Shown here: positions 1-64,000 of the stretch, piece after piece | Layout: each line of letters opens with the position of its first letter | Position numbering within the stretch: the stretch's first letter is position 1 | Virus record (IMG/VR): IMGVR_UViG_3300050119_000072 | Span: 1-64,000 of that record | Strand: one strand, 5' to 3' | Origin: a virus | Length of the DNA stretch: 64,000 nt | The notes under the pieces: generated by a model | Told to the model about the DNA's origin: nothing | The model's input: only the letters and a program-made list of their open reading frames with translations | Databases searched by the model: none | Program-made: the position numbers and the translations under genes

Positions 1-95
1 TCTAAAGTTCGGCGGCCACAAAAACTCAGCGCCGTTTCCTTCTGCGGTTGTCGCCTTCGATGATCGCGTGAGAATGTGGAAACATAATTATTGGG

Positions 96-380
96 ATGCC
101 CGTCAAGCATCCCAGTCAAAATAGGAGCCGGATCGTGTCGCGTCTTGAAGGGCCACCAGGGAACGAGAGGCGAGAATGCTTCGGGCCTAACTGTCCCAAG
201 CCGGTTCTCCGGCGCTATGCCGGCAAGTCAAAATATTGGAAGCATGTTGGCCCGTCATTCGGCTACAAAGGAAACGACTACTTTTGCAGTTTACAATGCG
301 CGATGGATTGGGCGGTTTTGAAATGCAGTTCCGGCTCTGAATACGATGGGCCGACAGAGCCGTTCGTAATGACGCCTTAG
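96..380 (+). CDS. Hypothetical protein (Cys-containing)
   Basis: 94 aa ORF, CxxxxC and FCSLQC motifs, tandem with next ORF. Confidence 0.5.
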   Translation: MPVKHPSQNRSRIVSRLEGPPGNERRECFGPNCPKPVLRRYAGKSKYWKHVGPSFGYKGNDYFCSLQCAMDWAVLKCSSGSEYDGPTEPFVMTP

Positions 381-396
381 ATTCAGAGGAGCCAAA

Positions 397-594
397 ATGG
401 CCGACGAGAAAGTTCAACGCTGCGGCAGCGAAATGGCATGGGGAAATTGCCGCTTCCGTGGTGCCGAGGAAAATAAGACCGAGGACGGCTGCGAGTGTAA
501 GGCACCACGCGAAATGTATTTCGATTGCGAATACCGCGCGATCTTCAAGCCGCAAGTCATAGATCGAATTTGGCCGGATAGGGTGGAAAAATGA
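397..594 (+). CDS. Hypothetical Cys-rich protein
   Basis: GAGGAG SD upstream of ATG. Confidence 0.55.
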   Translation: MADEKVQRCGSEMAWGNCRFRGAEENKTEDGCECKAPREMYFDCEYRAIFKPQVIDRIWPDRVEK

Positions 595-696
595 CCGCGC
601 TCGTTATCTGCATCATCCTTCGGGTTGTAGATCGCGCATGTCATCTGATCTGGGCGCGTGAGTGTGCGGCCAAGGCCGCGAGCTAGAGGAGGGCCA

Positions 697-960
697 ATGC
701 CGCAAGTGCTAAACCAACGCCGCGATGGTCGCCCGGATGGGTCGGTCTACATCGGGCGCCCTTCAAAGTGGGGCAATCCGTTTGTTATCGGCAAGGACGG
801 CTCGCGCGCCGAGGTCATCTTGAAATATGAAAACTGGATTTGCCAAAGCATGTTGGTAGGTCAACTCGACGAGTTGAAGGGCAAAGACCTGGTATGCTGG
901 TGCGCGCCGGCAGGGTGCCACGGCGACGTGTTGCTGCGATTGGCAAACCCACATAATTGA
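697..960 (+). CDS. DUF4326 family protein
   Basis: VYIGRPSKWGNPF and GKDLVCWCAP..CHGDVL signatures; GGAGG SD. Confidence 0.9.
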   Translation: MPQVLNQRRDGRPDGSVYIGRPSKWGNPFVIGKDGSRAEVILKYENWICQSMLVGQLDELKGKDLVCWCAPAGCHGDVLLRLANPHN

Positions 961-968
961 GGAGCGCG

Positions 969-1187
969 CTATTTCAGCGTAAATTTCCGGTTTCCGATTG
1001 CGACGTAGCCGGTGACCTCTCCGAGCTTCTTGGCTTCCTCACAGAGTTTTAGTGCCTTCTGGCCTTCGGCTGTGAGATCGCCGATCGTCATGTTGTCTTT
1101 GGCTGGATAGCTCACCGAAAGCATGATGGTGACCATGTCCATCTTTTTCGCTGTGGCTGGATTGGCTGGCGGTGTTTGCGCGTTCAT
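969..1187 (-). CDS. Hypothetical protein
   Basis: 72 aa, GAGGA SD, last gene of leftward arm. Confidence 0.65.
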   Translation of the reverse strand: MNAQTPPANPATAKKMDMVTIMLSVSYPAKDNMTIGDLTAEGQKALKLCEEAKKLGEVTGYVAIGNRKFTLK

Positions 1188-1194
1188 GCTGTCC

Positions 1195-1641
1195 TCATTG
1201 AGGTGATGGCTCCAGCCTCGGCTGCGGCGTCACGCGCGGAACCGGATCGCGTGACATATTTTCCCACTCTCGCTCTGTGCAGACGCGCATGGAGCGCCCG
1301 GGGCGGCGCAACATGACGTGCCCCTTCACGCGCGCGATCATGCGAATTTCCCCAAATGTGTCGTACCGGCGCTCATCCGGGTAAATGGCTTTGATTTTGG
1401 CTTGGAGCCTGTTGGCGCGCTTTTCAGCCCGGAAGCGGTCGCGGGCGAACGCCGTAAGGGCTTTGCGGAGAGCCAGCGGCAAGCGACCGCGTCTGGTCAC
1501 CCCGGCAAAGGCAGCAACGGGAAAACCAATCCGCGCAAGCTCGCCCCATGCCTTGTCGATCTCTTTCTCGCGCGCGACAGCACGCAGTCGCAAGGATCGG
1601 CTCACAGGATGCGGGCGTTCGATGGTGCGCGGGCGGCTCAT
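1195..1641 (-). CDS. Hypothetical basic protein
   Basis: Start re-called at MSRPRT (GAGGGG SD), overlaps stop of upstream ORF. Confidence 0.55.
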   Translation of the reverse strand: MSRPRTIERPHPVSRSLRLRAVAREKEIDKAWGELARIGFPVAAFAGVTRRGRLPLALRKALTAFARDRFRAEKRANRLQAKIKAIYPDERRYDTFGEIRMIARVKGHVMLRRPGRSMRVCTEREWENMSRDPVPRVTPQPRLEPSPQ

Positions 1642-1796
1642 CGGATGCGTCCCCTCAGTTCCACGGGAAGACCGTTGGCGTCTAGGTCCGGACGTAAGCT
1701 TATCAGCGCCCAATGCAAAGCGAAGACGATGAAGAAGGCAACGGCGATTGCGGCGAGGGAGCCGAGAATGGCGTGGATGGCGTCGCGGAGGATCAT
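1638..1796 (-). CDS. Small membrane protein
   Basis: MILRDAIHAILGSLAAIAVAFFIVFAL hydrophobic helix; AGGAG SD; ATGA overlap. Confidence 0.6.
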   Translation of the reverse strand: MILRDAIHAILGSLAAIAVAFFIVFALHWALISLRPDLDANGLPVELRGRIR

Positions 1797-2656
1797 GCTG
1801 CGTCTCCTATGCGATCGAACAGGGGGCCATGCCCGAGCGCGGCAACGCAGGCCGGATTGAGCCATAGAACCTCGGTGCGCTTGCGCGCGCCATCGGCTAG
1901 AGCTGCTATCTCCACTCGGCGCCAGCCCGTCAACCGCTTTTCGTACAGGGCAGAGGCGTAACCTGAGAGCGCCACCATGCCGGTGAGGGACCGCAGCGCG
2001 GTCATGAGGTGCGCATGCTGGCGCGCCGTCATTTCGTGGCTGTAGGCGTGATAGCGGAGTTTTCCGCGACGGCTCTTGTTCGAGCGCGTTTCCGGCATGT
2101 AGGGGGGGTCGACGTAGTGCAGCGTGTCCGGGCCGTCGTGGCGGCGCATCACGTCAACCGCCGGCCGGCACTCGATGACCACACCGTCGAGGCGGTCAAC
2201 AATCAGACGGTAGCAGTCCCGTAGGTTGCGCCAGTCGTGCGCCGGCGTAGTGCCTGATCGGTTCGATGCCGCCCTGAATCCGGTGCGGACCTGGGCGTTA
2301 TGGCCATCGGAGCCAAACCCCATGAAGGATCGAACGACCAACCGCCGCGCTCGCTCAACGGGGTCCTTTGTTTCTTGGTACGATAATTCAAACTCGCCGC
2401 GCGCAAACGGCGTCAGTTCCAGGGCCGCGATGAGATCCGGGGCCTGTGACGACCGCAGGACGCGGAACAGGTTCACCACCTCAACGTCGAGGTCGTTGTA
2501 AATCTCGGCGTAGCTGCGCTCCTTCCGCAGCAGTACGGAAGCCGCGCCGCCATAGGGCTCGACATATACCCGATGCGCTGGAAAATGCGCAATAATCCAT
2601 GGGGCGAGCATCCACTTGCCTCCGTGCCAGCGCAGGACCGGGCGCGTTGGTGTCAT
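1793..2656 (-). CDS. dam: DNA adenine methyltransferase (Dam/D12 class N6)
   Basis: WHGGK, YVEPYGGAASV (motif I), YNDLD, YVDPPY (motif IV), LSGY, EVLWLN. Confidence 0.92.
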   Translation of the reverse strand: MTPTRPVLRWHGGKWMLAPWIIAHFPAHRVYVEPYGGAASVLLRKERSYAEIYNDLDVEVVNLFRVLRSSQAPDLIAALELTPFARGEFELSYQETKDPVERARRLVVRSFMGFGSDGHNAQVRTGFRAASNRSGTTPAHDWRNLRDCYRLIVDRLDGVVIECRPAVDVMRRHDGPDTLHYVDPPYMPETRSNKSRRGKLRYHAYSHEMTARQHAHLMTALRSLTGMVALSGYASALYEKRLTGWRRVEIAALADGARKRTEVLWLNPACVAALGHGPLFDRIGDAA

Positions 2657-2658
2657 AG

Positions 2659-2865
2659 CTACCGCTTCCCCAGACTGCGCTGCAGTTCCTCGGCTTGGCG
2701 CTTCCACCGCTCCTGCACGGCGCGTCCGGTGGGGGATTTCATCGGTGTGCCACGGATGGCCTTGTTCGTGCAGCCAAGACAGATGCCGCTATCGACGGCA
2801 CCTCCCTTCCCGCACTCGGCGCATTTCCGGTCGAGGTGCACGGTAACGGTTGGGGCGCTGGTCAT
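2659..2865 (-). CDS. Small zinc-ribbon protein
   Basis: CAEC...CLGC; coupled to neighbours. Confidence 0.6.
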   Translation of the reverse strand: MTSAPTVTVHLDRKCAECGKGGAVDSGICLGCTNKAIRGTPMKSPTGRAVQERWKRQAEELQRSLGKR

Positions 2866-3113
2866 GCTGCATCTTCCTTTGGTTTTGCCGCCTTTGGCTT
2901 GCCGGCGGCGATCCACTCGACGAGATCTGCGCGATTGTCCTTGACCCAATTCAATGTCTCCAAGGCGGTCTCCATGATGGCGACGTGCATGTCGGCCTCG
3001 GCTTGGCTGCGGAAGGCTTTGCCGGCGCCGATCTGACGAGGGTAAACCTTGGCCCGCATTTTCAATTCGCGCTCAACCTCGGAGATTTGGGCCTGGATGG
3101 AGTGCTTGCTCAT
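2862..3113 (-). CDS. Conserved-looking phage hypothetical protein
   Basis: QISEVERELKMRAKVYPR helix motif; ATGA overlaps. Confidence 0.7.
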   Translation of the reverse strand: MSKHSIQAQISEVERELKMRAKVYPRQIGAGKAFRSQAEADMHVAIMETALETLNWVKDNRADLVEWIAAGKPKAAKPKEDAA

Positions 3114-3307
3114 TCCGGCCACCGTCCCTTTCCACAATCACCGCACTGATGCTGCCATAGGCCGTCGCTTTCGCGCTTGCGCCCGCGCCAGCCGTCCTCT
3201 TTCGCCCGGCCCCACAACGCGCCGAATTCCTCGCCATCGCTGCCGGCGATGAACTCGCCGCAGCCGTCGCAGACAAAGTTGATGACGCCCTTCTGCCGCT
3301 CGATCAT
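3110..3307 (-). CDS. Small zinc-ribbon protein
   Basis: CDGC ... GW ... HQCGDC. Confidence 0.7.
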   Translation of the reverse strand: MIERQKGVINFVCDGCGEFIAGSDGEEFGALWGRAKEDGWRGRKRESDGLWQHQCGDCGKGRWPE

Positions 3308-3708
3308 CGGCGCCCTCGCAGGTCGTTGCGGCTCATGATCTTGCGGTTGCCTTCGGGGAACGGTCGCGACGGTATCTTCTGCTTACGGCGTGGCTTATTG
3401 AGCCCCTGCGCCCGCCGCACCTTGGCGCGTTTGTTTGCGTCCGAGCCCGCGCTGGTCGCCGGCGAGCCATAGGTCTTTATTGAGTTGCAGCTCGTGCGGC
3501 CGCCCTGCGTACACAGCGCTTGAAAGGTATCCGGCTCGTCGCTGCCGGTGAACACCCTCTGGTCGATGTGGTCAAATACGCAGGTCTTGGCCGTGATCGG
3601 AACGCCGCACTCAATGCCCCGATTCGGCAGCCCTGGGCACTTGCCGCCCTGCCGCGCGAGGATTGCGGCCTTCTCTTTGTCGGTGAGCTTGCGGCGCCGA
3701 TCGGCCAT
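3304..3708 (-). CDS. HNH endonuclease-like protein
   Basis: QGGKC..C..FDH...QALC..C..KT with basic tail. Confidence 0.75.
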   Translation of the reverse strand: MADRRRKLTDKEKAAILARQGGKCPGLPNRGIECGVPITAKTCVFDHIDQRVFTGSDEPDTFQALCTQGGRTSCNSIKTYGSPATSAGSDANKRAKVRRAQGLNKPRRKQKIPSRPFPEGNRKIMSRNDLRGRR

Positions 3709-3941
3709 TAGACGCGCTCCAATCGCAGGGGCAGGATCGCATGCGCCTCGTCGGCCGGGGTGGTAACCACGCCTTCGCTCACCTGTTCGGTCCCGCGATG
3801 GATGGCGCGGCGCATCGCGTCGATGAAATCTTCGCTCTCCCGGCGCCGGCGCACTAGCCAGAAGCTTCCATCGGTATCCCCCTCGTCGTCAGGATCGAGA
3901 CCGTGCGGCGGATGACGGCACTTTTTCCCCTTGGTGCTCAT
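3708..3941 (-). CDS. Hypothetical protein
   Basis: GGAGG SD, overlaps neighbours. Confidence 0.55.
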   Translation of the reverse strand: MSTKGKKCRHPPHGLDPDDEGDTDGSFWLVRRRRESEDFIDAMRRAIHRGTEQVSEGVVTTPADEAHAILPLRLERV

Positions 3942-4153
3942 TGCGCCCTCCAATACACGCGCCGGAAGCCCTTCGGCAGAGGCTCGGAGGATTCATGAAC
4001 ACGCCCGGTGGCAGCGAGGGTGCGGCAAGCGTTGTTGACCGTTGTTGGCGACCAGCAATCGATGCGCTTCCAAATTTCGCGGGAGCATCGCGGCTTGGCG
4101 TCGATTGCCGCCTCGACCATGGCAATCGTTTGCGGGCTCTGATGTGTAGTCAT
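3938..4153 (-). CDS. Small winged-HTH-like protein
   Basis: SREI...SPTTVNNACRTL...GRV pattern; AAGGAGG SD. Confidence 0.55.
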   Translation of the reverse strand: MTTHQSPQTIAMVEAAIDAKPRCSREIWKRIDCWSPTTVNNACRTLAATGRVHESSEPLPKGFRRVYWRAQ

Positions 4154-4311
4154 GTGGCCTCCTTCTTTTTACGCGGTGCTCGTTTAACGGGGATGGCGGC
4201 GACAGCCCGCCGCAGGTCGGGAACGGATTGCGCTGGCAGCTTGGCACTCTTGAAGCGCTGCTCGCGCATGGCGCGGAGAGCATCGGCCTTTGGCGAAGGC
4301 TGCTTGCTCAC
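4150..4311 (-). CDS. Small basic protein
   Basis: GTG start with AGGAG SD, overlaps both neighbours. Confidence 0.5.
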   Translation of the reverse strand: MSKQPSPKADALRAMREQRFKSAKLPAQSVPDLRRAVAAIPVKRAPRKKKEAT

Positions 4312-4604
4312 GCCACGCGCTCCTGCTTCTTTGCCACGGACGGCGCCGGCTGCATGAGGCGGCGAATGGCGTCGACAATGGCGCTTTCCATATCGTCTTC
4401 GCCGGTCTGTGAATTGAGGCAAGCTATCCCGTCCACAAACCATCGCTTGGTGACGATGCCATCAAGGCTCTTTAGTTCATCGCAGCGCGATAGGCGCGGG
4501 AATTGCTCGCAGCGATACCACATGCGCCATTCGCCGCTCGGGAGGACGATCATATCGCCTTCCGTTTTGTACGTGGCTCGCTTTATGTCGGCTCCGGTAA
4601 TCAT
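4308..4604 (-). CDS. Hypothetical protein
   Basis: Start MITGAD with GGGAG SD. Confidence 0.55.
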   Translation of the reverse strand: MITGADIKRATYKTEGDMIVLPSGEWRMWYRCEQFPRLSRCDELKSLDGIVTKRWFVDGIACLNSQTGEDDMESAIVDAIRRLMQPAPSVAKKQERVA

Positions 4605-4623
4605 GCGCGGTGGCTCCCTCTGT

Positions 4624-4872
4624 TCAAGTCGTGAATTTCTTATCGATATGCACTTTCGTATTCGGGCCGATGCCGCCGGCAAAGGCCTCAAGCAAGACCT
4701 GCTCTGTCTCGGCGGCGGTGATGAGAATGTCGTGGGGAATGTCCATGTCGGCGGCTTTGATCTCGATATAGCCGCTCAAGCCCATGGAGCGGAGACGATC
4801 GAGATTGGCGTGTGACAGGCCAAGCAGCACAACGCGGGTGCCATCGGGATTTACCAGGATGGCTTTCATCAT
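4624..4872 (-). CDS. Hypothetical protein
   Basis: 82 aa, VLLGLSHANLDRL motif, coding-like composition. Confidence 0.65.
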   Translation of the reverse strand: MMKAILVNPDGTRVVLLGLSHANLDRLRSMGLSGYIEIKAADMDIPHDILITAAETEQVLLEAFAGGIGPNTKVHIDKKFTT

Positions 4873-4986
4873 GCCGCAACCCCGCTTATAGGTGCCACCC
4901 TGGCCGCCGCGGGAATTGTGGGGGGATCGGCAGCCAGGGTGGGCTTTACCGCAGCGTCGGGGGAACGGACGCGTGCGGATGGGGAA

Positions 4987-5430
4987 TTACCAAGGACATG
5001 CCTCGCCGACCAGGTCCTGGACGCGGGCGTAGACATCGCGGCGCTCGACGCGCGGAAGATAGAGTTCAAAAATCTTTTCCACGGACTCGGCGCGGAACAC
5101 CGAGAAGTCCGGGCCCGACATGGCGTCGAAGGCAACCGACTTGTATTGCTTCCACGTCCCAAAGACTGGCGACGTGTAGACGTTGTGCCAAAGCTGGCAG
5201 TGGTCTTTGAGCTCCAGCTTGAGTATTTCTGGCGGCTTGCCGAGTCCCTCGGCAACCACCCCGACCAAAGCGTGCCACCACCGGTTTTCCGGTGACGATC
5301 GGTCGTAACTGATGCGGACCACGAGCGGCTTGCCACGGCGCACGCGCTCGAGCACCGCAAGATCATCCATTGTGCAGGGGATGATGCTCGGGGTCGGCCG
5401 CAGGGTGAATTCACCGCGAAATGCCACCAT
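4987..5430 (-). CDS. DUF1367/NinB-like recombination-associated protein
   Basis: RS..NR.WHAL...KSVAFDAM...F..F pattern, next to YqaJ/ERF. Confidence 0.6.
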   Translation of the reverse strand: MVAFRGEFTLRPTPSIIPCTMDDLAVLERVRRGKPLVVRISYDRSSPENRWWHALVGVVAEGLGKPPEILKLELKDHCQLWHNVYTSPVFGTWKQYKSVAFDAMSGPDFSVFRAESVEKIFELYLPRVERRDVYARVQDLVGEACPW

Positions 5431-5465
5431 GTCCGTTGCTCTATCATCTGCTTACTTTCGTTCCG

Positions 5466-6107
5466 TTAACCGTTGCCCATGGCTTTGATCTTCTCGACTA
5501 GGCGCCGCAGCTCATGGTCGAAAATCTCGATGGAGTTGCTCAATTCCTTGATAAAGACCGGGTCGCGCTTGACCGGGAATATCGGCGCCTTCGGCATGCC
5601 GCGGTAGAAAAGCATGAGGTCGATCTCGTCCAATTCGCCGACCATGATGCCGCCCTGGACCTGGGCGCGGTGCTCTGGCGGCATGATGTCGCCCTTGAGC
5701 AATTGCGCGATCAATAGGTCCGGCGCCATCGTCTTGATCTCAAGCGCCTTCTTTTTTCCGATCAGGCCATCCGGGCTGTAGCCGACGATGACGTTAGTGC
5801 CCTTGATGGTGTTGCGGATAAAGCCGGTTTGGGTCACCTCGACGTTGCGGATGAAGGCATAATAATCGCGCGCTGCGGCCTCCATCCGGTTTCCTCGATC
5901 GGTATATTTGTTCGAGTATTCCTCTGCCGGCGCGCCCGTGAGCCGTTCGCCGGCCAAGCGGTAGAGCAACTTGCGGCGGGTCTTTGATGCCTCGCCGTCC
6001 TTGGCGTCGGCAAGGATGGTGGCGAAGTTCGATGCCGTCGGCAGGCCAAGCCGCAACAGCTTCCAATCCTCGGTCCCCTGGACCACGTCGTCGAACCGCT
6101 CGATCAT
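5466..6107 (-). CDS. YqaJ-like (lambda exonuclease family) recombination nuclease
   Basis: QGTEDW..LRLG..TAS, RG..ME..AR, YSPDGL, LEIK, QVQG. Confidence 0.92.
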   Translation of the reverse strand: MIERFDDVVQGTEDWKLLRLGLPTASNFATILADAKDGEASKTRRKLLYRLAGERLTGAPAEEYSNKYTDRGNRMEAAARDYYAFIRNVEVTQTGFIRNTIKGTNVIVGYSPDGLIGKKKALEIKTMAPDLLIAQLLKGDIMPPEHRAQVQGGIMVGELDEIDLMLFYRGMPKAPIFPVKRDPVFIKELSNSIEIFDHELRRLVEKIKAMGNG

Positions 6108-6355
6108 GGTGCGGCTCTTCCTGTAGTGTCCCGGTAAATCAGCCCAGGTGCGATCACGCACTCGTTCGGCGCAAGCTGGGAGAGGGCGACAAGACCGTCG
6201 TCGTCCTCGACGGCAATCCGGTCGAACACGCTCTTAGCGCCGGCAGCCGTTACGATGTAGGCCGGGATATCCAATCCGTAATGGCTGCCGCAGGACGGGC
6301 CGTGCTCGACGATCTTCCGCTCGTCGTTCATGCTGGTTGTCGTGGTATCGATCAT
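6104..6355 (-). CDS. Hypothetical protein
   Basis: ATGA-coupled between ERF and exonuclease. Confidence 0.55.
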   Translation of the reverse strand: MIDTTTTSMNDERKIVEHGPSCGSHYGLDIPAYIVTAAGAKSVFDRIAVEDDDGLVALSQLAPNECVIAPGLIYRDTTGRAAP

Positions 6356-7161
6356 GCCGCAGTCTCCCCCTGCTCGCCTGCCGCCTTCGCGGCGCCTGCC
6401 CGGAAGCCATTAAGCGCGGCGACGGCCTCGTTGAAGCGCTTGGCGGGGATCGAGGCGTAGCTGTCCACGCCCATAAAAGCGCAGAACTTGCGCTTGTCGA
6501 CGCCGTATTTGTCGGACTTGTCGATCAGATCGTCGAGCTGCTTGTCGCTGACCACCGCGTTGGAGCCGACGCCGTCGTTGTCCTCGCCGATCAGCGCCAC
6601 GTCAAAAATCAGCACTTTGAGATAGCGGCGCCCGTAGCTCACGGTCGAGCCAATTCCCTGCACGCCGGTCTTGTTGGCGCCCCCCTTTGGCCCGGTCATG
6701 TCGCTGGGCAGGTCAATGAAATAGTCGCGCGAGTGGCCGGCAACGTGCGAGAGCTTCGCCGTGATGCGGTAATGGCCCGGCATGTTGCTGTCGGCGGTGC
6801 CGTAGGAGAGCGAGAACCCGTATTTGTGCGCCACGGGGTCGATGGCGTCGCTGATATCTTCGAGCGCAGCGTACTTGTTGTTCTCGCCCTTCTTGCGCTT
6901 GACGACTCGGGGAAGCGCGACCTGGGCCATTTGCAGGGCTTCGTTGAATTGCAGTTCGGCGATGCGGGCCTTTTCAGCGTTGCCCATGTCGATCAGCGCC
7001 TGCATCTTGCCGACATCGACGGACGGGTCCTTTGCCGCAGCCAGCAATAGCTCTAGCGTGGTCCGGGGCGGTGCGGCGATCGCGATAGCGGTGCCGGTGG
7101 TCTGCTTGTGGACCGCGACGGCGCGGGATTTGGTCTTGGCTTTGGTTTTCTTCTTCGTCAT
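6352..7161 (-). CDS. erf: ERF family single-strand annealing protein
   Basis: KYAALEDI...GFSLS...LSH..GH...QGIGSTVSYGRRYL...EDNDG. Confidence 0.92.
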   Translation of the reverse strand: MTKKKTKAKTKSRAVAVHKQTTGTAIAIAAPPRTTLELLLAAAKDPSVDVGKMQALIDMGNAEKARIAELQFNEALQMAQVALPRVVKRKKGENNKYAALEDISDAIDPVAHKYGFSLSYGTADSNMPGHYRITAKLSHVAGHSRDYFIDLPSDMTGPKGGANKTGVQGIGSTVSYGRRYLKVLIFDVALIGEDNDGVGSNAVVSDKQLDDLIDKSDKYGVDKRKFCAFMGVDSYASIPAKRFNEAVAALNGFRAGAAKAAGEQGETAA

Positions 7162-7409
7162 TGGTCTCTCCGATCGGGCGTGCCAAACTCGGCGTTATAC
7201 ATTTTCTCCCAGTGCCGTCCTTCGCGCCATTGATCGAGGCGGAACAGCCACCATCGCCAGCGCCACACGCGCGTCACCGGCTCTTCGCGGCTTTCGTCCT
7301 CATTGCAGCAACGGCATCCGTAAAATTCCGGCTCGTAGTAGCCGTCCACAAAGCCGCCTTTGCCGGCGCAATGTGGGCAGACGGGGCGAATAAAGTCGAA
7401 CAGCGCCAC
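7158..7409 (-). CDS. Hypothetical zinc-finger protein
   Basis: CPHC.GKGG...CRCC; GTG start. Confidence 0.55.
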   Translation of the reverse strand: MALFDFIRPVCPHCAGKGGFVDGYYEPEFYGCRCCNEDESREEPVTRVWRWRWWLFRLDQWREGRHWEKMYNAEFGTPDRRDQ

Positions 7410-7411
7410 CC

Positions 7412-7771
7412 CTAAGCCCCCTCGTCCTGATCGCAATTATTCTCTTCCTCGCTGCATTGCGAGGACGTGCCACGCGAGGCGCCTGCCAACCGGGCGGTTT
7501 CTTGCTCGCGGTACTCCAGCGGGCGCACCGGGCGCATGTCGCCGTCATAGGCATTTTTGATGTGGTCGCGCACAATGTCCTCTGTGCACGGGCGCAGGGC
7601 GTAGACCGAGCTACAGCCATAGAATTCCGTGACCGTCTTGTCTGTCGTCACCGGAATATCGATGCGCAGCAATTTGCCGCCGAACATTTCCACGTCCTTG
7701 ACGTACCCGCAGCGCTGGCGGTGGCCCATCAGTTCAAGGATCGCCCACCCGTCGAATTGAACCTCTGCCAT
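7412..7771 (-). CDS. Conserved phage hypothetical protein (SH3/Sm-like)
   Basis: WAILELMGH...G.V....FG..LLRIDIP motif. Confidence 0.75.
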   Translation of the reverse strand: MAEVQFDGWAILELMGHRQRCGYVKDVEMFGGKLLRIDIPVTTDKTVTEFYGCSSVYALRPCTEDIVRDHIKNAYDGDMRPVRPLEYREQETARLAGASRGTSSQCSEEENNCDQDEGA

Positions 7772-7774
7772 GTC

Positions 7775-8053
7775 CTATTTCCCTTCCTCGTTTGGCTTGC
7801 CGTATTCAAGAACGTATTTTTTGGCGTCATCCTTCGACATCGCCTCACCTTCCCAATCGTTGTAGATGTCGCCTTTCACCTCGTCGATCAGATCGCAGAT
7901 GATCTGCTTTTGCTCGGGCGTGTCGTGTTGGGCCATCGCGCTCATGGATGAACCGAGTTCAACGTACCGCTTCATCATCTCCATGCAGCGCGGGCTCTCG
8001 TTCTCAAAGTCCCATCCCTTGAGGGTGCCCCACTTCAATGTGATTGCTAACAT
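7775..8053 (-). CDS. Conserved phage hypothetical protein
   Basis: LKWGTLKGW...I.NDW.G...AK.YV..Y; GGAGG SD. Confidence 0.7.
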   Translation of the reverse strand: MLAITLKWGTLKGWDFENESPRCMEMMKRYVELGSSMSAMAQHDTPEQKQIICDLIDEVKGDIYNDWEGEAMSKDDAKKYVLEYGKPNEEGK

Positions 8054-8265
8054 GCAGAATCCTCCCTCACATACGGGCCTACCAGTTTCATCCCGCGATT
8101 GCGGACGCTGTGATCCGCGCAGGCATCGCACATGCGGTAGGGGCCTTCGCTGCTTCCCGGCCGGTTCACGTCGATGATCTTCGTTGCCGGCTGGTTGCAG
8201 GGGAGAACGCCGCCGCCCGGCAGGGCGACGACCTCTTGGCATCTGCCGGGCTGAGCTTCGATCAT
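8047..8265 (-). CDS. Small Cys-rich protein
   Basis: C..C..MCDAC; overlapped stops/starts. Confidence 0.55.
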   Translation of the reverse strand: MIEAQPGRCQEVVALPGGGVLPCNQPATKIIDVNRPGSSEGPYRMCDACADHSVRNRGMKLVGPYVREDSAC

Positions 8266-9206
8266 CGCGTCACGCCTTTTGTGCGCCAGCCGATCTCGGC
8301 GCCCGCCATCTTCTCGTTGTGCCCGGTCGCGCGGGCCCACTTGCGGACGGCCTTCTCGACCTCGTCGTCGGAAAACATATTCCAGACCTTGACCTTGTCG
8401 AGTTTGTCGCGATCAGTGACGTAGGCGTAGGACTCCCGCGCCTTCGTGAGCGTGACGCCAGCGCCGTCCTCAGTTACGCCACGGGTTCGGACGAGATCGG
8501 CCGACTTTGCCAACGTCGCTATATGGGCGTCTTGAGCTGCGTCGATCGCCTTCTGCGCATGATGCTCGGCGCCGATCGCTGTCCCGGCTTGAACACCCGC
8601 CGCTTGCGACGCCTGGGTCGCGATCTCCGCTTTGATCTCGATCTGGGCAGGAGCGCGAGCGCGCTCAGCTTCGAGCTGCCGCTCTTCCGCCGCGCGTTTC
8701 AGCCGATCTTCTTCGGCCCGCGCTCGGTCAGCCCTTTCCTGCGCTTCGCGCGCAAGCCGTGCAGTTTCCGCCGCCTCAATGGCCAGTCGTTTGCGCTCGG
8801 CCTCTTCCTTGCGGTCCTGGTGGGCATTGATCTTCGCCTGCAAGATGTCGATCCAGCCAGGGCTGGTCCGGCGCTCGTTCTTGTCCTCCGGCTGGATCAT
8901 CTTCTGGAGGCCCTTGAAGAAGGCGTTGGCCGCGTTCATGCGACGGAGGTTAGGCTCAACCTCGACGACGCGGGTATTCTCCAGCCGCGCATAAAGATCG
9001 CGGAACCGCTTGATGATGCCGCCGGTCTGCAGCGCGGTCGGATCGTCGGTAACTTCCTCGATCTTCTTGGCCTCCGCTCCCAACTCTTCGAGCGTGTTCA
9101 CAAGGCCACGGCATTCGTCGACGAGGCGCGCGGTCTCCATCTTGGCGTAGTCGGGCGCCTCGTTTGAGCCGATGACGGCGCGCGGGTTAGCGGCTGCGGT
9201 GTTCAT
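8262..9206 (-). CDS. Coiled-coil protein (Gp157/Gam-like architecture, uncertain)
   Basis: IGSNEAPD N-terminus, long E/A/R heptad region, C-terminal GAEI motif. Confidence 0.7.
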   Translation of the reverse strand: MNTAAANPRAVIGSNEAPDYAKMETARLVDECRGLVNTLEELGAEAKKIEEVTDDPTALQTGGIIKRFRDLYARLENTRVVEVEPNLRRMNAANAFFKGLQKMIQPEDKNERRTSPGWIDILQAKINAHQDRKEEAERKRLAIEAAETARLAREAQERADRARAEEDRLKRAAEERQLEAERARAPAQIEIKAEIATQASQAAGVQAGTAIGAEHHAQKAIDAAQDAHIATLAKSADLVRTRGVTEDGAGVTLTKARESYAYVTDRDKLDKVKVWNMFSDDEVEKAVRKWARATGHNEKMAGAEIGWRTKGVTR

Positions 9207-9220
9207 TGTCGGTGTTCCCT

Positions 9221-9466
9221 CTATGCGGCGTGTTTGCCGCGAACGGGAAGCTTCGCAGCCTCCCACCAATCACCATCCGGTAGCTCGATCAGCACGTAGG
9301 GATGGTCCTCGACCTCCATGCCGAATTGATCGCAGGTGACGGCCATCGCGGCGCCTTCACCCATCATTTCCTCGTTGGCCTCAAGCGCCACCTCAAAGTC
9401 GATCGCCTTGCGCTCTGCCTTGGTGAGGTGGCCGGATCTCAGAACCTCTTTTACGTCCCTGCTCAT
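9221..9466 (-). CDS. Hypothetical acidic protein
   Basis: Coding-like codon use; GAGG SD. Confidence 0.6.
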   Translation of the reverse strand: MSRDVKEVLRSGHLTKAERKAIDFEVALEANEEMMGEGAAMAVTCDQFGMEVEDHPYVLIELPDGDWWEAAKLPVRGKHAA

Positions 9467-9471
9467 GACCC

Positions 9472-9804
9472 TCATCCTGCGTTCATGATCGTGGCGATCT
9501 GGCTCAACGCTCTCGGCCGGTACTTAACGGCGCTCCGGCCGGAGCGGTTCTTGTGGCGCTCGTGGGTGCGCTCGATCATCTCGGCGCGCTCCAATTCGGT
9601 CAGGCGACGATTGACCGCGACATGGTCGATGCCAATCTTGTCGCCGATCTGCTCGGCGGCGAGAGGCGCAGCAGACGCATTCAATGCCCCCATGATCGCC
9701 GCATGGTGGCGCGCGGCGAGATCGTGGGCGCGCTGCGCTGCCTCTTTCGAGGTGGCTGGGTCATGCCGCCGCGCGGCTTTCTCGTAGTCGAATAGGTCAG
9801 TCAC
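9472..9804 (-). CDS. Winged-HTH (MarR-like) DNA-binding protein
   Basis: ARRHDPATSKEAA, AEQIG...VNRRLTELER...R...SGR. Confidence 0.75.
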   Translation of the reverse strand: MTDLFDYEKAARRHDPATSKEAAQRAHDLAARHHAAIMGALNASAAPLAAEQIGDKIGIDHVAVNRRLTELERAEMIERTHERHKNRSGRSAVKYRPRALSQIATIMNAG

Positions 9805-10081
9805 CGGCCAAGGCCTCCAAGAACGTGCGCCCGGCTTCGGTCAGGTCGTAGCGCTCGCCGCGATTGAGCAAGCCAAGCTCGATCGCCTGTTGCTCAAGCC
9901 GTTCGATGACCTCCGGAGGCCTCTGATCCCGCCCGCGGCAACGGCGCAGGGTGCCGGCAATGGCCTGCGACTTGTACCTGATCGAGCACTGTCGATCGAG
10001 GCAGGCGTCGCGCGCGGCGAGCATCGCGGCGGAAACGGTCACTCCGCAGCGCTCGCATTTGATTTTAACGCCGGTGTTCAT
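9797..10081 (-). CDS. Hypothetical protein (Zn ribbon plus LTEAGR wing)
   Basis: CERC...C...C; YDLTEAGR. Confidence 0.6.
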   Translation of the reverse strand: MNTGVKIKCERCGVTVSAAMLAARDACLDRQCSIRYKSQAIAGTLRRCRGRDQRPPEVIERLEQQAIELGLLNRGERYDLTEAGRTFLEALAGD

Positions 10082-10461
10082 GTTACCCCCATGGCCTTGG
10101 CGATGAATCTCTCGCTCACCTTCGGCTCTTTCGTCTCGCCGAGGATGAATTGCACGTCGATCACATCGCCGTCTTTCAGGTCGGCCCAGTGCTCGATGAT
10201 GTATCGGTGCGCGACGGCATAGGTGCGATCACTCCAAAAATACGAATCGTTCGAGCAGGCCATGCCGTCACAGGATAAGTGTGTGATGGCAATGTTCGGT
10301 TCGCCGTCGCAAGGGTAGCCGCAGCGGCGCAGTAGATAGCGCTGTGCGCCGGGGTCGGCCTTGGTGCCGTATGGCGATTCGGGGATCGTCGGGTTCATGT
10401 CCACGCACAGGAGCGGAATGAACGTGCCCTCGTCGCGCAGCTCCAGGAGTTTGACTTTCAT
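10078..10461 (-). CDS. Conserved phage hypothetical protein
   Basis: KLLELRD.GTFIP...W..RT...AH.YI..HW..L.DGDVIDVQFILGE. Confidence 0.75.
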   Translation of the reverse strand: MKVKLLELRDEGTFIPLLCVDMNPTIPESPYGTKADPGAQRYLLRRCGYPCDGEPNIAITHLSCDGMACSNDSYFWSDRTYAVAHRYIIEHWADLKDGDVIDVQFILGETKEPKVSERFIAKAMGVT

Positions 10462-10712
10462 GTGGCCCCTCCTGTCGTCGGCTCGCGCCAGATCGCGGCG
10501 CCGCCCGTCTTAAAATGGAACTGCATGCACATCCCGCACCTGCACCTGACCGGCGCGATCGCGCCAGGATCAGGGTAAGTCTCGTGGCAGGATGGGCACT
10601 CGACGATGCGCACCACGGCCATCATGCCGGGCACGAATTGCGACGGGCGCTCGCTGATTTTGAAGATGGAGCCGTAAGAGACCTCGTCGGCGTAGTCGGG
10701 GACCTCGGCCAT
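10458..10712 (-). CDS. Small zinc-ribbon protein
   Basis: CPSC...CRCG; TAATG coupling. Confidence 0.55.
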   Translation of the reverse strand: MAEVPDYADEVSYGSIFKISERPSQFVPGMMAVVRIVECPSCHETYPDPGAIAPVRCRCGMCMQFHFKTGGAAIWREPTTGGAT

Positions 10713-10960
10713 TACCGCGCTCCCTTGGCCAACTGGCTGTTGACGTAGGCGAGAGCATTCTGCTCGACTTTTACTGACTCGCGAAAGGTATCGTCCAATC
10801 GGCACTGGGCCAGATCGAGCAGAACCTCAACGTCACTGATGGCGTCGACCGGGTCGCGCTGATCTAGCGCGCAGATGGCCGTTTTTAGCCACGTCGATGC
10901 GGCCCGATCATCCATAATCGCGTTGCGTTGAGCCTTGTAGGCTTCGGTGAATTGCGCCAT
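10712..10960 (-). CDS. Conserved phage hypothetical protein
   Basis: DRAASTWLK.A......RDPVDA..D.E.L motif. Confidence 0.7.
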   Translation of the reverse strand: MAQFTEAYKAQRNAIMDDRAASTWLKTAICALDQRDPVDAISDVEVLLDLAQCRLDDTFRESVKVEQNALAYVNSQLAKGAR

Positions 10961-10961
10961 T

Positions 10962-11309
10962 TTAACACCCCATCCTGCGTTCAGCTTCTTCCTCGGCGCG
11001 GCAATAATCTTCCGCGTCCTGCTGCTGGCGAAGCTCGCGGCGCTGCGCTTTGGTCATCTTGGAGTGGTCGGCAACCTGGACTTTCCCGCTGCCGTCGCAG
11101 GCGCCACAGGTACGGTCGTAGCCGCCGCTGATGTATTCCTCGAAGAACTCTGGACCCTGCTGGTCCATTTCGTCCTGCGTATAGGCGCCGAGGTATGCGC
11201 TGGATTTTCCGTGTCCATCGCAAGCTGAGCAGATCACCCATTTGGACGGTAGCGCGACTTCGCTGCCGTCGTCGCAAAAGAGGATTGGTGCCTTCGTCCC
11301 CGGTCTCAT
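10962..11309 (-). CDS. DnaJ-type zinc finger protein
   Basis: CSACDGHG and CGACDGSG; AAGGGGG SD; first gene of leftward arm. Confidence 0.75.
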   Translation of the reverse strand: MRPGTKAPILFCDDGSEVALPSKWVICSACDGHGKSSAYLGAYTQDEMDQQGPEFFEEYISGGYDRTCGACDGSGKVQVADHSKMTKAQRRELRQQQDAEDYCRAEEEAERRMGC

Positions 11310-11334
11310 GGTTTCCCCCTTGTGACTCGGTGCA

Positions 11335-11465
11335 CCATGCACATAGGGCGCGGGTCAACCCCGTCAAGTGAATAATTACGCCGCGCGGAATTATCTTGTG
11401 ATGGGTCAGCTATGCTGTCCTATTATCCCTTGATTTTTGATTGCGGGGCCTGTAACTAGCGAATC
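11335..11465. promoter_or_regulatory. Divergent early control region with palindromic operator candidate
   Basis: AT-rich gap between divergent arms; ATAATT-ACGC-CGC-GCGG-AATTAT inverted repeat at about 11372-11394; two minus-strand TTGAC boxes. Confidence 0.6.
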
Positions 11466-11693
11466 ATGGCAAAAACACCATCCACGGGCAAACTCATCAT
11501 TGCGCTGCGCGACAAGAAAAAGCTCAATCAAAAGGCCTTTGCGAAGCGCCTTGGCATCAGCGCGGCCAACCTGTGCCGGCTGGAAAACGACCAGCAGGCG
11601 GTATCGGCACCGCTGATGCGCAAATTCATGCGCATGGGCCTGTCCGCCGCTGATCTTCTTCGCGAACCGCCGTCCCGCACCAAAGCGGCCTGA
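11466..11693 (+). CDS. XRE-family HTH regulator (Cro-like)
   Basis: LRDKKKLNQKAFAKRLGISAANLCRLEND. Confidence 0.88.
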   Translation: MAKTPSTGKLIIALRDKKKLNQKAFAKRLGISAANLCRLENDQQAVSAPLMRKFMRMGLSAADLLREPPSRTKAA

Positions 11694-11713
11694 TCCCACT
11701 CCAAAGGGCACCC

Positions 11714-12091
11714 ATGACACTTCCAGGAAGTACGTGGAAACCGTTGACGGACGAGGATCGGAAGTCGCGCCTGGATGCGGCGTTCGATATCGTGTGCACC
11801 GCTGCGGCCGCTGGCCATCGCTGTCCACAGAATGGCGAGCATGGTCTGGCCTCTGGCGCGCTGCCTGAACTCGCGCGCGCCGGCCGGATCAAAATCTATA
11901 TCTACCCGCACAATTACCGAGTGATTTTAATCCTCGAAGGGCCGCACCGCGGCTGCCGCACTGCTGACGCTCCAACGGGCCGTCATCCCTGGAAACTCAT
12001 CGACAAAAACGGCACCCGCGTCAACGGGGCCTTGAAAACTCCTGCGTCACGATCGATCCCGTCACTCGCCAAGATCACTGCGTTCGATTAA
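11714..12091 (+). CDS. Hypothetical protein
   Basis: 125 aa, RCP.N...L...GRI...Y.HNYRVI.I..G.H.G..TA. Confidence 0.7.
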   Translation: MTLPGSTWKPLTDEDRKSRLDAAFDIVCTAAAAGHRCPQNGEHGLASGALPELARAGRIKIYIYPHNYRVILILEGPHRGCRTADAPTGRHPWKLIDKNGTRVNGALKTPASRSIPSLAKITAFD

Positions 12092-12103
12092 CAGTAAGGG
12101 AGA

Positions 12104-12853
12104 ATGGCAATGACCGCTTTAATCTTGCAAACGCGCCTGTCGTTACGCTTCGGTTTAGTCTGGGTCATCGAGGCGATTGCTCTCTTGCTTTGGTTGGCTG
12201 TGGTTTTTATCGTCAGTGCGATCGTGTTGCTGGTGTGGCAAACCTCTGTGTTCGCCGCGCCGAGGCACCCGCAGTTATCCGCGCAATCGTCTTATACTTT
12301 TGATGGGGACCGGTATGTTTGGTCCAGCAGCTCCGCCGCCGCCACCGCCGCAACGGGCTCGTCGGCGAAGCGTGCCGCGCGTCGTTCATCCTCCCGAGTT
12401 GGACAAGCCCGGGGTGGTGAGCGGCGCGCGGCCGCGCGGGATGGCTACGTCACGATCGACACAGCGGCCGGCATCGCCATCACCGTTGCATCCGAATTTG
12501 CCCCGAAAATTCAAGGGTTTATAGCCGATGTGGTCGCGAGCGGGTATCACCCGAAGAAAATCCACTGCGCTGCCGGTGGTGGCCATGTGGCCCACTCGCT
12601 GCACTACGTCGGCCGGGCCTGCGATTTCGACCAACGGGGGTGGGGGCTGACGGCGCGCTTCATGTACCACGTCAGCGCACTCGCCGAAAAATGGGGTCTG
12701 CGAGACGGCAAGGAATTTGCCGACTCCGGCCACATCGACGATGGCCCGCACCTCAACCGGCATGCGCGCATCGCGGCGATCAAGGCGACACCGTTCTATG
12801 GCGCGACGTCGCTTTACCACGACAAGCACAACATTCGCGTCAGCCGCCAATGA
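12104..12853 (+). CDS. Membrane-anchored/secreted M15-family (LAS) zinc peptidase
   Basis: N-terminal hydrophobic helix; SLHYVGRACDF (SxHxxGxAxD) and distal DSGH. Confidence 0.75.
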   Translation: MAMTALILQTRLSLRFGLVWVIEAIALLLWLAVVFIVSAIVLLVWQTSVFAAPRHPQLSAQSSYTFDGDRYVWSSSSAAATAATGSSAKRAARRSSSRVGQARGGERRAAARDGYVTIDTAAGIAITVASEFAPKIQGFIADVVASGYHPKKIHCAAGGGHVAHSLHYVGRACDFDQRGWGLTARFMYHVSALAEKWGLRDGKEFADSGHIDDGPHLNRHARIAAIKATPFYGATSLYHDKHNIRVSRQ

Positions 12854-13260
12854 CCCGCCGCACCGCCGGCCCGTGGCGCCCGTTGCCGCCGCGCCCGTTT
12901 CTCGGGCGCATCATCCTGGTTGGTTTGGCGGTGGTGATCGGCGCCTCCGCGCTTTGCATTTTCGCCCCGCGTGCGCGCGCGGAGTGCAACGCAAACCTCA
13001 TGAAAATCCTTGCCTACGAGCACTCCAAGGACATGGCGCGGCGCAACAGCCTCGACCATGCTGGGTTCGAGGCGCGCGCGCGGCGAGGTGCCAGGGCCGA
13101 GAACGTGGCCTATGGGTATAAAACCCTTGAGGGCACCATGGAGCAATGGCGCAGGTCCCCGCCGCACGCGGCCAATCTCGCGCTACCAGGATGCCGTGGT
13201 GTTGCGTCGGCGCGGTCCGCCAGCGGGCGAATTTTTTGGACTCTCGAAATAGGTGAGTAG
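12850..13260 (+). CDS. Secreted CAP/SCP-domain protein
   Basis: Signal-like helix; HSKDMA...LDH, AENVA, W..SPPHAANL. Confidence 0.85.
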   Translation: MTRRTAGPWRPLPPRPFLGRIILVGLAVVIGASALCIFAPRARAECNANLMKILAYEHSKDMARRNSLDHAGFEARARRGARAENVAYGYKTLEGTMEQWRRSPPHAANLALPGCRGVASARSASGRIFWTLEIGE

Positions 13261-13373
13261 GGCCTTGTGGATTTCGGGGAAAATCCCGTAGCTTTGTTTT
13301 TTACCGAGTCTGTCTTGTCGTGCGTCCTGTACCCTGCGTTCGTGCAACCGACCTTCCTACAGGAATGCGTGCA

Positions 13374-14180
13374 ATGAGCCTTCCGCGAATGTCTCTCCAC
13401 ATCGGAGATTATCGCAAGGACACCGGCCATCTGCGGGCCGCACTGCACGGCGCCTACCTCTTGCTCATCATGCACTACTGGGCGACCGGCGGCCTGCCGG
13501 CCGATGATTATCAACTTGCCTCCATCGCCTGCATGTCTGACGCGGAATGGAGGCGCGCAAAGCCCATAATACAAGGGTTTTTCGGGCCAGACTGGAAGCA
13601 TAAACGGATCGAGACCGAGATCGCGGCGGCCACGGCAAAATACCAAAAGCGTGTTGCCGCCGGCAAGAAAGGGGGTCAGCAGAAGTCTAGCAATGCTACA
13701 GCAAAGGCCAAGCAACCAATAACCCTAACCAATAGCAAGAGCGAAGATGGTGGTGGTGGGGCGCGCGCGCGCGAGGCTGTGCCGGGTTCCTCTAGCTTAA
13801 TCTCGAATGAAGCTATGGCGTTGGCCGACGATCTTGCGGTTGTAGCTGGGCACGATCCTAAATTCGTCCCCCCCGCATGGTGCGGCGCACCGATGCGTGT
13901 GCAGATGTGGCTCGATCGAGGTTGGACCCGCGAGGTAATTTTGATCGCCGCCAAGGGTGCGATGAGCGCCAAGCGAGACGGCTCTCCATCCACCGTAAAT
14001 TATTTCGAGAAGCCGATCTCGCGGATGGTCGCGCAGCAATCAATTCCAATCGCAACCGTGGAGGCACTAAATGGAGCACCTGCAATACGTCCAGCAAAAC
14101 AAGCCGGATGGCAGCAGCGCAGAGACGACTGGTTTGATGCTCTCGGAGAGCTCGGTGAGCACAACGCAGCAAACGGATAG
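13374..14180 (+). CDS. DUF1376/YdaU-family replication initiator
   Basis: M.LHIGDY.KDT.HL....HGAY.LLIMHYW..G.LP.DD..LA.IA, W.HKRI..EI. Confidence 0.9.
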   Translation: MSLPRMSLHIGDYRKDTGHLRAALHGAYLLLIMHYWATGGLPADDYQLASIACMSDAEWRRAKPIIQGFFGPDWKHKRIETEIAAATAKYQKRVAAGKKGGQQKSSNATAKAKQPITLTNSKSEDGGGGARAREAVPGSSSLISNEAMALADDLAVVAGHDPKFVPPAWCGAPMRVQMWLDRGWTREVILIAAKGAMSAKRDGSPSTVNYFEKPISRMVAQQSIPIATVEALNGAPAIRPAKQAGWQQRRDDWFDALGELGEHNAANG

Positions 14181-14697
14181 TCCGCAGGTGCGCCGCGCTA
14201 AACTGGCGACGCAAGCCCTATTCAAATTGTTGCCGCCTCAGACCTTCGGCGACGCGCGTGCTTTTCTAGCAGCGACGACGGCAATCTTTTCTACTTATCC
14301 GTTGGGGGTCATGCGCGCCGCGATCGTAGAGATCGCCGTGCGCACGGAGCGGCCGAGTCTGAAGGTTATCAAGGAAGTGTGTGAGGAAATTTACGAGCCG
14401 ATTCGGCACCAGGAATGGCGCGCGCAGGTCGCACTTGACATCAAGCGGTCCCTAGCCCCACCGCGGCATCCGCGCACGCCGGAACAGCAAGCCGCAATCG
14501 ACGCCCAGGTCGAGGCGGCACGGCGCCAACTCGGCATCCAAGCGGGTGGGATGGGCCCCAAGGCGGTGCTCATGCCGCCATCGGCTGACGCGCCCTATTC
14601 CTCGCGCATTCCGCGGCCGGATGACGGCAAGCACGCGCAGCGCATCGCTGCGGATTGTGCAGCGCGGGCGGCGCGAAATGCGGTGCTGTCGGCATAG
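14071..14697 (+). CDS. Hypothetical protein (possible helicase loader; start uncertain)
   Basis: Overlaps initiator 3' end; F..YP...PS...I...C motif. Confidence 0.6.
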   Translation: MEHLQYVQQNKPDGSSAETTGLMLSESSVSTTQQTDSPQVRRAKLATQALFKLLPPQTFGDARAFLAATTAIFSTYPLGVMRAAIVEIAVRTERPSLKVIKEVCEEIYEPIRHQEWRAQVALDIKRSLAPPRHPRTPEQQAAIDAQVEAARRQLGIQAGGMGPKAVLMPPSADAPYSSRIPRPDDGKHAQRIAADCAARAARNAVLSA

Positions 14698-14783
14698 CCG
14701 GTTCCGGCTTTACCATGTCATTGATATAGCACTAGATTTTTAGTCTCAAATCAGGCATATCGACCTTCGCAACCGGGGGTCGG

Positions 14784-14987
14784 ATGCCGGCGAATACGCT
14801 CTCAGAATTTGAAGACTTGCAGCCCGGCGATGAGGTCACCCTCACCGCGCGCATCGCGTATCCCAGCATCAAAAACGACCCGACTGTCTGCGGCGAGTGG
14901 CTCAACGTCACCATCGGCGCAAAGGGGTTTTTTCATAGGTTGTGGGTACACCGCAGCATTATCCCATCGCGGAAGGCTGCATCATGA
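14784..14987 (+). CDS. Small hypothetical protein
   Basis: LQPGDEVTL beta-barrel-like start. Confidence 0.55.
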   Translation: MPANTLSEFEDLQPGDEVTLTARIAYPSIKNDPTVCGEWLNVTIGAKGFFHRLWVHRSIIPSRKAAS

Positions 14988-15047
14988 AATTCTACAGGTA
15001 ATCCAGTCTATTATCTCGCCGTTGTACCTGCAATGTTGTGAGGGAGT

Positions 15048-15884
15048 ATGCTGGTGGCTGGACGTCCGAGAGAGAACGGCGCGCGCTATCCCAGCGGGAA
15101 GCTGCGCCCGCGCAAAACATCAAAGCCCGACATCGAGCCGATATCGCCGGCGCTGTGGGGGCGCATCAAGACGCACGGCAAGCAACTCTGCCTCGATCCT
15201 CGTCTCTCCACCGAACTCGGGCGCCTCGCCCTCCACGGTGAGCTGACAGCGGCCATGGTGGTCGCTGGATTTCGGGTGGCGGAGATTTACGGGCGCTACG
15301 AGGGCTTCAAGCGCCTGCGCCGATCGCCGAAAAGCCCATCGTACAACGCCAGTTACGGCGAGGCCGGCGTCGCCGAGGAATTGCTCGGAGCGCAGCAGAT
15401 CGAAGACCTCGAGCGCAGAATCCGTGAGGCGACGCGGTCAGTCGAGTTGCTCGAAGCCGAGATACCGCACAATTTGCGCGGGCCCGTCCAGGACCTGTGC
15501 GTCTCCAGTCAGCCAATAAGCCCAGCGATTTATGAGGATATCCGGCAATTGCTCCAGCGCCTGGCGATTGGCTGGCACTTGCACGGCGCGCCGCGGGGAG
15601 ACGCCGCGACCCCAGGGCGCAACGGGCGGCACGGGCCGGCGCTACATTTCAACAAGCACGAAGAGGCGCCGGAGGCGGTCACAGTGGCGATCCCCACACC
15701 GGAAAGCCCCAAAAAACCCAATTACGACCGCATTTATTTCATTGAGATCCTATGCCGGGAAAACCCTCAGATCGATAGCCGCCGAGCGGCCGAGCTCTAC
15801 GACGAGACGCAGGCGCGCAAGCAGCGAGAACTCTTTAGGGCGGCGAAGGCGAAGCGGTCGATCGTCGCGTTGCGCGCTCAGTGA
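15048..15884 (+). CDS. Putative late transcription regulator
   Basis: R.PSGKL, LGRL.L.G.LT....AG...A..Y pattern; position between replication and late genes. Confidence 0.55.
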   Translation: MLVAGRPRENGARYPSGKLRPRKTSKPDIEPISPALWGRIKTHGKQLCLDPRLSTELGRLALHGELTAAMVVAGFRVAEIYGRYEGFKRLRRSPKSPSYNASYGEAGVAEELLGAQQIEDLERRIREATRSVELLEAEIPHNLRGPVQDLCVSSQPISPAIYEDIRQLLQRLAIGWHLHGAPRGDAATPGRNGRHGPALHFNKHEEAPEAVTVAIPTPESPKKPNYDRIYFIEILCRENPQIDSRRAAELYDETQARKQRELFRAAKAKRSIVALRAQ

Positions 15885-16128
15885 GCGCATTTCGGAAGGC
15901 GTGCGCGGAATAGTTTTCGGAATAAAAATCCCCCTTTCAATTCCCAAAATCTATTGATGGGCCAATCTGTTCGGAATTCAGTAACCACGTCGGCGGTCAC
16001 CGCTTGCCTCGCGCGCGCGAAAGTTCGATTACCGAAATGCAGGATGGTCGTGGTGTGCTGCGTTATCGCCGCCCAGACCATCTAACCCCTTAACGCCACA
16101 GCAATTATTTCGGCCGAGAACGGCACCC

Positions 16129-16599
16129 ATGTCCGGCCGCGTTAGGTGGTTCCGCGACGGAGAGCTCGTTGTCGGCCACCGCAAGACCGATCGCAGAAAC
16201 AAGGCGCGGCGGCCGATCGCCGAGCGCTTGCGCGAGATCAATCTCCGCTCGATCGACAAGGCCGCGGCTCCGGATGCGCCGGCGGTGCGCATGGCCTTCC
16301 TCCTGCCCGCCAGCCTTCAAGGCTTTGTCGCGTCCGGTCAGCACGGCATCGGGGTGACCGTCATGGCGCGCGGCTTTGTGCAGGTGCGCGGCCACTCCGC
16401 CGAGCAATGCTTTGGCCTGGCGCGCGACTTTTTGGGCGGCGTCGCCCGCGATCGCCCGGCTTTCACCGCCTACGCCAGCCTCATGTCCTGCCGGGACCCG
16501 GACAGGTCTTTCGGCCGCCACCTGACGGTGGTGTCCGGCGCCCTGGTGGTCTCGGCCGGCTATGCCCAGCCCAAGGTGTTCGAGGCGCGCACCACATGA
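16129..16599 (+). CDS. Hypothetical protein
   Basis: 156 aa, high GC3, ATGA-coupled to next. Confidence 0.55.
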   Translation: MSGRVRWFRDGELVVGHRKTDRRNKARRPIAERLREINLRSIDKAAAPDAPAVRMAFLLPASLQGFVASGQHGIGVTVMARGFVQVRGHSAEQCFGLARDFLGGVARDRPAFTAYASLMSCRDPDRSFGRHLTVVSGALVVSAGYAQPKVFEARTT

Positions 16600-16847
16600 A
16601 CGGCCTGGATCTTCGAACGATTGCCCACGACCTGCGGGAGGCGGCTGGCCGCGTCGAGCGCTTGCCGGCGCCGAGCGCGCGGGACCCAGAGGCCTTCCAT
16701 ATTGGCCGGTCCGAGCGCGGCAAGGAGCTTCGCGACATCGCCCGGCGCCTATGGCCGGAGCCGGTCCAGACCACCACCGGGACCGCGGCAACCCGCCGCT
16801 CATTCGCGCCTGCAGCCGGGCTCCCCCGGTCGCCACGTCGCAAGTAG
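16596..16847 (+). CDS. Hypothetical protein
   Basis: Start MNGLDL; RL..PS.RDPEAFH..RSE. Confidence 0.6.
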   Translation: MNGLDLRTIAHDLREAAGRVERLPAPSARDPEAFHIGRSERGKELRDIARRLWPEPVQTTTGTAATRRSFAPAAGLPRSPRRK

Positions 16848-16857
16848 GGAGGGCAGC

Positions 16858-17187
16858 ATGACCAGTCTCGCTCGCAAGAGGGGCACACCGCGCCCGGCCG
16901 GAAGCTACCGCGCCGCTCGCCGCAACGGAGCCCGGGACATCGCCCGGCCGCTTCGTCCGGCAGGTGTCCCACGGCAGGCATGGCGCTTCTGGCAGGGGGT
17001 GACGCCGAACAAGCGCATCGACCCCACGGTGCGCATGCGCAAGGTGGTCTGGCTCAACGACGCATCAGGCAAGCCGGTCCCCGTCAGGACGCCAAGAGCG
17101 CCGGCAAAGTGCTATCCGGCAGGATGGCTGACCATGGCCGAGCGCAGGCAGGCAGCGGAGCGTTACGCTGTCACGGGCGCCCTGTAA
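16858..17187 (+). CDS. Hypothetical basic protein
   Basis: GGAGGG SD. Confidence 0.55.
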   Translation: MTSLARKRGTPRPAGSYRAARRNGARDIARPLRPAGVPRQAWRFWQGVTPNKRIDPTVRMRKVVWLNDASGKPVPVRTPRAPAKCYPAGWLTMAERRQAAERYAVTGAL

Positions 17188-17291
17188 CGCACAACGCCTT
17201 AACCGGGGAGAAAGCATAACCGGGCCACATAGGCGCGTCGGGGACTTATGGCACACTTGACCCCCCCTAATCGGGCAGTGCGGACGGCGGA

Positions 17292-17546
17292 ATGACCCCA
17301 GATACGTCAAAACAGTCTCTCGCCGCGGCGAAAAAACCGAAATTGGCGGCGTCGACGGACCTGCACGAAATCAAGCGGGCCGATAGCATCACGGTGACGC
17401 TGTCCGACCCGGTCAAGGACGGCCGGATTCGCATCAGCATCGCGTCGTTGGATGGCCAGCCTGTGATCGACAAGGACGAGCGGCTGGTGATCCGTCCGGA
17501 GCGCGGGCAGATCGTGCTCTACCGGCAGACGAAGGCCAAGAAATGA
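17292..17546 (+). CDS. Hypothetical protein
   Basis: 84 aa; TTGACC promoter-like box upstream. Confidence 0.6.
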   Translation: MTPDTSKQSLAAAKKPKLAASTDLHEIKRADSITVTLSDPVKDGRIRISIASLDGQPVIDKDERLVIRPERGQIVLYRQTKAKK

Positions 17547-17902
17547 AGCGCGATGACGCCATTGCGCTCGCCCGCGCGGCTCTCAAGCGCGAGCACGTTC
17601 CGTTCGAGGCCACCGATCAGTTTGGCCACCAGGCGCTTGCCCTGCTGGACGCGCTCGAAGCGCTCGGGGTGCTCAAGTTTGACGAGGCGCGCGCCGCGCC
17701 ACCCTTTCAGCCCTACATCGGGCTTGTGCACGGGGACGAAAAGCCGACCACGTCGTCCGATGTGCTCAGCGATCTCATGCTCGGGCCGCGCCAGTACGAA
17801 CTAACCGGGAAGCGCTACTGGATTCTCGACCGCGTCGACGCGTGGCAGATCGTGAAGGCGCTGGAAGACGCAGGCTTCAAGATTGTTCGAACGGAGACAT
17901 GA
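17543..17902 (+). CDS. Hypothetical protein
   Basis: ATGA overlaps both sides. Confidence 0.6.
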   Translation: MKRDDAIALARAALKREHVPFEATDQFGHQALALLDALEALGVLKFDEARAAPPFQPYIGLVHGDEKPTTSSDVLSDLMLGPRQYELTGKRYWILDRVDAWQIVKALEDAGFKIVRTET

Positions 17903-18039
17903 CGGTGGACCCCACCCCCATCCAATCGTGCTACTTCGTCATCGTCAGCCCGGGCACGCTGATGACGGGGCTGGGCGGCCTGCTCGCCCTGTTCCTGTTC
18001 GCCTTTGTGGGCATGCTCATCACGGGGAGACACCGGTAA
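17899..18039 (+). CDS. Small membrane protein
   Basis: GGAG SD; GLGGLLALFLFAFVGMLI helix. Confidence 0.6.
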   Translation: MTVDPTPIQSCYFVIVSPGTLMTGLGGLLALFLFAFVGMLITGRHR

Positions 18040-18375
18040 GTGGCTGATATTCAAGCTCAAATCCGCGAAGAACTGGCTGGCGTCGCCCGCCGCTTCGTGC
18101 AGATCGAGACCCTCGACTATGCCGAGATCATGGCTGCGGTAGGCCGGGTCCAGGCGCTCGCGCGCCAATTGCCCGACGCGCCGACACCGGAAACGGCACC
18201 GACTGCTGCCGCTGACGGGGCGCCAGCGCCGCAATCCGTTGCGCCTGCCGCCGCGGGCGCGCCGCTGACGCTCACCCAGCACATCGAAAACCTCGAGCAC
18301 CTGGTCGCTGACGACCTGTGGACGCTGGCAGCCGCCGCCAAGCGCGCCGCGCGCGCCGCGGTCGCGAAGGTCTGA
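18040..18375 (+). CDS. Hypothetical protein
   Basis: 111 aa with Ala/Pro linker. Confidence 0.6.
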   Translation: MADIQAQIREELAGVARRFVQIETLDYAEIMAAVGRVQALARQLPDAPTPETAPTAAADGAPAPQSVAPAAAGAPLTLTQHIENLEHLVADDLWTLAAAAKRAARAAVAKV

Positions 18376-18377
18376 CC

Positions 18378-18737
18378 ATGCGGGTGGTGATCTCGGGGAT
18401 CGGCGATCACCTAGGCACCGGTGGCCAACCGGTCTCCGCCGGCACGCGCCTCATGCTGGTGGACGACCCCGCCAAAGGCGTTAAAAACCGCTGCTTTCTC
18501 ATAGACTTATCCAAGGTTCCTGGGGATTTGGTTGATCCTGCCATCGTGCAGGTCCAGTGGGGGCTGCTCGGCCGCAACGGCGAGCAGCGCCCAGGCGGCA
18601 CCATCACCCGCCGGGACGGCGGCCGGCAGGTCTTCTTCGACGCCACCATCCTCAAGCCCTACCTCGACGCGTGGCACGCGCGCGCCGCCGAGCTCGCCGC
18701 GGCCGCACCCGTCGAAGCGCACCGGGCCGAGCCATGA
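18378..18737 (+). CDS. Hypothetical protein
   Basis: DPAIVQVQW...G.I...ILKPYLDAW. Confidence 0.6.
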   Translation: MRVVISGIGDHLGTGGQPVSAGTRLMLVDDPAKGVKNRCFLIDLSKVPGDLVDPAIVQVQWGLLGRNGEQRPGGTITRRDGGRQVFFDATILKPYLDAWHARAAELAAAAPVEAHRAEP

Positions 18738-18910
18738 CCGACCACGTCATCAGCCGCACCGTCGGCCACGTCATCCCCCGACAGGACCAGCGCTGGCGCA
18801 TTGACGACGGCCCACCGCGCTACGAGACTTTCGAAGAGGCGATTCGCGCGCTGCCGCCCGAGTCGGTCGAGCGCTTCGGCCCGCGGTGCCCGTATCCCAA
18901 GGGCGTGTGA
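18734..18910 (+). CDS. Small hypothetical protein
   Basis: ATGA overlap. Confidence 0.45.
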   Translation: MTDHVISRTVGHVIPRQDQRWRIDDGPPRYETFEEAIRALPPESVERFGPRCPYPKGV

Positions 18911-19044
18911 GGCGCCAAAACTCCATGTTTCACGTGAGTTGTAAGAGATATCAACGTCTTAGCCACGGCGGATAGCGAGCGCGGCAACATGCTCACCTTT
19001 CTCATCGGTGTGGCGTGCGTGATCTGGGCGGCGAGGGGGCTGCA

Positions 19045-19143
19045 TTGAGCGACGAGCAAATGGCGCTCCTGATGCTGGTGATCGGCGTAGCCGTCGTGTC
19101 GCTGGTCGCCGTCCTCATGGGGCTCAGCGACATTCCGCACTGA
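19045..19143 (+). CDS. Very small membrane peptide (not in ORF track)
   Basis: TTG start overlapping stop of 18989-19048 peptide; MSDEQMALLMLVIGVAVVSLVAVLMGLSDIPH. Confidence 0.35.
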   Translation: MSDEQMALLMLVIGVAVVSLVAVLMGLSDIPH

Positions 19144-19311
19144 AAAGGGGATATTGCCCTCGACCTGCGATGGGGCAAAAACCCCTTTTTGCCCCTTGGT
19201 CATCTTACCTGACCGATGCTCAAAACGCGTCCTGGGGCTTCCTAGAGGGTCGTTTTTGCTGGATTTGGCCGAAAACGGCGCTTAAACGCCAAAATCAGCG
19301 GATTTTAGCAA

Positions 19312-19671
19312 ATGACGATCGCCCCGCTCCGCGACGCCCTTTCGACGCTGCGCGCCGCCTTCCGAAGACCCGACGTCCTCGGCGTAGGCGAGGATCTGAC
19401 CATCGATCTGCCGCTCGCCGCCGGCCTGCGCTTCGAGCTTTGGCTGACTGCCAACGCGCCGGCCGGCATGGCGATGGACGCCAATTGGATGAAGACCACC
19501 GGTGTCGCCGGCAGCTGGACCCGCGAAGTTACGATCGACGGCGCGCGCATCCGATGGCCGCTCCAAAGCGAATCGGGCCAGGACAACACCGTGCGACCGC
19601 GGCCGATGGCGCGGCTACCGAACCCAGAGGATCAGGACCATGGCAAAACCGTTCCGGCCAGGTGGCCATAA
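19312..19671 (+). CDS. Hypothetical protein
   Basis: 119 aa, high GC3. Confidence 0.5.
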   Translation: MTIAPLRDALSTLRAAFRRPDVLGVGEDLTIDLPLAAGLRFELWLTANAPAGMAMDANWMKTTGVAGSWTREVTIDGARIRWPLQSESGQDNTVRPRPMARLPNPEDQDHGKTVPARWP

Positions 19672-19849
19672 AGGAAAGCTACACCGAGAGTTGGGCATCC
19701 CGACCTCGGAGAAAATCCCGGCCGCGCGCCTCGAAGCCGCAGCCCATTCAAGCGATCGCGAAGTCCGCAACGACGCGATCCGCGCCGAGACCATGAAGCG
19801 ATGGAAGCACGGCGCGCAGGGGCACGGCCATCGCGTAGGGCATCGTTGA
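19640..19849 (+). CDS. Small basic conserved phage protein
   Basis: KGKLHRELGIP..EKIPA.RL..A motif; AGGA SD. Confidence 0.7.
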   Translation: MAKPFRPGGHKGKLHRELGIPTSEKIPAARLEAAAHSSDREVRNDAIRAETMKRWKHGAQGHGHRVGHR

Positions 19850-20031
19850 TGCCGCGGCTCACCGCCACGCACACCTATGCCGAGCTCGAACTCAGCCCGG
19901 CGGCCTATGACGAGATCGCGGAGAAGCTCAAGGCTGCTGGCTACGACCACTCGTTCATGGTCGGCGAGGACGTCAACGGCCACGACACCATCGACATGCA
20001 CGGCATCGGCGTGACACGCGCAATCGCGTAA
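19849..20031 (+). CDS. Small conserved phage protein
   Basis: THTYA.LELS.AAYDEI..KL.AAGY.H...IDMHGI. Confidence 0.7.
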   Translation: MPRLTATHTYAELELSPAAYDEIAEKLKAAGYDHSFMVGEDVNGHDTIDMHGIGVTRAIA

Positions 20032-20365
20032 GAACGAGCCGCGCTTTCGAACGCGCGACCCGCTACGCGACTAACGGCAGATCAATCGGCCGAGGACGGT
20101 GCGCCGCGAACTCGCGGCGTGCTCCGCACACACAGACAAAGTCGTAGTGGTCCGGTCCGGAGGGGCAGATTTCAATCACCTGCACCTTCATATATGCGAC
20201 CCGCACTCAACGCACAGCACTTGACCCGTTTTCGTGAACATTGGCCGCTCCTTTTGTGGGGCGGCTCATTGCCAGTCTGGTGACGCCGACTGCGATCTAT
20301 CAAGTCTTGGCGCCAGCGGCTGTTCCGAACGGCTCACATATCTCCGTTCATTACCTGGATACCGA

Positions 20366-20824
20366 ATGGCAGAAACTTGGACCGTCTCGCCAGATCAGAC
20401 CAGCGCGACGGTCACGGGTCGCGCCCTCGTTTCGATCTGGAAAAAGCTCAATCCGATCTGGTGGTTTGGTAACGACACCGAGCAGACGCTGGCGCAGGTC
20501 CCGACTTATCTGCCGACGTGGCCGCAATGGATGCGCGTCATCGCGTGGAACCTGCGCAATCCATTGCAGAATTTCCGCTGCTTCGTCGTCGGCGTCCAGG
20601 ACCGCAACTACACGGTCACCGGCAAAGCGCCGGTGCAGGCTGTCCAGCGCAATGATATCAGCCCGACAACGACCGGCTGGCAATGGTGCGTGCTGCACTT
20701 AGCCGTGCCGCTATTCTTCGTGAGCTACAGCGGGACATACGTGGTCTGGTATATCGGCTGGCAGCCGTCCGGCTTCTTTGGAATTAAATTCAATCTGGCG
20801 AATTCGCCCATCCAAGCTGTGTGA
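20366..20824 (+). CDS. Trp-rich conserved hypothetical protein
   Basis: LNPIWWFGND, W.LRNPLQNF, YIGWQPSG.FG.K. Confidence 0.75.
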   Translation: MAETWTVSPDQTSATVTGRALVSIWKKLNPIWWFGNDTEQTLAQVPTYLPTWPQWMRVIAWNLRNPLQNFRCFVVGVQDRNYTVTGKAPVQAVQRNDISPTTTGWQWCVLHLAVPLFFVSYSGTYVVWYIGWQPSGFFGIKFNLANSPIQAV

Positions 20825-20830
20825 CGTTTC

Positions 20831-21583
20831 ATGGACCCCTCGATCCGCGACACCATAGCCAGGGTGGCGCAGGAAGAGGGCATCGATCCCAGCTACGCTC
20901 TCGCCGTGGCTGACCGGGAATCCGGCTTTAACCCGAACGCGCGCGCGTCACGCACGATCGCCGGCCTCTACCAAATGACCGGCACGCTGCGCAATCAATA
21001 CGGCGCTGGCGACAGCGCGGATCCCGCGACGCAGACGCGCGCCTTCGCCGCCTTTACCAAAGACAACCAGGCGCAGATGGCGTCACAGCTTGGTCGTCAG
21101 CCGACCGGTCCAGAATTATATATGGGACATTTTTGGGGCGCGAACCGCGCTGCCGGCGTCATCGCTGGGCAGCACGCCGGATTAGCGCCATCCGATGTGT
21201 TCACGCCCAATGAGTTGGCGCAGAACCCGGAACTGGCGAAGGGCTCGAGCGCCGGCGGACTGGCCGGCACCATCATGGCCGATATCAGCCGGCGCCAAGC
21301 CAAGTATGGCGGAAACAGTGATAATCCTATCGGACACGGGGATAATTCTCCGGCCGGCGGTACAGATTTCGCCAGCTATGGCGACCCCAAAGGCTTCAAT
21401 TTCGCGCAGTTCGGACAGTCCGCCGATGATGGCATGTCGAGTTCTTCGCCCGCCCAGGCGGGCGCAAAAATCGACACGGGCTCCGTTATCCCAGGCGGCC
21501 GACCAGGCACCGAGATTGATCTCGCCCAATTCGGGCAACCCGCGCAGCCGCCGGCCGCGCCACCAGCAACAGCACAGGTCTAA
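20831..21583 (+). CDS. SLT-family lytic transglycosylase with low-complexity C-terminal tail
   Basis: A...GID...A.RESGFNPNA...GLYQM; ELYMGHFWG. Confidence 0.88.
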   Translation: MDPSIRDTIARVAQEEGIDPSYALAVADRESGFNPNARASRTIAGLYQMTGTLRNQYGAGDSADPATQTRAFAAFTKDNQAQMASQLGRQPTGPELYMGHFWGANRAAGVIAGQHAGLAPSDVFTPNELAQNPELAKGSSAGGLAGTIMADISRRQAKYGGNSDNPIGHGDNSPAGGTDFASYGDPKGFNFAQFGQSADDGMSSSSPAQAGAKIDTGSVIPGGRPGTEIDLAQFGQPAQPPAAPPATAQV

Positions 21584-21739
21584 ATGAGCAAAAAGCCCCA
21601 CCACATGCACGCCCTGACAAAGGGCTCGGCCACCCACCTGCACAAGGAAGGCCACATCACCAAGGAACAGCACGACGAGATCGTGCGCCACGCCGAGCGC
21701 GGCATGAAGGCCGCGCGCAAGGGCAAAGAGAAAGACTGA
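21584..21739 (+). CDS. Small His/Lys-rich protein (not in track)
   Basis: 51 aa, ATHLHKEGHITKEQHDEI. Confidence 0.6.
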   Translation: MSKKPHHMHALTKGSATHLHKEGHITKEQHDEIVRHAERGMKAARKGKEKD

Positions 21740-21742
21740 GCC

Positions 21743-21850
21743 GTGGCCGAAAAATCGAACCCGGACATGGGCGTCATCATCGCAGGCGCCGGCGCCGCGC
21801 TGATCGTATTCGGCGCGCTCGCGGTGTTCCTCGGCTTTTGCGTGGACTGA
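21743..21850 (+). CDS. Small membrane peptide (not in track)
   Basis: 35 aa, VIIAGAGAALIVFGALAVFLGF; fills the gap exactly. Confidence 0.5.
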   Translation: MAEKSNPDMGVIIAGAGAALIVFGALAVFLGFCVD

Positions 21851-21853
21851 CCC

Positions 21854-22396
21854 ATGGCGCGCGTTTCGTGGCACGGGCAGACATTCAACGCCGTGCCCTT
21901 GGAGCAACTGGCCAATGGCGACTGGTTGATGGAGGCGCGGGAGCACGGCGCGCGCTTCACCGTCGGCACCAAGATCGTCGTCACCACCAAGCAGATCGTC
22001 AGCATGGACGCCGCGGAAATGCCGGCGCCGGCCGAGTCCGCCACCGCCCTGCAGTCGGCTATGGACGCCGAGCGCGAGACGCTGCCAACCGTCGCCGAAC
22101 TCCTGGCCAAGCGTAACGACCCGCCGCCGGCACCCACAGCGCCATCACCAGCACCGGACACCACCGACATGCCGTCAAAGCTCGCGCAGCTCGCCGCCCT
22201 CGCGGCAACGACCAACACCGAGATCGAAGCCCAGGCTGACAAGTCACTCAACCGGCTCACCGCCGCGCGCGCCAAGGCCCAGGACGGCCTCGGCAAGCTC
22301 GACGGCCTCACCGCGGAGATCGAGGCCGGCACCGCGGCGATCGAGGACATGGCCAACCAACTCACCAATGGTGCGCCATCCTTGGGAAAGTCCTGA
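21854..22396 (+). CDS. Coiled-coil hypothetical protein ending in a G GGA AAG slippery site
   Basis: 180 aa; heptad region; last codons TTG GGA AAG TCC TGA. Confidence 0.75.
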   Translation: MARVSWHGQTFNAVPLEQLANGDWLMEAREHGARFTVGTKIVVTTKQIVSMDAAEMPAPAESATALQSAMDAERETLPTVAELLAKRNDPPPAPTAPSPAPDTTDMPSKLAQLAALAATTNTEIEAQADKSLNRLTAARAKAQDGLGKLDGLTAEIEAGTAAIEDMANQLTNGAPSLGKS

Positions 22397-22578
22397 TCGC
22401 GCTGCTGATCGTCTTCCTGACGGTCACAGCGCTCGACGAGAAAAACACCGTTCTCGAAACATCGGTCGCCGCCAAAAAGGTCGACCGCATCACTCCGCAC
22501 CACTCTGCACCGCATCGCACCATTGTGCACCACATTGCACCACCGCTGCAGATCGTGCCGTCCTACTACCTCAAATAG
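22384..22578 (+). CDS. Putative -1 frameshift extension (TM helix plus His-rich tail) of the 21854 ORF
   Basis: Open -1 frame VLIALLIVFLTVTAL...SYYLK* with no ATG/GTG/TTG start nearby; stop overlaps SD of next gene. Confidence 0.6.
   Translation, partial: GKVLIALLIVFLTVTALDEKNTVLETSVAAKKVDRITPHHSAPHRTIVHHIAPPLQIVPSYYLK
22491..22550 (+). repeat. Six degenerate 10-nt tandem repeats (cacnnngcac)
   Basis: cactccgcac cactctgcac cgcatcgcac cattgtgcac cacattgcac caccgctgca. Confidence 0.75.
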
Positions 22579-22586
22579 GAGGCCAC

Positions 22587-22880
22587 ATGGCCCACAAGAA
22601 ACACGCCCACAAAGGCGCGCCCCGCAAAATGGAGAACGACAAGTTTGCCGTCGAACGGCGTACTTTCGGCCACGAGCGCAAGCCGCCTCACCCACACCAG
22701 GCCGGCGGGTTGCCGCCGATGGCCGCGTCCGGCCCGATGCCCGGTCAATCCGAGTTCGACGGCGGCGAGGAAGCCGCCCAGCGCCAGGGCATGCGCTCCG
22801 CCCGCGGCGCGCCGCCGACCGACGGCAGCAACGCGCCCGCGCCGCAGATGTCCGGCGACGGCGATTTCGACGACCTGTAG
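22587..22880 (+). CDS. Low-complexity hypothetical protein
   Basis: AGGAGG SD; MAHKKHAHK. Confidence 0.65.
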   Translation: MAHKKHAHKGAPRKMENDKFAVERRTFGHERKPPHPHQAGGLPPMAASGPMPGQSEFDGGEEAAQRQGMRSARGAPPTDGSNAPAPQMSGDGDFDDL

Positions 22881-22886
22881 GCGCTC

Positions 22887-23225
22887 ATGCCGGACCCGCG
22901 CTGCCGCATTGTCAACGTGCGGCCGAAGGGCAATCTGCGGCTGTTCCCGGGCGTTTCCAGGATCAACATGCCGCTGGCCTTACAGCCAGAGCCCAACGTG
23001 ATCGCGATGGTCGAGCACCTGCTCGATCGCGCCAAACGCGGCGAGATCCAGGGCGTTGCGGCCGCGCTCGTCACCGCCGACGGGCAGACCGCGTCGAATT
23101 GGGCTGGCGCCGGGCGGTTCTCCTGCGCGCTTCTGATCGGCTCGCTCCAGGTCCTTGCGACTGAACTGGGGCTGGATTCTCTGCGGAAGCCTGCAATTTC
23201 ACCATTTCCAGACGAGAGCGCCTGA
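22887..23225 (+). CDS. Hypothetical protein
   Basis: LL.RAKRGEIQGVA.A.V..DG motif. Confidence 0.7.
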   Translation: MPDPRCRIVNVRPKGNLRLFPGVSRINMPLALQPEPNVIAMVEHLLDRAKRGEIQGVAAALVTADGQTASNWAGAGRFSCALLIGSLQVLATELGLDSLRKPAISPFPDESA

Positions 23226-23473
23226 TGCGATACCTCGCGCCGCTTGCCGTTGCTGCCGTCATGGCGGCGTCGTTCCCCGCGCGCGCCGGCGTCGAGGACA
23301 CCATGCGCGGGGCAATCGATTCCGAATGGTCCGGCAACCACGAAGCGCAGGACCGCGACTGGCAGCAGTTCAACGACCAGCGCAATGTGCCCCGCCCGCG
23401 CGCGCGCCATTTCGATCCGATCCCCGGCAAGCCCTGCGACAAGTGCAAGACCTTCCGGAAGCCGCGGGATTGA
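23225..23473 (+). CDS. Small secreted protein
   Basis: Signal peptide ending in ARA. Confidence 0.6.
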   Translation: MRYLAPLAVAAVMAASFPARAGVEDTMRGAIDSEWSGNHEAQDRDWQQFNDQRNVPRPRARHFDPIPGKPCDKCKTFRKPRD

Positions 23474-23476
23474 AGC

Positions 23477-23713
23477 ATGCCGTGGGGCCCCGAAGACGCC
23501 AGCGCCAAGACCAAGAAGGCGAACACGCCGAAACGCCAGCGACAATGGAGCCACATCGCCAACGGCGTCCTCGCCAAGACCGGCGACGATAAGCGGGCGA
23601 TCATGGAGGCAAACGGCGTGCTCGCGCGCGAGGCGCACATGCCGGGCAAGACGGAATTCAGCGCCGACGAAGAGCGCGCCATGCGCCACGCCCGCCGCAA
23701 AAAGCGCAGGTAA
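23477..23713 (+). CDS. Conserved small phage protein
   Basis: MPW...A...TKKA.TPK..RQW.H.AN.VL..TGD..RAI..ANG. Confidence 0.75.
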   Translation: MPWGPEDASAKTKKANTPKRQRQWSHIANGVLAKTGDDKRAIMEANGVLAREAHMPGKTEFSADEERAMRHARRKKRR

Positions 23714-23716
23714 CCC

Positions 23717-24361
23717 ATGGGCTTTACCCCGATCATCCCGTGGAAGTCCGCCTGCAACACGGACAGAGAGGCGCGCGCGGCGCTCGACGGCCATTCGCCG
23801 GACGTCCCAAAGATACCTGCGGTCATGGGTCCCCCGACCCTTTGGACCGAGGCGCTGGCCGACAAGATCATCGAGCACCTCGGCGCGGGCATGACCTTCG
23901 CCGCGATCGGGCGCTTGGAGGATTGCCCAAGCCGGCGCACGCTTTACCGCTGGTGCCGGGACGACCTCGAATTTGCCTTTGACTGCGCCCGCGCGGAGAG
24001 AGACCACAGCGCGGCCGAAGCCAAGCGCATGCTCGATGAAATGTTCCGCGCCTGCCGGGAGGGCGTCCAAGCCGGCACGCCGCAGTCGATAGGCGAGGGC
24101 GAGACCACGCTGATCCTCGAAGCCAACCCCAAGATGACGCAGACATACGCCGACAAGCTGCAATGGGCGATCGAGTGCGAGTATCCGGAGAAATACGCGC
24201 CGTTCCGATATCGGCAGGTCGTGGCGGCGCCGGTGGCCGCGATCGGTAACGGCGACGGCGCCAAGCTCATCAACCCCACCATGCCGCCGCGCGTGATCGA
24301 GAGCGATCCGATGCACGAGGCCATCGCGGCGTGGGGCAAAGCCTTGGCCACATTCAAATAA
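23717..24361 (+). CDS. terS: Terminase small subunit
   Basis: G.PT.WT..LAD.I...L..G......I......PS..TLYRW HTH and PEKY motif, immediately upstream of TerL. Confidence 0.82.
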   Translation: MGFTPIIPWKSACNTDREARAALDGHSPDVPKIPAVMGPPTLWTEALADKIIEHLGAGMTFAAIGRLEDCPSRRTLYRWCRDDLEFAFDCARAERDHSAAEAKRMLDEMFRACREGVQAGTPQSIGEGETTLILEANPKMTQTYADKLQWAIECEYPEKYAPFRYRQVVAAPVAAIGNGDGAKLINPTMPPRVIESDPMHEAIAAWGKALATFK

Positions 24362-24377
24362 TGACGCGGTCTATACA

Positions 24378-26186
24378 ATGGCAACGAGGGAATTGCGCGG
24401 CAGTCGATATCTGACCGCGCGCAATGAGCCGCTCGCTAGGTTCATCCTCGACCAACTGCCGTTCCTGGACTTTCAGGAGACCCTGGAGTTCTACCGGCGC
24501 ATTGAGCCGACGCTCGACGACAGCGGACGGGCACTCCTAGGATGCAATGATCGCTACTACCTTTTCACTGGACTGCTCGGCCGCATCGACGGGCTGCATC
24601 CGTGGCTATTCGATCGCTGCCGAGAGGTCGAGGCCGATCCCGACGGCCACATCGATTTGTGGTCCCGGTTCCATTTTAAGTCTAGTTTGATTACTCTCGC
24701 CGGTGCCATTCAAGAGATCGTGGTCAATCCCGAGATCAAGATCGCCATCTTCTCGGTGGTCAAACCGATCGCCGCCGCCTTCCTTTCGCAAATCAAGGAA
24801 GAGTTCGAGAACAACGATCATCTCAAGGCCGTCTACCACGACGTTCTCTACGCCAATCCGCGCACGCTTGGCTCCGATGGGCGCCCGGCAAAGTGGGGTG
24901 TCGCGCGCGGTATCACGGTCAAGCGCAAATCGCGGCCGAAGGAGGCGACGGTCGAGGCGCACGGCCTGATCGACGGGCAGCCGACCTCCCGCCACTTTGA
25001 CCTGCAGATTTACGACGACGTTGTCACGCAGGACTATCTTTCAGAAGAGAGCATCCGCAAGACCACCGCGCGCTGGGAAATGGCCGATAACCTCGGCTCG
25101 CACCTTGGCGTGCGCAAATGGATGCCTGGCACGCGCTACCACTACGCCGACACTTACGGCATTATCATCGAGCGCAAGTCGCTCAAGCCACGCATCTATC
25201 CGGCGACGGACGACGGCACGCTCGAAGGCAAGCCGGTCTTTTTGACGCAAGCCCGCTGGGACGAGATCAAGCGGGACCAGCGATCGACCGTCTCCGCGCA
25301 GTGCCTGCTCAACCCAATCGCCGGCAACGAGGCGACGTTCCGCTCGACCTGGCTCAGGTTCTACGATGTCATCCCGGCGTTGATGAACGTCTACGTCCTT
25401 GTCGACCCCTCGAAGGGCTCCGGCGATAGGTCTGACCGAACGGCGATCGCAGTGATTGGCGTGGACGCTGGCTCGAACAAGTACCTGCTGGATGGCGTTC
25501 GCCACCGCATGAAGCTGTCAGAGCGATGGGAGTTCGTGAAGCAGCTCAAGCGCAAGTGGGAAAGCCACCCCGGCGTGCAGATGGTCAAGGTTGGCTATGA
25601 GCGCTACGGCATGCAGGTAGACCTCGAGGTGATCGAGGACAATATGCAGCGCGAGAACAACCACTTCGAGATCGAGGAAATGAACACGCCGCGGCAGGGC
25701 GGCCACTCCAAGGACGACCGCATCGGCCGGCTTGAGCCAGACCTAAAAGGAGGCCGCTTCTATATCCCCGGCATCGCGCACCACCCGGATTTCAACGACA
25801 AGGGCACCGGCGTCTGCATGGTTGGCGTCTGGACCGAGGAAATGGCCAAGATATCCAAGGAGCAAGGGCGCCCCTCGCCGAACAATGTCGGGCAGGTATT
25901 CTACCGGCCCATGCGCGGGCTGACCAAGCGCCAGCAGAATTGCGAGATCACGGCGCAGAAGCACCGCATCGTCACCGCCATCAAGCGCCGGGACGAGAAC
26001 AACGACGTCTACGACGTGACGCGCGCCTTCCTGGAAGAGCTGCTCCGTCACCCCTTTGCCCAGTACGTCGACTTTATCGACGCGGCGAGCCGCATTTACG
26101 ACCTTGATCCCCAACCGCCCGTCGCCTACGAAGCTCAGAGCACAGAGCCAATCGGCATGGAATCGGACCAGGTGGCGCAGCTATGA
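24378..26186 (+). CDS. terL: Terminase large subunit
   Basis: Walker A-like SRFHFKSS, Walker B QIYDDVV, GTRYH, nuclease VLVDPS, DRTAIAVIG, DFIDA. Confidence 0.92.
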   Translation: MATRELRGSRYLTARNEPLARFILDQLPFLDFQETLEFYRRIEPTLDDSGRALLGCNDRYYLFTGLLGRIDGLHPWLFDRCREVEADPDGHIDLWSRFHFKSSLITLAGAIQEIVVNPEIKIAIFSVVKPIAAAFLSQIKEEFENNDHLKAVYHDVLYANPRTLGSDGRPAKWGVARGITVKRKSRPKEATVEAHGLIDGQPTSRHFDLQIYDDVVTQDYLSEESIRKTTARWEMADNLGSHLGVRKWMPGTRYHYADTYGIIIERKSLKPRIYPATDDGTLEGKPVFLTQARWDEIKRDQRSTVSAQCLLNPIAGNEATFRSTWLRFYDVIPALMNVYVLVDPSKGSGDRSDRTAIAVIGVDAGSNKYLLDGVRHRMKLSERWEFVKQLKRKWESHPGVQMVKVGYERYGMQVDLEVIEDNMQRENNHFEIEEMNTPRQGGHSKDDRIGRLEPDLKGGRFYIPGIAHHPDFNDKGTGVCMVGVWTEEMAKISKEQGRPSPNNVGQVFYRPMRGLTKRQQNCEITAQKHRIVTAIKRRDENNDVYDVTRAFLEELLRHPFAQYVDFIDAASRIYDLDPQPPVAYEAQSTEPIGMESDQVAQL

Positions 26187-26659
26187 CGCGGGAATGGTCG
26201 GCGAACGGCATGCCCACGGCCGACGATATCGCCCTGGCGATCGTGCTCGCAGCACGCGAATACGGCGAGGACCCGATCGAGGTGGCGTCCAGTGGGGGCT
26301 CCTGCTGCGGCGCGCGGGAGGCGGCCTTCGTGTCGCTTGAGTGCGTCTTCCCCTTGGCGCCGAAACCGATCCTTGCTCGCCTGGTCGGTGCCGGACCGAA
26401 TTTTCTCGCCACCTTCCGCCGCGGATGGGGCAAGCCGGACCGCAAGAAGGCGTATCAAATTCAGGTCAGCATTACTGACGCAATCTACGCGCAGCATTCC
26501 GAGGCGCGAATTATCAAGCCGGCACCGACGGTTAAGGCCCCGATGCGGCTCGGCATGCGCCGCAGGGCCGTCGTCGATTGTCTCGACGTTACGGCCCATG
26601 TTATGGGTGATCCTGCGCCGGGCCGCTCTGCGCTCGCGCAACGAGGCAAGGATGGTTGA
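26183..26659 (+). CDS. Hypothetical protein
   Basis: ATGA overlap; C-terminal T..VMGDPAPGRSAL motif. Confidence 0.7.
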   Translation: MTREWSANGMPTADDIALAIVLAAREYGEDPIEVASSGGSCCGAREAAFVSLECVFPLAPKPILARLVGAGPNFLATFRRGWGKPDRKKAYQIQVSITDAIYAQHSEARIIKPAPTVKAPMRLGMRRRAVVDCLDVTAHVMGDPAPGRSALAQRGKDG

Positions 26660-26662
26660 ACT

Positions 26663-26893
26663 ATGCCGCCCAACATCGCCTACGCCCCAGTGAAGAGCGG
26701 GAACATCAAGGAAGTCGGCTACGATCCGGCTTCGCGAACGCTTGGCGTGCGCTTCCACTCCGGCGCGACGTACCACTATGCGGACGTGTCGGCAGAGAAG
26801 CATGCCGCCCTGATGGCGGCTCCGAGCGTTGGTTCTCACCTGCACTCCAATATCAAAGGCGCGCATGCCTCGACGAAAGTAGATGCTCGTTAA
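26663..26893 (+). CDS. KTSC-domain protein
   Basis: VKSGNIKEVGYD...L.V.F.SG..Y.Y..V......LM.APSVGS....NIKG. Confidence 0.92.
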   Translation: MPPNIAYAPVKSGNIKEVGYDPASRTLGVRFHSGATYHYADVSAEKHAALMAAPSVGSHLHSNIKGAHASTKVDAR

Positions 26894-26918
26894 GCGCATC
26901 AACGAATAGGGGCTTCCC

Positions 26919-27227
26919 ATGGCGCCGCTCTATAAACCGCCAACCAAGGTGGTGACCACGGAGGTGCCGTACCTCGCGCTGGTGACCCAGTACGATCCCG
27001 ACTTCGAGCGACGCAAGCACCGCGAGGTGCAATACACATTTTCCGGCCAGATATTCTTTGCCGATCCGTACACCGCAAACACCTATGACCGGCGCTCCAA
27101 CACGTACCCAGTCGGCCAACCGTACGGCGGACTCGATCCGCTCATCGAAGCTGCGCTCGCGCCGACCGTGGGCAACCCTGTGCCTGGCCTTTACGAAGGC
27201 GTCGACGACGGGATGGGCTGGGCCTGA
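26919..27227 (+). CDS. Hypothetical protein
   Basis: 102 aa, YTFSGQIF motif. Confidence 0.65.
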   Translation: MAPLYKPPTKVVTTEVPYLALVTQYDPDFERRKHREVQYTFSGQIFFADPYTANTYDRRSNTYPVGQPYGGLDPLIEAALAPTVGNPVPGLYEGVDDGMGWA

Positions 27228-27231
27228 CCGC

Positions 27232-27447
27232 ATGGCGAAGAAGTGCGACACGCCGCGCAAGGTCACTCTGCGTGGCGATCACTACGACGTGTGGGTCTGC
27301 GAGCACGGCCATGTCCACATCACTTTTTGCGAGGATGGCGTCTCGGTCATGATCGAGACGAGCATCGAGGCCTACGATTTGGGCAACGCGATCCTTCGCG
27401 GCTACGACGAGATTGAGGGCATTCCTCCCGCGTCGCGCCGCGCCTGA
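27232..27447 (+). CDS. Small hypothetical protein
   Basis: CEHGHVHI motif. Confidence 0.6.
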   Translation: MAKKCDTPRKVTLRGDHYDVWVCEHGHVHITFCEDGVSVMIETSIEAYDLGNAILRGYDEIEGIPPASRRA

Positions 27448-27476
27448 CACCAATCCACCCTTATCCGTAACCTGAT

Positions 27477-27504
27477 GAACCCGCCTTGGCGGGTTTCTTC
27501 TTTT
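27477..27504 (+). terminator. Rho-independent terminator-like hairpin
   Basis: aacccgcc-tt-ggcgggtt followed by tcttctttt. Confidence 0.55.
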
Positions 27505-27519
27505 GGAGAGAGAAACGCC

Positions 27520-28143
27520 ATGGCGCAACAGACAGTCAACAGCAATTCCGTGCAGCCCTTGGGCATCCCGAACACGGGCTCAAGCACAGAACAGGGCGAT
27601 ACCTGGGACGCGGCCGTCGTCAAAATCAATGCGATGTTCACCGACCTCTACACCGGCGCGAAGGCGATGATCGCCGGTCTGGGAACCGCAGTGTTCGGCG
27701 CGTCCGGCAATATCAGCACGCAGGTCGGCGTCATCGGTTCCTCGGCCACCAACACCACGCAGACGCTTTTGAGCTATGTGCTGCCGGCGAAGACGCTCAA
27801 TGCAGTCGGCAACGGCATCATGGTAACGGCCTTTGGCCAGAAGGCGGCGAACGCTGCCGGCTGCACGCTGGCTCTCACCGTCGGCGGCATGACGGTCAAT
27901 ACCGGCAACGTCACTTCGAGCGGCTCGAGCTGGATGATGGAGGCCATGTTCTTCAAGAGCGCCTCGAACGCCCAGGTCGGCAACCTCAACGCATTGACCG
28001 GTCTCACCCCGGTGAAGACGGTTTCCGGCACCGACACGTCCGTCGACACCGGCACGATCAACATCGCGGTGACCATGCTGGACGCCTCCGCCGGCCAGTC
28101 GAATATCCTGCTCGACGGACTCATCGTCGAGTTCTTCAACTAA
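27520..28143 (+). CDS. Putative virion surface protein (Ser/Thr-rich beta fold)
   Basis: GDTWDAAVVKINAMFTDLY capsid-anchor-like N-terminus; S/T/G-rich; GGAG SD. Confidence 0.7.
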   Translation: MAQQTVNSNSVQPLGIPNTGSSTEQGDTWDAAVVKINAMFTDLYTGAKAMIAGLGTAVFGASGNISTQVGVIGSSATNTTQTLLSYVLPAKTLNAVGNGIMVTAFGQKAANAAGCTLALTVGGMTVNTGNVTSSGSSWMMEAMFFKSASNAQVGNLNALTGLTPVKTVSGTDTSVDTGTINIAVTMLDASAGQSNILLDGLIVEFFN

Positions 28144-28192
28144 CCGCGCGGCGTTTACCTTCCCGCAAGGCAATTGCGGGTAAGGGGACGCC

Positions 28193-29584
28193 ATGTGGTT
28201 CATGCCTTCCTACGGCCGCCCGGACGCTCTCCGACGCATGTTGGAGGCGCCCGGCGGCTGGCCGGATCATGTGGTTGTCCTTGTCAACGAGGACGATCCG
28301 GCGCTGAAAGAGTACGGGCGCGTATTCACAAGCGCACTCCCGCGCGATCCTCCGTGGCGCCTGCACTTCATCCCCGCCGGCTCCCGCTGCTCCGACGCCC
28401 ACCGCTACATCACCACCAAATGGCCGGACGAAGCCTTCTACGGGCTGCTGTGCGACGATCAGTGGCCGGTGACGCCAGGCTGGCATGAGGCGCTGGTCAG
28501 GGCGGCCGGCTCCAAGTTCATCTCGACGCCGGCGGGCGAGCCGAATTTCCCGCTGCTGCGCAACGCCCTCGTCCTGGGCGGCGACCTGGTGCGCGCCATG
28601 GGCACGCTGGTCCCGGCGCCCGTGAAGCACAACTTCGAGGACAATATCTGGGACCGCATCGCGGCCGACTTCAATATCCTGGTGCCGCTGCCGGACGTTA
28701 TCGTCGAGCACCGCCATTGGGTGCACGGCACGGCAAAAAAAGACGCCACCTATGAGCGGGGTTCCGCCGACGCCATCGAGGACCGCAAAATCTTCGAGAC
28801 GTGGCTGGCGAGCGCCGATCGCATGGAAATGTGCCGCCGCATCGGCAAACTGCTTGATGTGTCGGGCATAACGACCATTGACCCCAAAAAGGTCCGGCTT
28901 GCCATCGTGGTGCCGATCGGGGACGAAGTGGTCGATATCGCCTATCACAAGTCGCTCAACGCCACGATTATGCTGCTGGCGCAATGCGGTATCAGCCTCT
29001 CGATCATGGAGGCCGCCGGTGGGAGCCACATCGGCAAGGCGCGAGAGCGCGTGCTCTGGCTGGCAATGCACGACTACAAGCCCACGCATCTGCTGTTTAT
29101 CGATGCCGACATGGGATGGGACGCCAAGCAGGTCACGCGGCTGCTGTGCGCCGACCATGAATTCGCGGCGATCGCCGGCGTGCGCAAGACCGACGAGGTG
29201 AAGGTCTGCTGCAACTTCCTGCCGACCGAAGAGCGCCACCCGGTCACAAACTTCCTCAAGGTCCGTGACGTGGGCTTCGCCTTCGTTCTGCTCAAGACCT
29301 CCGTGGTCGACAAGCTGTGCAAGGCCTATCCGGATCTCGAATACAATTGCGGGGACAAGCGCGAATGGGCGCTGTTCCTCGACATGATCGATAAAAAAGA
29401 CAAGACCAACGGCCTCCGCGGCGAGCGGCTGTCGGAGGACTTTTCCTTCTGCCGGCGCTGGCGCGCCATAGGCGGCGACATCTTCCTCGACGACGAGGCC
29501 GCGATTATCCACGCCGGCCGCAAGGAATACACCGGCAGAGCCGCCGACAAGTTGCCCTACGCAAAACCGGCCGCCACCGCTTAA
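28193..29584 (+). CDS. Two-domain GT-A fold glycosyltransferase
   Basis: Domain 1 MPSYGRP..LLCDD..EH.H; domain 2 LLFIDADMGW, VGFAFVLL, SEDFSFCRRW..IGG.I..D....HAG. Confidence 0.85.
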   Translation: MWFMPSYGRPDALRRMLEAPGGWPDHVVVLVNEDDPALKEYGRVFTSALPRDPPWRLHFIPAGSRCSDAHRYITTKWPDEAFYGLLCDDQWPVTPGWHEALVRAAGSKFISTPAGEPNFPLLRNALVLGGDLVRAMGTLVPAPVKHNFEDNIWDRIAADFNILVPLPDVIVEHRHWVHGTAKKDATYERGSADAIEDRKIFETWLASADRMEMCRRIGKLLDVSGITTIDPKKVRLAIVVPIGDEVVDIAYHKSLNATIMLLAQCGISLSIMEAAGGSHIGKARERVLWLAMHDYKPTHLLFIDADMGWDAKQVTRLLCADHEFAAIAGVRKTDEVKVCCNFLPTEERHPVTNFLKVRDVGFAFVLLKTSVVDKLCKAYPDLEYNCGDKREWALFLDMIDKKDKTNGLRGERLSEDFSFCRRWRAIGGDIFLDDEAAIIHAGRKEYTGRAADKLPYAKPAATA

Positions 29585-29596
29585 AGGCTTCCCATC

Positions 29597-29833
29597 ATGT
29601 CGCAGAGCGAAACCTCCGGCCCAAAGATAGGGCAGACGGTGATCTATTCGCCGTCGGCCGGCGTCACGTACCCCGCCATGCTGATCGCGGTCGCCGCAGG
29701 CACCGGGCTTGTGCGCCTCACCGTGTTTCAGCCAGGCGCGACCTTCCTCGACGCACAAAACGTCCCCTACGACTACACGCGCAACATCGTGTTCCCGTCC
29801 TGGAGCTATCCAGGGCCGCAAAGCGGAATTTGA
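29597..29833 (+). CDS. Small conserved phage protein
   Basis: PKIGQTV.Y...PA.......V.LTVF...WSYP. Confidence 0.7.
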   Translation: MSQSETSGPKIGQTVIYSPSAGVTYPAMLIAVAAGTGLVRLTVFQPGATFLDAQNVPYDYTRNIVFPSWSYPGPQSGI

Positions 29834-29836
29834 CGC

Positions 29837-30286
29837 ATGCCGCATGATCCCGTGATCGAGAGCCAAGAAGTCGTCTTTCGCACGGGCAAGGACACGCCCG
29901 ATCGCGTGGTGCTCAACCGGTACGAGGCGCCGGCTACGCCGGACAGCGGCATTGCCGAGGACCCCTATAAGGCGTCCGACCTTGCCGCATGCGCGCAGGC
30001 CATGCGCACGCTGGAAAAGCACTACCCCGGCCACTGCTTCCGCGTCATCCACGACAGCAAGCAAGGCATTTGCCTCATGTCGATCCCGATTCTCATGGGG
30101 ATCAACAACTACATGGCGGTCAATCTCAAGACGCACGCGCTCGACGATAGCCGCGTGATGAAGGCCGGCGGCGAGATACTTGAGCGCTACGGGCTCAAGC
30201 GCGGCGGCTTCGAGCTGACGCCGTTCCTCGACGCGCGGGCCAAACACTCGGCTCTCGTCGTCCCCAGCCGCAAGGTGCCTGGGTGA
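29837..30286 (+). CDS. Conserved hypothetical protein upstream of portal
   Basis: L.KHYPGH...GI...AGGEILERYGL.RG. Confidence 0.75.
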   Translation: MPHDPVIESQEVVFRTGKDTPDRVVLNRYEAPATPDSGIAEDPYKASDLAACAQAMRTLEKHYPGHCFRVIHDSKQGICLMSIPILMGINNYMAVNLKTHALDDSRVMKAGGEILERYGLKRGGFELTPFLDARAKHSALVVPSRKVPG

Positions 30287-30495
30287 AAACCCGGGCCCCG
30301 CGCCTCGCGACCAACCAGCAACTCTATCGCTCGCTGCTGGTCCTGCGCCAAGACGCGATCGCCCGCGGCTTTCTCGGTCCCGGCACGCGCGTCTATGGCA
30401 ACTCGCTGATCAGGCTCGGCACCGAACTGCTGGCGGCCGGAGTGACGTTCGATCAACTGCCGCGCCTAACCGCAAAGGGACCGCATGAAACCTAA
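30283..30495 (+). CDS. Hypothetical protein
   Basis: GTGA overlap. Confidence 0.5.
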   Translation: MKTRAPRLATNQQLYRSLLVLRQDAIARGFLGPGTRVYGNSLIRLGTELLAAGVTFDQLPRLTAKGPHET

Positions 30496-30814
30496 GATGA
30501 TCGCCGGAGCGAATGCCAACCCGGGCGCGCCGCGCGGCTGGGACCCGAAGAAAGACGGCCACTGTGGCACGCTTCCGATCCGCTACACGGAAGACGCAGA
30601 CGGCCGCATTGCACAATGCGAGAGCGCATGGGAGCCGAGCGCGGAAGAACTCGCCCTGTTGAACGCCGGCGGCTCCGTCATCCTTCGCGTAATCGGTTGG
30701 CAGGTTCCGGTCGCGCTGTATGTCGAGCCTGCGGACAAGGCGTTTCAAAACAGCAGAAGAAGCCCACGCGGCATATTGTGCCGCTGCTTCAAAATACTTC
30801 GGCAAATTCGCTAG
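30485..30814 (+). CDS. Hypothetical protein
   Basis: GAP.GWD...G.C..LP....SAWEP..EEL..LNAGG.V.L....PV.L.V. Confidence 0.7.
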   Translation: MKPKMIAGANANPGAPRGWDPKKDGHCGTLPIRYTEDADGRIAQCESAWEPSAEELALLNAGGSVILRVIGWQVPVALYVEPADKAFQNSRRSPRGILCRCFKILRQIR

Positions 30815-30943
30815 AGCCGCCTAACCAATCACTGCACGGATTGAGAACCGCGCGATCGACGCGCAGCAATCCTGTATGCGGGAGTGCTCCCCATTCTTCG
30901 ATCAAAACCAAGTGGCGAGGACGGCACCAATGGTGTCCGGGCG

Positions 30944-33439
30944 ATGCCAATTACGATAAACCAGAATGCCGTCCCACCGGGCGAGGACGGCTTGACCAAT
31001 GGCGCCGGCTACGAGAACGACGCGGCCGCGCAGGCTGAGCATCCGGACGGCAACGACACCACCACCTCGCGGCCCAGTATCGACTTCCTTCAATTGGTCC
31101 GCGAGGCCGAGGATCAGTCGTCGCTCTATCAGGCGCAGGTCAACCGCACAGCATGGTCGCAATCCCTGCGCGCCTTCCACAACGAGCATTACGTCGGCTC
31201 AAAATACACCAAGCCGGAATGGCGCGGCAGATCCCGCCTGTTTGTGCCAAAGACGCGCGCCGCAGTGCGCAAGGATGGCGCCGCGGTCGCGGCCTCGATG
31301 TTCAACAACATCGACGCCATCAACTGCCTGGCCGGCAATGACGGCGATCCCGTACAGCGCGCATCGGCCGCGCTCATGGAGGAACTGGTCAACTACCGGA
31401 CCAACCGGTCGTCGGGCAAAGCGGCGCTGCCGTGGTTCCTGGTCTCGATGGGCTGCCGGCAGGATTCGGTGCTCACCGGCGTTTGCCTATCAAAGCAAAG
31501 CTGGAAGCAGACATGGCGCAAGACCGGCGCCACCCGCGCGCACGAACTCAATCCCGCGACGAACGTCTATGAGGAACGCGAGCGCGCTCACTATTCGCTC
31601 GATATCGACCGGCCCGACATGCAGGGCATCCCGGCGGAGAACTATTGCATCGATCCGGCCGCGGACTGGACCAATCCGGCGCAAACAGCGGCCTATCTTC
31701 TCATCAAATGGCCGATGCAGATTGACGAAATTCGCGAGAAGCAGGACGCGCCGGTCAATCCATGGAACGAAGTCGACGAGTCGGTGCTGAAAAGCTCGGT
31801 CGAGAACACCAAGTTTGACGCCTCTGCAATCCGCCGCGCGCGAGAAATGGGCCTCGATCGATACGACGAAACCCAGACCGGCATGACCTTCCAAATCGTG
31901 TGGGTCTATGAAGTCTTTATGCGGGTCGAGGGCGAGGATTATACCTTCTACTCGGTCGGCGATAAGGACTTTCTGACCAACCCCAAGCCCGTCAGCGAGG
32001 TTTACCCGGAGCAATTCGGCGAGCGACCGCTTGCCTTGGGCTACGGCGCGCTCGAAGCGCACCGCATTTACCCCATGGCGCCGGTCGAGTCGTGGCAGCC
32101 ATTGCAAATCGAGACCAACGATATCCGCAATCTGGCCTTGGACGCGACCAAGCAGAACGTAATGCCGATCTCGAAGGTGAGACGCGGTCGCCAGATCGAC
32201 CTCGACCAGGTGCGCAGGCGCTCGGCGGGGGCCTCGATCATCGTCACGGACCCCACCGACGTCACATGGGAGACGCCGCCGCAGCTAGGGCAGGCCCCGG
32301 TGGAAATGGGGCGCGAGCTTGGCCTCGAGTTTGACGACCTCTCCGGCCAGCAGAACTACGGCACGGTCGAAAACAACAACGCCCTTGGCAAGACCTTGGG
32401 CGGCTTGAAGCTTGCGGCTGGTTCCGCCAACGCTGTGCAGGAATACGATATCCGGGTCTGGATCGAGACATGGGCGCAGCCAGCGCTGTCTCAAGTCGTG
32501 CGCCTCGAACAATACTACGAGAGCAGCGCCAAGGTGCTCGGCTTGTGCGGGCAGAAGGCAAAGCTCCTGCAAAAGTATGGCGTCAGCGCCATCACCAACG
32601 AACTGCTGGAAAACGAGATCACCGTCCGCGTTTCGGTCGGGCTTGGCGCCGGCGATCCCCAGCAGCGCCTAGCCAAGTTTCAATCGGCGACGCAAGTCGT
32701 CGCCCCATTGCTGGCGCAGACCAAGGAATTCCAGTCAGGCCAAGTCGAACTCAATTGGGAAGCTGTGGCAGAGGAAGTGTTTGGCGCGGCCGGCTATCAC
32801 GACGGCGGCTCGCGCTTCTTCAAGGACAACGGCGCGCCGGCGCAGAACCCCACCGCCGCCCTCAATATCCAGAAGCTGCAATCGGAAATCGAGAAAAACG
32901 ACCGGATGGGCAAGGGGTCATTGCTCACGGGCCTTGCCAACGTCGCGAAGGTCGCGCTGGGCAAGAAAGACTTGGAAGCGAGCACCGTCGATATGCTCAT
33001 GGGGCACCAGGAGACGGCGCGGCAGATGGGTCAGGCGCACGGTCACCAGACTAACCAGACGCGGCTTGCCGCCATGGAACACGGCCACCGTCACGGCATG
33101 GCCATCAACGAACATCGCCGCAGCTTGACCAACGACGCGCATTCGCGCGCCCAGGCCGAGCGCGAATTTCAGCAGAATCAGTCTGACGCTGCTGGTGGGG
33201 GTGCGGGGATGGATGGTGCCGAGGCGGGAAGCGGGCCTTCCGGCCCCGCTCCGGCCGCACCGTCTAGCGCGGGTGCTCCGGCCTCGCCCTCTGCATCCCC
33301 ACCTCCCGACCATGCAATGCTCGCCCAACTACTTGCGGCCGGGCACCTGCAATTCACGCGCGGCCCTGACGGTCGCATATCCGGCATAGCGATGCCGCCG
33401 CAGCGCGCGCTCCCGCCGCCGCAACCAGCACAGCAATAG
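30944..33439 (+). CDS. Portal protein (N4/P22-like podoviral)
   Basis: About 830 aa; RSRLFVPKTR, ENYCIDPAADW, LQ.E.N..RN...D, TLGG..L; long disordered tail. Confidence 0.85.
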   Translation: MPITINQNAVPPGEDGLTNGAGYENDAAAQAEHPDGNDTTTSRPSIDFLQLVREAEDQSSLYQAQVNRTAWSQSLRAFHNEHYVGSKYTKPEWRGRSRLFVPKTRAAVRKDGAAVAASMFNNIDAINCLAGNDGDPVQRASAALMEELVNYRTNRSSGKAALPWFLVSMGCRQDSVLTGVCLSKQSWKQTWRKTGATRAHELNPATNVYEERERAHYSLDIDRPDMQGIPAENYCIDPAADWTNPAQTAAYLLIKWPMQIDEIREKQDAPVNPWNEVDESVLKSSVENTKFDASAIRRAREMGLDRYDETQTGMTFQIVWVYEVFMRVEGEDYTFYSVGDKDFLTNPKPVSEVYPEQFGERPLALGYGALEAHRIYPMAPVESWQPLQIETNDIRNLALDATKQNVMPISKVRRGRQIDLDQVRRRSAGASIIVTDPTDVTWETPPQLGQAPVEMGRELGLEFDDLSGQQNYGTVENNNALGKTLGGLKLAAGSANAVQEYDIRVWIETWAQPALSQVVRLEQYYESSAKVLGLCGQKAKLLQKYGVSAITNELLENEITVRVSVGLGAGDPQQRLAKFQSATQVVAPLLAQTKEFQSGQVELNWEAVAEEVFGAAGYHDGGSRFFKDNGAPAQNPTAALNIQKLQSEIEKNDRMGKGSLLTGLANVAKVALGKKDLEASTVDMLMGHQETARQMGQAHGHQTNQTRLAAMEHGHRHGMAINEHRRSLTNDAHSRAQAEREFQQNQSDAAGGGAGMDGAEAGSGPSGPAPAAPSSAGAPASPSASPPPDHAMLAQLLAAGHLQFTRGPDGRISGIAMPPQRALPPPQPAQQ

Positions 33440-33447
33440 AGGACGAC

Positions 33448-33879
33448 ATGGCAGATTTTGGCGTCGGCAATAACACATTGGCCCCGACGATTGGGCAGCC
33501 ACAAACGGTCGTCGATAGCGGCGCGATTATCACGCTCACCAATGCCGGCGCTGGAACGACCAATAGCGCTGACCAGGAAAACAATGGCGGCCGTGGTCTT
33601 GCCGTCGTGCTCGATATCACCGCCAATTCCGGGACTATCGACGTCACGCTCAACATTCAGGTCAAGGACAAGGCGTCCGGCAAATATATCACGTTACTGT
33701 CGTCCGTCTCAAAAACGGCCACCGGGACATACCGGTACGTGGTCTATCCGACCATTACCGCGTCAGCCAATTTGATTGCGCAAGACGTTCTGCCGGAAAT
33801 CTGGCGCCTGCAAGTCGTATGCGGCGCCGGCTCATCCCCGCAGGTCACCTTGACCGCCGGCGCGTGCGTCATCCCCTAA
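33448..33879 (+). CDS. Putative virion surface protein (jelly-roll-like)
   Basis: NSADQ.N..GRG..V.LDIT...KD.ASGKY..LL....VYP...LP..WR; S/T-rich; GAGG SD. Confidence 0.7.
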   Translation: MADFGVGNNTLAPTIGQPQTVVDSGAIITLTNAGAGTTNSADQENNGGRGLAVVLDITANSGTIDVTLNIQVKDKASGKYITLLSSVSKTATGTYRYVVYPTITASANLIAQDVLPEIWRLQVVCGAGSSPQVTLTAGACVIP

Positions 33880-33894
33880 CGCTGGAAACGCTGA

Positions 33895-35424
33895 ATGCGA
33901 GAGGAAACCCGCGACCTCACCATCGGCGAAGCGCTCGACCTCGGCTGCCAGATGGCGCTGGCAGGCCGCAATCTCGATGCCATCGGGCTCTTCAAAGGCG
34001 TCCTCATCCATGAGCCGGAGAACTTTGAGGCGATGGAGCGGCTCGGCTCATCCCTCTTCGAGCTCAAGCGCTACCACGAAGCGCTGTATTATTTCTGGCG
34101 CGGCCGCAAGCTATGCCGCCGCCATCCGCTCGCCCTGACCAATTACGGGCTCACCGTCTCCCAGCTTGGGCACTGGGAGGAAGGGTTGGCCGAGCTTCAA
34201 AAAGCCGTTGCCATCATCGAGCGCGGCAAGCATGAGGTCGCGCCGGCGGTCAAGTCCTTGGTCTACAACAACCTGGGCAACGCCTTGCAGCGGGTCGAGA
34301 AATTCGCGGAAGCGCTCGCCTACCTCGACAAAGGCATTGCGCTCAACCCGCAGGATCACTTCCCGCACTACAATCGCGGCGTCGCGCTCCTGCGACTCAA
34401 CCGGCACAAGGAAGCGGTCGCGTCTCTAGATCGTTGCCTGACGCTCAAGCCAAACGACCAGGAGGCGCTTTACAATCGGTCCATGGGGCGCCTGCTGCTC
34501 GGCGACATGCAAGGCGGCTTTGCCGACTACGATGCTCGGCTGCTGACCTCTGAGAACACCGTCGTCAACCTTGGTCTGCCGGCGGACAAGAAGTGGGACG
34601 GTGGCGACCTCGCCGGCAAGACCATCCTTGTGCACTGCGAGCAAGGGCTTGGCGACGATATCCAGTTTCTGCGGTTCCTGCCGGCGCTGCGCGAGAAGAA
34701 CCCCGCGCGAATCCTGCTGGTGCCGCACTCAGCCATCACGCCAATGATCGCTCCGATGGAGGGCATGACCATCCGGCCCTCTGGCGTCCCAATCGACTTC
34801 GGAGAATTCGATTGCTGGGTAGCGCTGATGTCGCTCCCGCACTACCTCGGGCTGGATCAGGAGACATTGCTGCCGGCTTCGTGGCAGCCCGTTATCGAAC
34901 CCTCGCGGATCGCCGCATGGCGCATGAAGCTGGACCTTGACGCGAAGCGCCTCAAGGTCGGGGTGTGCTGGGCCGGCAACTGGCTCCATAAAAACGACAA
35001 GCATCGCTCAATCCCCTTGGCCAAGTTTGCGCCATTGTTCGACGCGATGGGTGTCACCTTCGTCAGCCTGCAACAGTTGCGCCCTGGCGAGAACAAGGAA
35101 TTTGATACGCTGGTCGCGAACAACACGGACCTGCGCTCGTTCTACTTCGACGACTTTCGCGACACTGCGGCAGCCATGCTCAATCTCGACATGGTGATAT
35201 CGGTAGATACGTCAGTGGCTCATCTTGCGGCGACGCTCGGCATCCCGACCAAAGTGCTGGTTCCTGCCTTCGGAACCGATTGGCGATGGGGACTGGGGCG
35301 CTCTGACTCGCCATGGTATCGGTCGGCCACCATTTATCGACAGCCGAAAGTCGGAGATTGGGTCTCCGTCATCGACAAGCTTCGCGCCGAATTGACGCGC
35401 CAAGCCATGATCTGGCCCGCATGA
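33895..35424 (+). CDS. TPR-repeat glycosyltransferase (GT-B, GT9/heptosyltransferase-like)
   Basis: TPRs (YNNLGNAL, YNRGVAL), WDG.DL.GKTILV..EQGLGDDIQF.RF, VGVCWAG, DTAA...LD.VISVDTSVAHLA..LG, DWRW...SPWY. Confidence 0.92.
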   Translation: MREETRDLTIGEALDLGCQMALAGRNLDAIGLFKGVLIHEPENFEAMERLGSSLFELKRYHEALYYFWRGRKLCRRHPLALTNYGLTVSQLGHWEEGLAELQKAVAIIERGKHEVAPAVKSLVYNNLGNALQRVEKFAEALAYLDKGIALNPQDHFPHYNRGVALLRLNRHKEAVASLDRCLTLKPNDQEALYNRSMGRLLLGDMQGGFADYDARLLTSENTVVNLGLPADKKWDGGDLAGKTILVHCEQGLGDDIQFLRFLPALREKNPARILLVPHSAITPMIAPMEGMTIRPSGVPIDFGEFDCWVALMSLPHYLGLDQETLLPASWQPVIEPSRIAAWRMKLDLDAKRLKVGVCWAGNWLHKNDKHRSIPLAKFAPLFDAMGVTFVSLQQLRPGENKEFDTLVANNTDLRSFYFDDFRDTAAAMLNLDMVISVDTSVAHLAATLGIPTKVLVPAFGTDWRWGLGRSDSPWYRSATIYRQPKVGDWVSVIDKLRAELTRQAMIWPA

Positions 35425-36209
35425 TGGCAAAGCTCGATCTGCGGACGGTTACCCTCGTCGCCGTAGAAACAAGGGCGCATGAATTGATGCGCATGGCGAT
35501 CGACGATTGCCTGGCGCTGGCCGACTTCGGCGGCATCCTGATCTGCTCGGATAACTTCAAGCACCTCAATGTGCTCGGCGCGGACCTTGTGCAGGTCAAG
35601 GATTGGCCGGAGAAGGTCGGCTGGTCGCGCTATTTCTGGCAGGGCGTCGGGCAACACGTGCACACGCCGTACACGCTCAATATCCAATGGGATAGCTGGA
35701 TCTGGTGTCCGGCGATGTGGTTCCCGGAATACCTCGATTACGACTACATCGGCGCGCCCTGGTGGCACGAAGATGGGCTCAACGTCGGCAACGGCGGGTT
35801 CTGCATCCGGTCGAAGCGGTTGCTCGACTACATGGCGAGGCACAGCGAGACCTTCCCGATCACCACCAGCAATGACGACGCTCTGGTTTGCCGCACCTAT
35901 CGCAGGAAGCTAGAACAAGAGGGCTTCCGCTGGGCGCCGGAAGGCTTGGCCTTCCAGTTCTCGCTCGAATGTCCGCGCGACGTGCTCATCAACAACGAGC
36001 TAAAAACCTCGATCCCTCTGCCAGACCTGCCGCATTTCGGGTTTCACGGAATGCACGCATGGCCGTTTGTGCTCAATGAGAACGCGCTGGTAAAGCGCAC
36101 GCTGCTGGCGCTCTCGAACAAGTACATTCGCAATACCCGTATGCCGGGCCAACTCTTCAATATGGCCCCATGGCTCGCGCCGCTCGTCGGCGCTGAACTC
36201 GCCTCTTAA
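35421..36209 (+). CDS. DUF5672-family putative glycosyltransferase
   Basis: VTLVAV, IQWDSW, DYDYIGAPW, VGNGGFCIRSKRL, FGFHG. Confidence 0.88.
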   Translation: MMAKLDLRTVTLVAVETRAHELMRMAIDDCLALADFGGILICSDNFKHLNVLGADLVQVKDWPEKVGWSRYFWQGVGQHVHTPYTLNIQWDSWIWCPAMWFPEYLDYDYIGAPWWHEDGLNVGNGGFCIRSKRLLDYMARHSETFPITTSNDDALVCRTYRRKLEQEGFRWAPEGLAFQFSLECPRDVLINNELKTSIPLPDLPHFGFHGMHAWPFVLNENALVKRTLLALSNKYIRNTRMPGQLFNMAPWLAPLVGAELAS

Positions 36210-36324
36210 TCCGTCGTCGATAGAGCTTCGGGGAGATATCCCCCGTGAGAACGGCGCAGCGCGCCGCGTTACGCAGCATTGCGCTGCACCACCACACCCC
36301 AGACCAAACAAGAAGGAATATCGC

Positions 36325-36795
36325 ATGGCCTATTATGCGCTCTCGGGCACTCAAGCTACCGTCACATCAGCCTACAAAGGCGTTGCTGCTACTTGGTGCC
36401 CGGCCACCGTGCGCCGTGCCAAATGGTACGAATTCACGCTTGGCGCGACCGCCAATCCGAACGCGACCGACACCTATTTGCAGTTCGACATTTCACGCTT
36501 GTCCGGCACCACATCGCTCGCCGGCACCGCGCTCACGCCGAATCCGCTCGATCCGGCCGACCAGGCTGCGGCGACGCTCGCCGCCGGCAACCTGACCACG
36601 GAGGTCAATTCGGCCATCCTGGGTGTCTCGCTCTACAACACCGGCATCAACCAGCGCGCCACGACCCGCTGGATTGCGGCGCAGGAATCGCAATTCCTGA
36701 TCTCGCCGGCGACGGCTCAGAACGGCCTGGAACTGCGGGTTCAGTCCTCGACGTTTGCTTCGACCTGCGATGGCCAAGTGAGTTTTGTGGAATAG
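36325..36795 (+). CDS. Putative virion surface protein (Ser/Thr/Ala-rich)
   Basis: 156 aa; TP.PLDPAD, NQRAT.RW.A; AAGGA SD. Confidence 0.65.
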   Translation: MAYYALSGTQATVTSAYKGVAATWCPATVRRAKWYEFTLGATANPNATDTYLQFDISRLSGTTSLAGTALTPNPLDPADQAAATLAAGNLTTEVNSAILGVSLYNTGINQRATTRWIAAQESQFLISPATAQNGLELRVQSSTFASTCDGQVSFVE

Positions 36796-36850
36796 GCCGT
36801 AGCGATTCGGTAACCAAGTCTGGGTATCCCAATCAAAAGGAAGCCCAGAC

Positions 36851-37651
36851 ATGGCCCAGCGCGTCAAGACACCTTTTGTCCTCGCATCTACCGCGCATGG
36901 GCCGGTGATCTTAAACCACCTCGATTTTCGCCAGTTGGATAAGGGCGGCGTCGAGCTTGGCGTCGGTCTCGATATCCTCGTCCACGGCGAATTCGATCTG
37001 CCGCTAATCTCCATGACCTGCGGCGCGCTGGAAATACGCCGGCGCGAACGCGGGGCTGGCGTCGTCGCGCTCGATTGCGGCGCCAACATCGGGATTTACA
37101 CGCTCGAATGGGCGCGAAGAATGGAAGGCTGGGGCCGCGTCCTAGCCTTTGAGCCGCAAGAGCGAATCTATTACGCCCTTGCCGGCAATATCGCGCTCAA
37201 CAACCTGTTCAACGCCCAAGCGATCAATAGCGCTATCGGTGCCAAGCGTGACGTCATCGATATGCGTGTGCCGGATTACTGTGTGCCGGGCCAGTTTGGC
37301 GGCCTATCGCTGAATGGCCGACTTGAAATTGGGCAAGAAGTTACGACGTTGGCTCCGCTTCAAGTCATCCCGATCGATGATCTTGGGCTGCGTCGCGTTG
37401 ATTTCATCAAACTCGATATCGAGGGGATGGAGCCGGACGCGCTCGCCGGCGCCCGCAAGACCATCGAGACCAGCAAGCCATTTATGCTGGTAGAGTGGAT
37501 CAAATGCGGCAAAGAGCCGATTGAGGCGTTCATGGCCTCTGTAAGCTTTGAGACCGTCACGCTCGGCATGAATTTGCTGTGCGGGCCGGCCGGCAATGAA
37601 TTCACGGCGCGCATGCGGGAATTGTCCGAGCAGCGGGCAGTGCCGCAATGA
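36851..37651 (+). CDS. FkbM-family SAM-dependent methyltransferase
   Basis: LDCGANIG.YT, VLAFEPQ, IDDL....VDFIKLDIEGME...L.GA. Confidence 0.93.
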   Translation: MAQRVKTPFVLASTAHGPVILNHLDFRQLDKGGVELGVGLDILVHGEFDLPLISMTCGALEIRRRERGAGVVALDCGANIGIYTLEWARRMEGWGRVLAFEPQERIYYALAGNIALNNLFNAQAINSAIGAKRDVIDMRVPDYCVPGQFGGLSLNGRLEIGQEVTTLAPLQVIPIDDLGLRRVDFIKLDIEGMEPDALAGARKTIETSKPFMLVEWIKCGKEPIEAFMASVSFETVTLGMNLLCGPAGNEFTARMRELSEQRAVPQ

Positions 37652-39072
37652 GCGAGTTAGCCGAACGCCTCTTTGAGCAGGCTTTGACCGCCATCCGCGG
37701 GCGCGCCACCGATCACGCCAAGGCGCTTCTGGTCGAGGTGATTAAGCTCAAGCCGGAAATGTACGAGGCCTGGTTGCTTCGCGGCAATCTGCTTCACTCG
37801 ACCGAGCAGCCGTTCGAGGCGCTTTTACATTACGACCGCGCCATATCGATCAACGGCAAGCGCCACGATGCCTGGAACAATCGCGGGCTGGCGTTTGGCG
37901 ATATCGGCATGTTTGCCGCTGCCGAAGATTGCTTCCGCAAGTCGCTTGCGATTGCGCCGTCGGTCGAGCCCCACATGGGCTTGGCCAATATGTTCTGCAC
38001 GCTCATGCGGCTTGAGGACGCGGCTACCGAATATCGGGCCGCAATCTCCATCGAGCGAAACCCGGAAGCCAGTTTCAATCTGGGTGTCACGTTGCTTGGC
38101 CTTGGCCAATGGGACGAGGGCTTTGGCGAATACGAACAGCGCTGGCTCAATACGCCGATGCCGCCGCGGGCCTATCGGGATTATCCGAAATGGACTGGCG
38201 AGGATTTGACCGGCAAGCGCATTGTGCTTTACCCGGAGCAAGGGTACGGCGACGAGATCATGGCGCTGCGGTTTGCAGGTCTGCTTACACAGCGCTACCC
38301 CATCGCGGAAATCGTCGTTCAGGCGCGCGGGCCGATGCTGCGGCTGGTCAAAGGCAACAGTGCGTTTATCGAGTACGTGGTGCCGATGCACGCCGACGAA
38401 CAGCCGGCAGCCGATTTTTCGTGCCCGCTGCTCGATGTTCCGATGGTGCTGGGCCTCACGCCCAAAGACGCTCCATTCATGGGGCAGTGGACGAAATATC
38501 TGCGAGCGCCGGATCAGCGCATGGTGGACACCTGGCGCAAGCGGCTCAAAGCCAATTTGCCGCCGGGCCTCAATGTCGGGCTGTGCTGGTCGTCCGGTTC
38601 GCACATGAACACCGCCAAGGCTTCGGCCTTGATGAAATCCATTCCACTACCCCGGTTAAAAGGTCTCGCGTTGCCGGGTGTAAATCTAATCTCGCTGCAA
38701 AAGCCTGCCGAGACTATTCCTAACGGGTTTCCGATCACGGCAGATTGGATCGATGATTGCCACGACTTTGCGGATACTGCGGCGCTAATCGAAGCGCTCG
38801 ATCTGGTGATATCGGTCGATACCTCCGTCGCGCACCTGGCCGGGGCGCTGGGCAAGCCGGTCTGGAATTTCGTGCGCTTTAGCGGCTACTGGCCGTGGCT
38901 GGCGCCAAGCCTATTGCCAAATCCACATAATGCGATCTGGTATCCGTCAATGCGGCTTTTACGCCAACCGGGCCTGAGTAATTGGGTCGGACCGATCGAG
39001 ACCGCGACCGCTTGGCTCAGGTCGGAAGTCGAGGCGTGGAAGCAACGCCCAGAGAGCAAAGCCTCCGCATGA
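37648..39072 (+). CDS. Second TPR-repeat glycosyltransferase (GT9-like)
   Basis: TPRs (AWNNRGLA), WTGEDL.GK.I....EQGYGDEI, VGLCWSSG, DFADTAALIEALDLVISVDTSVAHLAGALGKP. Confidence 0.92.
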   Translation: MSELAERLFEQALTAIRGRATDHAKALLVEVIKLKPEMYEAWLLRGNLLHSTEQPFEALLHYDRAISINGKRHDAWNNRGLAFGDIGMFAAAEDCFRKSLAIAPSVEPHMGLANMFCTLMRLEDAATEYRAAISIERNPEASFNLGVTLLGLGQWDEGFGEYEQRWLNTPMPPRAYRDYPKWTGEDLTGKRIVLYPEQGYGDEIMALRFAGLLTQRYPIAEIVVQARGPMLRLVKGNSAFIEYVVPMHADEQPAADFSCPLLDVPMVLGLTPKDAPFMGQWTKYLRAPDQRMVDTWRKRLKANLPPGLNVGLCWSSGSHMNTAKASALMKSIPLPRLKGLALPGVNLISLQKPAETIPNGFPITADWIDDCHDFADTAALIEALDLVISVDTSVAHLAGALGKPVWNFVRFSGYWPWLAPSLLPNPHNAIWYPSMRLLRQPGLSNWVGPIETATAWLRSEVEAWKQRPESKASA

Positions 39073-39437
39073 AAACCATGGTCATCACCATTGCCGATCC
39101 GGCCGACGGCGATCTGGTCATCGTGAACGCGGAAGCGCCGCGCGGCGGCAAAACCAGTGTTAAACACCGCGTCATTGGCGCTCGCCAGCGGCCAGTGCTC
39201 GACGAGCATGGCTTTGCTACGTCCGTCGAGGACGTGCCGGCACAGACCGCGCGCGATATAGCCGTAATCATGGCCGAACTGCTCACCGGCGGCTGGTTGC
39301 CGGGGCAGATGGAAGCCAAGCCAAAAGGTGACAACGGCGCACTTGTCGTCCATTGCACACAGGATTTTAGCGACCTCAAATTCTCGACTGAGGTGCACGG
39401 CGACGGCGGGACGAAAGCAACCTTGGAAGAATTCTGA
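39069..39437 (+). CDS. Hypothetical protein
   Basis: ATGA overlap. Confidence 0.6.
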   Translation: MKTMVITIADPADGDLVIVNAEAPRGGKTSVKHRVIGARQRPVLDEHGFATSVEDVPAQTARDIAVIMAELLTGGWLPGQMEAKPKGDNGALVVHCTQDFSDLKFSTEVHGDGGTKATLEEF

Positions 39438-39736
39438 TGCTGCGCGAAGGCGGCTACATCGTCACGACCGATCCAGACCCTACCAAGAGCAAGGGGCAAA
39501 AGGCGGTCGTGGAAATGTCAACCGTTACCTGCGGCCACAACGGCGAACTGGTCGCGGTGCCGGCGATGTGCAAGCCGGAAAATATGCCATACGAGCTTTG
39601 CTGGGGCTGCCGGCGGTTTATCTGTCGCCGCTGCGCCGCCGAAATGCACCGCACACTTAAGTGCGAAGTTATAGAGACCAAGCTTGAGCGCGAGGAAGAG
39701 CGGGCGCGGTTTGGGCGTAGTCTGGTGGGAGGATGA
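39437..39736 (+). CDS. Zinc-finger protein
   Basis: TCGH...CWGC...IC..C......C. Confidence 0.7.
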   Translation: MLREGGYIVTTDPDPTKSKGQKAVVEMSTVTCGHNGELVAVPAMCKPENMPYELCWGCRRFICRRCAAEMHRTLKCEVIETKLEREEERARFGRSLVGG

Positions 39737-40032
39737 CCAAGATGAGCGCAGCAAGACGACAGCGTAAGGGCGTTCCTCAACCGGCTCCCGCAGGTCCGCA
39801 AGCGCCACCGGAACGCCGTGTCCCGGCGGTCAACTGCGCTGGCTGCAAGTTCGTCGATGCACTCAATGTGCAGCAACCATTCTGCCGCCGCTTTCCGGCC
39901 CAGCTTGTTGTCGTACCCCGCGTCAACGACGCCGACACCGGCGTGCGCAAGTTCTTTCCTATCGTCGATCTGATCTACGATTGGTGCGGCGAGCACGTGC
40001 CACAATCAACGCCGGATAAAACCGTCGGCTAG
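39733..40032 (+). CDS. Small Cys-rich protein
   Basis: CAGCKF...CRRFP...FP.V....WCGEH. Confidence 0.75.
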   Translation: MTKMSAARRQRKGVPQPAPAGPQAPPERRVPAVNCAGCKFVDALNVQQPFCRRFPAQLVVVPRVNDADTGVRKFFPIVDLIYDWCGEHVPQSTPDKTVG

Positions 40033-40058
40033 TTTGTCGTTTCATTCCACTGCGATCT

Positions 40059-40087
40059 AAGGCGCCTTTACCGGCGCCTTTTTCTTT
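40059..40087 (+). terminator. Rho-independent terminator
   Basis: aaggcgcc-tttacc-ggcgcctt then tttcttt. Confidence 0.75.
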
Positions 40088-40102
40088 GGGCGGCCGCGAT
40101 CA

Positions 40103-41590
40103 ATGACAGTCATCTATCTCACCGTCGGCACAAAATGGGTCGCGCCGCAAAATTGGAGCAACACCGGCGCGACGATTGAGTTGATTGGCGGAGGCGGTGG
40201 TGGCGTCTCAGTTGCCGGCGGCGTCGGTGGCGGCGGTGGCGGCGGCCAATATGTAGTCACGACGACGCCAAATATCGTAGCCGGCACAACCTACTCTTAC
40301 GTGATCGGCCAAGGCGGCGCGGCCAACGCCAACGGCACAAATACAACCTTCACCGATGGCGGCGGGACTTACACCGCACACGCCGGTCAGACCGGATCAA
40401 CCATCACTGGCGGGGCAGGTGGCACCGGCGCAGGCGGTGGGACTGGCTCGAACGTCGGTGGCGCTGGCGGCAACGCATCGACGGATGCAGGCGGCGGCGG
40501 CGGCGCTGGTGGCGCGACCGGCGCAGGCACGGCGGGCGCAGCCGGCACAATCGGCGGCGATGGTGCTGGTGGTTCGGGCGACGCTGGCGCAGGCGGCGCT
40601 GGCGGTACGGCGGCAGGCGGCGTTGGCGGCGCAGGCTCCGAATGGACCGCGACAGGATTAAACGGCGGCGCGGCAGGCTCCGGCGGCGGCGGCGGCGGCA
40701 AGCAAGCTGGGACCGGCGGCGCCGGCGGATTGTATGGGGCGGGCGGCGGCGGCGGCGCGACGGGTGGTGCGGGCAAAAACGGCATCATCGTCATCACCTA
40801 TACGCCGACATCGCAGCCAACGATTTACATTTTCAAAGACCTCACGGTCACGAATTTTTCGACGCCATCCGATTGCATAGTCGCAAATTATCTTGTCGTC
40901 GCTGGCGGCGGCGGGGCCGGCTATTCGCAGGCCGGCGGCGGCGGCGGCGGCCAAGTATTGACCGGCGGCCAAACTCCGGTCGCCGGCGCGAATTACGCAC
41001 TATCAATTGGCGCCGGCGGCACGGCTGGTACAGGCGCCGGCGTCGCAACGAATGGTTCCAACTCTGTCTTTACTGGGGTTTCCACTGTCACGGCGACGGG
41101 CGGCTTAAAATCTGGCGATAACGGCGCTAACAACGGCGCTAATTCAGGCTCGGGAAATGCCGGCGGCACCGGCGGCGGCGGTGGTGGCGGCGGCGGTGGT
41201 GGCGGTGGCAACGGCGGAGTCGGCTCAAATAATTCCGGTAATAACGGCGGCAATGGCGGCATCGGTACATCGAGCACCATATCGGGAGCCTCGGTTGGTT
41301 ACGGCGGCGGTGGTGGCGGCGGCGGCCATGCGGGAGGGAGCGGCGGCACTGCGACCTCTGGCGGTGGCAATGCTGGTCAAACGCCGGATTCGCCAGGGCT
41401 CAACGGCACTGCAAATACTGGCGGCGGTGGTGGCGGCGGCAGCAATAGCGCGGCAGCCCAAGCCGGCGGTGGCGGCGGTTCGGGCATCATCATTATCAGT
41501 TACTCGACCACGCCATCGCATGTGCCATACGATCAAAGCGCAGACGCCCTCATTCGTGAAATGAACCGCTCGCAGATGGTGGCATACTAA
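40103..41590 (+). CDS. Glycine-rich fibre-like protein with two tandem Gly-rich domains
   Basis: IELIGGGGGG...GKNGIIVITY and YLVVAGGGG...GSGIIIISY; GTANTGGGGGG. Confidence 0.85.
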   Translation: MTVIYLTVGTKWVAPQNWSNTGATIELIGGGGGGVSVAGGVGGGGGGGQYVVTTTPNIVAGTTYSYVIGQGGAANANGTNTTFTDGGGTYTAHAGQTGSTITGGAGGTGAGGGTGSNVGGAGGNASTDAGGGGGAGGATGAGTAGAAGTIGGDGAGGSGDAGAGGAGGTAAGGVGGAGSEWTATGLNGGAAGSGGGGGGKQAGTGGAGGLYGAGGGGGATGGAGKNGIIVITYTPTSQPTIYIFKDLTVTNFSTPSDCIVANYLVVAGGGGAGYSQAGGGGGGQVLTGGQTPVAGANYALSIGAGGTAGTGAGVATNGSNSVFTGVSTVTATGGLKSGDNGANNGANSGSGNAGGTGGGGGGGGGGGGGNGGVGSNNSGNNGGNGGIGTSSTISGASVGYGGGGGGGGHAGGSGGTATSGGGNAGQTPDSPGLNGTANTGGGGGGGSNSAAAQAGGGGGSGIIIISYSTTPSHVPYDQSADALIREMNRSQMVAY

Positions 41591-42654
41591 TGTCACGCAA
41601 AATTTTATACCCGGCGATTGCGCTCATAGCAGCGCAAAGCGCTGGCATGGGGCCGAACGACATTGTCGGCGGCTTTCACCCGGAATCGCCAGTCGTTTTT
41701 GTGCGGCCGTTCAACGCGGCATTGCAGCAGCACACCACGCAAGTGCTGCGGCCGATTCCCAATCAGTTAAGCGTTGAAGGCGTCTACGCGCAGCCGCCTG
41801 ATGTTTTTGCCAAGCCATTTCCGGCGAGCGAACAGCAATTCTCGGCGCATGATCCACGCGCCGTACCAGACCAATTAAATGTTGAGGGCGTCTATTTTCA
41901 GTCGCCGGACGTTTTCGCAAAACCGTTCCCGGCGCACGAACAACAGTTCAACAGTTTCCAGCCGCAAGGGTTTGTCAAATCGACGTTCCCCGATGGCTGG
42001 CGCAGTTACCAGTGGGAATATCGGTTTGCCAAGCCGTTCCCCGTCGCTGAACAGCAATTCTCGACCTATTTCAAATTCCCGCCTGGCGTTGTCCCGCAGG
42101 GCTGGTATCCGCACGAACCGGAAGTATTTGCCAAACCGTTCCCGGTCACCGAGCAAAGCTTCCAGCCGGTCCGGGAACCGGTGCCACCACCGCCTCCTGG
42201 CTTTGGCTGGTGGGGTTATCAGTTCAATTATGCTTTCACCAAGCCGTTTAACGCGGCATTGCAGCAATTTCAGGCGTGGGATTTGGTCGGCGCTGTTCCG
42301 CCGAACCTGCCGCCTGGCGCCGGCAAGCGCTACAAAAAGCCCACCGATTATCTCCCCGAGCCGCCTTGGGACGTTAAGCCCAATAAGCCGTTCCGTCCGG
42401 TCTGGGATAAACCCAAGGGCGGCGAGATCGAGCAGCCGGCCAAGGTCGCCACGCCAGCCGGACCGCCGCCGCTGCCGCCGGCGAGCATCTTCGGCCCACC
42501 GGGATATGCACAGCGGCCGGCGCTCAATCTGCCGAATTTTAACAATTATGCGCCACAAGACCCGCACGGACTCGCGCAGCGCATGAACGACGCGCAGGAC
42601 TTGAGCGATGCCGTCGCCGTGCTCAAGGCATTAGGGCTGATATCGCAAGGGTAG
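41590..42654 (+). CDS. Pro/Phe/Gln-rich repeat protein
   Basis: Six copies of F-x-(K/R)-P-F-x4-Q-(Q/S)-(F/H); TAATG coupling. Confidence 0.8.
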   Translation: MSRKILYPAIALIAAQSAGMGPNDIVGGFHPESPVVFVRPFNAALQQHTTQVLRPIPNQLSVEGVYAQPPDVFAKPFPASEQQFSAHDPRAVPDQLNVEGVYFQSPDVFAKPFPAHEQQFNSFQPQGFVKSTFPDGWRSYQWEYRFAKPFPVAEQQFSTYFKFPPGVVPQGWYPHEPEVFAKPFPVTEQSFQPVREPVPPPPPGFGWWGYQFNYAFTKPFNAALQQFQAWDLVGAVPPNLPPGAGKRYKKPTDYLPEPPWDVKPNKPFRPVWDKPKGGEIEQPAKVATPAGPPPLPPASIFGPPGYAQRPALNLPNFNNYAPQDPHGLAQRMNDAQDLSDAVAVLKALGLISQG

Positions 42655-42657
42655 CGT

Positions 42658-43062
42658 ATGGCGGAAGACCCGGTCCAGCGGCTTGCAAAACTGCGGATCA
42701 TCAAGGCCAGCGCCGACCTCGACGTCCAATTCTCGGTCAAGCGCGCCGATCGCCCCTCGATCGAGATATTGCGCTTGCTGCGCGATGCCGCGGCAACATC
42801 ACTCGCCGCAATGGTCTTCCTCAACCTCGACGACCCGGCAGACCTTATCAAATGCAAGGTCATGCAGAATGAGGTCAAGCGCTACGACGAGTGGGTCGGC
42901 TGGCTGCGCCAGATCGTAAATGAAGGGCGCGAACTCGACCGCCAAATGAGCGACGACGAGCGCAACGAAATGCTCGATATCCTCATGTCGACCGGCGAAG
43001 GCCAGGAAGAAGCGATCGCGCTCGGCCTGGTCGACCCCAATAAGCGCGGCGCCGAAGAATAA
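42658..43062 (+). CDS. Conserved head-module protein upstream of scaffold
   Basis: Helical 134 aa, QNEV.RY.....WL..IV..G. Confidence 0.7.
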   Translation: MAEDPVQRLAKLRIIKASADLDVQFSVKRADRPSIEILRLLRDAAATSLAAMVFLNLDDPADLIKCKVMQNEVKRYDEWVGWLRQIVNEGRELDRQMSDDERNEMLDILMSTGEGQEEAIALGLVDPNKRGAEE

Positions 43063-43091
43063 GGCCGCCGGCTATCAAGCACTGATTTCGC

Positions 43092-43118
43092 AAGAGGCGC
43101 CACCCGGCGCCTTTTTGC
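43092..43118 (+). terminator. Terminator-like hairpin
   Basis: aggcgcc-accc-ggcgcct then tttt. Confidence 0.6.
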
Positions 43119-43140
43119 ATTTGAGGGAGCCAAGACCCGT

Positions 43141-44466
43141 ATGCCTGCACCGGACAAGCAGACCCAAGAGAGAGAATCGGCGGACCGCGCCAAAGCGGGC
43201 GTAGTCCCCGGGGAGGGCGGCGAAGCCCTCAATGCCATCGACGACGGCGCGCCAGGCGCCGATCCCGCACCGGCAGCCCGGCAAGCGCCGGCAGCCGAAC
43301 CCGCACCGAAGCCTGCGCCCGTCCCGCGCAGTCGGCAGGACGACGCGCGCAACGCCATCACGGCGCGCTTCCGCACCGATCGCGGGCAGGAAGCCGCAGA
43401 CAACGCCGACGATGTGAGCGAATTCACCCGCAGCGGCATGCCTCCGGAATTCGCGGAGAACAACGCGGCTGTCGCCGAACCGCCGCCGCAAGAACCCGAG
43501 CCGGCCGCGCCAGAGCCCACTGCCGCTGAGCCCGTCGCACTGCCCAAGACCGTGAAGGTCAAGGTGCGCGGCCAGGAGCAGGAACTCCCGCTCGAAACCG
43601 TTATTGCCGAAGCGCAAAAGGCGCTCGCCGGCGAAAGCTATCTCAGCGAAGGCCGAAAAGCGCTCGAAGAGATCGAGCGCCGCCTTCGCGCGACCCCAGA
43701 TCCGGCTGTACGTGGCCAGACGCAGCAACACCCCGCTGCGACGAACGACGTGCAGCCTACTGCCCCGGCTCCCGCCGATGGCGTCGATCCTCAGCACCCC
43801 GAGGACCTGATCCAGAAGCTTATGGAGACGATGCAATTTGGCGACCCCGCCGAAGCCCGCAACCTGCTCGAAAACACCCTTTCGGGAATGGTCGCAGCCA
43901 AAGTGGCGCCCGCCGTCAACGCGGCACTGCAATCCGATCGCCTTAAAGACGAAGGCGCCAAGACCGCAGCCGTCCTCGCTGACTTTGAGACCAAGCACGC
44001 CGACATTGCAGCCGATCCACGCGCTCGCGCGGTGATCGAGCAAGATGTCATCGGCCAACAGGTCGATGATCTCCGCAAGCTCGGCGTCGACCCCGCCAAG
44101 ATCAGGCCAGACGGATTGTCCCCGACACCAGGGGACATTGCCGAGGCCCACAAATGGTATCGCTCGCAAGGGCACAAGCTGACCACTCCGGCAGACATGC
44201 TCGAGACCGGCTTGAAAAATTACCTCGATTGGCGCGGGCCGAAAACGAACACGCCACCGGCCAACCCGGCAACGCCGCCAACGCTCGACGTCACTGTCGA
44301 TCGCACGGTGCGCCGCCAGGCCATCCCACAACAGCCCGGACGAGCCGCAGTACCCCGTCAGGACCCTCAACGCAGCCAGCCCGCGCCAGCGCGGGACCGC
44401 TCGAGGATCGTCCAAGACGAGATCGCACGGCGCAACGCCCCACGGGGAAAAGTCGCCGTCAGCTAA
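43141..44466 (+). CDS. Capsid scaffolding protein
   Basis: Acidic/Pro-rich, VKVKVRGQEQE..L...I...QK motif, directly before capsid gene. Confidence 0.8.
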   Translation: MPAPDKQTQERESADRAKAGVVPGEGGEALNAIDDGAPGADPAPAARQAPAAEPAPKPAPVPRSRQDDARNAITARFRTDRGQEAADNADDVSEFTRSGMPPEFAENNAAVAEPPPQEPEPAAPEPTAAEPVALPKTVKVKVRGQEQELPLETVIAEAQKALAGESYLSEGRKALEEIERRLRATPDPAVRGQTQQHPAATNDVQPTAPAPADGVDPQHPEDLIQKLMETMQFGDPAEARNLLENTLSGMVAAKVAPAVNAALQSDRLKDEGAKTAAVLADFETKHADIAADPRARAVIEQDVIGQQVDDLRKLGVDPAKIRPDGLSPTPGDIAEAHKWYRSQGHKLTTPADMLETGLKNYLDWRGPKTNTPPANPATPPTLDVTVDRTVRRQAIPQQPGRAAVPRQDPQRSQPAPARDRSRIVQDEIARRNAPRGKVAVS

Positions 44467-44502
44467 AGCCGACGGGCTAAGTCACGAAAGGAAACTGCCA
44501 CC

Positions 44503-47500
44503 ATGGCAGGGCAACTCTGGGTTAATGCCCCCATCTGATCGCAAGATCAGAATGTGCACCGGATGAATTGCTGGGATAGCCTTAGAGCCTTGATCGCTAC
44601 AGCGTGGCCCGCAAGGGCGAGCGCGAACGCGAAAAAGATCAAGGATTGGCCAATCAGCAGCCAAGCGCCATAGGAATATGGCGAAGGTTCAACGACTAGG
44701 TAAAGTAATCCAGACCGGATGAAATGCCCAAGAGCCTCCGGGACTTCACTGCCAATAATTGAGGTATACGCGGCGCTTTCTGCGAAGAGAGATAGTAGCG
44801 TCGCGGTAAATCCAGTGCAGCACCTTCGCGCTGCCACCATATCCTGACAACCTCCAGCATTCTTTTGCTCTGGCCTTCGTAAGGCTTATGCCAGTGTGAG
44901 TGTGGATGGCGTTCGCAACACCATCAATAAAAGCGGACGTACCAAGAAAATAGAACGCCTTTTTCGGCAACGCGCGAATGTGCCCGTCGCCGTCTAAAGA
45001 ACCTCTCAGAAAATGTCGTTCTAAATGCCATGGAATGTTGGGATATCGAAGCGTCACCGACTTACCGGGAACGATGCCGTGTTTCGCTAGATCAGCTACG
45101 AGCTTCTTGCTGTCGAATGTAATCTGTTTTCGCGGGCCTGATCCTGGAAAACCACCAGGGGCCTTATCGAAAACACGAGCATCCGATTGCATCGCTCGCC
45201 GCAGATCATAAAGAATGTGTTTGTCTCGCACCTGTAGGGCAATACTGACTTGCTTTCCAGACCGAGAGACAGACCCATCGGCTGAAAGAAGGCCAAGGGC
45301 GTAAGCCTTTTGCTCGGTGTTAATTACCGCAAAAAAGTCGTGATCGAGGGCGTACCGATTGACCCTCGGCTTCGTTGGAATGCCGTAATGCCGTCTCCAA
45401 TCGCCAACTGATCGGCCAGTAACGCCGAACATCTTGCCGATTTGCTCATCGTGCTTGGTCTCGTAAAGCGCCATGAGCTTTGTTTTGGATACGCGCATTC
45501 GTGGTAACCTCCGGTACATACGTGTATCGTACCAGCAGAAGAAGTCAAGATATAGTCTGTGCTGCATGGAGACATGCAGGAGCGCTTCATAAACAGGAGC
45601 GCGCGAACATCAGCGATACCCGCCGAGGGTGGATATATGTACAGCGACGAGCTGTCCGATGTCCTCCGTCAGCAGGTTCAGCCCCTGACCAAGATGAGGC
45701 AACTTTGCGATGCCGAGGACGGCACCAAAAAGGGTCTCAATCGCGGTGATAAATACAACTGGGACGTCTATTCCAACGTCGGTACGCAAGGCCGGCGCTT
45801 GGACGAAAGCGCACCGATCCCGGAGACGGGCTTCACCATCATCCAACATCAGTTGACTGTCTACGAAGCCGGCAATTCGGTTCTCTTAAACGGAGCCGCC
45901 TTGTCTCTTGCTGCCTAGCTTCTTGATGTAGAGCCTCACTTTTGGACCGTATGTCTCGGTCTTTTTGTGGCACTCAAAACATAATGTGCGCGCGTTTGTT
46001 GGGTCTAGCGCCCGATCTAGCGCGACGCAGATTGGCTCGATGTGATCGACGTTAAGAACGATCCTTGAACCTCTGCCTTTATGATTGCGGTCCCCGCATT
46101 CTTGGCAAGTCCAACGGTCACGCTTCAATATCGATCTACGAAACTCCTTGTATGCGGCGGTATCGCGAACTCCGCCGTCACCACCGAGCCAGTTACCGTG
46201 GTCCGGACCAGATGCAATGCCGTTCGGGTATTGCGCCTTAGTCAGACCAGCATTCCAGGCCACTTGGCCTTTCTTCGATTGAAGCCACCGTTTGCGAAGC
46301 TTCGGATCATTCCGAAGTCTCTCGTTGACCTTGGACCAATCGTTGAACGGCTCATGCCCTGGTTGAAAGCCCATCCGTTCCAATGACGGGTGATCGGCCT
46401 TTGTCAGACCGTCGTTCCATGCCGGGATATTTCCGGTTTGGGTTTTACGGCAGTTTGGATGATGCCCGCGCTTGTAAATGGGGAATGTCGCTTTCCCATT
46501 TCGATCGCGATGGCGGTAGTTAAGACGCGCCTTAAAGCGCTCTTTGCAGCCGCATTGGCAGACCTTGGTTTGATAGACGGCTTTCGTTGGCATACGGTAC
46601 ATTATACAGGAAAGCAGAAACAGAAGGCAAGGAAAATCGCGTGAAACGGGGAAACTCTCTCTGAGACAATCCCGTAGGAAGCTACCGAGGGCCTTTGGTT
46701 CGGTAGAACCTCTAGAGACTAGGCTGTGAGTCCCAACAATAATCAGCCCACGAGCGCGCGACGCGAAAGCGAAAAGATAGTCCCATCAGCACGGCGACGT
46801 GTTGGAAGCCGCGGATAAAGAGCCGCAGCGAAGAAGAAATGTCCGTACACCGGCAAGCTAGTTGCGTTGGCGAAGCATCAAGTCGCCGCGATCATCGACA
46901 AGACGTTGAAGGACGACGCGCGCAAGTATTTTGACATCGAAGCGTATTTGCAGTTCAAGAACACTGCACTGCGCGCCGAACCGTCGAGCGGCACGTCCAC
47001 CACCGCGATCAACCTCGACACCACGGGCACTGCCTCGGTGACGAACAACGTCGCGTTGGGCACCGGTCACATCAAGGCGATCGTCGACACGATGAAAGAA
47101 CGCAACGTGCCGCCATTTACGGCGGACGATTACGTTGGCGTGTCGCACCCATCGACCTGGCGTAACCTCAAGAACTCGCTCGAGACCATTCACCAATACA
47201 CGGAGACTGGCCTCGCGCACATCTTCAACGGCGAGATTGGCCGTTACGAAAGCTGCCGCTTTGTCGAGCAGACCTTCATTCCGAAGGGCGGCGCGGCAAA
47301 TGCGACGAGCTACGATCCGTGGGGCGGCGTTGCGCAGCCCTGGACTAACGGGCTCAGCTCGTGGGCTTTCATCATGGGCGGCGACACGGTGACGGAAGCC
47401 GTATGCGTGCCCGAAGAAATCCGCGCGAAAATCCCTGGTGACTTCGGCCGCTCACGCGGCATCGCCTGGTATTACCTCGGCGGCTTTGGTCTGGTCCACA

Positions 47501-47547
47501 CCGATGCGCTTAATGCGCGCGTCGTGATGTGGGACAGCGCAGCTTGA
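44503..47547 (+). CDS. Major capsid protein (N4-gp56-like), 3 exons: 44503-44521, 45614-45881, 46842-47547; about 330 aa
   Basis: Joined exons total 993 nt and read MAGQLW/AIPAEGGYMYSDELSDVLR...EAGNSV/PYTGKL...GEIGRYE..RFVEQT...EEIRAKIPGDFGRSRGIAWYYLGGFG; AAGGA SD; first junction uncertain by a few nt. Confidence 0.88.
44522..45613 (+). ncRNA. Group I intron 1 in capsid gene
   Basis: P GAATTGCTGGGA, Q AATCAGCAGCC, R GGTTCAACGACTA, S AAGATATAGTCT; P2 ctgatc-GCAA-gatcag; P9 ctgcatg-GAGA-catgcag. Confidence 0.9.
44746..45498 (-). CDS. Intron-encoded two-motif LAGLIDADG homing endonuclease (antisense to intron)
   Basis: YALGLLSADGSV and FLRGSLDGDGHI; N-terminal HTH-like; GGAGGT SD before ATG at 45498. 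Confidence 0.9.
   Translation of the reverse strand: MRVSKTKLMALYETKHDEQIGKMFGVTGRSVGDWRRHYGIPTKPRVNRYALDHDFFAVINTEQKAYALGLLSADGSVSRSGKQVSIALQVRDKHILYDLRRAMQSDARVFDKAPGGFPGSGPRKQITFDSKKLVADLAKHGIVPGKSVTLRYPNIPWHLERHFLRGSLDGDGHIRALPKKAFYFLGTSAFIDGVANAIHTHTGISLTKARAKECWRLSGYGGSAKVLHWIYRDATISLRRKRRVYLNYWQ
45886..46593 (-). CDS. Intron-encoded HNH homing endonuclease with NUMOD-like repeats (antisense)
   Basis: CQCGC, two (P/V)AWN.GLTK repeats, RDRWTCQECG, LNVDHI, NARTLCFECHKKT. Confidence 0.9.
   Translation of the reverse strand: MPTKAVYQTKVCQCGCKERFKARLNYRHRDRNGKATFPIYKRGHHPNCRKTQTGNIPAWNDGLTKADHPSLERMGFQPGHEPFNDWSKVNERLRNDPKLRKRWLQSKKGQVAWNAGLTKAQYPNGIASGPDHGNWLGGDGGVRDTAAYKEFRRSILKRDRWTCQECGDRNHKGRGSRIVLNVDHIEPICVALDRALDPTNARTLCFECHKKTETYGPKVRLYIKKLGSKRQGGSV
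46601..46630 (-). promoter_or_regulatory. Sigma70-like promoter for intron-2 HNH (leaderless)
   Basis: Minus strand TTGCCT-N18-TATAAT-N7-ATG. Confidence 0.7.
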
Positions 47548-47562
47548 GGAGGGTCAGCACAC

Positions 47563-48315
47563 ATGGCATACGAACAGGCTGACATTCGCGAGTATAGCTG
47601 GGGTCTAGATCAGACCTTCGGCGCCACCACCGTCACGCATCAGATCGTCGGGCCCAAGGGCAAGGTCGGTTTTGTGCGCGATATCTCGGTCGATTGCGCC
47701 ACGTCGTTCTCTGGAACGGTTATTCCGGAAATCGACATTGGCCTTTCCTCTGGCGATTACACCTTTGGGCGCTATCGTCTTGGAACGACCGCGTCCTCCG
47801 GTTACGGCGTTGGCCCGCACAGCGCGAGCCAGGAGGCCATCACCGGCAACCCGCCGCGCACTCTTGCGGATTACACGGGCCACGTCGTTCTCGACGGCGG
47901 CCCGCTCACGTCGCAAGGCATCGCCGGCGGCTCGTACAGCACGCAAGTGCCGGCGGGCCGTATTCCGGCATCGGGCTGGACGATCACGAACGTCGTCAAT
48001 GGCACTAGCAACGTCTGTCGCGTTTACGCGAACGGATTGTCGGCGGCGCCTGGTGGCATTCAGGTCGGACAGACCGTGACGGTGCAGGGCGTCAGTGGCG
48101 CTACCGGCGTCAACGGCATCGCCAAAGTGTCGGCGGTCGACACCACGAACTACCAGTGGTTCGAACTCGGCGGCACGACCTTCGGCGGCACTTACACCAA
48201 CGGAGGTATCGCCTTCCTGAGCGTGTTCGTGACCTTGCTGCAGGGCACGGGTTCTGGCGCTGGCGGCGGTTACGTCCGCGTCAAGATCCAGTGGATCGGT
48301 CCGGATACGCCGTAA
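47563..48315 (+). CDS. Capsid decoration/minor head protein
   Basis: Follows MCP, AGGAG SD; GPKGKVG.VRDI; inserted beta domain VGQTVTVQGVSG.T.VNG. Confidence 0.7.
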   Translation: MAYEQADIREYSWGLDQTFGATTVTHQIVGPKGKVGFVRDISVDCATSFSGTVIPEIDIGLSSGDYTFGRYRLGTTASSGYGVGPHSASQEAITGNPPRTLADYTGHVVLDGGPLTSQGIAGGSYSTQVPAGRIPASGWTITNVVNGTSNVCRVYANGLSAAPGGIQVGQTVTVQGVSGATGVNGIAKVSAVDTTNYQWFELGGTTFGGTYTNGGIAFLSVFVTLLQGTGSGAGGGYVRVKIQWIGPDTP

Positions 48316-48337
48316 TAGGCGGATTGCGAACACCAAA

Positions 48338-48367
48338 GAACGGGGGGCCATCCGGCTCCCCGTTTTC
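48338..48367 (+). terminator. Terminator after capsid genes
   Basis: aacggggggcc-atcc-ggctccccgtt then tt. Confidence 0.7.
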
Positions 48368-48386
48368 ACCAAGAAGGAGCACGCGC

Positions 48387-48623
48387 ATGCGTGGCATCGG
48401 ACTTTTCTTCGGCGGCATGAACGGCAAACGAAACGACCCGGTCAAAGTTGTTGACCCTCATCCGGTCCATGACTACGGCGATGACGTCGAGAAAGGAAAT
48501 GCTGGACTTGACGGCTATACTTGCCTCAGTCGGGCAAATCCAAATGCGCAGGGATCACCACCGCCCGTCGCTGGCGTAATTGGTCCGGTCTACAACGGGC
48601 CAGCAAATGATTTTGAGCAATGA
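48387..48623 (+). CDS. Small hypothetical protein
   Basis: AAGGAG SD. Confidence 0.65.
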   Translation: MRGIGLFFGGMNGKRNDPVKVVDPHPVHDYGDDVEKGNAGLDGYTCLSRANPNAQGSPPPVAGVIGPVYNGPANDFEQ

Positions 48624-48629
48624 CGGGAC

Positions 48630-49343
48630 CTACAGTAAGCGTCCGTTCCTTTGCGCAAAGACAAGCGGGTCTGTCGCGTGCTTTTCCCGATTGCATTTAA
48701 TACAAAGTAACTGAATGTTCTCAATGTAATTTGAGCCGCCTTTTGCTAATGGAACATAATGGTCGACTTCGTACTTTCCATTTAGCCTGCGGAAACAGAA
48801 CGCGCATTTGCCGGACTGTTTATCATATAGGGCGTTGACTTGTTTCTGCGTGTGGCGACCTGCTGCCCCTCTTTCTTTGGCGCGACGGTTGCGGCGTTTT
48901 TGTTTACGCACGTCAGGATGACGTTTCTCCCACGCGCGTTTGGTGGCGTTTATCCGTATTTTGTGGCGCTCTCGGATGCGCCTGTCTTGTTTTCTTACTT
49001 TCGCAGGGTGCGTTTGCCTTTCTTTCTTATGTTTCTCTCTAATCGTTTCCGCGTTCCGCGAATAATAATCTTCGCCACAAGCTCGCAGCCCTTTTTGATA
49101 CGCCTTAGCGCGCGGTAGTTCTACGTCTCTATTCCTCTCGTAGTGCCTGCGCCTCGCAGCCTTTTTCTTCGACGGATTTGCTGCGCTCCATATACGATAG
49201 GCTTCTGCGCAACACTCAACACATTGATTTTGGTGAGTGTAGCGCTCGCATACATGACCGTTCTTGCACGAGACGCCAGAGTAATAACGCTTTAGCCCAG
49301 CGGCTTTGGCGTCGCGTCTACGCAGAATCATGGTGGTGCCCAT
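48630..49343 (-). CDS. Free-standing HNH endonuclease
   Basis: AK..GLKRYYSG..CKNGH..ERY...CVEC; QSGKCAFC...VDHYVPLAKGGSN...NIQLLC..CN..K. Confidence 0.92.
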   Translation of the reverse strand: MGTTMILRRRDAKAAGLKRYYSGVSCKNGHVCERYTHQNQCVECCAEAYRIWSAANPSKKKAARRRHYERNRDVELPRAKAYQKGLRACGEDYYSRNAETIREKHKKERQTHPAKVRKQDRRIRERHKIRINATKRAWEKRHPDVRKQKRRNRRAKERGAAGRHTQKQVNALYDKQSGKCAFCFRRLNGKYEVDHYVPLAKGGSNYIENIQLLCIKCNREKHATDPLVFAQRNGRLL

Positions 49344-49393
49344 GACAAAAACTAGCACCGCCCCACGATAGCAATCAACCGAAAGGAAACACA

Positions 49394-49708
49394 ATGGCTA
49401 AAGATATGTCGAAGGGTCCCTACAAAAAGGATCACCCAGAAAATTTTATTGAAGGAGCCTTGACCGGTGGTCATGGTCCCTCGGAAGGCATCCACGAAAC
49501 GCACGTCGATCGCCCGCACCAGACCATCAATACCGCGGTCGCAATGGACAACGTCAAGCTCGCAATGCCGATCAAGACCTCGATCCTCGACGATGAGTTC
49601 CCCGGCGGCGTGGACAACCTCAAGCATTCACTCAGCGGCGCGTCCGCGGTGAACGAGGAAGTCGGCGCGGCTGGACCGGTACGCCACATTATCGTACCTG
49701 GGCATTGA
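49394..49708 (+). CDS. Hypothetical head-associated protein
   Basis: AAGGA SD; NLKHSLSGASA motif. Confidence 0.7.
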   Translation: MAKDMSKGPYKKDHPENFIEGALTGGHGPSEGIHETHVDRPHQTINTAVAMDNVKLAMPIKTSILDDEFPGGVDNLKHSLSGASAVNEEVGAAGPVRHIIVPGH

Positions 49709-49709
49709 C

Positions 49710-50294
49710 CTACAAGTTGCTCCCGCCTGTCTCATCGATGGGCGGGGGCTTCTTGTGGTATCGTCGGTCTGCGCGTTTGGGTCGGCGGTTTAATGCCTGC
49801 TCGCTCCAAGTTGCCCATCGACAATTTGACGGCATGTAATTGCCGTCCCGGTCTGGGTATCTGTCGAGGGTTAGGTGTTCTGCGAAGCCGTTGGCTAATG
49901 CCCAATCACGGAAGCAGTGGACCGAATGCCATTCGGCGCACACGCGAATCCCGCGGCCGCCGTAGTATTCAAATTTCTCGGTCTTTGGATTCTCGCATCT
50001 ATTCAGCATTGCCCTCCAAGCCCTGTATATCTTCGTGCCGTCCAATCCATGCTTCCGGTTAGCGCGGCCAGTCGCGGCAATAGCTTCGCGCTTTTGACAC
50101 CCGCAACTCTTGGTATTGCCGCTTCTGACGCTTTCGAGGCGAGCGACCACCATTGTTCCGCAGTCGCATCGAAACCGCCAAAGTATCTTTCGACGTGTCC
50201 CCGCTTCGCGGCCCGCAGATTTAACCGCGGTCAATCTATTGAACCGCTGTCCAGGAGAGGTTTTTCGGCTATAGGGTGCGGCAGCCTTTGTCAT
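49710..50294 (-). CDS. Free-standing HNH-type homing endonuclease
   Basis: GQRFNRLT...W...CDCG...SGNTKSCGC, W.AM..RC.N....YGGRGIRVC..W, LTLDR...DGNY.PSNCRWAT..EQ..NRR. Confidence 0.9.
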   Translation of the reverse strand: MTKAAAPYSRKTSPGQRFNRLTAVKSAGREAGTRRKILWRFRCDCGTMVVARLESVRSGNTKSCGCQKREAIAATGRANRKHGLDGTKIYRAWRAMLNRCENPKTEKFEYYGGRGIRVCAEWHSVHCFRDWALANGFAEHLTLDRYPDRDGNYMPSNCRWATWSEQALNRRPKRADRRYHKKPPPIDETGGSNL

Positions 50295-50318
50295 GGGTCC
50301 ATCCATCGACTGAGGTTA

Positions 50319-50385
50319 GGCCCCCACAAGCGCGTCAACGCGGTGGGGGCCGCACTTTTATAGAACTGAGTCGTACTCTACGCAA
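50319..50385 (-). promoter_or_regulatory. Promoter plus 5' leader hairpin of the 49710 endonuclease
   Basis: TTGCGT-N17-TATAAA then ggcccccac-cgcg-ttga-cgcg-(ctt)-gtgggggcc. Confidence 0.65.
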
Positions 50386-50411
50386 CGCTTACCAACCAAA
50401 GGAACCTCTCT

Positions 50412-50984
50412 ATGAGCGATACCGTACCCGTCATCCGTCTCGACCGATCAAAAGTTTTCTCCGAGGTGCACGGCGAGCGCACCCCGGAAGATCCGCACTA
50501 CCACGTACATTATTGGCAAGGCGGCAAGGTCGGCAACGCCATCGTGCTCTTGCCATTCGACGCCAACGGTCTGCTCGTCCCCGACGATGGCCGCAAAGAG
50601 CCTTTCATGGGCATGGGGTCGGACAGCAAGCCGGTCGAATATCGACCGCTCTATAACCAGGCCATGCGCGACATGCTTGAGCGCAGGATGAAGCGGCTGG
50701 CTGTGCCGGCGGCGGCCGCCGACGCGGAAACCGACGAAACGCCTGGCGAAGGCGAGCCGGGAGATATGCCGGGCAATGATGGCGTGAACCTGGAGTCGTG
50801 GCTGCGCGGCGAAGCGCAATATCAGCCGCACCAGATCAAATCGGCGTTCAAAGAACGCTACCACCGCAATGTGCAGAAGGTGTCGGAGATCGTCGTCGAG
50901 TTGGTCCTCGACGAAAAGCTGGTCGGGGAAGATGAAGTTTGCCCTGCTCTGGCCAAGCACCTGCCGGCGAAAGTCGCAGCCTAA
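50412..50984 (+). CDS. Hypothetical protein
   Basis: LDRSK.F.EVHG....WQ.G...FD..G; AAGGA SD. Confidence 0.75.
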   Translation: MSDTVPVIRLDRSKVFSEVHGERTPEDPHYHVHYWQGGKVGNAIVLLPFDANGLLVPDDGRKEPFMGMGSDSKPVEYRPLYNQAMRDMLERRMKRLAVPAAAADAETDETPGEGEPGDMPGNDGVNLESWLRGEAQYQPHQIKSAFKERYHRNVQKVSEIVVELVLDEKLVGEDEVCPALAKHLPAKVAA

Positions 50985-51003
50985 AACCACAGGCGATTTG
51001 TTG

Positions 51004-51040
51004 AAACGGCCGCTCCATCGGGGCGGCCGTTGTCGTTTCT
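51004..51040 (+). terminator. Terminator-like hairpin
   Basis: aacggccgctcc-atc-ggggcggccgtt. Confidence 0.55.
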
Positions 51041-51061
51041 CTCGCGTGATCGAGTTTTGCC

Positions 51062-51961
51062 ATGGCGATGACGTATTCAAGCTTAATCGCCAGCAAAGGC
51101 AGTTCCGGCTCGATCGCCACGTGGGTGGCCTACTCGCTTCTGGATTTGCCGCCGATCGTCGATGAGGCACAATCGCTGGTGTACGGCTTGTTGCGCTGCC
51201 GGGAAATGATGACGGAGTTAAGCTTCTCCGTTCCGGTCAACGGCTCATATATCGACCTCCCGGACCGCTTTCTCGACCCTATCGGGCGCATGAAGCTAAC
51301 GAGCTTCAACACGCCAATTCGCCACAAGGATTCCGGCTCGCTCCAACAAAACCGCAATTACGACGAGCTGTCCGGCACGCTCGGCGCCAATCCGTTCACA
51401 ACCGTAGCGTCCTCCAATCTGGTGACAGTCGCGCTCGATGGCAGCGGGTTCACCCAGGACTCGGTGTTCAATACGTCGGGCGCCACGGCCTTTAACGGCG
51501 CCGCAATCAACGGCACGTTTCCGATCACGGATATTGCCGCCGATGGTAATAGCTTCACCATCGATATCTCCATTCTCGGCACCACGCCAAGCGCGTCTGG
51601 CGCAGGCGGCGGATCGGCTGTGGATTATATCTGCGACCAGCTTATCGCTGGCATACCGCAGTGGTGGGCAATCTGGAACGAGCAACTCAAGTTTGACGTG
51701 GCGTTTAGCCAACAATCGCTCGGCAAGTTGCAATACTACCGCAGCCTCCCGTTGCTCTCGACCAGCAACCAAAGCAATTTTCTCACCAATCGATACCCGC
51801 AGTTAATGCGAACGGCCTGCGTCACCGCAGCCGCCGATTTTATGAAAGACGACGCCGAATATCAAAAGGGGCTCACGCGCCTCGAAACCCTCGTGCAGAC
51901 CATCAGCATCGAAAATGATGGCCAGTTGCGCGGGATGGAATTGGACCCGTTCATCCCATGA
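51062..51961 (+). CDS. Head-tail adaptor protein with inserted beta domain
   Basis: MTYSSL...I..W, LR.REM, LP..FL, L.YY..LP.LS..N..NFLT..YP.L. Confidence 0.8.
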   Translation: MAMTYSSLIASKGSSGSIATWVAYSLLDLPPIVDEAQSLVYGLLRCREMMTELSFSVPVNGSYIDLPDRFLDPIGRMKLTSFNTPIRHKDSGSLQQNRNYDELSGTLGANPFTTVASSNLVTVALDGSGFTQDSVFNTSGATAFNGAAINGTFPITDIAADGNSFTIDISILGTTPSASGAGGGSAVDYICDQLIAGIPQWWAIWNEQLKFDVAFSQQSLGKLQYYRSLPLLSTSNQSNFLTNRYPQLMRTACVTAAADFMKDDAEYQKGLTRLETLVQTISIENDGQLRGMELDPFIP

Positions 51962-54195
51962 CGTCCGATACATATTCCAGCACACTTGGCGTCCTCTTCA
52001 TGGGGACAGGAAACGACAACAATACGTGGGGCACCAACGCCAACGCGGCCGTCTTTCAGATATTGGAAGATGCGATTGCCAATGTGCTCACATCGTCCGT
52101 CACCGGCGGCACGCTCGATCTTTCCGGTAGTCCGCCCCCGGCTGCGGCCTCACAAGTGCGCTTTGCTGCACTCGTGTTCACCGGTACGCTTGCCAGCGCG
52201 CAGACGATCCGCGTTCCGAACCTGCCAAAATTCTGGTGGGTCCAGAATGCGACCAGCGGCGCCTTCGCGCTGCAAATAGAAACTTATGCCAGTTCCACTG
52301 CCGGCACGCCGCAGACAATTCCGCAGAACTCTGGGTGGCAGCTTGTCTATTGCGATGGGGCCGGCGATATCGTGGTATTCCCGTTCAATTCCATCCAGGT
52401 TCAAATGCCGGACGGCTCAAAGCTGCTGCCGAGCTATGCCTTTATAAACGACAGCACGAGCGGCTTGTTTCTCCCGAGTGTAACGGTCACCGACGGCGCC
52501 ATGGATGGCAGTACGTCGGCATTGCAATGCACGACGTCAAACCCGTTCCAGCCTTCCGATGTAGGGCGGCGTATTGTGGTGGCGGGCGCTGGCGCAGCCG
52601 GTGCCAATCTAGTTACTACGATTGCCGCGTATACGAGCCCAAGCGAGGTCTCCACAACCGCCAACTCGCAGACTTTAGTGAGCGGCGCAACCGTCGCCTA
52701 CGACGGCTTCAAAGTTGGCATCACTGCCGAGGGTGGCACATTCGGCATCATCATCAATCCATTGGGGATGAAGGCGTCTACAATTGGCTCAATAGTCGCC
52801 GGCGGCACAAATTACGCAATTGGCGACACCGTCGTTCCAACGGGCGGCACTGCACTACGGAATTTCTTGCTCACTGTAGAGAGCGTGTCCGGCGGAGTGG
52901 TGACCGGGCTCACGATCACGGACGCCGGTCTCTATCATGCGGTGCCACCAAATCCTGTGGCTCAAGGGTCGACGTCTGGGTCCGGTTCAGGATTGACGGT
53001 CGATATTACTTGGGTGAATGCTAACCTTCTCTCCGCGCCAACGGGAACGTCGTTGCTGCCTGCGCTTGGTCTTTCAAGTTTTATGCAGGCGTTTGTCATT
53101 TTGGAAAGCGCGGTGGCGGCCGGCACCGCGCTAATCGCTGGCGGCGGCTTCGGCGCTCTTGCTGCCGCAAACACTGTTACGCAGCCGCTTCTTGCGCCTG
53201 GCGCAGCGCCGCTTCCTTACGTCGCCGCACAAATCAACGACAATCTGCACATCTTAAACGACGCCACAAACGCGACCCGCGATATTAACGTCACGCCTGG
53301 TCGCGTGCGCGATGACAGCGACGCCACAAATATCCAAGTCGCCGCGACTATGTATAAGCGGCTCGATACCTCGTGGGTAGCCGGCGGCATTAGCGGGACG
53401 CCACAAGGCGCGTGCGATAGCGGCAGCAAAGGCACCAACCAAACTTGGCATGTTTTTGCTATAGGCTCATTGGCCAATTCGCCGGCAACCTACTCCCGCT
53501 CTGGCAGTACGGTGACGTTGAAGTTTGCCACAACGCCGCCAGGCGGAATTGGCAGCACTCTCCGTGTTATCGGGATTGGCGCAGGCTTCGACGGCATCTA
53601 TCCTGTCACCGGCACCGGCACAGACGCGCTAACCTATACCAGTGGGACGTCCGGGACCGTAAACACCACTTCGGTCCCCGCTGGAACTACAGCCGACCTA
53701 TTCGATATTCTAGCGTCGCAAAGCTATAGCTCGCCAACCCTTCCGTCGGGCTGGACGGTTAAACAATGCTTGGGCTCGATCCTTACGGACGTCGCAGACG
53801 CCAACATCATGCAGTTCACACAAGTCGGGGACGAATTCCGGCTGAGTGTGATGGTGCCAACGACCGCATCAATGTCGACCACTGCGTCTCTGGTCACGCT
53901 GGCAGCGTTGCCATTGGGTGTGAAGGTATATGCGGAACTGCGAATCTATTTCAGTCCCGGTGCAGCCGGCACTCAAATTGGTTTTATGCTGCAATCGCCG
54001 GATGAAACAGGCGTCAACGCCGCTCTCACCATTCCTGGTACGTGGCAGAGCATCGTACAGCAGGCGAGCGAATTTGAAGCGGTAGAGCGCACGAATACGT
54101 CCGCTCAAGTTCTTACGTCTCTTTCGGGCACTGGCGGCACCGTTGTCACGTTCGCGGTCAAAGGCTGGCGCGATCCACGACGCCGATTGTTCTAA
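51958..54195 (+). CDS. Tail fibre/spike protein
   Basis: TYSSTLG....GTG...NTWG..AN..F.ILE.AI N-terminal anchor, mosaic beta domains. Confidence 0.8.
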   Translation: MTSDTYSSTLGVLFMGTGNDNNTWGTNANAAVFQILEDAIANVLTSSVTGGTLDLSGSPPPAAASQVRFAALVFTGTLASAQTIRVPNLPKFWWVQNATSGAFALQIETYASSTAGTPQTIPQNSGWQLVYCDGAGDIVVFPFNSIQVQMPDGSKLLPSYAFINDSTSGLFLPSVTVTDGAMDGSTSALQCTTSNPFQPSDVGRRIVVAGAGAAGANLVTTIAAYTSPSEVSTTANSQTLVSGATVAYDGFKVGITAEGGTFGIIINPLGMKASTIGSIVAGGTNYAIGDTVVPTGGTALRNFLLTVESVSGGVVTGLTITDAGLYHAVPPNPVAQGSTSGSGSGLTVDITWVNANLLSAPTGTSLLPALGLSSFMQAFVILESAVAAGTALIAGGGFGALAAANTVTQPLLAPGAAPLPYVAAQINDNLHILNDATNATRDINVTPGRVRDDSDATNIQVAATMYKRLDTSWVAGGISGTPQGACDSGSKGTNQTWHVFAIGSLANSPATYSRSGSTVTLKFATTPPGGIGSTLRVIGIGAGFDGIYPVTGTGTDALTYTSGTSGTVNTTSVPAGTTADLFDILASQSYSSPTLPSGWTVKQCLGSILTDVADANIMQFTQVGDEFRLSVMVPTTASMSTTASLVTLAALPLGVKVYAELRIYFSPGAAGTQIGFMLQSPDETGVNAALTIPGTWQSIVQQASEFEAVERTNTSAQVLTSLSGTGGTVVTFAVKGWRDPRRRLF

Positions 54196-54198
54196 GCC

Positions 54199-56289
54199 AT
54201 GTCGCAGGTTTCCCCGCTTCCGATTGCACCACCGCCAGGCGTGGTGGTTACGGAGACTGATCGTGTGGCAGAGGGGCGCTGGATTGCGCCGTTCGATAAA
54301 ATACGATTTGTAAAAGCGCGCGCGCAGAAGATTGGCGGCAATATCCGCGTTACTTCGACGCCTATGTCTGGCACCCCGCGCGCAATGTTGGCGTGGCGCG
54401 ACTTTCTGCAAAATCAATACGTTGCGTCCGGGACGTATCGAAAGCTCTACGCCTTCGATAGCGGATACAATCTCACCGATATCACGCCGTTTTCCTCGAC
54501 CGGTTCGCTTAATCAAGGCGGCATCGTCGCTCGCGGCGCGATTACGGGTGGCAGCCTCTATACCAACGGCACCTATACGAATGTGCCTCTTACTGGTGGG
54601 TCTGGCTCCGGGGCCAAGGCAACAGTCGTCGTCTCCGGCGGTGTCGTAAGCGCGGTCACGATTACAGCACCGGGCGACCTTTACAAAACATCGGATAGCC
54701 TTTCGGCAGTGGCTGCCAATATAGGTGGCACCGGTTCAGGTTTTGCCCTTGCAATCAGTACGATTGGGCCGTTTTTTACGACGTCATCGTCGACCTCGGT
54801 GCAGGTGACGAACAAGGCCCATGGACGCAATGTCGGAGATACCGCAATTTACGCGGCCGCTGCGACATTTAATGGCGTGTCGATGGTCGGCAGCTTTATT
54901 GTCCAGACAGTTGTCGATGCAAACCACTACACTGTAACCGCGACGGCCACCGCGACTGGCACCGGGTTCGGCGGCGGCAACTCCGTCACTTACAGTGACG
55001 AGATCCCGGTCGGGACAGAATTAGGTGCATACGGTCTTGGCTGGGGCGTTGGTCCGTGGGGCCTGGGAGAATGGGGCAACGCGCGCGGCGCATCAACTAT
55101 CTTCACAGAGCCCCGCGTTTGGTCTCTCGATTATTTCGGTGACATTCTGGTCGCCACCTATAACGGCGGCTCGCTCTGGTTTTTTGATCCAACCCAAGAC
55201 GAGCCATGGCCGCGCGCCGTGGCTACCTTCGAAAGCCAAAGTGTCGTCAGCGCCCCGACTAATTTCCGCGCCATGTTTATTACGCCGGAGCGGTTTATCT
55301 TCGGATTGTGCGACGCGATGGTGGTCAACGTCTGTTCGCAGGGCGATCCGACCATATGGACGCCGGCAACGACAAACACGGCCTTCGCACGCACCTTGCA
55401 GAACGGCACCAAGCTCGTCAGCGGACGAGTGCTGGCACCGTTCATTTCGTTGGTATGGTCGGACTCAGCGGTCTACCTGTTCCAATATACTGGCTCGCAA
55501 TTCATCTATAATTCCAGCGTGGCCGGTCTCGATTGCGGCCTGATTGCGCCCGGCGCGGCTGTGACCGTAGATGGCGTCGCCTATTGGATGGGAGCCGATA
55601 ATTTCTACTCCTACAACGGCTCGGTCTCCCGCATGCCGAATGTGGAAGATATCCGCCAATACGTATTCGACGCGGTTCCCGACACATTGGCCTTCCAGTG
55701 CACGGCAATCTACGTCGCCAAGTACCACGAAATATGGTGGTTCTATCCGACGGCCGGCGCGACCAATCCGACCAACTACGTCATCTTTCACATCAACGAT
55801 CAATGCTGGTCGATTGGCACCGCGGATTTCTATTCGAGCGCTGGCGTTACCGCGGCGCGCGCCTCCGGCACGCATTTCACGCAAGGTGATACATCGCCTT
55901 TGATGGCCGGGACGGATGGGTACATATACAACCACGACCCGATTGGCGACACATTCAACGACAACGGCAATCCGCTGACGTGGACGCTGACGCTCGCTCC
56001 CTACGCGTTGCAAGAGGGCATTCAAAATATCGACGTGGAAGGCATCCTGTTCGATTTCTTCGAGCAAAGCGGCAATATATCGGCAACGGTCAATATGTGG
56101 GACCGGCTCACCGACCTAGCGCCGATCGATACGCAGACCTCAATTATCCCAGACGCGCAGGCCGGGTTAACGGATTTTAGAGTGGGCGGCCGCTATCTTG
56201 CCATGACACTCACCTCGTCCGATCTCGGCAACTACATGCGCTACGGAAAGCCGGTCGCTTACCCAAAGACCGCTGGGCGCCGTCGCTGA
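54199..56289 (+). CDS. Tail nozzle/DNA stabilisation protein (P22 gp10-like beta propeller)
   Basis: PPGVV...T....GRW.....RF....QKIGG, RVWSLD.FG..L, CGLI.P.A.......YWMG, EIWWFYP. Confidence 0.8.
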   Translation: MSQVSPLPIAPPPGVVVTETDRVAEGRWIAPFDKIRFVKARAQKIGGNIRVTSTPMSGTPRAMLAWRDFLQNQYVASGTYRKLYAFDSGYNLTDITPFSSTGSLNQGGIVARGAITGGSLYTNGTYTNVPLTGGSGSGAKATVVVSGGVVSAVTITAPGDLYKTSDSLSAVAANIGGTGSGFALAISTIGPFFTTSSSTSVQVTNKAHGRNVGDTAIYAAAATFNGVSMVGSFIVQTVVDANHYTVTATATATGTGFGGGNSVTYSDEIPVGTELGAYGLGWGVGPWGLGEWGNARGASTIFTEPRVWSLDYFGDILVATYNGGSLWFFDPTQDEPWPRAVATFESQSVVSAPTNFRAMFITPERFIFGLCDAMVVNVCSQGDPTIWTPATTNTAFARTLQNGTKLVSGRVLAPFISLVWSDSAVYLFQYTGSQFIYNSSVAGLDCGLIAPGAAVTVDGVAYWMGADNFYSYNGSVSRMPNVEDIRQYVFDAVPDTLAFQCTAIYVAKYHEIWWFYPTAGATNPTNYVIFHINDQCWSIGTADFYSSAGVTAARASGTHFTQGDTSPLMAGTDGYIYNHDPIGDTFNDNGNPLTWTLTLAPYALQEGIQNIDVEGILFDFFEQSGNISATVNMWDRLTDLAPIDTQTSIIPDAQAGLTDFRVGGRYLAMTLTSSDLGNYMRYGKPVAYPKTAGRRR

Positions 56290-56305
56290 TGTTAAGGAAT
56301 ACACA

Positions 56306-56536
56306 ATGAGACCCGTGACCATTGATCCAAATAATGTCCCGGCGGCCCTCACAGAAATTCAGCGGGCGTCACATGAAAATGACGTTTGCGAAATGGCGCA
56401 GAACTTCGATTTTGACGCGGCGGTGACGCAGACAACGACGCTCGCGGTCGGGACGCCTTCGCTCGACAACGTGGTCAATGTGCTCGGCACGCTTCTGCAA
56501 ATCCATCAGCGCGGCGGCTTGAACCGCACAACCTGA
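56306..56536 (+). CDS. Small tail-associated protein
   Basis: AL.EI.RAS motif; AAGGA SD. Confidence 0.65.
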   Translation: MRPVTIDPNNVPAALTEIQRASHENDVCEMAQNFDFDAAVTQTTTLAVGTPSLDNVVNVLGTLLQIHQRGGLNRTT

Positions 56537-56946
56537 TGGATGCACTTGGCCCCGTCGAAATTCGCTACGCGAAGTCGGATGAGGATATCGTCGCTATCCA
56601 CAAGTTCCTATGCCATGTGGCTGGCCCGACCTTGCCAGGACCGATCGCGGCCAAAGAAAGCATCGAGGAAATCTGGCGCTGCGTAAATCACGACGTCGCG
56701 CTGATGGCAATTCGCGGGCCACTTTTGGTGGGCACCTTTGGCATCATCAACCCCGCGTTCTGGTGGAACAACAAAATAAAGTTTCTAGCTAATCGCTGGC
56801 TTTTCGTCATCCCAGACTCGCACGCGCTTTTGCCGCTGGTGCGCGAAGGGGTGGCAATAGCCAAAGCGTCCGACCTCGAGCTGCACGTCTATGACGAGGC
56901 CAAAGGTCGCCTCCTGATATTCAACAAAAGCAAAAACAGGAACTAA
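56536..56946 (+). CDS. GNAT-like protein preceding ejection proteins
   Basis: IRYA...DI..I, LVG..G......WWN....L...WLFV.P. Confidence 0.6.
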   Translation: MDALGPVEIRYAKSDEDIVAIHKFLCHVAGPTLPGPIAAKESIEEIWRCVNHDVALMAIRGPLLVGTFGIINPAFWWNNKIKFLANRWLFVIPDSHALLPLVREGVAIAKASDLELHVYDEAKGRLLIFNKSKNRN

Positions 56947-56950
56947 AGCC

Positions 56951-58108
56951 ATGTGCTTTGGATCATCCCAGCAATCAACCACCAATACCTCGTCCTCCGG
57001 GCCGTCGTGGCTGACCGGTGCCGCGCAAAGCAATCTTACGTCGGCGCAAAATCTGCAATCGGCTGGCTTCCAGCCTTTCACGGGACAGATGGTTGCGCCG
57101 GCCAGCGGTCAGCAGCAAACCTCGTTCGGGCTCGCTAACAATCTTTCCAATTCGGTCAATGGTGGCCCGATTGGATCGGAAGTGTCGAACGTCGCCAATG
57201 CGGCGCCTGGCTCCGTGACGCCGTCCACAATCTCGTCGGCCATGTCGCCCTACATGAACGCCTATGTTGGCGACGCGCTGGCACCCCAAATCCAAAACCT
57301 GAATAATCAGGAGGCGTTGCAAAGCCAGTTAACGCAAGGGGCCGCGACGTCCGCCGGCGCCTTCGGCGATCCGCGCGCCACGATGTTACAGCAAAACCAG
57401 AACGCCAATAACAGCCTTCAAGAACAAGGCCTTGTTGGCAACGCCTATACCTCGGCGTTTAATACCGCGATCGGCGCCGGCGCGCAGGACGTATCGAACA
57501 ACCTCAATGCGCAGACGACAAACGCCAATCTCGCCAACACCCAGAAGCAAACCGACCTCGCGGCAGCAAATTTGCAGTATGGGCTTTCGAGCGGCGCGGC
57601 CAATCTGGAAAACACTTACGGCGGCCAGCAAACCGCGATCTCGCAGGCAGGTGATACCGCCAACTACAATCAATATCTTTTGGCGCAGCAATATCCCTTC
57701 CTCACCAGCCAGAACCTTAACCAGACGATTCAGGCGGCCACGCCAGGCGCCGGGCAAACCGGGACGTCGACCACATCGACGCCGAACAATTCGGGGTGGG
57801 GATTGCTCGGCACGCTGGCGGGCGTGGCGGCCGCGCCGTTCACAGGCGGACTGTCCCTCGCCGGATCGACGGCTCTCAATTTGGGCAACGCCGGCGGCAC
57901 AGGCGGCGGACTCGGTGGCCTATACGCAGACGGCGGCCGCCCACCTGTCGGGAAGCCTTCAATCGTCGGCGAGCGCGGTCCGGAACTGTTCGTGCCCGAT
58001 CGTCCCGGCACCATCATCCCGCATGAAGTGCTGCAAGCCGCGCGCAACAAGCGCGAGGCCAAGCACGGCAAGCCGAAGAAGAACATCAAACTCGGCATCG
58101 CGGCGTAA
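56951..58108 (+). CDS. Internal virion/DNA ejection protein
   Basis: MCFGSS start, Q/N/S/T-rich, YMNAY...AGAFG..R, C-terminal YADGG...VGERGPELFVP. Confidence 0.75.
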   Translation: MCFGSSQQSTTNTSSSGPSWLTGAAQSNLTSAQNLQSAGFQPFTGQMVAPASGQQQTSFGLANNLSNSVNGGPIGSEVSNVANAAPGSVTPSTISSAMSPYMNAYVGDALAPQIQNLNNQEALQSQLTQGAATSAGAFGDPRATMLQQNQNANNSLQEQGLVGNAYTSAFNTAIGAGAQDVSNNLNAQTTNANLANTQKQTDLAAANLQYGLSSGAANLENTYGGQQTAISQAGDTANYNQYLLAQQYPFLTSQNLNQTIQAATPGAGQTGTSTTSTPNNSGWGLLGTLAGVAAAPFTGGLSLAGSTALNLGNAGGTGGGLGGLYADGGRPPVGKPSIVGERGPELFVPDRPGTIIPHEVLQAARNKREAKHGKPKKNIKLGIAA

Positions 58109-58111
58109 GGA

Positions 58112-58777
58112 CTATATCAGGCGTCCGGTCTCGCGTGCATAGTCGATGGGGTCCTTGCGGCCCTTCGCCATGTTGCATGCGGGACAAAGGACTTGAATGT
58201 TCTTTGGCCAATTTGAGCCGCCCTTAGATAAGGGAATGATGTGGTCGACGTGATATTGTCTGCCCAGTTTCTTTGGGCAATAAGCGCACTGGCCGGATTG
58301 GCGCTTTATGATGCTTGCCACGTCTGAGGCGGTATGAACGCCTTCGGCATGCTTCTCTCGTGCGCGGCGCGCGCGTGAAGCGTTCGCGCGTTGCGTCGGA
58401 TATCTCTTCGCGTATTCGCGCCATAACGCGCGGCGAACGGATGGCGGCCTGTTCTTTGACTTTGCCACCAACGCAGCCCATTTTTCTGGGTTGCGGCGTT
58501 TCCAATCTCTTAGTTTCTCACGGCGGACTGCCTTGTCTTTTTTGTTAACGTGCTTTCTCCAATAAGCTCTGCACCGCTCTCTATTGTTTTCCTGCCATAT
58601 TTTTCCATAGTTTTTGTCTCTTGGTTTTTTGCATTTGATACAGGCGACACATCTTCCTTCGTAAACGTATCGCTCAGAAACGTGTCCATTCGGACATGGC
58701 TCGCCCGTAAAATATCGCTTTGCGCCGATAGCGCGAGCTTCGCTCTTAGACAGAATCGGGTGCTGCGGATCGGCCAT
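58112..58777 (-). CDS. Free-standing HNH endonuclease (paralogue of 48630 gene)
   Basis: AR.IG.KRYFTG.PCPNGH.SERY...CVAC; QSGQCAYC...HVDHIIPLSKGGSN...NIQVLC..CN..K. Confidence 0.92.
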   Translation of the reverse strand: MADPQHPILSKSEARAIGAKRYFTGEPCPNGHVSERYVYEGRCVACIKCKKPRDKNYGKIWQENNRERCRAYWRKHVNKKDKAVRREKLRDWKRRNPEKWAALVAKSKNRPPSVRRALWREYAKRYPTQRANASRARRAREKHAEGVHTASDVASIIKRQSGQCAYCPKKLGRQYHVDHIIPLSKGGSNWPKNIQVLCPACNMAKGRKDPIDYARETGRLI

Positions 58778-58848
58778 TTGCTATCTTAGCGGCGCGTAAT
58801 CTGAATCCAACATCAAAAAGCTTCGTCGGAATACGACGGGAGGATATC

Positions 58849-60285
58849 TTGGGCGGCTTGCTTGATTTCTTAGATGATCCAAACGCGCTGTCGAACATTC
58901 TCGGCATTTCGCCGTCGACGCCAGCCGGGCCAATGAACAACATGAACGGCCCGGCTGCGGCCGCTATGTCCGGTCCCGTTCCGATGCCGCCGCCGCGGCC
59001 TGCGCAAGCGCCACAAATGCCGCCGCCCCAGGCAGCACCAGGCGGCAATGGCGCGCCCATGGCCACCAGCGACATGCTCGCCGGTGCCGATCCCATGCAA
59101 GGCCCTCCCGGCATGTATTTGGGCCTGAGCACGCAAACGCCTGACTTTGGCCCGAACGGTCCGCCGATGCCGCCGCCAAACCCGAACGCGCCGAACGGCA
59201 ATGTTGCCGGGGCCGGGGCGATCGCGGCCGGTGGCGATCAGGTGCCATTGCCGACGCCAGCGCCGGGACTCGCGCAAGGTCTGCCGCAGGCGGCCGCTTT
59301 CAACGTCAATCGGCCGCCGGGCATGGAGCCTCCGATACCTCCGGCAGTCGGCGGGGGGGGCCTTCCGCCAGCCGCGCGCACGGCCATGGCGCCGGGTGGC
59401 TCGCCTCCCGGTGGGATGGCCGCATTCCCAGGTGGGCCGGCTGCGCTGGTGCCGGGGGCTACGCCCGGCGGCGCGGTGCCGAGCACGACCAGTGGCGGTC
59501 TCGCGGCGGCGCTCGGCCTCAATAATCCGAACACTGTCCGCAACATGATCGCAGCGGCTGGCAAGGGCCTCTCGGCCGTCGGTGCTCAACGTCCTGGTGC
59601 CAATGCCGGACAGGCATTTGCAGCCGGAGCCGGCGGATCGTTGCAGGGCCTGGCGCAATCGCAGCAGCAGCAATTCAACAACACGTCGACCGCCTTCAAG
59701 GACATGCTGGCGGCGAAGGCGCAGGGGAACAGCGTTGCTTTCAACACCGCGCGCATGAACTACCTCAACGCGCGGGCGCAGAGCCTCACCACGAATGGCG
59801 GCACAGGCTCGAAGGCGTGGCAGAACACGCCGCTCGGTCAGGTCAATGTCATCGAGCAACGCGCGCAAGCCTATGACTCGCCGCGCCGCAAGTCGATCGA
59901 CGCCGCGGTGCGCAGCGGCCAGATGGATGCCGATGCGGCGAAGGCGGCCTACGCCGACCTCGATACAAAGACCGAGCAGTTCAAGCAGAATATGTACAAG
60001 GCCGCGAAGATCGACCCCGCGCAGGCGGAGAAGATTAAGTCGGCTGGCGAGAACGCCACCAACCCGATCTCCACGAAGGGCATGTCGATCGATCAGTTCC
60101 ACGCGCAGGTGCCGATGGGCGCTTGGTACGATAGCGGGAAGACCGACGACAAAGGCAAGCCAATCATCATGCAGCGCACGGTGCCCCCGCCTGGCGCGCA
60201 GGGTCCTAACGCCCAGGCACCGCAGCAGGGCAATCCCATGCAGACTTTCTACGACGATCAAGAAGCCCTGCAACCGGCGGCGTAA
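58849..60285 (+). CDS. Internal virion/ejection protein (Pro/Gly-rich)
   Basis: TTG start with GGGAGG SD; low-complexity N half, helical C half. Confidence 0.7.
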   Translation: MGGLLDFLDDPNALSNILGISPSTPAGPMNNMNGPAAAAMSGPVPMPPPRPAQAPQMPPPQAAPGGNGAPMATSDMLAGADPMQGPPGMYLGLSTQTPDFGPNGPPMPPPNPNAPNGNVAGAGAIAAGGDQVPLPTPAPGLAQGLPQAAAFNVNRPPGMEPPIPPAVGGGGLPPAARTAMAPGGSPPGGMAAFPGGPAALVPGATPGGAVPSTTSGGLAAALGLNNPNTVRNMIAAAGKGLSAVGAQRPGANAGQAFAAGAGGSLQGLAQSQQQQFNNTSTAFKDMLAAKAQGNSVAFNTARMNYLNARAQSLTTNGGTGSKAWQNTPLGQVNVIEQRAQAYDSPRRKSIDAAVRSGQMDADAAKAAYADLDTKTEQFKQNMYKAAKIDPAQAEKIKSAGENATNPISTKGMSIDQFHAQVPMGAWYDSGKTDDKGKPIIMQRTVPPPGAQGPNAQAPQQGNPMQTFYDDQEALQPAA

Positions 60286-60288
60286 AGT

Positions 60289-63200
60289 ATGGCACTCGCT
60301 GACCAGTTGGGCGCGGTTGATCCGCAAGGCATTGTCACCGGCTTGGTTGCCGACCAAGCGCCCGACCTTGTCCAAAACGATGGCAGCGTAGACCCGCAGT
60401 CCGTTCTCGATCGACTGATCCGCAAGGGTCTCAGTTCGGACCAGCAGAAAGCGCTTTCCGACGCGAAAACAAATGCGGCGCCAGACGGGATCGACCAGTT
60501 CGGCAAGACCAAGGAACAGGTCGACGCCGAGCCGCAGCCGGATTTCACCCAGTTCGGATCGGCGACGCCGCAATCCGCTCAACCGATACCAGGTGGTGGC
60601 ACCGTCGCTGGTGGCGCTTGGGCAGGAGCGAAGTCTCTCGCGCAAGCGCCGATCACGGCAACTGGCAAAGCCATTCAGGCGGCGGCGAGGACGGTCAACG
60701 ATATCACCCCGACAATGGTGCAGACGGCCGGCGGCGAAGGTTCGCCGTTGTCCGTGGAGGATTTGACGCCGCCACCGGCTGAGCCGGTCCAGAAAAATCC
60801 GGTTCTGAGCAAAGTCTATAACGCCGGACAGGCGGTGCGAAACTTTGGCGAGCAACAGATCCCGGTCTCCGAGGCGGAGAAGAAAACCTACCCGATATGG
60901 ACCGGAGTCGGCTCTGCGGTCGGGACCCTTGCGCCGCTCGTCGCGCTTGGTGCGCTAAACCCCGAAGCGGCGATCGCTGGTGGCGCGGCCCTGTTCGGTG
61001 GCTCCGGATCGCAGGATACCTATGAGGCCGCGATCGCGCACGGCGCAGATCAAGAAACCGCCAGCGCGGCGGCCAATCTCTCAGGGTTAGCAAACGCCGC
61101 ACTCGGTTCTGCGCCGATCGGCCTCGTCCTGCGGCCGTTCCAGAAGTTCATGCCCGCTGCGTCAGGCTATGCCGTGCGCATGCTCGCGCAGGCAGCGCAG
61201 AACGGCGTTGTTTTCGCCGGCATCGGCGAGGCGCAGGAATACATCGGCGAGCAAATCGCCAAGGCCTATGACCCGAAAGCTGGTTATTCGCTCGATGCGA
61301 ACCGCCTGATTGTGAGCCTCCTGTCCGGCGGATTGCTCGGCGCGGGCCACGCGGCCTACGACCGATATGCCACGGGGAAGGCCGTCTCCGACCTCTACAA
61401 GCTGAACCAACCGGCGGCGGGTGGCGAGGCTGATGATACCGCCCCCGGCGCGCTTCCGCGCCCCGATGCTGGCCCCGGTCCCGGACCTGGTCCTGGACAA
61501 GGGCCCGGGCCTGATACCGGCACAGGCGCAGGTGCTGGTGCCGGGCCTGGCGAAGCCGAGCCAGAATTCCAGCCGGACTTTTCTCCGGCAAAGCGCAGCA
61601 CGCTCGAAAAGGTGGCTGCCGCCTACAGCACAAACCTCAAAGACGGTCACTCGGCAAAGGATATCTCGTCGTGGAGCGACGCCCAGTTGATGGCGTATCT
61701 CAATGATGCGGATAAAAGATCAAATCCGGCGAAAGCTGACGCGCCCGTCGCGACACCCGGCACTCCCGACAACCCGATCAACCTGCAAACACCGCAGGAC
61801 CTTGCGCATGCCGTTTCGGTCGCCGATGAGACATCGAGCCACGCGCAGGGCGAAGCCAATAACGCTCCGCGCGTGCACGCGGTCTGGAACGATCTGCCGA
61901 TTACTTTGGAAACCGCCGGCGCCAACAATGTGCGACGCGGTGTGGCCGAGGACGGAACGCCATGGGAACAATCCATGGGCGGCCCGTCAGGATATTTCAA
62001 AGGAACGATCGGCGCTGACGGCGATCATGTCGATGTGACCGTAGGACCGCAGCCGGGGTCCAAGCAGGTCTACGTCATCGACGAGAAGGCGGCCGACACC
62101 GGAGACTTCCGCCAGCACAAGGTCATGATCGGGTTTGGAAACCAGATCGACGCTCTCAATGCCTATACGCAGCGCACGCAAGGCAAATCGGCAAAGATGG
62201 TCGGCGGCGTGCGCCTGTTCACGCCAGAACAGTTGAAGGACTGGCTCAAGACCGGAGACACCAAAGCGCCTCTCTCCGACACGATGACCGCCGCGGCGAA
62301 AGCCAAGGACGAGAGCATCCTGCCGGAAGATGCCGTACCAACGTCGCAGCACACAGACGCTGTTGATGGCGCGCTGCGAGCCGCCGGCGTCAATCCAGAT
62401 GCCGTCCGCCCTGCCGACAAGGCCCGCGCCGCCGAGATCCACGCCGAAGGCGCGCCGGCAGATCAGGCTTTCCCCGTCGCCGTCGTGCGCGGGCTGGTCG
62501 ATAGCGGCCACATCACACCGGACCAAGTTAGAGAGGCGATAGGCGATGAAGCAGCCGAAGGGGTATTGGGCACCGGCGGCCGGGCTCAACGCGGCGCACG
62601 CGCTGAGACACATGGCGCCGGCCCTGGTGGGGAGGCTGCCGCGCCCGCAAATGGCGTCGGTCCACGCGGCAATGAAGGTGGGAATGCCGAAGCTGCCAGC
62701 GGCGGCGAAAGTGGCGAGCCCGCTGTCGGCCAAAAGCCCGCTGGCAGTGCCGCGGGCGGGGAGCAACGTCGGGAAAACAATGGCGGGGCCGGCAACGGCG
62801 CTGCCGCAGGGGTCGCCAATGACCACAACGTCGCTGGGAGCGAACCCGGCGAGCGCGCTGAGCAAGCCCATCCTGAGCACAAAGCTACCGAAACTCCCGC
62901 CGCTGCCCTGATCGGCGCGCGCGTCAAATCGATGCCCGAGCACAAGGTCGTCGCCGCCGATGGAAAGTCGGTGCGCGTCGTCCCGGTGGTGACCGAGGCA
63001 TCGAAGCTCATTGCGTCGTCAGATCCCGGATACGACAAGGACATTCAGCCGCGCGAGCGCGACCGCGCCGCGGCTCAAGCGCAGGTGCGCGAGATCGCGA
63101 CCCGCCTTGATCCGGAACGTCTTGGATATTCCGCAGAAGCCGACCGTGGGGCGCCGATCGTCGGCCCCGACGGCATGGTCGAAAGCGGCAACGGCCGAGT

Positions 63201-64000
63201 AGCCGCCCTTCGTGCGCTCTACCGCACGAAGTCACCCAATGCCGAGCACTACCGCGCTTGGCTGGCTGTGCAGGGCGTTGACCTCTCAAAATACAAAGAG
63301 CCGGTGCTGGTGCGCCAGCGCGTGACAGAACTCGACGCCGCCGGCCGGCGCGGCTTTGCGATCGCCGCCAACCAGGCAGCCACCCTGTCAATGTCCGCGC
63401 CCGAGCGCGCTTTGGCCGACGCCGACCACCTCTCGTCGAACGTCCTCGGCCTCATCAGAAACGGCGCCAACCTCGGTGCCGCCGAAAACCGTCCCTTCGT
63501 GCGCGCCTTTATTGCAGCGCTGCCTGCCTCCGAGCGCAGCGCGCTTGCAAACAAAGCCGGCGCCCTGAGCCAAGAGGGTCTCACGCGGGTTAAAAACGCC
63601 GTTCTGGCAAAGGCTTATGGCGACGCCGATGTGATCTCCCGGATCACGGAAGCCACCGACGACGAAACGCGATCGGTGTCGAACGGCCTGGTTATGAGTG
63701 CTCCCATTTGGGCAAAATTCCGCGGCGAGGTCGAGGACGGCCGCGTGCGCCGGGAATTCGACTTGACGCCCGATCTTATGGAGGCGGTCAAGCGCGTCAC
63801 CGATATCCGCTCGCGCGGAGAAAATCTGGCTGGCTTCCTTGCGCAACATGATGGCTTTGACCAATTAAAGTCAGAGGTCGAGACCTGGATGCGGATGATG
63901 TACGATCCGCATGGCAAGCGGGTCGCGTCCGCCGCTGACATCGCGAAGGCCATCAGTTTCTACGCCGAAGAGGCAGGCAAGGTAACGACCGACCCGCGCT
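60289..64000 (+). CDS. Giant polyvalent internal virion protein (partial, over 1230 aa) with inorganic-pyrophosphatase-like and ddrB-like ParB domains
   Basis: Absent from track because it runs off the window; frame checked at several points: GYFKGTIGADGDHVDV...HKVMIGF (about 61850-62170) and QPRERDR...LDPERLG...GAPIVGPDGMVESGNGR (about 62950-63330). Confidence 0.85.
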   Translation, partial: MALADQLGAVDPQGIVTGLVADQAPDLVQNDGSVDPQSVLDRLIRKGLSSDQQKALSDAKTNAAPDGIDQFGKTKEQVDAEPQPDFTQFGSATPQSAQPIPGGGTVAGGAWAGAKSLAQAPITATGKAIQAAARTVNDITPTMVQTAGGEGSPLSVEDLTPPPAEPVQKNPVLSKVYNAGQAVRNFGEQQIPVSEAEKKTYPIWTGVGSAVGTLAPLVALGALNPEAAIAGGAALFGGSGSQDTYEAAIAHGADQETASAAANLSGLANAALGSAPIGLVLRPFQKFMPAASGYAVRMLAQAAQNGVVFAGIGEAQEYIGEQIAKAYDPKAGYSLDANRLIVSLLSGGLLGAGHAAYDRYATGKAVSDLYKLNQPAAGGEADDTAPGALPRPDAGPGPGPGPGQGPGPDTGTGAGAGAGPGEAEPEFQPDFSPAKRSTLEKVAAAYSTNLKDGHSAKDISSWSDAQLMAYLNDADKRSNPAKADAPVATPGTPDNPINLQTPQDLAHAVSVADETSSHAQGEANNAPRVHAVWNDLPITLETAGANNVRRGVAEDGTPWEQSMGGPSGYFKGTIGADGDHVDVTVGPQPGSKQVYVIDEKAADTGDFRQHKVMIGFGNQIDALNAYTQRTQGKSAKMVGGVRLFTPEQLKDWLKTGDTKAPLSDTMTAAAKAKDESILPEDAVPTSQHTDAVDGALRAAGVNPDAVRPADKARAAEIHAEGAPADQAFPVAVVRGLVDSGHITPDQVREAIGDEAAEGVLGTGGRAQRGARAETHGAGPGGEAAAPANGVGPRGNEGGNAEAASGGESGEPAVGQKPAGSAAGGEQRRENNGGAGNGAAAGVANDHNVAGSEPGERAEQAHPEHKATETPAAALIGARVKSMPEHKVVAADGKSVRVVPVVTEASKLIASSDPGYDKDIQPRERDRAAAQAQVREIATRLDPERLGYSAEADRGAPIVGPDGMVESGNGRVAALRALYRTKSPNAEHYRAWLAVQGVDLSKYKEPVLVRQRVTELDAAGRRGFAIAANQAATLSMSAPERALADADHLSSNVLGLIRNGANLGAAENRPFVRAFIAALPASERSALANKAGALSQEGLTRVKNAVLAKAYGDADVISRITEATDDETRSVSNGLVMSAPIWAKFRGEVEDGRVRREFDLTPDLMEAVKRVTDIRSRGENLAGFLAQHDGFDQLKSEVETWMRMMYDPHGKRVASAADIAKAISFYAEEAGKVTTDPR

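Follow-up and report, generated by a model that had tools for sequence, protein, structure and literature searches.

The window analysed here (G000:C1:1-64000) is a 64,000-nucleotide stretch of an 86,655-bp virus record, which is complete and has direct terminal repeats at its ends. A previous sequence-only reading had described five enzyme genes and three small Ser/Thr-rich genes (sp1, sp2 and sp3) around a portal gene; all eight were located where that reading had placed them, and the portal is of the SU10 type. The enzyme genes lie on one strand between the terminase and capsid genes, in the following order:

27520-28143, + strand: sp1, 207 aa
28193-29584, + strand: two-domain GT-A-like protein (GT-A fusion), 463 aa
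30884-33439, + strand: portal, SU10 type (PF23899, E 1.1e-20)
33448-33879, + strand: sp2, 143 aa, Ser/Thr-rich
33895-35424, + strand: TPR-GT 1 (TPR_1, E 6.8e-20)
35313/35421-36209 (35421 the likelier start), + strand: DUF5672 protein (PF18922)
36325-36795, + strand: sp3, 156 aa, jelly-roll
36851-37651, + strand: FkbM-family SAM methyltransferase (PF05050, TIGR01444, phrog_8156)
37648-39072, + strand: TPR-GT 2, paralog of TPR-GT 1 (PF01075, 25.6 bits)
39437-39736, + strand: g39437, 99 aa, companion of sp3 in other phages

The genes from sp1 to TPR-GT 2 all showed a strong GC3 coding signal. Neighbouring genes in the block are -11 to 115 nt apart, two of the junctions being 4-nt ATGA overlaps (TPR-GT 1/DUF5672 and FkbM/TPR-GT 2), and the tight same-strand packing of the enzymes among head genes was confirmed. 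The DUF5672 start at 35421, deduced from the translation, overlaps the TPR-GT 1 stop codon. Ribosome-binding sites are weak before the enzymes and strong before the small proteins; the sp1 start at 27520, which agrees with the database protein P0068, is preceded by the strong site GGAGAGAG and, upstream of that, by a terminator-like hairpin (27477-27496). The portal shows 55-62% identity to those of three related complete or near-complete genomes, G001-G003. Pfam scans of 100 ORFs genome-wide (23 + 22 + 55 proteins) detected, in line with the sequence-only reading, no nucleotide-sugar synthesis or base-hypermodification genes, the latter search including thymidylate-synthase-like genes; DNA methyltransferases alone were found. 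The same 100 ORFs gave no match to an integrase or to the polysaccharide-pathway families flippase, polymerase and initiating transferase.

The AF2 model of TPR-GT 1 (pLDDT 92.9, pTM 0.87) consists of six TPR repeats (about residues 10-217) followed by a GT9-like GT-B domain (about residues 236-509). The best whole-chain Foldseek matches were SPINDLY (E 1.6e-13) and OGT, over a range of E 1.6e-13 to 1e-9 and with low TM-scores of 0.3-0.42. OGT and SPINDLY are GT41 protein O-GlcNAc and O-fucose transferases in which, as in the TPR-GT 1 model, a TPR superhelix feeds a GT-B catalytic domain; the phage catalytic domain by itself is, however, closer to GT9, and the TPR-GTs gave no Pfam match to GT41. 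In VIA-align, the structures most similar to the GT domain were the GT9 entry 3tov (Z 17.4; 254 aa, 3.5 A), WaaF (Z 16.2), TibC (Z 16.0) and WaaC (Z 14.8), with 239-257 residues covered. These enzymes have G-x-G-D and D-(S/T)-x-x-x-H motifs in common with the phage TPR-GTs, and the GT9 signatures EQGxGD and DTxxxH were invariant in 35 sequences, but all four lack a TPR domain and their sequence similarity to the phage enzymes is marginal. The PF01075 match spans about 30 residues and lies above the cut-off of 22 bits in TPR-GT 2 and below it in TPR-GT 1 (16.5 bits), and the PDB profile search reached GT9-type enzymes at E of about 0.8. TPR-GT 1 and TPR-GT 2 aligned with 32% identity (E 2e-36) and are diverged paralogs. 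The N-terminal TPR domain is conserved across phage and bacterial homologs. The proposal that TPR plus GT-B represents the architecture of a protein-directed O-glycosyltransferase thus held for the model and its structural matches.

FlmG, which O-glycosylates flagellin in Caulobacter crescentus and Brevundimonas subvibrioides, binds flagellins through its TPR domain, and its GT-B domain sets the donor (PMC7591256; bioRxiv 10.1101/2022.03.25.485807). In overall architecture, FlmG and the phage TPR-GTs share the TPR and GT-B arrangement. The phage differs in having neither a flagellin gene nor a nonulosonic-acid pathway, and in carrying its enzymes among head genes, as two paralogs together with a GT-A fusion and a methyltransferase.

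Lipopolysaccharide is the classical substrate of GT9 enzymes, which counts against the virion reading. TibC (PDB 4rap), an autotransporter heptosyltransferase, shows that a GT9-like fold can O-glycosylate proteins. The enzymes might be regarded as morons that alter an envelope glycan of the host (LPS core, O-antigen, capsule or EPS) during infection, the head-gene site being an insertion hot spot; superinfection could then be blocked, or progeny kept from re-adsorbing to cell debris. We consider this unlikely, though it is the strongest of the alternatives. It is consistent with the closeness of the GT domain to 3tov and to WaaF and WaaC, which are LPS heptosyltransferases, and with the frequency of GT2-like and FkbM enzymes in polysaccharide pathways. 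It also fits the name "polysaccharide biosynthesis protein" that the depositor gave to a relative in Rhizobium phage RHph_X2_30. The large conserved TPR domain, an acceptor-protein-binding device in FlmG, OGT and SPY, argues against it, as do the position of the enzymes in a tightly packed late block and the lack of flippase, polymerase and initiating transferase matches in the Pfam scans.

The GT-A fusion had no Pfam match of its own, and its class was assigned from PHROG, profile, motif and embedding evidence. It matched phrog_14945 (glycosyltransferase) at residues 3-197 and phrog_1574 at residues 232-446, and D88/D89 and D304-x-D306 were invariant in an alignment of 45 relatives, some of which matched Glycos_transf_2 (13/45) or Anp1 (11/45) in Pfam. 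PDB profile matches were weak and all to GT-A enzymes (COLGALT1, E 0.006; 9jma, 0.01; STIV A197, 0.016; GlfT2, 0.03), and the Atlas neighbours were viral GT2 clusters at 0.97. The FkbM assignment is solid (PF05050, 59.8 bits; TIGR01444, 81.3 bits; phrog_8156, E 2.3e-25). The DUF5672 protein scored 56.1 bits against PF18922 (cut-off 24.4). It had no PDB match by sequence and no close relative among viral contigs, hhalign did not link it to the GT-A alignment, and its role as a modifying enzyme is an assumption. The enzyme identities given earlier (a two-domain GT-A, two TPR-GT9-like proteins and an FkbM methyltransferase) were therefore upheld, that of DUF5672 as a family match only.

Some of these data could also fit unrelated insertions with no joint function; the substrates of DUF5672 or FkbM, for instance, would then be small molecules, nucleic acid or non-structural proteins. 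The N-terminal half of the GT-A fusion weakly matches phrog_2675, annotated as a DNA methyltransferase (E 4.1e-10), one of the 45 GT-A relatives matches a TET-associated glycosyltransferase (E 0.008), and among the relatives DUF5672 and sp2 occur in G000 only. We nevertheless judge this explanation improbable in view of the two 4-nt overlaps, the absence of thymidylate-synthase-like and base-hypermodification genes from the Pfam scans, and the recurrence of a TPR-GT, FkbM and a second glycosyltransferase in an unrelated phage (see below).

The three small proteins are not paralogous to one another. Among 97 called ORFs, with a median S+T fraction of 0.10, sp3 ranked first (0.224), sp1 third (0.222) and sp2 fifth (0.196). 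The low-charge sp1, a candidate virion surface protein, has 66 known homologs, and a concanavalin-like beta-sandwich is predicted for its C-terminal part (about residues 60-207); structure searches returned GH16/CBM-like sandwiches at TM of about 0.5, and the nearest ESM Atlas clusters were all viral. sp2 showed a weak Pilin match below the Pfam cut-off. sp3 has 64 homologs (47-85% identity) and an all-beta AF2 model (pLDDT 77.3) that matched generic jelly-rolls in the PDB (Z up to 7.8; KHP40 cement protein, Z 7.2) and many uncharacterised phage proteins in BFVD (TM up to 0.75), and is a candidate capsid-associated protein. A g39437 homolog accompanies sp3 whether or not the enzymes are present. 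In L006 and L007 it lies directly 3' of the sp3 homolog without enzymes, and the TerL, portal and MCP of L007 are unrelated to those of G000. g39437 is an ancestral neighbour of sp3, and the insertion of FkbM and TPR-GT 2 now parts the two.

G001-G003 retain sp1 with the GT-A fusion, the portal with TPR-GT 1, and a second TPR-GT with a methyltransferase. The sequence-only reading had noted a small Ser/Thr-rich gene directly before each enzyme block; the implied pairing of that gene, as substrate, with the enzymes behind it is mostly unconserved. sp1 is directly 5' of the GT-A fusion in all four genomes (G000-G003), but it was present in only one of 80 loci encoding distant GT-A fusion relatives, that one being G002, which counts against the pairing. 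sp2 and DUF5672, both recent additions, are missing from G001-G003, where TPR-GT 1 comes immediately after the portal, and a homolog of sp2 (61% identity) occurs in L179 between TerL and portal with no adjoining glycosyltransferase. The link of sp3 to the enzymes is loose: TPR-GT 2 orthologs adjoin sp3 in G001, G002 and L004, but L006 and L007 have sp3 without enzymes, and G003 has the TPR-GTs and methyltransferase without sp3. The co-occurrence check thus supported the sp1 pair in the close relatives and not the sp2 and sp3 pairs, and the notion of a substrate gene ahead of every block is weak. The accessory enzymes also differ, with G001 carrying its own GDP-mannose-dehydratase-like epimerase at the cassette site, G003 a Methyltransf_24 protein and G000 DUF5672. 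Such variation is the usual pattern of glycan diversification, and it is moron-like as well.

At least three unrelated phage lineages have TPR-GT9 genes next to capsid genes, in one case together with FkbM and another transferase, which bears out the recurrence of the arrangement and would be unexpected for a random moron site. In the uncharacterised environmental genome of Podoviridae sp. ctDrO704 (MW202512.1), the MCP gene is followed, in this order, by genes for two small proteins, a TPR protein, an endonuclease, FkbM and a galT-like transferase. Its TPR protein aligns with TPR-GT 1 (27% identity, E 2e-28), but its capsid and small proteins are unrelated to those of G000 and it has one TPR-GT, not two. 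Among the 80 best viral loci, a TPR-GT9 gene is near a phrog_138 capsid gene in 60, all from one other, large lineage; in L229, its annotated example, the two genes are directly adjacent. They are on opposite strands in this lineage, which counts against the virion reading. In L192, the TPR-GT9 gene lies between capsid and neck genes.

Of 75 loci with bacterial homologs (about 40% identity), 6 have flagellar genes no more than 6 kb from the homolog, which favours protein glycosylation, and the 69 loci with no flagellar gene inside 6 kb count against it. Three of the six were Pfam-confirmed: L082, where the homolog adjoins a flagellin gene, L013, where it adjoins a flagellin-like gene, and L036, where it lies among hook and basal-body genes. 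The family comprises more than 6,151 bacterial proteins, is multi-copy, and had a match in 120 of the 301 genomes sampled from one class (the unpublished genome G247 included); its size and copy number count against the virion reading. With FlmG as the paradigm, the acceptor of the phage TPR-GTs might likewise be a filament protein of the host (flagellin or pilin), which is probably so for the flagellum-linked bacterial relatives, and the receptor of competing flagellotropic or pilus-specific phages could then change. We give this little credence: late head-gene expression and the absence of an integrase from the Pfam scans would leave little time for filament remodelling, the diverged paralogs, GT-A fusion and methyltransferase are inside a virion module in four genomes, and the association with capsid genes is repeated in other lineages.

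Virion glycosylation has a precedent in the mycobacteriophages Che8, Corndog and Myrna (Freeman et al. 2023), whose glycosyltransferases are reported to modify the capsid and tail-tube subunits of the phages themselves (PMC12363180; PMC12619734). No other case with experimental proof of phage virion glycosylation came up in our literature searches. It differs in its actinobacterial host, and the passages on these phages in PMC12363180 and PMC12619734 mention no TPR-GT9 enzyme.

Taken together, folds, motifs, gene order and recurrence in other phages make protein-directed glycosylation of a virion component the best reading, with about an even chance of being correct. The TPR-GT9 paralogs would be the protein-directed enzymes, with the acceptor protein held by the TPR superhelix and the initial sugar placed on Ser or Thr by the GT9-like GT-B domain, in the manner of FlmG on flagellin and TibC on autotransporters. 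Extension of the glycan would fall to the double GT-A protein, and O-methylation of one of its sugars to FkbM. The sequence-only reading would also have DUF5672 take part in extension and the host supply the sugars, a point on which the epimerase carried by G001 bears. The donor sugar and the order of enzyme action in this scheme are presumptive, and we infer that the acceptor is a virion protein, the candidates being sp1, sp3, the capsid protein and the product of 47563-48315. These candidates have the highest Ser/Thr content among the proteins of the genome, which counts in favour of virion glycosylation. The glycan-coated virion proposed from the sequence alone thus stands as to enzyme identities, architecture, head-gene position and recurrence, but not as to substrates encoded upstream of each enzyme. 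The block may well be, on evenly balanced judgement, a phage protein O-glycosylation cassette, expressed with the head genes, that would attach a short and partly methylated glycan to at least one virion protein.

The window covers the first 64 kb of an 86,655-bp IMG/VR phage record, which carries direct terminal repeats and represents a complete genome. All genes named in the sequence-only reading of the window were found where that reading had placed them, each with a coding signal, and curated cut-offs of Pfam or NCBIfam were exceeded for the portal, the TPR repeats, DUF5672 and FkbM. The late region is arranged as follows.

Gene order in the late region (all on the + strand)
23717-24361, + strand, small terminase
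24378-26186, + strand, large terminase, followed by several small genes
27520-28143, + strand, small Ser/Thr-rich protein sp1
28193-29584, + strand, 463-aa GT-A fusion, followed by four small genes
30884-33439, + strand, SU10-type portal
33448-33879, + strand, small Ser/Thr-rich protein sp2
33895-35424, + strand, TPR-GT 1 (TPR and GT-B)
ending at 36209, + strand, DUF5672 protein
36325-36795, + strand, small Ser/Thr-rich protein sp3
36851-37651, + strand, FkbM methyltransferase
37648-39072, + strand, TPR-GT 2 (TPR and GT-B), followed by two 99-aa genes
3′ of the two 99-aa genes, + strand, glycine-rich protein, then three further head-region genes
thereafter, + strand, capsid gene seemingly broken by homing-endonuclease-bearing inserts, then SU10-type adaptor and tail genes

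The enzyme genes are joined by ATGA overlaps and mostly lack a Shine-Dalgarno sequence, which is good in front of the three small proteins. No nucleotide-sugar or base-hypermodification gene was detected when 100 ORFs from across the genome were scanned with Pfam, in agreement with the absence reported from the sequence alone. No close cultured phage was found in INPHARED, where the portal matched 32 records, all below 60% identity, and TPR-GT 1 matched 10.

Several further features of the region were recorded. GC-rich hairpins followed by T-runs lie in intergenic sequence on the + strand at 27477-27496, just 5′ of sp1, and at 40059-40080, just 3′ of 39733-40032, and thus flank the entire block; the promoter and terminator scan gave overall counts not above those of shuffled controls (5 vs 4.2 and 21 vs 18.5). 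The sole long gap in the block, 364 nt at 39073-39436 on the 3′ side of TPR-GT 2, contains no called gene, and an Rfam search of 26000-50000 gave no match there or elsewhere. The glycine-rich protein (40103-41590, 495 aa) consists of 48.5% Gly+Ala and 4% charged residues and matches Gly_rich_2 (E 9.3e-21); in the related phage genomes G001-G003, the corresponding place yielded no homolog. The capsid gene is seemingly split (44746-47547): only its C-terminal part was found (46867-47547, phrog_1357), and 5′ of it, where GC content drops, two genes on the - strand encode LAGLIDADG (44746-45567) and HNH (45886-46602) proteins. An ORF of 5,142 aa runs from 60289 past the end of the window at 64000 to genome position 75717 (L010), with coding signal along its full length. 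Its residues 1-1,237 match InPase (E 2e-30), ddrB-like ParB (E 1.4e-31), and DarB-like antirestriction and minor-head PHROGs; most likely the ORF encodes a giant protein that is injected or belongs to the virion.

TPR-GT 1 and TPR-GT 2 are paralogs (32% identity, E 2e-36). PF01075 scored 25.6 bits on TPR-GT 2 (cut-off 22), across only ~32 residues, and 16.5 bits, below the cut-off, on TPR-GT 1; the NCBIfam heptosyltransferase I model reached 25.3 bits, far under its cut-off of 185, and a sequence search of the PDB with TPR-GT 1 returned TPR matches only. The structure of TPR-GT 1 was modelled with AlphaFold2 from an input of 35 sequences (pLDDT 92.9, pTM 0.87). In the model, twelve helices form six TPRs (~residues 10-217), and a two-lobed Rossmann-like domain comes after them. 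Whole-chain Foldseek placed SPINDLY, a protein O-fucosyltransferase, on top (E 1.6e-13), followed by human and Xanthomonas OGTs. When the GT domain was aligned exhaustively against 48,161 PDB representatives, the nearest structure was the GT9 enzyme 3tov (Z 17.4, 254 aa, 3.5 Å), followed by WaaF (1psw, Z 16.2, 257 aa), the autotransporter heptosyltransferase TibC (4rap, Z 16.0) and WaaC (2h1f, Z 14.8). E249, Q250, G251, G253 and D254, together with D438, T439 and H443, are invariant in the 35 sequences. The two motifs concerned, EQGxGD and DTxVAH, correspond to the GT9 hallmarks G-x-G-D (N-terminal) and D-(S/T)-x-x-x-H-(L/V)-A (C-terminal). WaaF and 3tov show them in the same order in a profile comparison that is not significant alone (E ~0.8). 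The earlier label of TPR-GT9-like enzymes is therefore borne out by the Foldseek result, the GT9-nearest GT domain of the TPR plus GT-B model and the invariance of both motifs.

The likeness of the TPR-GTs to OGT and SPINDLY (GT41) lies in architecture, whereas the GT41 catalytic-domain signature, Pfam Glyco_transf_41, gave no match at E ≤ 0.01 for either TPR-GT. Their N-terminal TPR domain and C-terminal GT-B domain are arranged as in FlmG (PMC7591256). According to that paper and bioRxiv 10.1101/2022.03.25.485807, the TPR domain of FlmG binds flagellins and the GT-B domain fixes the donor. The phage enzymes have the architecture used by FlmG, OGT and SPY on protein acceptors.

The GT-A fusion has no Pfam match of its own and, like DUF5672, gave 0 matches in a PDB sequence search. 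One of its halves falls into a PHROG glycosyltransferase family and the other into an uncharacterised PHROG family; the protein family numbers 4,529 representatives (E ≤ 0.001), among them free-standing forms of each half. A DD motif (D88/D89) and a DxD motif (D304-x-D306) are invariant in an alignment of 45 members, and among these Pfam found Glycos_transf_2 in 13 and Anp1 in 11. A profile of the family gave weak PDB matches (E 0.006-0.03), all of them GT-A, including procollagen galactosyltransferase and archaeal-virus A197, and its language-model neighbours were viral GT2 clusters. On this combined evidence, the predicted identity of the 463-aa protein as a fusion of two GT-A domains is well supported. 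The FkbM assignment is unambiguous (PF05050, 59.8 bits, cut-off 22.7; TIGR01444, 81.3 bits, cut-off 37.7), and its substrate would be a sugar, modified by O-methylation. DUF5672 matches PF18922 (56.1 bits, cut-off 24.4), a domain-of-unknown-function family; in the literature searched, the term occurs in one paper, which was listed under a different topic. It was considered as a GT-A enzyme and rejected (hhalign probability 0.2 against a GT-A alignment); neither the PDB sequence search nor hhalign linked it structurally or by profile to glycosyltransferases, and the viral contigs searched contained no close relative.

The richness of the three small proteins in Ser and Thr was upheld: among 97 ORFs, sp3 ranked first, sp1 third and sp2 fifth. 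sp3 is strongly conserved (64 homologs, 47-85% identity), and its model (pLDDT 77) is a jelly-roll. Because the PDB structures that score highest against it, Ena pilin (Z 7.8), the STNV coat (Z 7.5) and the cement protein of phage KHP40 (Z 7.2), are all in the noise range, the modelled fold can be called only a generic jelly-roll; it is common to many phage proteins in BFVD, all uncharacterised. Residues 109-124 of sp3 are its most conserved stretch (N109, Q110, R111, T113, R115, W116 and E121 invariant) and the sole part of the model with pLDDT <50, and may form an interaction or assembly segment. sp1 is predicted to carry a concanavalin-like sandwich behind an N-terminal segment and has relatives only in viruses, and sp2 has few relatives. 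The possibility that the small proteins are paralogs forming a shared acceptor family was discarded, as sp2 and sp3 show no similarity to each other (E 1.9). The composition, ribosome-binding sites and position of the three proteins are consistent with their being candidate abundant virion proteins.

The sequence-only reading had paired each enzyme block with the Ser/Thr-rich gene directly upstream, and the gene orders were compared with those of G001 (81 kb, 100% complete), G002 (102 kb, 96%) and G003 (97 kb, 100%), whose portals are 55-62% identical to that of this phage. The pairing held for sp1 followed by the GT-A fusion, which is kept in all four genomes; in 80 loci encoding more distant GT-A-fusion relatives, an sp1 HMM matched one, which is G002 itself, and an sp3 HMM matched none. 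It did not hold for sp2 followed by TPR-GT 1, an order seen in this genome only: the portal directly precedes TPR-GT 1 in the three relatives, and contig L179 carries an sp2 homolog between terminase and portal without a glycosyltransferase. For sp3 the picture is mixed. sp3 followed by FkbM or TPR-GT 2 is kept in G001, G002 and contig L004, but contigs L006 and L007 have an sp3 homolog followed directly by a homolog of the 99-aa gene 39437-39736 without enzymes, and the terminase, portal and capsid of L007 are unrelated to those of this phage. Conversely, G003 has the enzymes without sp3, its second TPR-GT being preceded by a Methyltransf_24-like gene (23.6 bits, under the cut-off). None of the three relatives has DUF5672. 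In G001, a gene for an NAD-dependent epimerase/dehydratase stands between the GT-A fusion and the portal (L002:6167-7270; Epimerase E 4.5e-41, GDP_Man_Dehyd E 7.7e-18), so that some clade members bring their own nucleotide-sugar tailoring enzyme, GDP-mannose-4,6-dehydratase-like in this case. These comparisons therefore show that the enzymes are a conserved yet plastic cassette inserted among structural genes, and that adjacency does not name the acceptors.

TPR-GT relatives were found in 397 viral contig stretches. One uncultured lineage accounts for 60 of the best 80 of these loci and encodes, near a phrog_138 capsid gene, a TPR-GT9 protein of 397 aa (PF01075, 25.1 bits; ~380-420 aa across the lineage); protease and portal genes adjoin the two. 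In L229, the annotated example, the TPR-GT9 gene is directly beside the capsid gene on the opposite strand. On its other side are conserved genes, one with a weak sialyltransferase-like PHROG match; the GC content of the lineage (L229 and 59 others of L183-L262, IMG/VR contigs) is 0.40-0.49, and INPHARED contained no close cultured relative. Elsewhere, the TPR-GT gene lies between capsid and neck genes (L192) or beside tail-fibre genes (L191). In MW202512.1, the uncharacterised environmental podovirus ctDrO704, the order is capsid, two small proteins, a TPR protein (27% identical, E 2e-28), endonuclease, FkbM methyltransferase and galT-like transferase. This placement beside capsid genes, which recurs independently and in one case together with the same partner enzymes, is our strongest argument and favours a virion target. 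It also bears on two other readings. Remodelling of host envelope glycans would suit a GT domain whose neighbours include WaaF and WaaC and sits less easily beside capsid adjacency; we consider it unlikely. Unrelated functions, for which the occurrence of DUF5672 and sp2 in this genome only leaves room and against which the shared partners in MW202512.1 speak, are given little credence.

Databases contain more than 6,151 proteins related to the GT domain. Homologs of ~40% identity occur in Bradyrhizobium, Acetobacteraceae, Xanthobacteraceae, cyanobacteria, Planctomycetota and Burkholderiales, and 120 of the 301 sampled genomes of one class had a match, a tally that takes in the unpublished genome G247. 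Several copies per genome are frequent (3-5 in three genomes), and alphaproteobacterial genomes often have several TPR-GT9 copies. Alphaproteobacteria such as Bradyrhizobium or Xanthobacteraceae are weakly suggested as hosts of the phage by the closest bacterial homologs and by an sp3 homolog on a contig binned as Xanthobacteraceae. A 1,508-aa open frame with three tandem GT9-like domains was noted in a Bradyrhizobium neotropicale record (G005:C124:87993-91814, the genome of L028), and open frames of 1,300-2,000 aa with multiple GT9-like copies occur in other sampled genomes too. Of 75 bacterial homolog loci, 6 have flagellar genes no more than 6 kb away, which is well above chance by a rough estimate (~1%), yet a minority. 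Three of the nine loci scanned with Pfam had flagellar neighbours: L082 has flagellin and FliD, L013 has FlgK and a flagellin-like gene, and L036 has FliF, FliG and hook genes. The phage itself has no flagellin. The bacterial neighbours would accord with glycosylation of a host filament by the phage enzymes, a reading that we regard as improbable.

Taken together, these observations make O-glycosylation of one or more virion proteins of this uncultured phage by the cassette a reading that we hold with about even confidence. The TPR-GT9 paralogs would bind the acceptor protein and prime it; extension of the glycan would fall to the GT-A fusion and its methylation to FkbM. We infer which sugar is donated, which protein accepts it and in what sequence the steps occur; candidate acceptors are sp1, sp2, sp3, the spliced capsid protein and the product of 47563-48315. 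More tentatively, and with somewhat less than even confidence, TPR-GT9 enzymes may constitute a class of O-glycosyltransferases for phage virion proteins that is widespread, uncharacterised and related to the enzymes that glycosylate flagellin. In this phage, whose hosts would be Gram-negative bacteria, the two paralogs would work with the double GT-A enzyme and FkbM to coat capsid-surface proteins with a methylated glycan. Encoded beside the capsid gene, the same class would do so in hundreds of other uncultured phages, as represented by the 397 viral-contig relatives.

In the literature searched, phage virion glycosylation was reported only for mycobacteriophages (PMC12363180; PMC12619734). 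There it shields the particles from antibodies. No paper joining heptosyltransferase, phage, capsid and TPR was found in that literature, and searches on capsid or virion glycosylation yielded nothing on TPR-GT9-type enzymes. If the proposal is true, a second, unrelated enzyme set, resting on the TPR plus GT-B logic of flagellin and OGT-type glycosylation and frequent in environmental phages of Gram-negative bacteria, would show that glycan-coated virions are common in nature. This would have consequences for how phages adsorb, how stable their particles are, how host defences recognise them and how therapeutic phages are engineered, and it would provide a function for part of the very large bacterial TPR-GT9 family, most members of which are without one.

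Follow-up and report, generated by a model that had tools for sequence, protein, structure and literature searches.

Group I introns in the major capsid genes of phages have been published before. In the mycobacteriophage LittleE, such an intron was established by RT-PCR together with sequencing of the N-terminus (Pope et al. 2013, PMC3706429), and the consulted part of the same paper also cites a capsid-gene intron of the lactococcal phage Tuc2009. Multiple group I introns are described, going by the title of the report, in one gene of Staphylococcus phage Twort and in two late genes of Lactobacillus phage JCL1032 (both among the references of PMC6669764). Antisense homing endonuclease genes are in turn known, according to the consulted sections of the source, from the nuclear rDNA group I introns L2066 and S956 of fungi and myxomycetes (PMC9548176).

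The locus described here lies in a stretch of 64,000 nucleotides (the window), positions 1 to 64,000 of the IMG/VR record IMGVR_UViG_3300050119_000072. The full record comprises 86,655 bp, carries direct terminal repeats and is rated 100% complete. In this phage genome the capsid gene is found in three pieces:

44503-44521, + strand: capsid exon 1, 19 nt, encoding MAGQLW plus the first base of codon 7
45614-45881, + strand: capsid exon 2, 268 nt, residues 7-96, C-terminal end ...EAGNSV
46842-47547, + strand: capsid exon 3, 706 nt with the stop codon, from the third base of codon 96 to residue 330, PYTGKL...WDSAA

As in LittleE, to the extent that its report was available, a putatively self-splicing intron with a putative homing endonuclease sits in the most highly expressed structural gene, and the joined parts restore a protein colinear with intron-less relatives. 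LittleE, according to the same excerpt, carries a single intron that itself ends in G and follows a U at the exon end, and its splicing was demonstrated. In contrast, the present locus has two introns, a first exon of 19 nt, antisense endonuclease genes and an odd 5' junction, and is known from DNA alone. The likeness to Twort and JCL1032, taken from the title, is the presence of more than one group I intron per phage gene or late operon, whereas the genes and the hosts are others. Like the L2066 and S956 introns, it has an endonuclease gene nested within a group I intron and antisense to the ribozyme. Those introns, as far as the consulted sections describe them, belong to eukaryotic nuclear rDNA and encode His-Cys box enzymes, with spliceosomal introns inside the endonuclease gene; here we deal with a phage protein-coding gene, with predicted enzymes of the LAGLIDADG and HNH types and with expression signals of bacterial type. 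A sequence-only reading of this DNA had argued for novelty on the grounds that phage group I introns are best known from other classes of genes. In view of LittleE and Tuc2009, as presented in the consulted part of PMC3706429, this argument was overstated. Capsid-gene introns are already known, and what goes beyond that reading are the conserved antisense endonucleases, the G predicted at the end of exon 1 and its length of 19 nt.

A scripted join of the three exons yields 993 nt that translate into 330 aa and a stop, with no internal stops. Compared to the intron-less relative P0004, the joined protein is identical at 323 of 330 positions without any gap, and the product of exon 3 shows 97% identity. 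The start codon (ATG 44503) follows a ribosome site of AAGGAA type by approximately 9 nt and opens MAGQLW, exactly the N-terminus that intron-less relatives have. In tblastn searches, the matches of exons 2 and 3 abut in E. coli phage PTXU04 (9689-9937 and 9938-10615) and likewise in the Vibrio phages found with both pieces (5968-6216 and 6217-6885). In a contig of a third metagenome, 134 letters bridge a skip of 1,094 nt and consist of 87 + 47 exon bases, which indicates an intron-less allele. Altogether, three exons coding for 330 aa and an exact junction between GNSV and PYTGKL, both claimed from the sequence, were confirmed, and the proposed alignment with intron-less homologues proved colinear over an uninterrupted 330-aa protein.

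That no intact capsid ORF exists also held true. The + strand ORFs of the region are fragments, one of 119 aa at 45559-45918 and one of 226 aa (TTG start) at 46867-47547, and the exon-3 protein finds a single match in the whole record. No second capsid gene was detected in the whole record, the 22.7 kb beyond the window included, by TIGR04387, PF05065 or the exon-3 protein: TIGR04387 gave one sub-threshold match (36 bits) at the place of exon 3, and PF05065 none anywhere. The expectation that gene callers would report only the 226-aa last exon applies to relatives, for which 226-aa clusters exist (P0021, P0045), but not to this record. Here, the called proteins are a 93-aa piece of exon 2 and a 238-aa HNH ORF, and the 226-aa TTG ORF is absent.

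The identity as a capsid protein, predicted from sequence, rests on two families. The phrog_1357 major head protein matches exon 3 (E 1.7e-10), and PF13252 (cut-off 23) reaches 31.5 bits in the relative P0009 and 20.6 bits in P0004. The label N4-gp56-like agrees with the naming of the relatives by JGI; in the TIGR04387 model of the N4-gp56 family (cut-off 60), however, P0004 scored 41.8 bits and exon 3 37.3 bits, thus below the cut-off. A sequence search of the PDB with the capsid protein returned no relative, and AlphaFold2 with an alignment of 32 close homologues gave a mean pLDDT of 45 and no usable capsid fold.

Both interruptions differ from their surroundings in G+C content, with 52-53% in the introns compared to 59% for the exons and 61% for the window. 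At the gathering threshold, Rfam had no match in the whole window. In E-value mode, matches to the group I model RF00028 (gathering score 50) appeared inside both capsid gaps on the + strand, with 47.2 bits (E 3.6e-10) for intron 1 and 30.4 bits (E 3.9e-5) for intron 2 (46575-46804). The latter is lost from a search of the whole window at E<=0.001. The Infernal check therefore agreed with the sequence-only reading in model and strand, at scores below gathering. These low scores can be attributed to the sizeable antisense ORFs inserted into P8 and P2. Related introns score higher: the L016 homologue of intron 1 has 50.7 bits, and the intron of L008 at the same site as intron 2 (site 96) has 59.8 bits. 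The core helices P3-P9 and the P, Q, R and S blocks, which had been noticed from the letters, could be located in both introns by Rfam alignments and RNAalifold. For intron 1, the elements are as follows:

44522-45613, + strand: intron 1, group I, 1,092 nt, with a tail ending in G45613
44519-44522/44527-44530, + strand: P1
44535-44550, + strand: P2
44559-63/44737-41, + strand: P3
44566-75, + strand: P element
44654-62, + strand: Q
44665-83, + strand: P6
44687-44700, + strand: R
P8: endonuclease ORF in its loop
45547-57, + strand: S
45562-79, + strand: P9
45582-45602, + strand: P9.1

For intron 2, they are:

45882-46841, + strand: intron 2, group I, 960 nt, last exon base U45881, last intron base G46841
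45878-45884/45892-45898, + strand: P1
P2: endonuclease ORF in its loop
46637-43/46755-61, + strand: P3
46644-75, + strand: P4-P5
46682-46706, + strand: P6
46713-23, + strand: R
46722-48, + strand: extra hairpin
46763-70, + strand: P8
46774-83, + strand: S
46787-46804, + strand: P9
46811-26, + strand: hairpin 3' of P9

Compensatory pairs were identified in P2, P3, P5a, P6, P9 and P9.1 of intron 1, where covariation is based on three loci, one of which (L086) looks partly decayed. In the case of intron 2, compensatory changes affect 18 of the 37 predicted pairs of the core in a comparison of five related introns. P7, the pairing of R and S, is invariant and consequently shows no covariation. Both introns have an extra hairpin between P7 and P3', which we take to be typical of subgroup IA phage introns.

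Other ways of removing inserts from phage genes would be inteins, group II introns, translational bypass or DNA excision. Nothing specific points to any of them here apart from their being the remaining known ways for interrupted phage genes. Read-through stops 5 codons past exon 1 and 12 codons past exon 2, so that an in-frame intein is excluded, and long ORFs occur only on the opposite strand. Neither an Rfam group II match nor a reverse-transcriptase ORF is present. Gaps of approximately 1 kb are far past any known bypass, and the inserts have neither flanking direct repeats nor a recombinase gene. We give these routes hardly any credence. Colinearity with intron-less genes, the Rfam matches on the right strand, the compensatory helices and the above-threshold introns in relatives together support the reading as one capsid gene that two group I introns divide into three exons, the first of them tiny, with a predicted product of 330 aa. 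It is very probable, judging from sequence, that the gene is interrupted by two group I introns that self-splice, with antisense endonuclease genes in their loops.

The 5' junction of intron 1 is less regular. The junction we favour on sequence grounds, ...TGGG/...G/CG..., gives an exon 1 of 19 nt, and it is favoured because the sequence of the homologues is reproduced. The last exon base would be G44521 and not U. Of the in-frame junctions that preserve the length, only the one ending at G45613 has a terminal G in all three loci, and both introns would then end in the expected omega G (G45613 and G46841). The six codons read for exon 1 from the letters alone thus stand, and their length of 18 nt has to be corrected by one base. 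Three other boundaries were rejected. With an exon 1 of six codons, intron 1 would end in A in the window. With seven codons (cut after U44523, acceptor G45615), the U/G rule is kept in the window, but the corresponding base is A in L016 and L086. The Rfam 3' end of intron 1 (45579) is followed by 24 nt that form a covarying hairpin and then by a 1-nt indel. This indel separates the window from L016 just 5' of codon 7, and together with the covarying P9.1 hairpin it implies that 45580-45612 is noncoding.

In all three loci, P1 of intron 1 (GGGU/GCCC) contains a wobble, U44522.G44527, one base past the favoured site. In group I introns, according to the consulted part of PMC1891724, the conserved pair at the reaction site is such a U.G wobble. 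Intron 1 might accordingly be cut at this canonical site, after U44522, with ligation after G45605, which would lead to a capsid protein of 333 aa with three residues added after W6. Besides the wobble, in-frame acceptors exist for an exon 1 of 20 nt, namely G45605 in the window and, in L016, a G lying two bases upstream. These acceptors, however, lie at non-homologous positions, the residues added (three in the window, four in L016) are wholly unlike, and an in-frame TAA falls within the segment in L086. Furthermore, full-length homologues are tabulated without an insertion after W6, position 7 being always A, S, T, G or N, and the sister introns share a similar ...AACA-N3-5-G tail that fits G45613. 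Overall, we consider the canonical cut unlikely and retain the 19-nt exon 1 as the favoured model. In the case of intron 2, the junction is regular, as the last exon base, U45881, pairs with G45895 in P1.

The interruptions could also be remnants that are no longer spliced, in which case the gene would be dead or expressed piecewise, e.g. from Met15, and the phage defective. Both Rfam scores below gathering and the non-canonical junction of intron 1 would agree with this, as would a GAGG site upstream of the internal Met15; an equivalent start is called in 11 of the 120 listed relative clusters, and the JGI call for this record is alike. Against this, the exons are free of frameshifts and stops and 98% identical to an intact relative, and the ribozyme helices stay paired through compensatory changes. 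The genome is complete with terminal repeats, reaches a word depth of 37 in the sample it comes from and is present again in a second one. A start at Met15 would still require the removal of intron 2, and we know of no case in which fragments of 96 and 234 residues of an HK97-type protein assemble. Loss of splicing is consequently quite improbable, and two functional introns remain the preferred reading. Splicing, its efficiency, antisense transcription and homing are what we infer from DNA; the four sequencing runs compared to the stretch are DNA contigs, and no RNA run was found to contain it. Small shares of the stretch in two of these runs (X3 and X4) come from relatives.

An identical copy of the intron-containing allele comes from a second peat sample, taken in another study. 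A protein search returned 4,220 relatives of the capsid protein, mostly from soil and freshwater metagenomes. In 80 IMG/VR relatives, the capsid gene is uninterrupted in 71, cut by contig ends in 3 and interrupted in 6, and these six loci hold nine RF00028 matches inside the gene, eight of them at or above 50 bits. It is also interrupted in one cultured Vibrio phage in GenBank, 1.232.O._10N.261.51.E11, whose record leaves the capsid intron unannotated. Across the relatives there are at least 12 insertion points, three of which fall inside one conserved block of 6 codons. In L060, two introns around residue 187 enclose a micro-exon of 15 nt; a single intron of 559 nt near this residue was considered and rejected.

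The P3-P7 core of intron 1 matches 128 phage records at 60-90% identity, including those of Staphylococcus, Bacillus, Pseudomonas and Lactococcus phages. The likeness is confined to the ribozyme core. These copies sit in other genes, e.g. a gene of Staphylococcus phage DW2 annotated as similar to tail tip hydrolase, and differ in insertion site and endonuclease from those described here. One such match overlies a DW2 gene annotated as possibly disrupted. From intron 2, 32 nt of P4-P5 match 13 records, of which 12 belong to Pseudomonas phages whose genomes measure approximately 280 kb. The same ribozyme core families hence circulate widely in phages. In the search for further copies of intron 1, the LAGLIDADG endonuclease protein led to the L016 contig only in IMG/VR, and an endonuclease alignment against metagenome contigs gave 430 pattern matches and no relatives. 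The DNA pattern of exon 1 plus P1 identified one locus in IMG/VR (the L016 contig) and three loci in metagenome contigs, with the intron in L086 only; in GTDB genomes it gave one chance match and no copy of intron 1.

Each intron contains an ORF on the minus strand, a placement on which the earlier reading was silent in this context:

44746-45498, - strand: LAGLIDADG-type homing endonuclease gene in intron 1, 250 aa from ATG 45498
45886-46602, - strand: HNH homing endonuclease gene in intron 2, 238 aa, with a second ATG at 46593
46601-46630, - strand: candidate sigma-70-like promoter match for the HNH gene, TTGCCT, 18 nt, TATAAT, 10 of 12 positions

In the LAGLIDADG gene, GGAGG precedes ATG 45498, the longest ORF extends to 45567, and the last codons overlap the 5' strand of P8. 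Its product matches PF14528 (30.2 bits, cut-off 22.5) and phrog_4645 (E 8e-47), and two LAGLIDADG-like motifs are readable in the translation (...LLSADGS... and ...SLDGDGH...). The HNH gene terminates within the P1 loop (stop codon 45886-88) and at its 3' end overlaps both P2 and the internal guide sequence. Its product matches PF01844 (28.9 bits, cut-off 21.4) and 20 PHROG families, 16 of which are annotated as HNH endonuclease. From these domain scores, the two ORFs are predicted LAGLIDADG and HNH homing endonucleases. The minus-strand reading frame contains only its terminal stop, while the other frames contain 6-13 stops. The antisense layout is common to L016, L008 and L051. In L016 the LAGLIDADG gene has 72% aa identity, with a dN/dS of 0.11 for the pair, and the same-site intron of L051 also holds an antisense HNH gene.

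Regarding expression, the promoter match of the HNH gene ends 8 nt before the A of ATG 46593, which, if true, would result in a leaderless mRNA. The promoter scan gave 2 matches versus 1.9 expected from shuffles, and the candidate is only a hint. The ORF of L051 has a similarly placed TTGCTT/TACTAA pair 6 nt before its ATG. No convincing promoter was found for the LAGLIDADG gene. Searches of the openly accessible literature gave eukaryotic rDNA cases of antisense endonuclease genes and no report of such genes in bacterial or phage introns. A term search of a review on group I introns in bacteria from 2014 (PMC3984707) found neither antisense nor opposite, orientation or capsid.

We propose the following mechanism. 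A late transcript would carry the single major capsid gene as three exons, cut by two group I ribozymes. Each ribozyme would fold from P1 to P9, and free guanosine would attack the 5' splice site. The freed exon end would subsequently attack the bond after the terminal G of the intron, so that the exons are joined into the mRNA of a 330-aa HK97-type capsid protein. Each intron would house a homing endonuclease gene in a peripheral loop, LAGLIDADG in P8 and HNH in P2. Since both genes run antisense to the capsid gene, its pre-mRNA cannot code for the enzymes, which would be made from minus-strand transcripts of their own. Presumably they spread the introns by cleaving the capsid alleles of co-infecting relatives that lack them. 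Three departures from the usual scheme are combined here: intron 1 would splice one base 5' of the U.G pair, exons of 19 and 15 nt would be spliced correctly in the late gene with the highest expression, and the endonucleases would be antisense and self-promoted, the HNH gene being leaderless. That all of them apply together is a tentative proposal, which we regard as possible rather than probable.

In practical terms, gene callers turn an interrupted capsid gene into fragments, and capsid-based detection, classification and completeness checks will consequently miss or mis-size this marker. A virion requires hundreds of capsid subunits, and every one of them would depend here on both ribozymes working. 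P1 of intron 1 begins 17 nt after the capsid start codon, so close that the same RNA would be contested by an initiating ribosome and the folded splice site; the locus may therefore serve as a direct test of the coordination of splicing and translation in bacteria. The number and placement of the insertion points suggest that introns have homed repeatedly into those motifs of a structural gene that are most conserved. Antisense endonucleases, if self-promoted, would be the bacterial counterpart of a layout so far described for eukaryotic rDNA introns. Their expression would be uncoupled from the late capsid message, and ribosomes would be kept out of the ribozyme. If all three departures are true, this capsid-gene family would offer a natural laboratory for the biology of group I introns.

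As the sequence-only reading had stated, no intact capsid ORF exists: the ORF listing of the window contained no long capsid frame, only two + strand fragments of 119 and 226 aa. The split gene lies in the + strand late operon of an IMG/VR virus record; this measures 86,655 bp, has direct terminal repeats and a completeness rating of 100%, and its first 64 kb form the window. The features in this region are as follows.

43141-44466, ORF 5' of the capsid gene, 441 aa, without family matches
44503-44521, + strand, capsid exon 1 (favoured junction)
44522-45613, intron 1 (favoured junction)
45559-45918, + strand, capsid fragment frame, 119 aa
45614-45881, + strand, capsid exon 2
45882-46841, intron 2
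46842-47547, + strand, capsid exon 3
46867-47547, + strand, capsid fragment frame, 226 aa, TTG start
47563-48315, + strand, ORF 3' of the capsid gene, 250 aa

The product of the last ORF may be a decoration protein; it showed a weak, sub-threshold match to the E1 FCCH beta-barrel domain (23.8 vs 29.5 bits).

The last capsid piece matched phrog_1357 ‘major head protein’ at profile positions 175-339 of 356 and thus represents the rear two thirds of the capsid protein. In a tblastn search of 50,697 phage records, matches were obtained in 42 for the last piece and in 32 for the middle piece. The matches to these two pieces abut in E. coli phage PTXU04 (9689-9937 and 9938-10615), and at 6216/6217 in the Vibrio phages present in both tables. 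At 44503, the codons ATG GCA GGG CAA CTC TGG, with a ribosome-binding site upstream, encode MAGQLW, the start of the annotated capsid proteins of PTXU04 and Vibrio phage 1.232.O. A protein search returned 4,220 capsid relatives, and the majority of the 120 listed measured 330 aa. The best listed relative, the intron-less homologue P0004, reads MAGQLW-AIPAEGGYMYSDEL... and ...EAGNSV-PYTGKL..., in agreement with the proposed GNSV/PYTGKL join. Joining 44503-44521, 45614-45881 and 46842-47547 gave 993 nt, i.e. 330 codons and a stop without internal stops, and the product was identical to P0004 at 323 of 330 residues in an ungapped alignment. Removal of the two elements therefore does yield the predicted 330 aa protein. 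Unspliced RNA would read MAGQLWVNAPI from the start codon and then TGA inside P2 (44503-44538).

A second intact capsid gene had been named as grounds against this proposal. None was found in the phage's own genome: exon 3 matched once only, the single TIGR04387 match was sub-threshold and at the same place as exon 3, and a PF05065 scan gave no match.

To assign the intervening elements, Rfam was consulted. At gathering thresholds there was no match at all. With E-value reporting, the group I model RF00028 (cut-off 50 bits) matched intron 1 at 44513-45579 (+; 47.2 bits, E 3.6e-10) and intron 2 at 46575-46804 (+; 30.4 bits, E 3.9e-5), the remaining four listed matches having E > 1; in a whole-window search intron 1 alone stays at E < 0.001. 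The proposed check with group I models thus held for the location and strand of both gaps but not for the scores, both below the gathering cut-off. We attribute these low scores to the large inserts, which are ORFs on the minus strand (273 and 238 aa).

Comparative evidence for group I introns is stronger than these scores. RNAalifold on three copies of intron 1 (the window and the related loci L016 and L086) recovered P1, P2, P3, P4-P6, the P7/P3' hairpin, P9 and P9.1. Pairs changed on both sides were seen in P2 (2), P3 (2), the P5 extension (2), P6 (1), the P7/P3' hairpin (2), P9 (3) and P9.1 (2). The core of intron 2 was aligned with those of four related introns, namely the one at the same site in L051, the site-91 introns of L016 and L091, and one in another gene (L089). 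Compensatory changes occurred in 18 of 37 predicted pairs, spanning P4, P5 and P6, the extra hairpin and P9 as well as a terminal hairpin, and direct reading of the window vs L016 added covariation in P3. The P, Q, R and S blocks were located in both introns, as had been claimed. P3-P7 of intron 1 is resembled in 128 phage records, one match overlying a gene of Staphylococcus phage DW2 whose annotation calls it possibly disrupted; a 32-nt stretch of P4-P5 of intron 2 recurs at 97% identity in 13 records, of which 12 belong to Pseudomonas phages whose genomes measure ~280 kb. The G+C content was 51.6% and 53.0% in the introns, 59.3% in the exons and 61.2% in the window. The 3' end at 46811-46841, in which a GCGGAUAAAGAGCCGC hairpin precedes a GAAGAACA-type tail, has equivalents in L051, L008 and L016 despite differing cores and endonucleases, a hint that intron ends may be exchanged as modules.

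The family was then surveyed by tblastn of P0004 against 80 IMG/VR relatives. Uninterrupted matches were found in 71, three were cut by contig ends and six were interrupted (L008, L016, L050, L051, L060 and L068). Inside the capsid gene of these six, Rfam gave nine group I matches, eight of at least 50 bits (75.6, 69.7, 68.1, 59.8, 58.3, 54.5, 53.2 and 50.7) and a ninth of 42.4 bits.

Intron sites in the capsid gene family (P0004 residue numbering)
6/7: window, L016, L086
52/53: L068
53/54: L008
55/56: L060
91: L016, L091
93/94: L050, L060
96: window, L008, L051
186/187 and 191/192: L060
221/222: L091 (match ends only)
305/306: L016
309/310: L051

In L016, intron 1 recurs at the identical position (50.7 bits), together with its antisense ORF. 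The third copy, on the short metagenome contig L086 (L086:137-1075), has a shortened antisense ORF; its exon 2 contains, between the GG and MYSDEL codons, a ~46-nt insert that includes a stop codon and may reflect decay or misassembly of this 1-kb contig. L060 has four introns in its capsid gene, two of them adjacent within L060:1586-2159 (1586-1892, 69.7 bits, and 1908-2159, 53.2 bits, one Rfam match each). The 15-nt micro-exon between them (1893-1907) encodes five residues, indicating that this capsid system copes with very short exons. In L091, a 96.5-kb relative, the gene (L091:2841-6197) is split near residue 91 by an insert of ~1.4 kb and near 221/222 by one of ~0.9 kb; the former shares its core with intron 2 of the window. 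The cultured Vibrio phage 1.232.O._10N.261.51.E11 (MG592596) has an unannotated capsid-gene intron (RF00028, 83.1 bits) within the stretch L002:3820-4234. Its record calls a truncated 289-aa capsid protein, which the intron follows; the missing C-terminal exon lies at ~4121-4234, with a sense-strand HNH gene just downstream.

Exact junctions were determined by a border search in which all donor/acceptor pairs were spliced and the translations scored against P0004. For intron 2, three joins were equally good, one of them having U45881 as last exon base and G46841 as last intron base; its P1, CGGU paired with GCCG, reaches into the intron. Among the other introns of relatives, a U/G-conforming choice was among the best joins in all but one by our own reading (the residue-187 region of L060 was re-read). 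This exception is the third intron of L016 (L016:5129-5456, 68.1 bits), where the join giving the best protein ends in A, without terminal G, and the canonical U/G alternative would add four residues.

In the case of intron 1, the Rfam end at 45579 was rejected as splice site: the next 24 nt form the P9.1 hairpin, covarying in three loci, and between P9.1 and codon 7 the window and L016 differ by a 1-nt indel. Codons 7-11 (A-I/V-P-A/T-E) differ chiefly at third positions when the three loci are compared and are thus coding. The sole in-frame, length-preserving junction with a terminal G in all three loci is ...TGGG/U...G/CG, in the window 44521/44522 ... 45613/45614, with G as last exon base. 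P1 is GGGU paired with GCCC in all three, which puts the U.G pair, a conserved reaction-site feature of group I introns according to PMC1891724, one base past this junction. A fully canonical junction, U44522 with G45605, would instead yield a protein of 333 aa for the window and one of 334 aa for L016. Its acceptors are non-homologous between the two, the inserted residues are unrelated, it is closed by TAA in L086, and the tabulated full-length homologues hold no counterpart of the insert, position 7 being A, S, T, G or N; we consider it unlikely. The non-canonical junction is probably the one used, though by no means securely, and what likelihood is left falls to something else. Of the first exon proposed earlier, the six MAGQLW codons are present, but the favoured junction makes it 19 nt long (44503-44521). 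P1 of intron 1 starts just 17 nt past the A of ATG, so that an initiating ribosome would cover the splice site.

DNA from other samples gave independent evidence. A further peat metagenome, generated in a different study, contains the same intron-containing sequence as eight contig pieces with 0 differences, covering the borders exon 1/intron 1, intron 1/exon 2 and intron 2/exon 3. On a relative's soil-metagenome contig, 134 letters bridge a 1,094-nt skip; as these equal 87 + 47 exon bases of an intron-less allele, intron 2 measures 960 nt. The stretch was found in no RNA run, and splicing of both introns is inferred from DNA.

Both introns carry endonuclease genes antisense to the capsid gene, and two more HNH ORFs lie outside it.

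44746-45567, - strand, LAGLIDADG ORF in intron 1, conserved part from ATG 45498 with GGAGG upstream; PF14528 (LAGLIDADG_3) 30.2 bits, phrog_4645 E 8e-47
45886-46602, - strand, HNH ORF in intron 2; PF01844 (HNH) 28.9 bits
48630-49394, - strand, antisense to the + late operon, HNH ORF; PF01844 41 bits
58112-58777, - strand, antisense to the + late operon, HNH ORF; PF01844 45.7 bits

In both intron regions the minus-strand frame has its terminal stop only, and the other five frames 6-13 stops. The LAGLIDADG ORF is located in the P8 loop, its final codons overlapping P8; the HNH ORF fills the P2 loop, has its stop codon in the P1 loop and overlies the guide sequence with its 3' end. The antisense orientation is conserved in relatives: intron 1 of L016 has a homologous antisense ORF (72% aa identity, dN 0.21, dS 1.88, dN/dS 0.11), and the site-96 introns of L008 and L051 hold a related antisense HTH-LAGLIDADG ORF and an antisense HNH ORF, respectively. 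Sense ORFs occur in other introns of the family (L008 site 53/54, L050, L060, L051 site 309/310 and L068). A minus-strand promoter match, TTGCCT-18-TATAAT, stops 8 nt short of the A in the second HNH ATG (46593), and by our own reading L051 has a pair of hexamers similarly placed; in the promoter scan overall, matches were not above chance. The position of this candidate promoter would give a leaderless HNH mRNA. Rfam gave no group I match near the two extra HNH ORFs, which may thus be free-standing. With these two, antisense endonuclease genes are a recurring trait of this phage.

Phage genes with more than one intron are known, reportedly also in Twort. Introns in phage major capsid genes are already published: that of LittleE was demonstrated by RT-PCR and N-terminal sequencing, and a capsid-gene intron of Tuc2009 is cited in the same paper (PMC3706429). 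For eukaryotic nuclear rDNA, group I introns with antisense endonuclease genes are described in PMC9548176; in the literature open to search, no report was found of such genes in bacterial or phage introns. Altogether, the split capsid gene is confirmed as an observation, and its interpretation is supported. Bench work is best directed at the 5' splice junction of intron 1, at the first exon of 19 nt beside the start codon, and at the endonuclease genes, which are antisense and possibly self-promoted.

Follow-up and report, generated by a model that had tools for sequence, protein, structure and literature searches.

The major capsid gene of the phage studied here (44503-47547, + strand) is split by two group I introns (~44522-45613 and 45882-46841), and each of these carries an endonuclease gene on the strand opposite to its ribozyme. 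It is probable, on present evidence, that the introns are mobile and that each holds a functional endonuclease gene working as an independent opposite-strand transcription unit, an arrangement that would decouple the expression of the nucleases from that of the capsid gene late in infection. The anatomy of the locus, the intactness of both genes (one of them under purifying selection), the layout's recurrence among related loci and the occurrence of promoter-like motifs are all read from sequence comparison. Positions refer to the window, that is, the whole stretch of 64,000 nucleotides analysed; the window genome is a complete DTR genome of 86.7 kb with a single capsid gene. In a megablast search, no cultured phage matched 43000-48400.

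The exons were located by tblastn with intron-less capsid proteins (from Escherichia phage PTXU04 and Vibrio phage D279), which returned three + strand pieces: MAGQLW at 44503, GGYMYSD...GNSV to 45882 and PYTGKL... from 46843. The resulting gene structure is as follows:

44503..44521, + strand: capsid exon 1, which encodes MAGQLW and ends on the first base of an Ala codon
45614..45881, + strand: capsid exon 2, from capsid protein homology
46842..47547, + strand: capsid exon 3, from capsid protein homology

The end of exon 1 is uncertain by 1-2 nt (the alternative being 44523), and only the join TGGG^...G^C[G/A] restores both the frame and the intron-less sequence in the window as well as in the related locus L017. 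At the second site the junction GT/T CCG TAC gives GNSV-PYT, the same as in 73 intron-less relatives. This site is uninterrupted in 73 of the 78 related capsid loci that could be assessed, and site 1 is contiguous in 76/77 relatives and interrupted in the remaining one. Removal of the introns leaves a continuous reading frame that matches the intron-less alleles.

Four sequencing runs, consisting of DNA contigs only, were also compared with the capsid region. X2 contains the same phage in fragmented form. One contig of X3 joins 45794 to 46889 via 134 other letters, which fits an intron-less relative and is too weak for use, and one side of the joint in X4 is only 21 nt long.

The elements assigned to the two introns are:

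44522..45613, + strand: group I intron 1, ~1092 nt, with its endonuclease cassette in the P8 loop (Rfam 47.2 bits, model R1 200.7 bits, covariation)
44550..44756, + strand: catalytic core of intron 1, P3 to P3'/P8 5' strand (covariance model)
45547..45557, + strand: J8/7-P7 element of intron 1, AAGATATAGTC, called S in the preliminary description (Rfam alignment, sequence)
45882..46841, + strand: group I intron 2, 960 nt, with U45881 at -1 and G46841 as its last base
45878..45898, + strand: P1 of intron 2, a 7-pair hairpin with a U45881-G45895 wobble, its 3' strand being the internal guide
46628..46841, + strand: catalytic core P3-P9 and 3' tail of intron 2 (Rfam, covariance model, compensatory changes)

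Both introns match Rfam RF00028, at 44513-45579 (47.2 bits, E 3e-10) and 46575-46804 (30.4 bits, E 3.2e-5), and surface in the search only at an E-value threshold: neither reaches the gathering score of 50 bits, and the whole window has no match at the gathering threshold. Long ORF insertions reduce such scores. Introns of the related loci L009 and L061 score 53-70 bits, above the cut-off, and cores homologous to intron 1 are present in both of these loci and in L017. Our own covariance model of the P3-P3' core (R1), which replaced a motif scan for R/S elements whose orientation counts were too noisy, has just two matches within the 64 kb of the window, one at 44550-44756 (200.7 bits) and one at 46628-46776 (97.2 bits), each on the + strand. 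Core helices P3-P8 are supported by covariation, as 25 of the 32 pairs predicted by RNAalifold from 14 cores show compensatory double changes, and compensatory changes between the window and the related locus L052 are found in P6 and P9 of intron 2. As for the splice-site bases, intron 2 has U45881 paired to G45895 at the 5' splice site and G46841 at its end; intron 1 has the terminal G, and the only join that fits both the window and L017 puts G, not U, at -1.

The preliminary description of this DNA had both endonuclease genes antisense to their introns, and this is confirmed by intact ORFs on the minus strand and cores on the + strand. The two cassettes comprise:

44746..45498, - strand: HTH-LAGLIDADG homing endonuclease gene, 250 aa plus stop (Pfam, phrog_4645, alignment, dN/dS)
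45512-45507, - strand: GGAGGT Shine-Dalgarno, 8 nt before ATG 45498 (read from the sequence)
45534-45526, - strand: extended -10-like motif TGGTACGAT, upstream of the LAGLIDADG ATG (read from the sequence)
45886..46602, - strand: homing endonuclease gene of the HNH type, starting at ATG 46602 (238 aa) or at ATG 46593 (235 aa)
46601..46630, - strand: putative sigma-70-like promoter of the leaderless type, TTGCCT-18-TATAAT, whose end lies 7 nt ahead of ATG 46593 (motif match)

At its longest the LAGLIDADG ORF extends over 44746-45567 (- strand), with homologues beginning at MR.TK. It matches Pfam LAGLIDADG_3 (E 5.6e-7) and phrog_4645 (E 1.4e-46), and in both of its motifs (..LGLLSADG.. and ..RGSLDGDG..) G, D and G are invariant across the three aligned sequences. 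Compared with its homologue in L017 (dN 0.209, dS ~1.95, dN/dS ~0.11), the gene is demonstrably under purifying selection, as judged from these substitution estimates. Its position between R and S of intron 1, as described earlier, agrees with the Rfam alignment, which places the ORF in the P8 loop, between GTTCAACGACTA (44687-44698) and AAGATATAGTC (45547-45557). The stop codon and the last two codons lie inside the 5' strand of P8 (44742-44752), and the cassette overlaps no splice site. Of the start signals previously proposed, GGAGGT and TGGTACGAT are indeed present; the -10-like motif is not conserved in L017, so that the promoter it would form is not established.

The HNH ORF matches Pfam HNH (E 1.3e-6) and 18 PHROG HNH families, and C166, C169, H187, N203, C208, C211 and H212 of its product, among them the CxxC pairs and the H-N-H residues, are invariant in comparison with L052. 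As the preliminary description had it, the stop codon (TTA on the + strand, 45886-45888) sits in the P1 loop of intron 2, and the final codons, GGSV (45889-45900), span the 3' strand of P1, GGAGCCG, which is the internal guide. The frame of this guide-overlapping tail differs between the window (..GGSV) and L052 (..KRLP), with the P1 loop providing the stop; this speaks for tight packing, not for regulation. The putative promoter, a 10/12 match to the consensus and the best site in the region, lies within the 3' strand of a putative P2. L052 has TTGCTT-17-TACTAA-6-ATG at the aligned place, both hexamers being kept though the ORFs are only 39% identical. The cassette as a whole probably lies between P1 and P3, in the P2 loop; this placement is given as probable only because the P2 duplex (the segment after P1 paired with the segment before P3) clearly beats shuffled sequences in L179 (z -2.8) and L181 (z -3.4), does so weakly in the window (z -1.8), and is no better than shuffles in the other four loci.

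To survey the orientation of these genes in related viruses, locus searches with single proteins, which had given six loci for the HNH protein and one for the LAGLIDADG protein, were repeated with alignments. In all seven viral loci of the HNH lineage (six distinct sequences), the endonuclease gene and the intron core are on opposite strands, the core lying between capsid exons 2 and 3, with capsid identities of 44-78% and HNH identities of 33-56%; the distance from the HNH stop to the predicted exon end is -2 to 23 nt across these loci. The recurrence of this antisense HNH/site-2 intron unit in related viral loci, as it appears from sequence comparison, is new here. Close relatives of the LAGLIDADG gene are likewise antisense (3/3), at three different intron sites, and L017 has an intron at site 2 that contains no ORF. 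Among the endonuclease genes in the capsid insertions of relatives, three are antisense and four sense, the latter being the HNH_3 gene of L069, whose core is verified, and three LAGLIDADG insertions whose type is unverified. In these three, R1 and Rfam found no group I core; an intein or in-frame read-through was considered for them and rejected, as the capsid frame there has many stops. Sense orientation to a nearby core is also found in ~15-17 of 80 viral loci with distant LAGLIDADG homologues. Antisense orientation is therefore not required, since sense-strand endonuclease genes occur both in the same capsid family and among distant homologues.

The late region of the window contains three further endonuclease genes:

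48630..49394, - strand: free-standing HNH endonuclease gene, likely start ATG 49343 (Pfam, PHROG)
49710..50306, - strand: free-standing HNH-type endonuclease gene (phrog_374, 1e-60)
58112..58777, - strand: free-standing HNH endonuclease gene with a leaderless-type putative promoter (Pfam, PHROG)

All five nuclease ORFs of the late region are thus on the minus strand, against the + strand late operon, and so are the methyltransferase, RecE-like and Erf-like genes. Across all 86.7 kb of the genome, Pfam gives three HNH matches, all on the minus strand, and none for GIY-YIG; the HNH-type gene at 49710..50306 has no Pfam match. GC3 is 0.52-0.61 in the five nuclease genes vs 0.64-0.84 in seven sampled resident genes. 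The pattern TTGNNN-N16-18-TANNNT occurs at 24 sites in 128 kb (both strands), and three of these end 5-7 nt before the ATGs of HNH genes (46593, 49343 and 58777); the chance of three such placements is ~2e-9 at the global rate and ~5e-7 at the local rate, for a pattern picked after looking. By count, a promoter scan of 44300-49600 shows no excess over shuffled sequences (3 sites vs 2.1 +/- 1.5), and the HNH relatives in L178 and L180 have Shine-Dalgarno-type starts, not leaderless-type ones. Three nuclease genes carry sigma-70-like promoter candidates placed for leaderless mRNAs, as motif matches only. A search of the genome for Sigma70_r2 gave no match (the control worked), and neither did one for a phage RNA polymerase (PF00940), for which the control gave no match either. 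That all five endonuclease genes face against the late operon, three of them with leaderless-type putative promoters, is likewise new here.

Expression of the endonuclease genes of bacterial and phage introns must avoid ribosomes or strong transcription disturbing the folding of the ribozyme and the expression of the host gene, a conflict that the textbook T4 cases solve on the sense strand. In the present case, the HNH gene would be expressed from a sigma-70-like promoter placed so that the mRNA begins at or just before the ATG, and transcription of the LAGLIDADG gene, with its strong Shine-Dalgarno, would come from its own promoter or from the HNH unit by read-through. The antisense arrangement is not specific to the introns: all five endonuclease genes are carried in this way within the + strand late operon, sharing their direction with the recombination and methylase genes of the phage. 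We infer a functional benefit from this orientation: it would make expression of the nucleases independent of the very high levels at which the capsid gene is transcribed and translated late in infection, and would keep ribosomes off the folding ribozyme, while convergent late transcription may damp the nuclease promoters. The overlaps of the ORF ends with P1 and P8 would arise from tight packing of the cassettes into a peripheral loop.

We regard as doubtful, though as the most serious competitor, the alternative that the orientation is a neutral accident of each gene's invasion of a loop, kept by descent and with no consequence beyond the need for a promoter. It is consistent with the occurrence of both orientations among the capsid insertions of relatives, with the sense orientation of the LAGLIDADG family in the recA intron of Staphylococcus phage 812 and in the 15-17 of 80 viral loci, and with the grouping of the antisense cases into lineages, as descent predicts. 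However, in this one genome all five of the nuclease genes, which come from at least three families, are antisense (~0.03 for a fair coin), the placement of promoters is consistent at three HNH genes, and in T4 all but one of the 15 homing endonuclease genes are co-oriented with their neighbours, the exception being the free-standing segD beside the capsid gene (PMC2988022).

The generalization that phage intron endonucleases are sense-strand, taken as known in the preliminary description, does not hold: an antisense endonuclease gene in a phage intron is uncommon and has already been reported. In mycobacteriophage LittleE, splicing of the intron in major capsid gene 13 was shown by RT-PCR and N-terminal sequencing (Pope 2013, PMC3706429). 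As in the window, a group I-type intron interrupts the major capsid gene; that of LittleE has U before its 5' splice site and G at its end. Likewise, a LAGLIDADG_3-type ORF (gene 14, Pfam) lies inside the intron on the bottom strand (PMC3706429; JF937101.1); in both phages the endonuclease ORF is complete. The LittleE intron scores 30.7 bits with Rfam, on the + strand, just upstream of gene 14 (GenBank JF937101.1). In LittleE, splicing tolerates such an antisense layout. LittleE differs in having one intron instead of two and in its endonuclease, which is unrelated in sequence (none among the matches listed by tblastn with the LAGLIDADG protein of the window) and unique to LittleE within the phage collection; there is no HNH counterpart, and the available part of the paper describes no P1 or guide overlap and does not discuss the orientation of the endonuclease gene (PMC3706429).

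Other systems share single features with the window. The endonuclease gene of the Didymium iridis intron Dir.S956-2 (I-DirII, Johansen et al. 2006, as cited in the consulted parts of PMC3073962 and PMC3679873) is also antisense to a group I ribozyme and has its own promoter, and according to the same reviews both orientations occur in nuclear introns. It differs in lying in eukaryotic nucleolar rDNA, in encoding a His-Cys box enzyme, and in having a Pol II promoter, a spliceosomal intron and poly(A); coupled translation and a protein-coding host gene are both absent. The T4 td, nrdB and nrdD introns (I-TevI, II and III) are mobile phage group I introns with the endonuclease gene looped from a peripheral helix, and their endonuclease genes have middle and late promoters of their own (PMC2988022) but are sense. 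Intron-encoded I-812II of the Staphylococcus phage 812/K recA intron (EF136585.1) belongs to the family of the LAGLIDADG protein of the window (32% identity over 90% of its length) but shares the strand of the recombinase gene that the intron interrupts. In cyanophage S-PM2, CfrI is a minus-strand RNA over an intron-containing gene and the adjacent endonuclease gene, for which regulation was suggested (Millard et al. 2010, per the part of PMC2984593 consulted). CfrI resembles the window in that antisense RNA links a phage intron gene and an endonuclease gene, but it is a ~225-nt non-coding RNA, antisense to psbA and to a sense free-standing endonuclease gene, whereas the antisense RNA of the window would be the nuclease mRNA itself. 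A review of bacterial group I introns (PMC3984707) makes no mention of antisense or opposite orientation or of own promoters, and our literature search, covering few subscription journals, turned up neither a report of an antisense HNH gene within a phage intron nor any work on what antisense orientation does in phage introns.

The preliminary description had gone further, proposing that antisense HNH mRNA or read-through RNA pairs with P1, the guide and exon 2, blocks splicing and so acts as a timing switch between homing and capsid synthesis. Such a switch is geometrically possible, unsupported and, in our estimate, unlikely. Its geometrical premises hold: complementarity is unavoidable, as any mRNA that includes the stop codon, 5 nt inside the intron, with the last four codons over the guide, is complementary to the guide and P1, and exon 2 is reached after five more bases, with no terminator-like site on the minus strand from 45886 to 44515. 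The HNH stop is also near the 5' splice site in all six distinct related loci, and the S-PM2 RNA offers a parallel (PMC2984593, in part). On the other hand, the tail over the guide changes frame between the window and L052 and takes its stop from the P1 loop, as packing predicts; the LAGLIDADG cassette touches no splice site; LittleE splices well despite its antisense gene (PMC3706429); and a weak leaderless nuclease mRNA would be unlikely to titrate the most abundant late mRNA. Since site 2 has no intron in 73/78 relatives and an ORF-less one in L017, the timing of capsid synthesis is independent of the HNH gene. Common antisense orientation had been named as counting against the switch, and here the survey is mixed: antisense genes are a minority overall, yet fixed in two endonuclease lineages.

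An extended version, to which we give similarly little credence, would make the two cassettes one antisense operon of ~2.1 kb, convergent with the late operon and acting as a two-way temporal switch, with these parts:

46601-46630 (promoter), HNH gene, exon 2 antisense, LAGLIDADG gene, 44509-44495 (terminator-like hairpin), - strand: proposed antisense operon

If this were true, antisense RNA would mask exon 2 together with the guide and 5' splice site of intron 2 early in infection, so that no capsid protein would be made while the nucleases act on co-infecting genomes, and strong capsid transcription would later run across the nuclease promoters and silence them. Finally, it is highly improbable that there are no spliced introns and that insertions of nuclease genes break the capsid gene or leave it made in separate pieces, as the Rfam scores under the gathering cut-off and an apparent requirement of intron 1 for G, not U, just ahead of its 5' splice site might suggest, because the intron cores covary, capsid homology reaches the junctions exactly, the separate pieces have no start or stop signals, the complete DTR genome has one capsid gene only, and the related introns of L009 and L061 are above the Rfam cut-off.

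If the intron endonuclease genes are indeed independent opposite-strand units, this locus and its relatives in uncultured phages would represent a second, heritable solution to the conflict between nuclease expression and ribozyme folding, in the form of self-promoted opposite-strand cassettes packed so tightly that their coding ends overlap P1, the guide and P8. The locus also provides a defined system for asking whether there is mutual interference between late transcription and the antisense transcripts of the nuclease genes, and whether leaderless promoters buried within ribozyme helices can work. For annotation, it carries a warning that nuclease genes on the reverse strand inside split structural genes may be markers of introns, not gene boundaries.

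The window covers the opening 64 kb of the genome of an uncultured virus. That genome is 86,655 bp long, carries direct terminal repeats and is rated complete, and the sequencing runs containing the window are labelled peat metagenome. Its major capsid gene lies on the + strand, the nearest named relatives being the ~320-aa capsid proteins of Escherichia phage PTXU04 and of Vibrio phages such as D279. Local tblastn with these capsid proteins as queries recovers three capsid pieces, of which the third (exon 3) is 46-47% identical to them:

At 44503, + strand, capsid piece 1 (MAGQLW)
Ending at 45882, + strand, capsid piece 2 (GGYMYSD...GNSV)
From 46843, + strand, capsid piece 3 (PYTGKL...)

Both insertions separating these pieces are group I introns. 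Their matches to Rfam RF00028, at 44513-45579 (47.2 bits) and 46575-46804 (30.4 bits), both fall short of its 50-bit gathering cut-off, and at that cut-off the window yields no match. For an alignment of 14 contiguous P3-P3' cores, drawn from the window and from related viral loci, RNAalifold predicts 32 pairs, 25 of them retained through changes on both sides. R1, the covariance model derived from it, has exactly two matches in the 64-kb window, at 44550-44756 (200.7 bits) and at 46628-46776 (97.2 bits), each on the + strand. The ends of intron 2 are canonical (exon 2 finishing in ...TCGGT at U45881, the intron in ...AAATG at G46841), and the exon 2/exon 3 join, GT/T CCG TAC, reads GNSV-PYT. 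Among 80 related capsid loci, 73 of the 78 assessable at the insertion point of intron 2 (site 2) are uninterrupted with this exact junction and 5/78 are interrupted, while the insertion point of intron 1 (site 1) is interrupted in one of 77 assessable relatives (L017). This sporadic occurrence, along with the low GC of the inserts, fits mobile introns.

The 5' splice site of intron 1 is apparently non-canonical (window 44515-44530 and 45600-45620; L017:4340-4365 and 5440-5470). The structurally expected cut falls after U44522, paired to G44527. Only TGGG^...G^C(G/A), which puts G at -1, keeps the frame, leaves G as the last intron base and gives back the intron-less sequence in the window and in L017 alike; joining U44523 to G45615 achieves this in the window but not in L017.

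As the preliminary description had it, each intron carries a nuclease gene on the opposite strand, identified here by Pfam and PHROG matches:

44746-45567, - strand, LAGLIDADG ORF of intron 1 (Pfam LAGLIDADG_3, 5.6e-7; phrog_4645 "endonuclease", 1.4e-46)
45886-46602, - strand, HNH ORF of intron 2 (Pfam HNH, 1.3e-6; 18 PHROG families, 16/18 annotated HNH endonuclease)

With a GC3 of 0.53-0.58, both genes lie below the seven resident genes sampled (0.64-0.84). LAGLIDADG homologues in the related loci L017 (72% identity) and L009 (54%) keep both motifs and start at the methionine of MR.TK, equivalent to ATG 45498 of the window; a dN of 0.209 with a dS of about 1.95 between the window and L017 points to purifying selection. 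In the Rfam alignment the insert falls within the P8 loop, flanked by the J6/7-P7 element and by AAGATATAGTC at 45547-45557. In our reading of the sequence, P8 pairs GACUUC-A-CUGC (44742-44752) with GCAG-AA-GAAGUC (45535-45546), so that the LAGLIDADG stop (44746-44748) and last two codons lie within its 5' strand, where the ORF of L017 likewise ends.

The HNH protein is 39% identical to its homologue in L052, the cysteine pairs and the H, N, H residues being invariant. Its stop (45886-45888) lies in the loop of P1 (hairpin 45878-45898) and the GGSV codons before it (45889-45900) overlie the guide strand GGAGCCG, the overlap previously described; from there the ORF fills the space up to 46602. 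It is probably closed in a P2 loop, since 45899-45915, after P1, could base-pair with 46614-46632, immediately ahead of P3; comparison of the duplex with shuffles gives this moderate support (z of -1.8 in the window, -2.8 in L179 and -3.4 in L181, and no better than shuffles in the other four loci tested).

An HNH alignment search of viral contigs gave seven loci (six distinct sequences), and in 7/7 the opposite strand carries a core immediately upstream of the HNH start. The HNH/intron unit sits between capsid exons 2 and 3, its HNH stop being separated from the predicted exon end by -2 to 23 nt. A core is present in 0/6 of the more distant HNH loci. Of 514 LAGLIDADG relatives, 80 loci were kept and scanned with R1. 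An adjacent core is antisense in 3/80, each of these lying in this capsid gene with an identity of >=49%, and sense in 15/80 at a distance of up to 400 nt (17 at up to 1 kb); 3/80 have a non-adjacent core and 57/80 none. Unlike the window LAGLIDADG gene, that of the Staphylococcus phage 812 recA intron, whose product is 32% identical, is sense. Antisense is therefore the minority orientation overall, yet two lineages within this group of phages have it as a fixed, long-lived trait.

This capsid family is an intron hot spot, with 11 insertions in six of the 80 capsid loci, at four sites:

Antisense endonuclease, 3/11: L017 site 1, LAGLIDADG; L009 site 2, LAGLIDADG; L052 site 2, HNH
Sense endonuclease, 4/11: L069, HNH_3; L051 and L061, LAGLIDADG_3; L009, weak LAGLIDADG_1 match
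ORF-less, 4/11

R1 cores are present in 8/11. Neither R1 nor Rfam finds a group I core in the other three, the sense LAGLIDADG insertions of 660-760 nt each (L051:5311-6000, L061:648-1315, L009:3848-4611), which are nearly filled by ORFs out of the capsid frame and hold many capsid-frame stops; the first ~70 nt are common to those of L051 and L061. Two complete group I cores stand in tandem within a 565-nt exon 3 insertion (L061:1576-2124; Rfam 69.7 and 53.2 bits). The site-2 intron of L009 (4735-6000), compared with window 44550-44750 and 46805-46841, is a mosaic, its 5' core resembling window intron 1 (86% identity) and its 3' hairpin and purine-rich tail window intron 2. A single antisense LAGLIDADG lineage occupies three separate sites of the capsid gene (L017, L009, L097), and extra intron cores are found in the capsid genes of L052 (6672-6831, a second one) and L097 (1863-2064, 2535-2689, 3728-3884).

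Characterised phage intron endonucleases had been described as sense-strand, as is the case for I-HmuI of SPO1. The homing endonuclease genes of T4, segD excepted, all point the same way as their neighbours (PMC2988022). Mycobacteriophage LittleE shows that the sense rule is not general: Pope et al. (2013, PMC3706429) report its capsid intron as spliced by RT-PCR, and the GenBank record (JF937101.1) confirms the layout, with endonuclease gene 14 on the opposite strand. Its product matches Pfam LAGLIDADG_3, and a group I core lies just upstream on the + strand (Rfam 30.7 bits). GenBank labels gene 14 (4065-4598) HNH, whereas Pfam matches LAGLIDADG_3 and no HNH model, which bears out the text of the paper against the record. 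For nuclear introns, reviews (PMC3073962, PMC3679873) describe endonuclease genes in both orientations and expression of I-DirII from the antisense strand.

The best promoter-like site of 44300-49600 is TTGCCT-18-TATAAT (minus strand, 46630-46601, 10/12 match), although the number of such sites there is not above shuffles (3 vs 2.1 +/- 1.5). Its -10 ends 7 nt before HNH ATG 46593, ahead of which no Shine-Dalgarno is found, and this arrangement suggests a leaderless HNH mRNA; the aligned stretch of L052 reads TTGCTT-17-TACTAA-6-ATG. Three free-standing HNH-type nuclease genes, likened here to T4 segD beside gene 23, lie between + strand structural genes:

48630-49394, - strand, free-standing HNH-type gene
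49710-50306, - strand, free-standing HNH-type gene
58112-58777, - strand, free-standing HNH-type gene

In two of the three, TTGNNN-N16-18-TANNNT ends 5 nt before the ATG, a promoter geometry like that of the intron HNH gene. Of 24 such sites in the window (both strands), 3 sit 5-7 nt before an HNH start, with a chance of ~2e-9 at the global rate and ~5e-7 at the local rate for a pattern defined after looking. The nuclease genes, five in all, run on the minus strand within the + strand structural region, and Pfam HNH or GIY-YIG profiles detect no others in the whole genome; the methyltransferase, RecE-like and Erf-like genes (1.8-7.2 kb) are minus strand too. GGAGGT stands 8 nt ahead of the LAGLIDADG ATG, and the promoter-like motif TGGTACGAT of this gene is not conserved in L017. 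As no terminator-like minus-strand site is found between 45886 and 44515, the gene could be expressed by read-through from the HNH unit. The hairpin CTGCCACCATGGCAG (44495-44509), covering the capsid start codon, is terminator-like, being followed by a T-rich run on the minus strand; with equivalents in L017 and in intron-less L006 and L007, it is not specific to antisense cassettes.

The preliminary description, whose observation is confirmed and whose interpretation is partly supported, had proposed that antisense HNH mRNA, complementary to P1, could block splicing and time homing against capsid synthesis. This finds no support and seems unlikely: the overlapping tails are in different frames (GGC GGC TCC GTT TAA in the window, CGG CTC CCT TAA in L052), so that the overlap looks like an ORF running on until a stop in the P1 loop, and most relatives have a working capsid gene without intron 2. 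The evidence best supports independent antisense cassettes. Their orientation would uncouple the nuclease from late expression and keep ribosomes off the ribozyme RNA, and convergent late transcription may damp nuclease expression.
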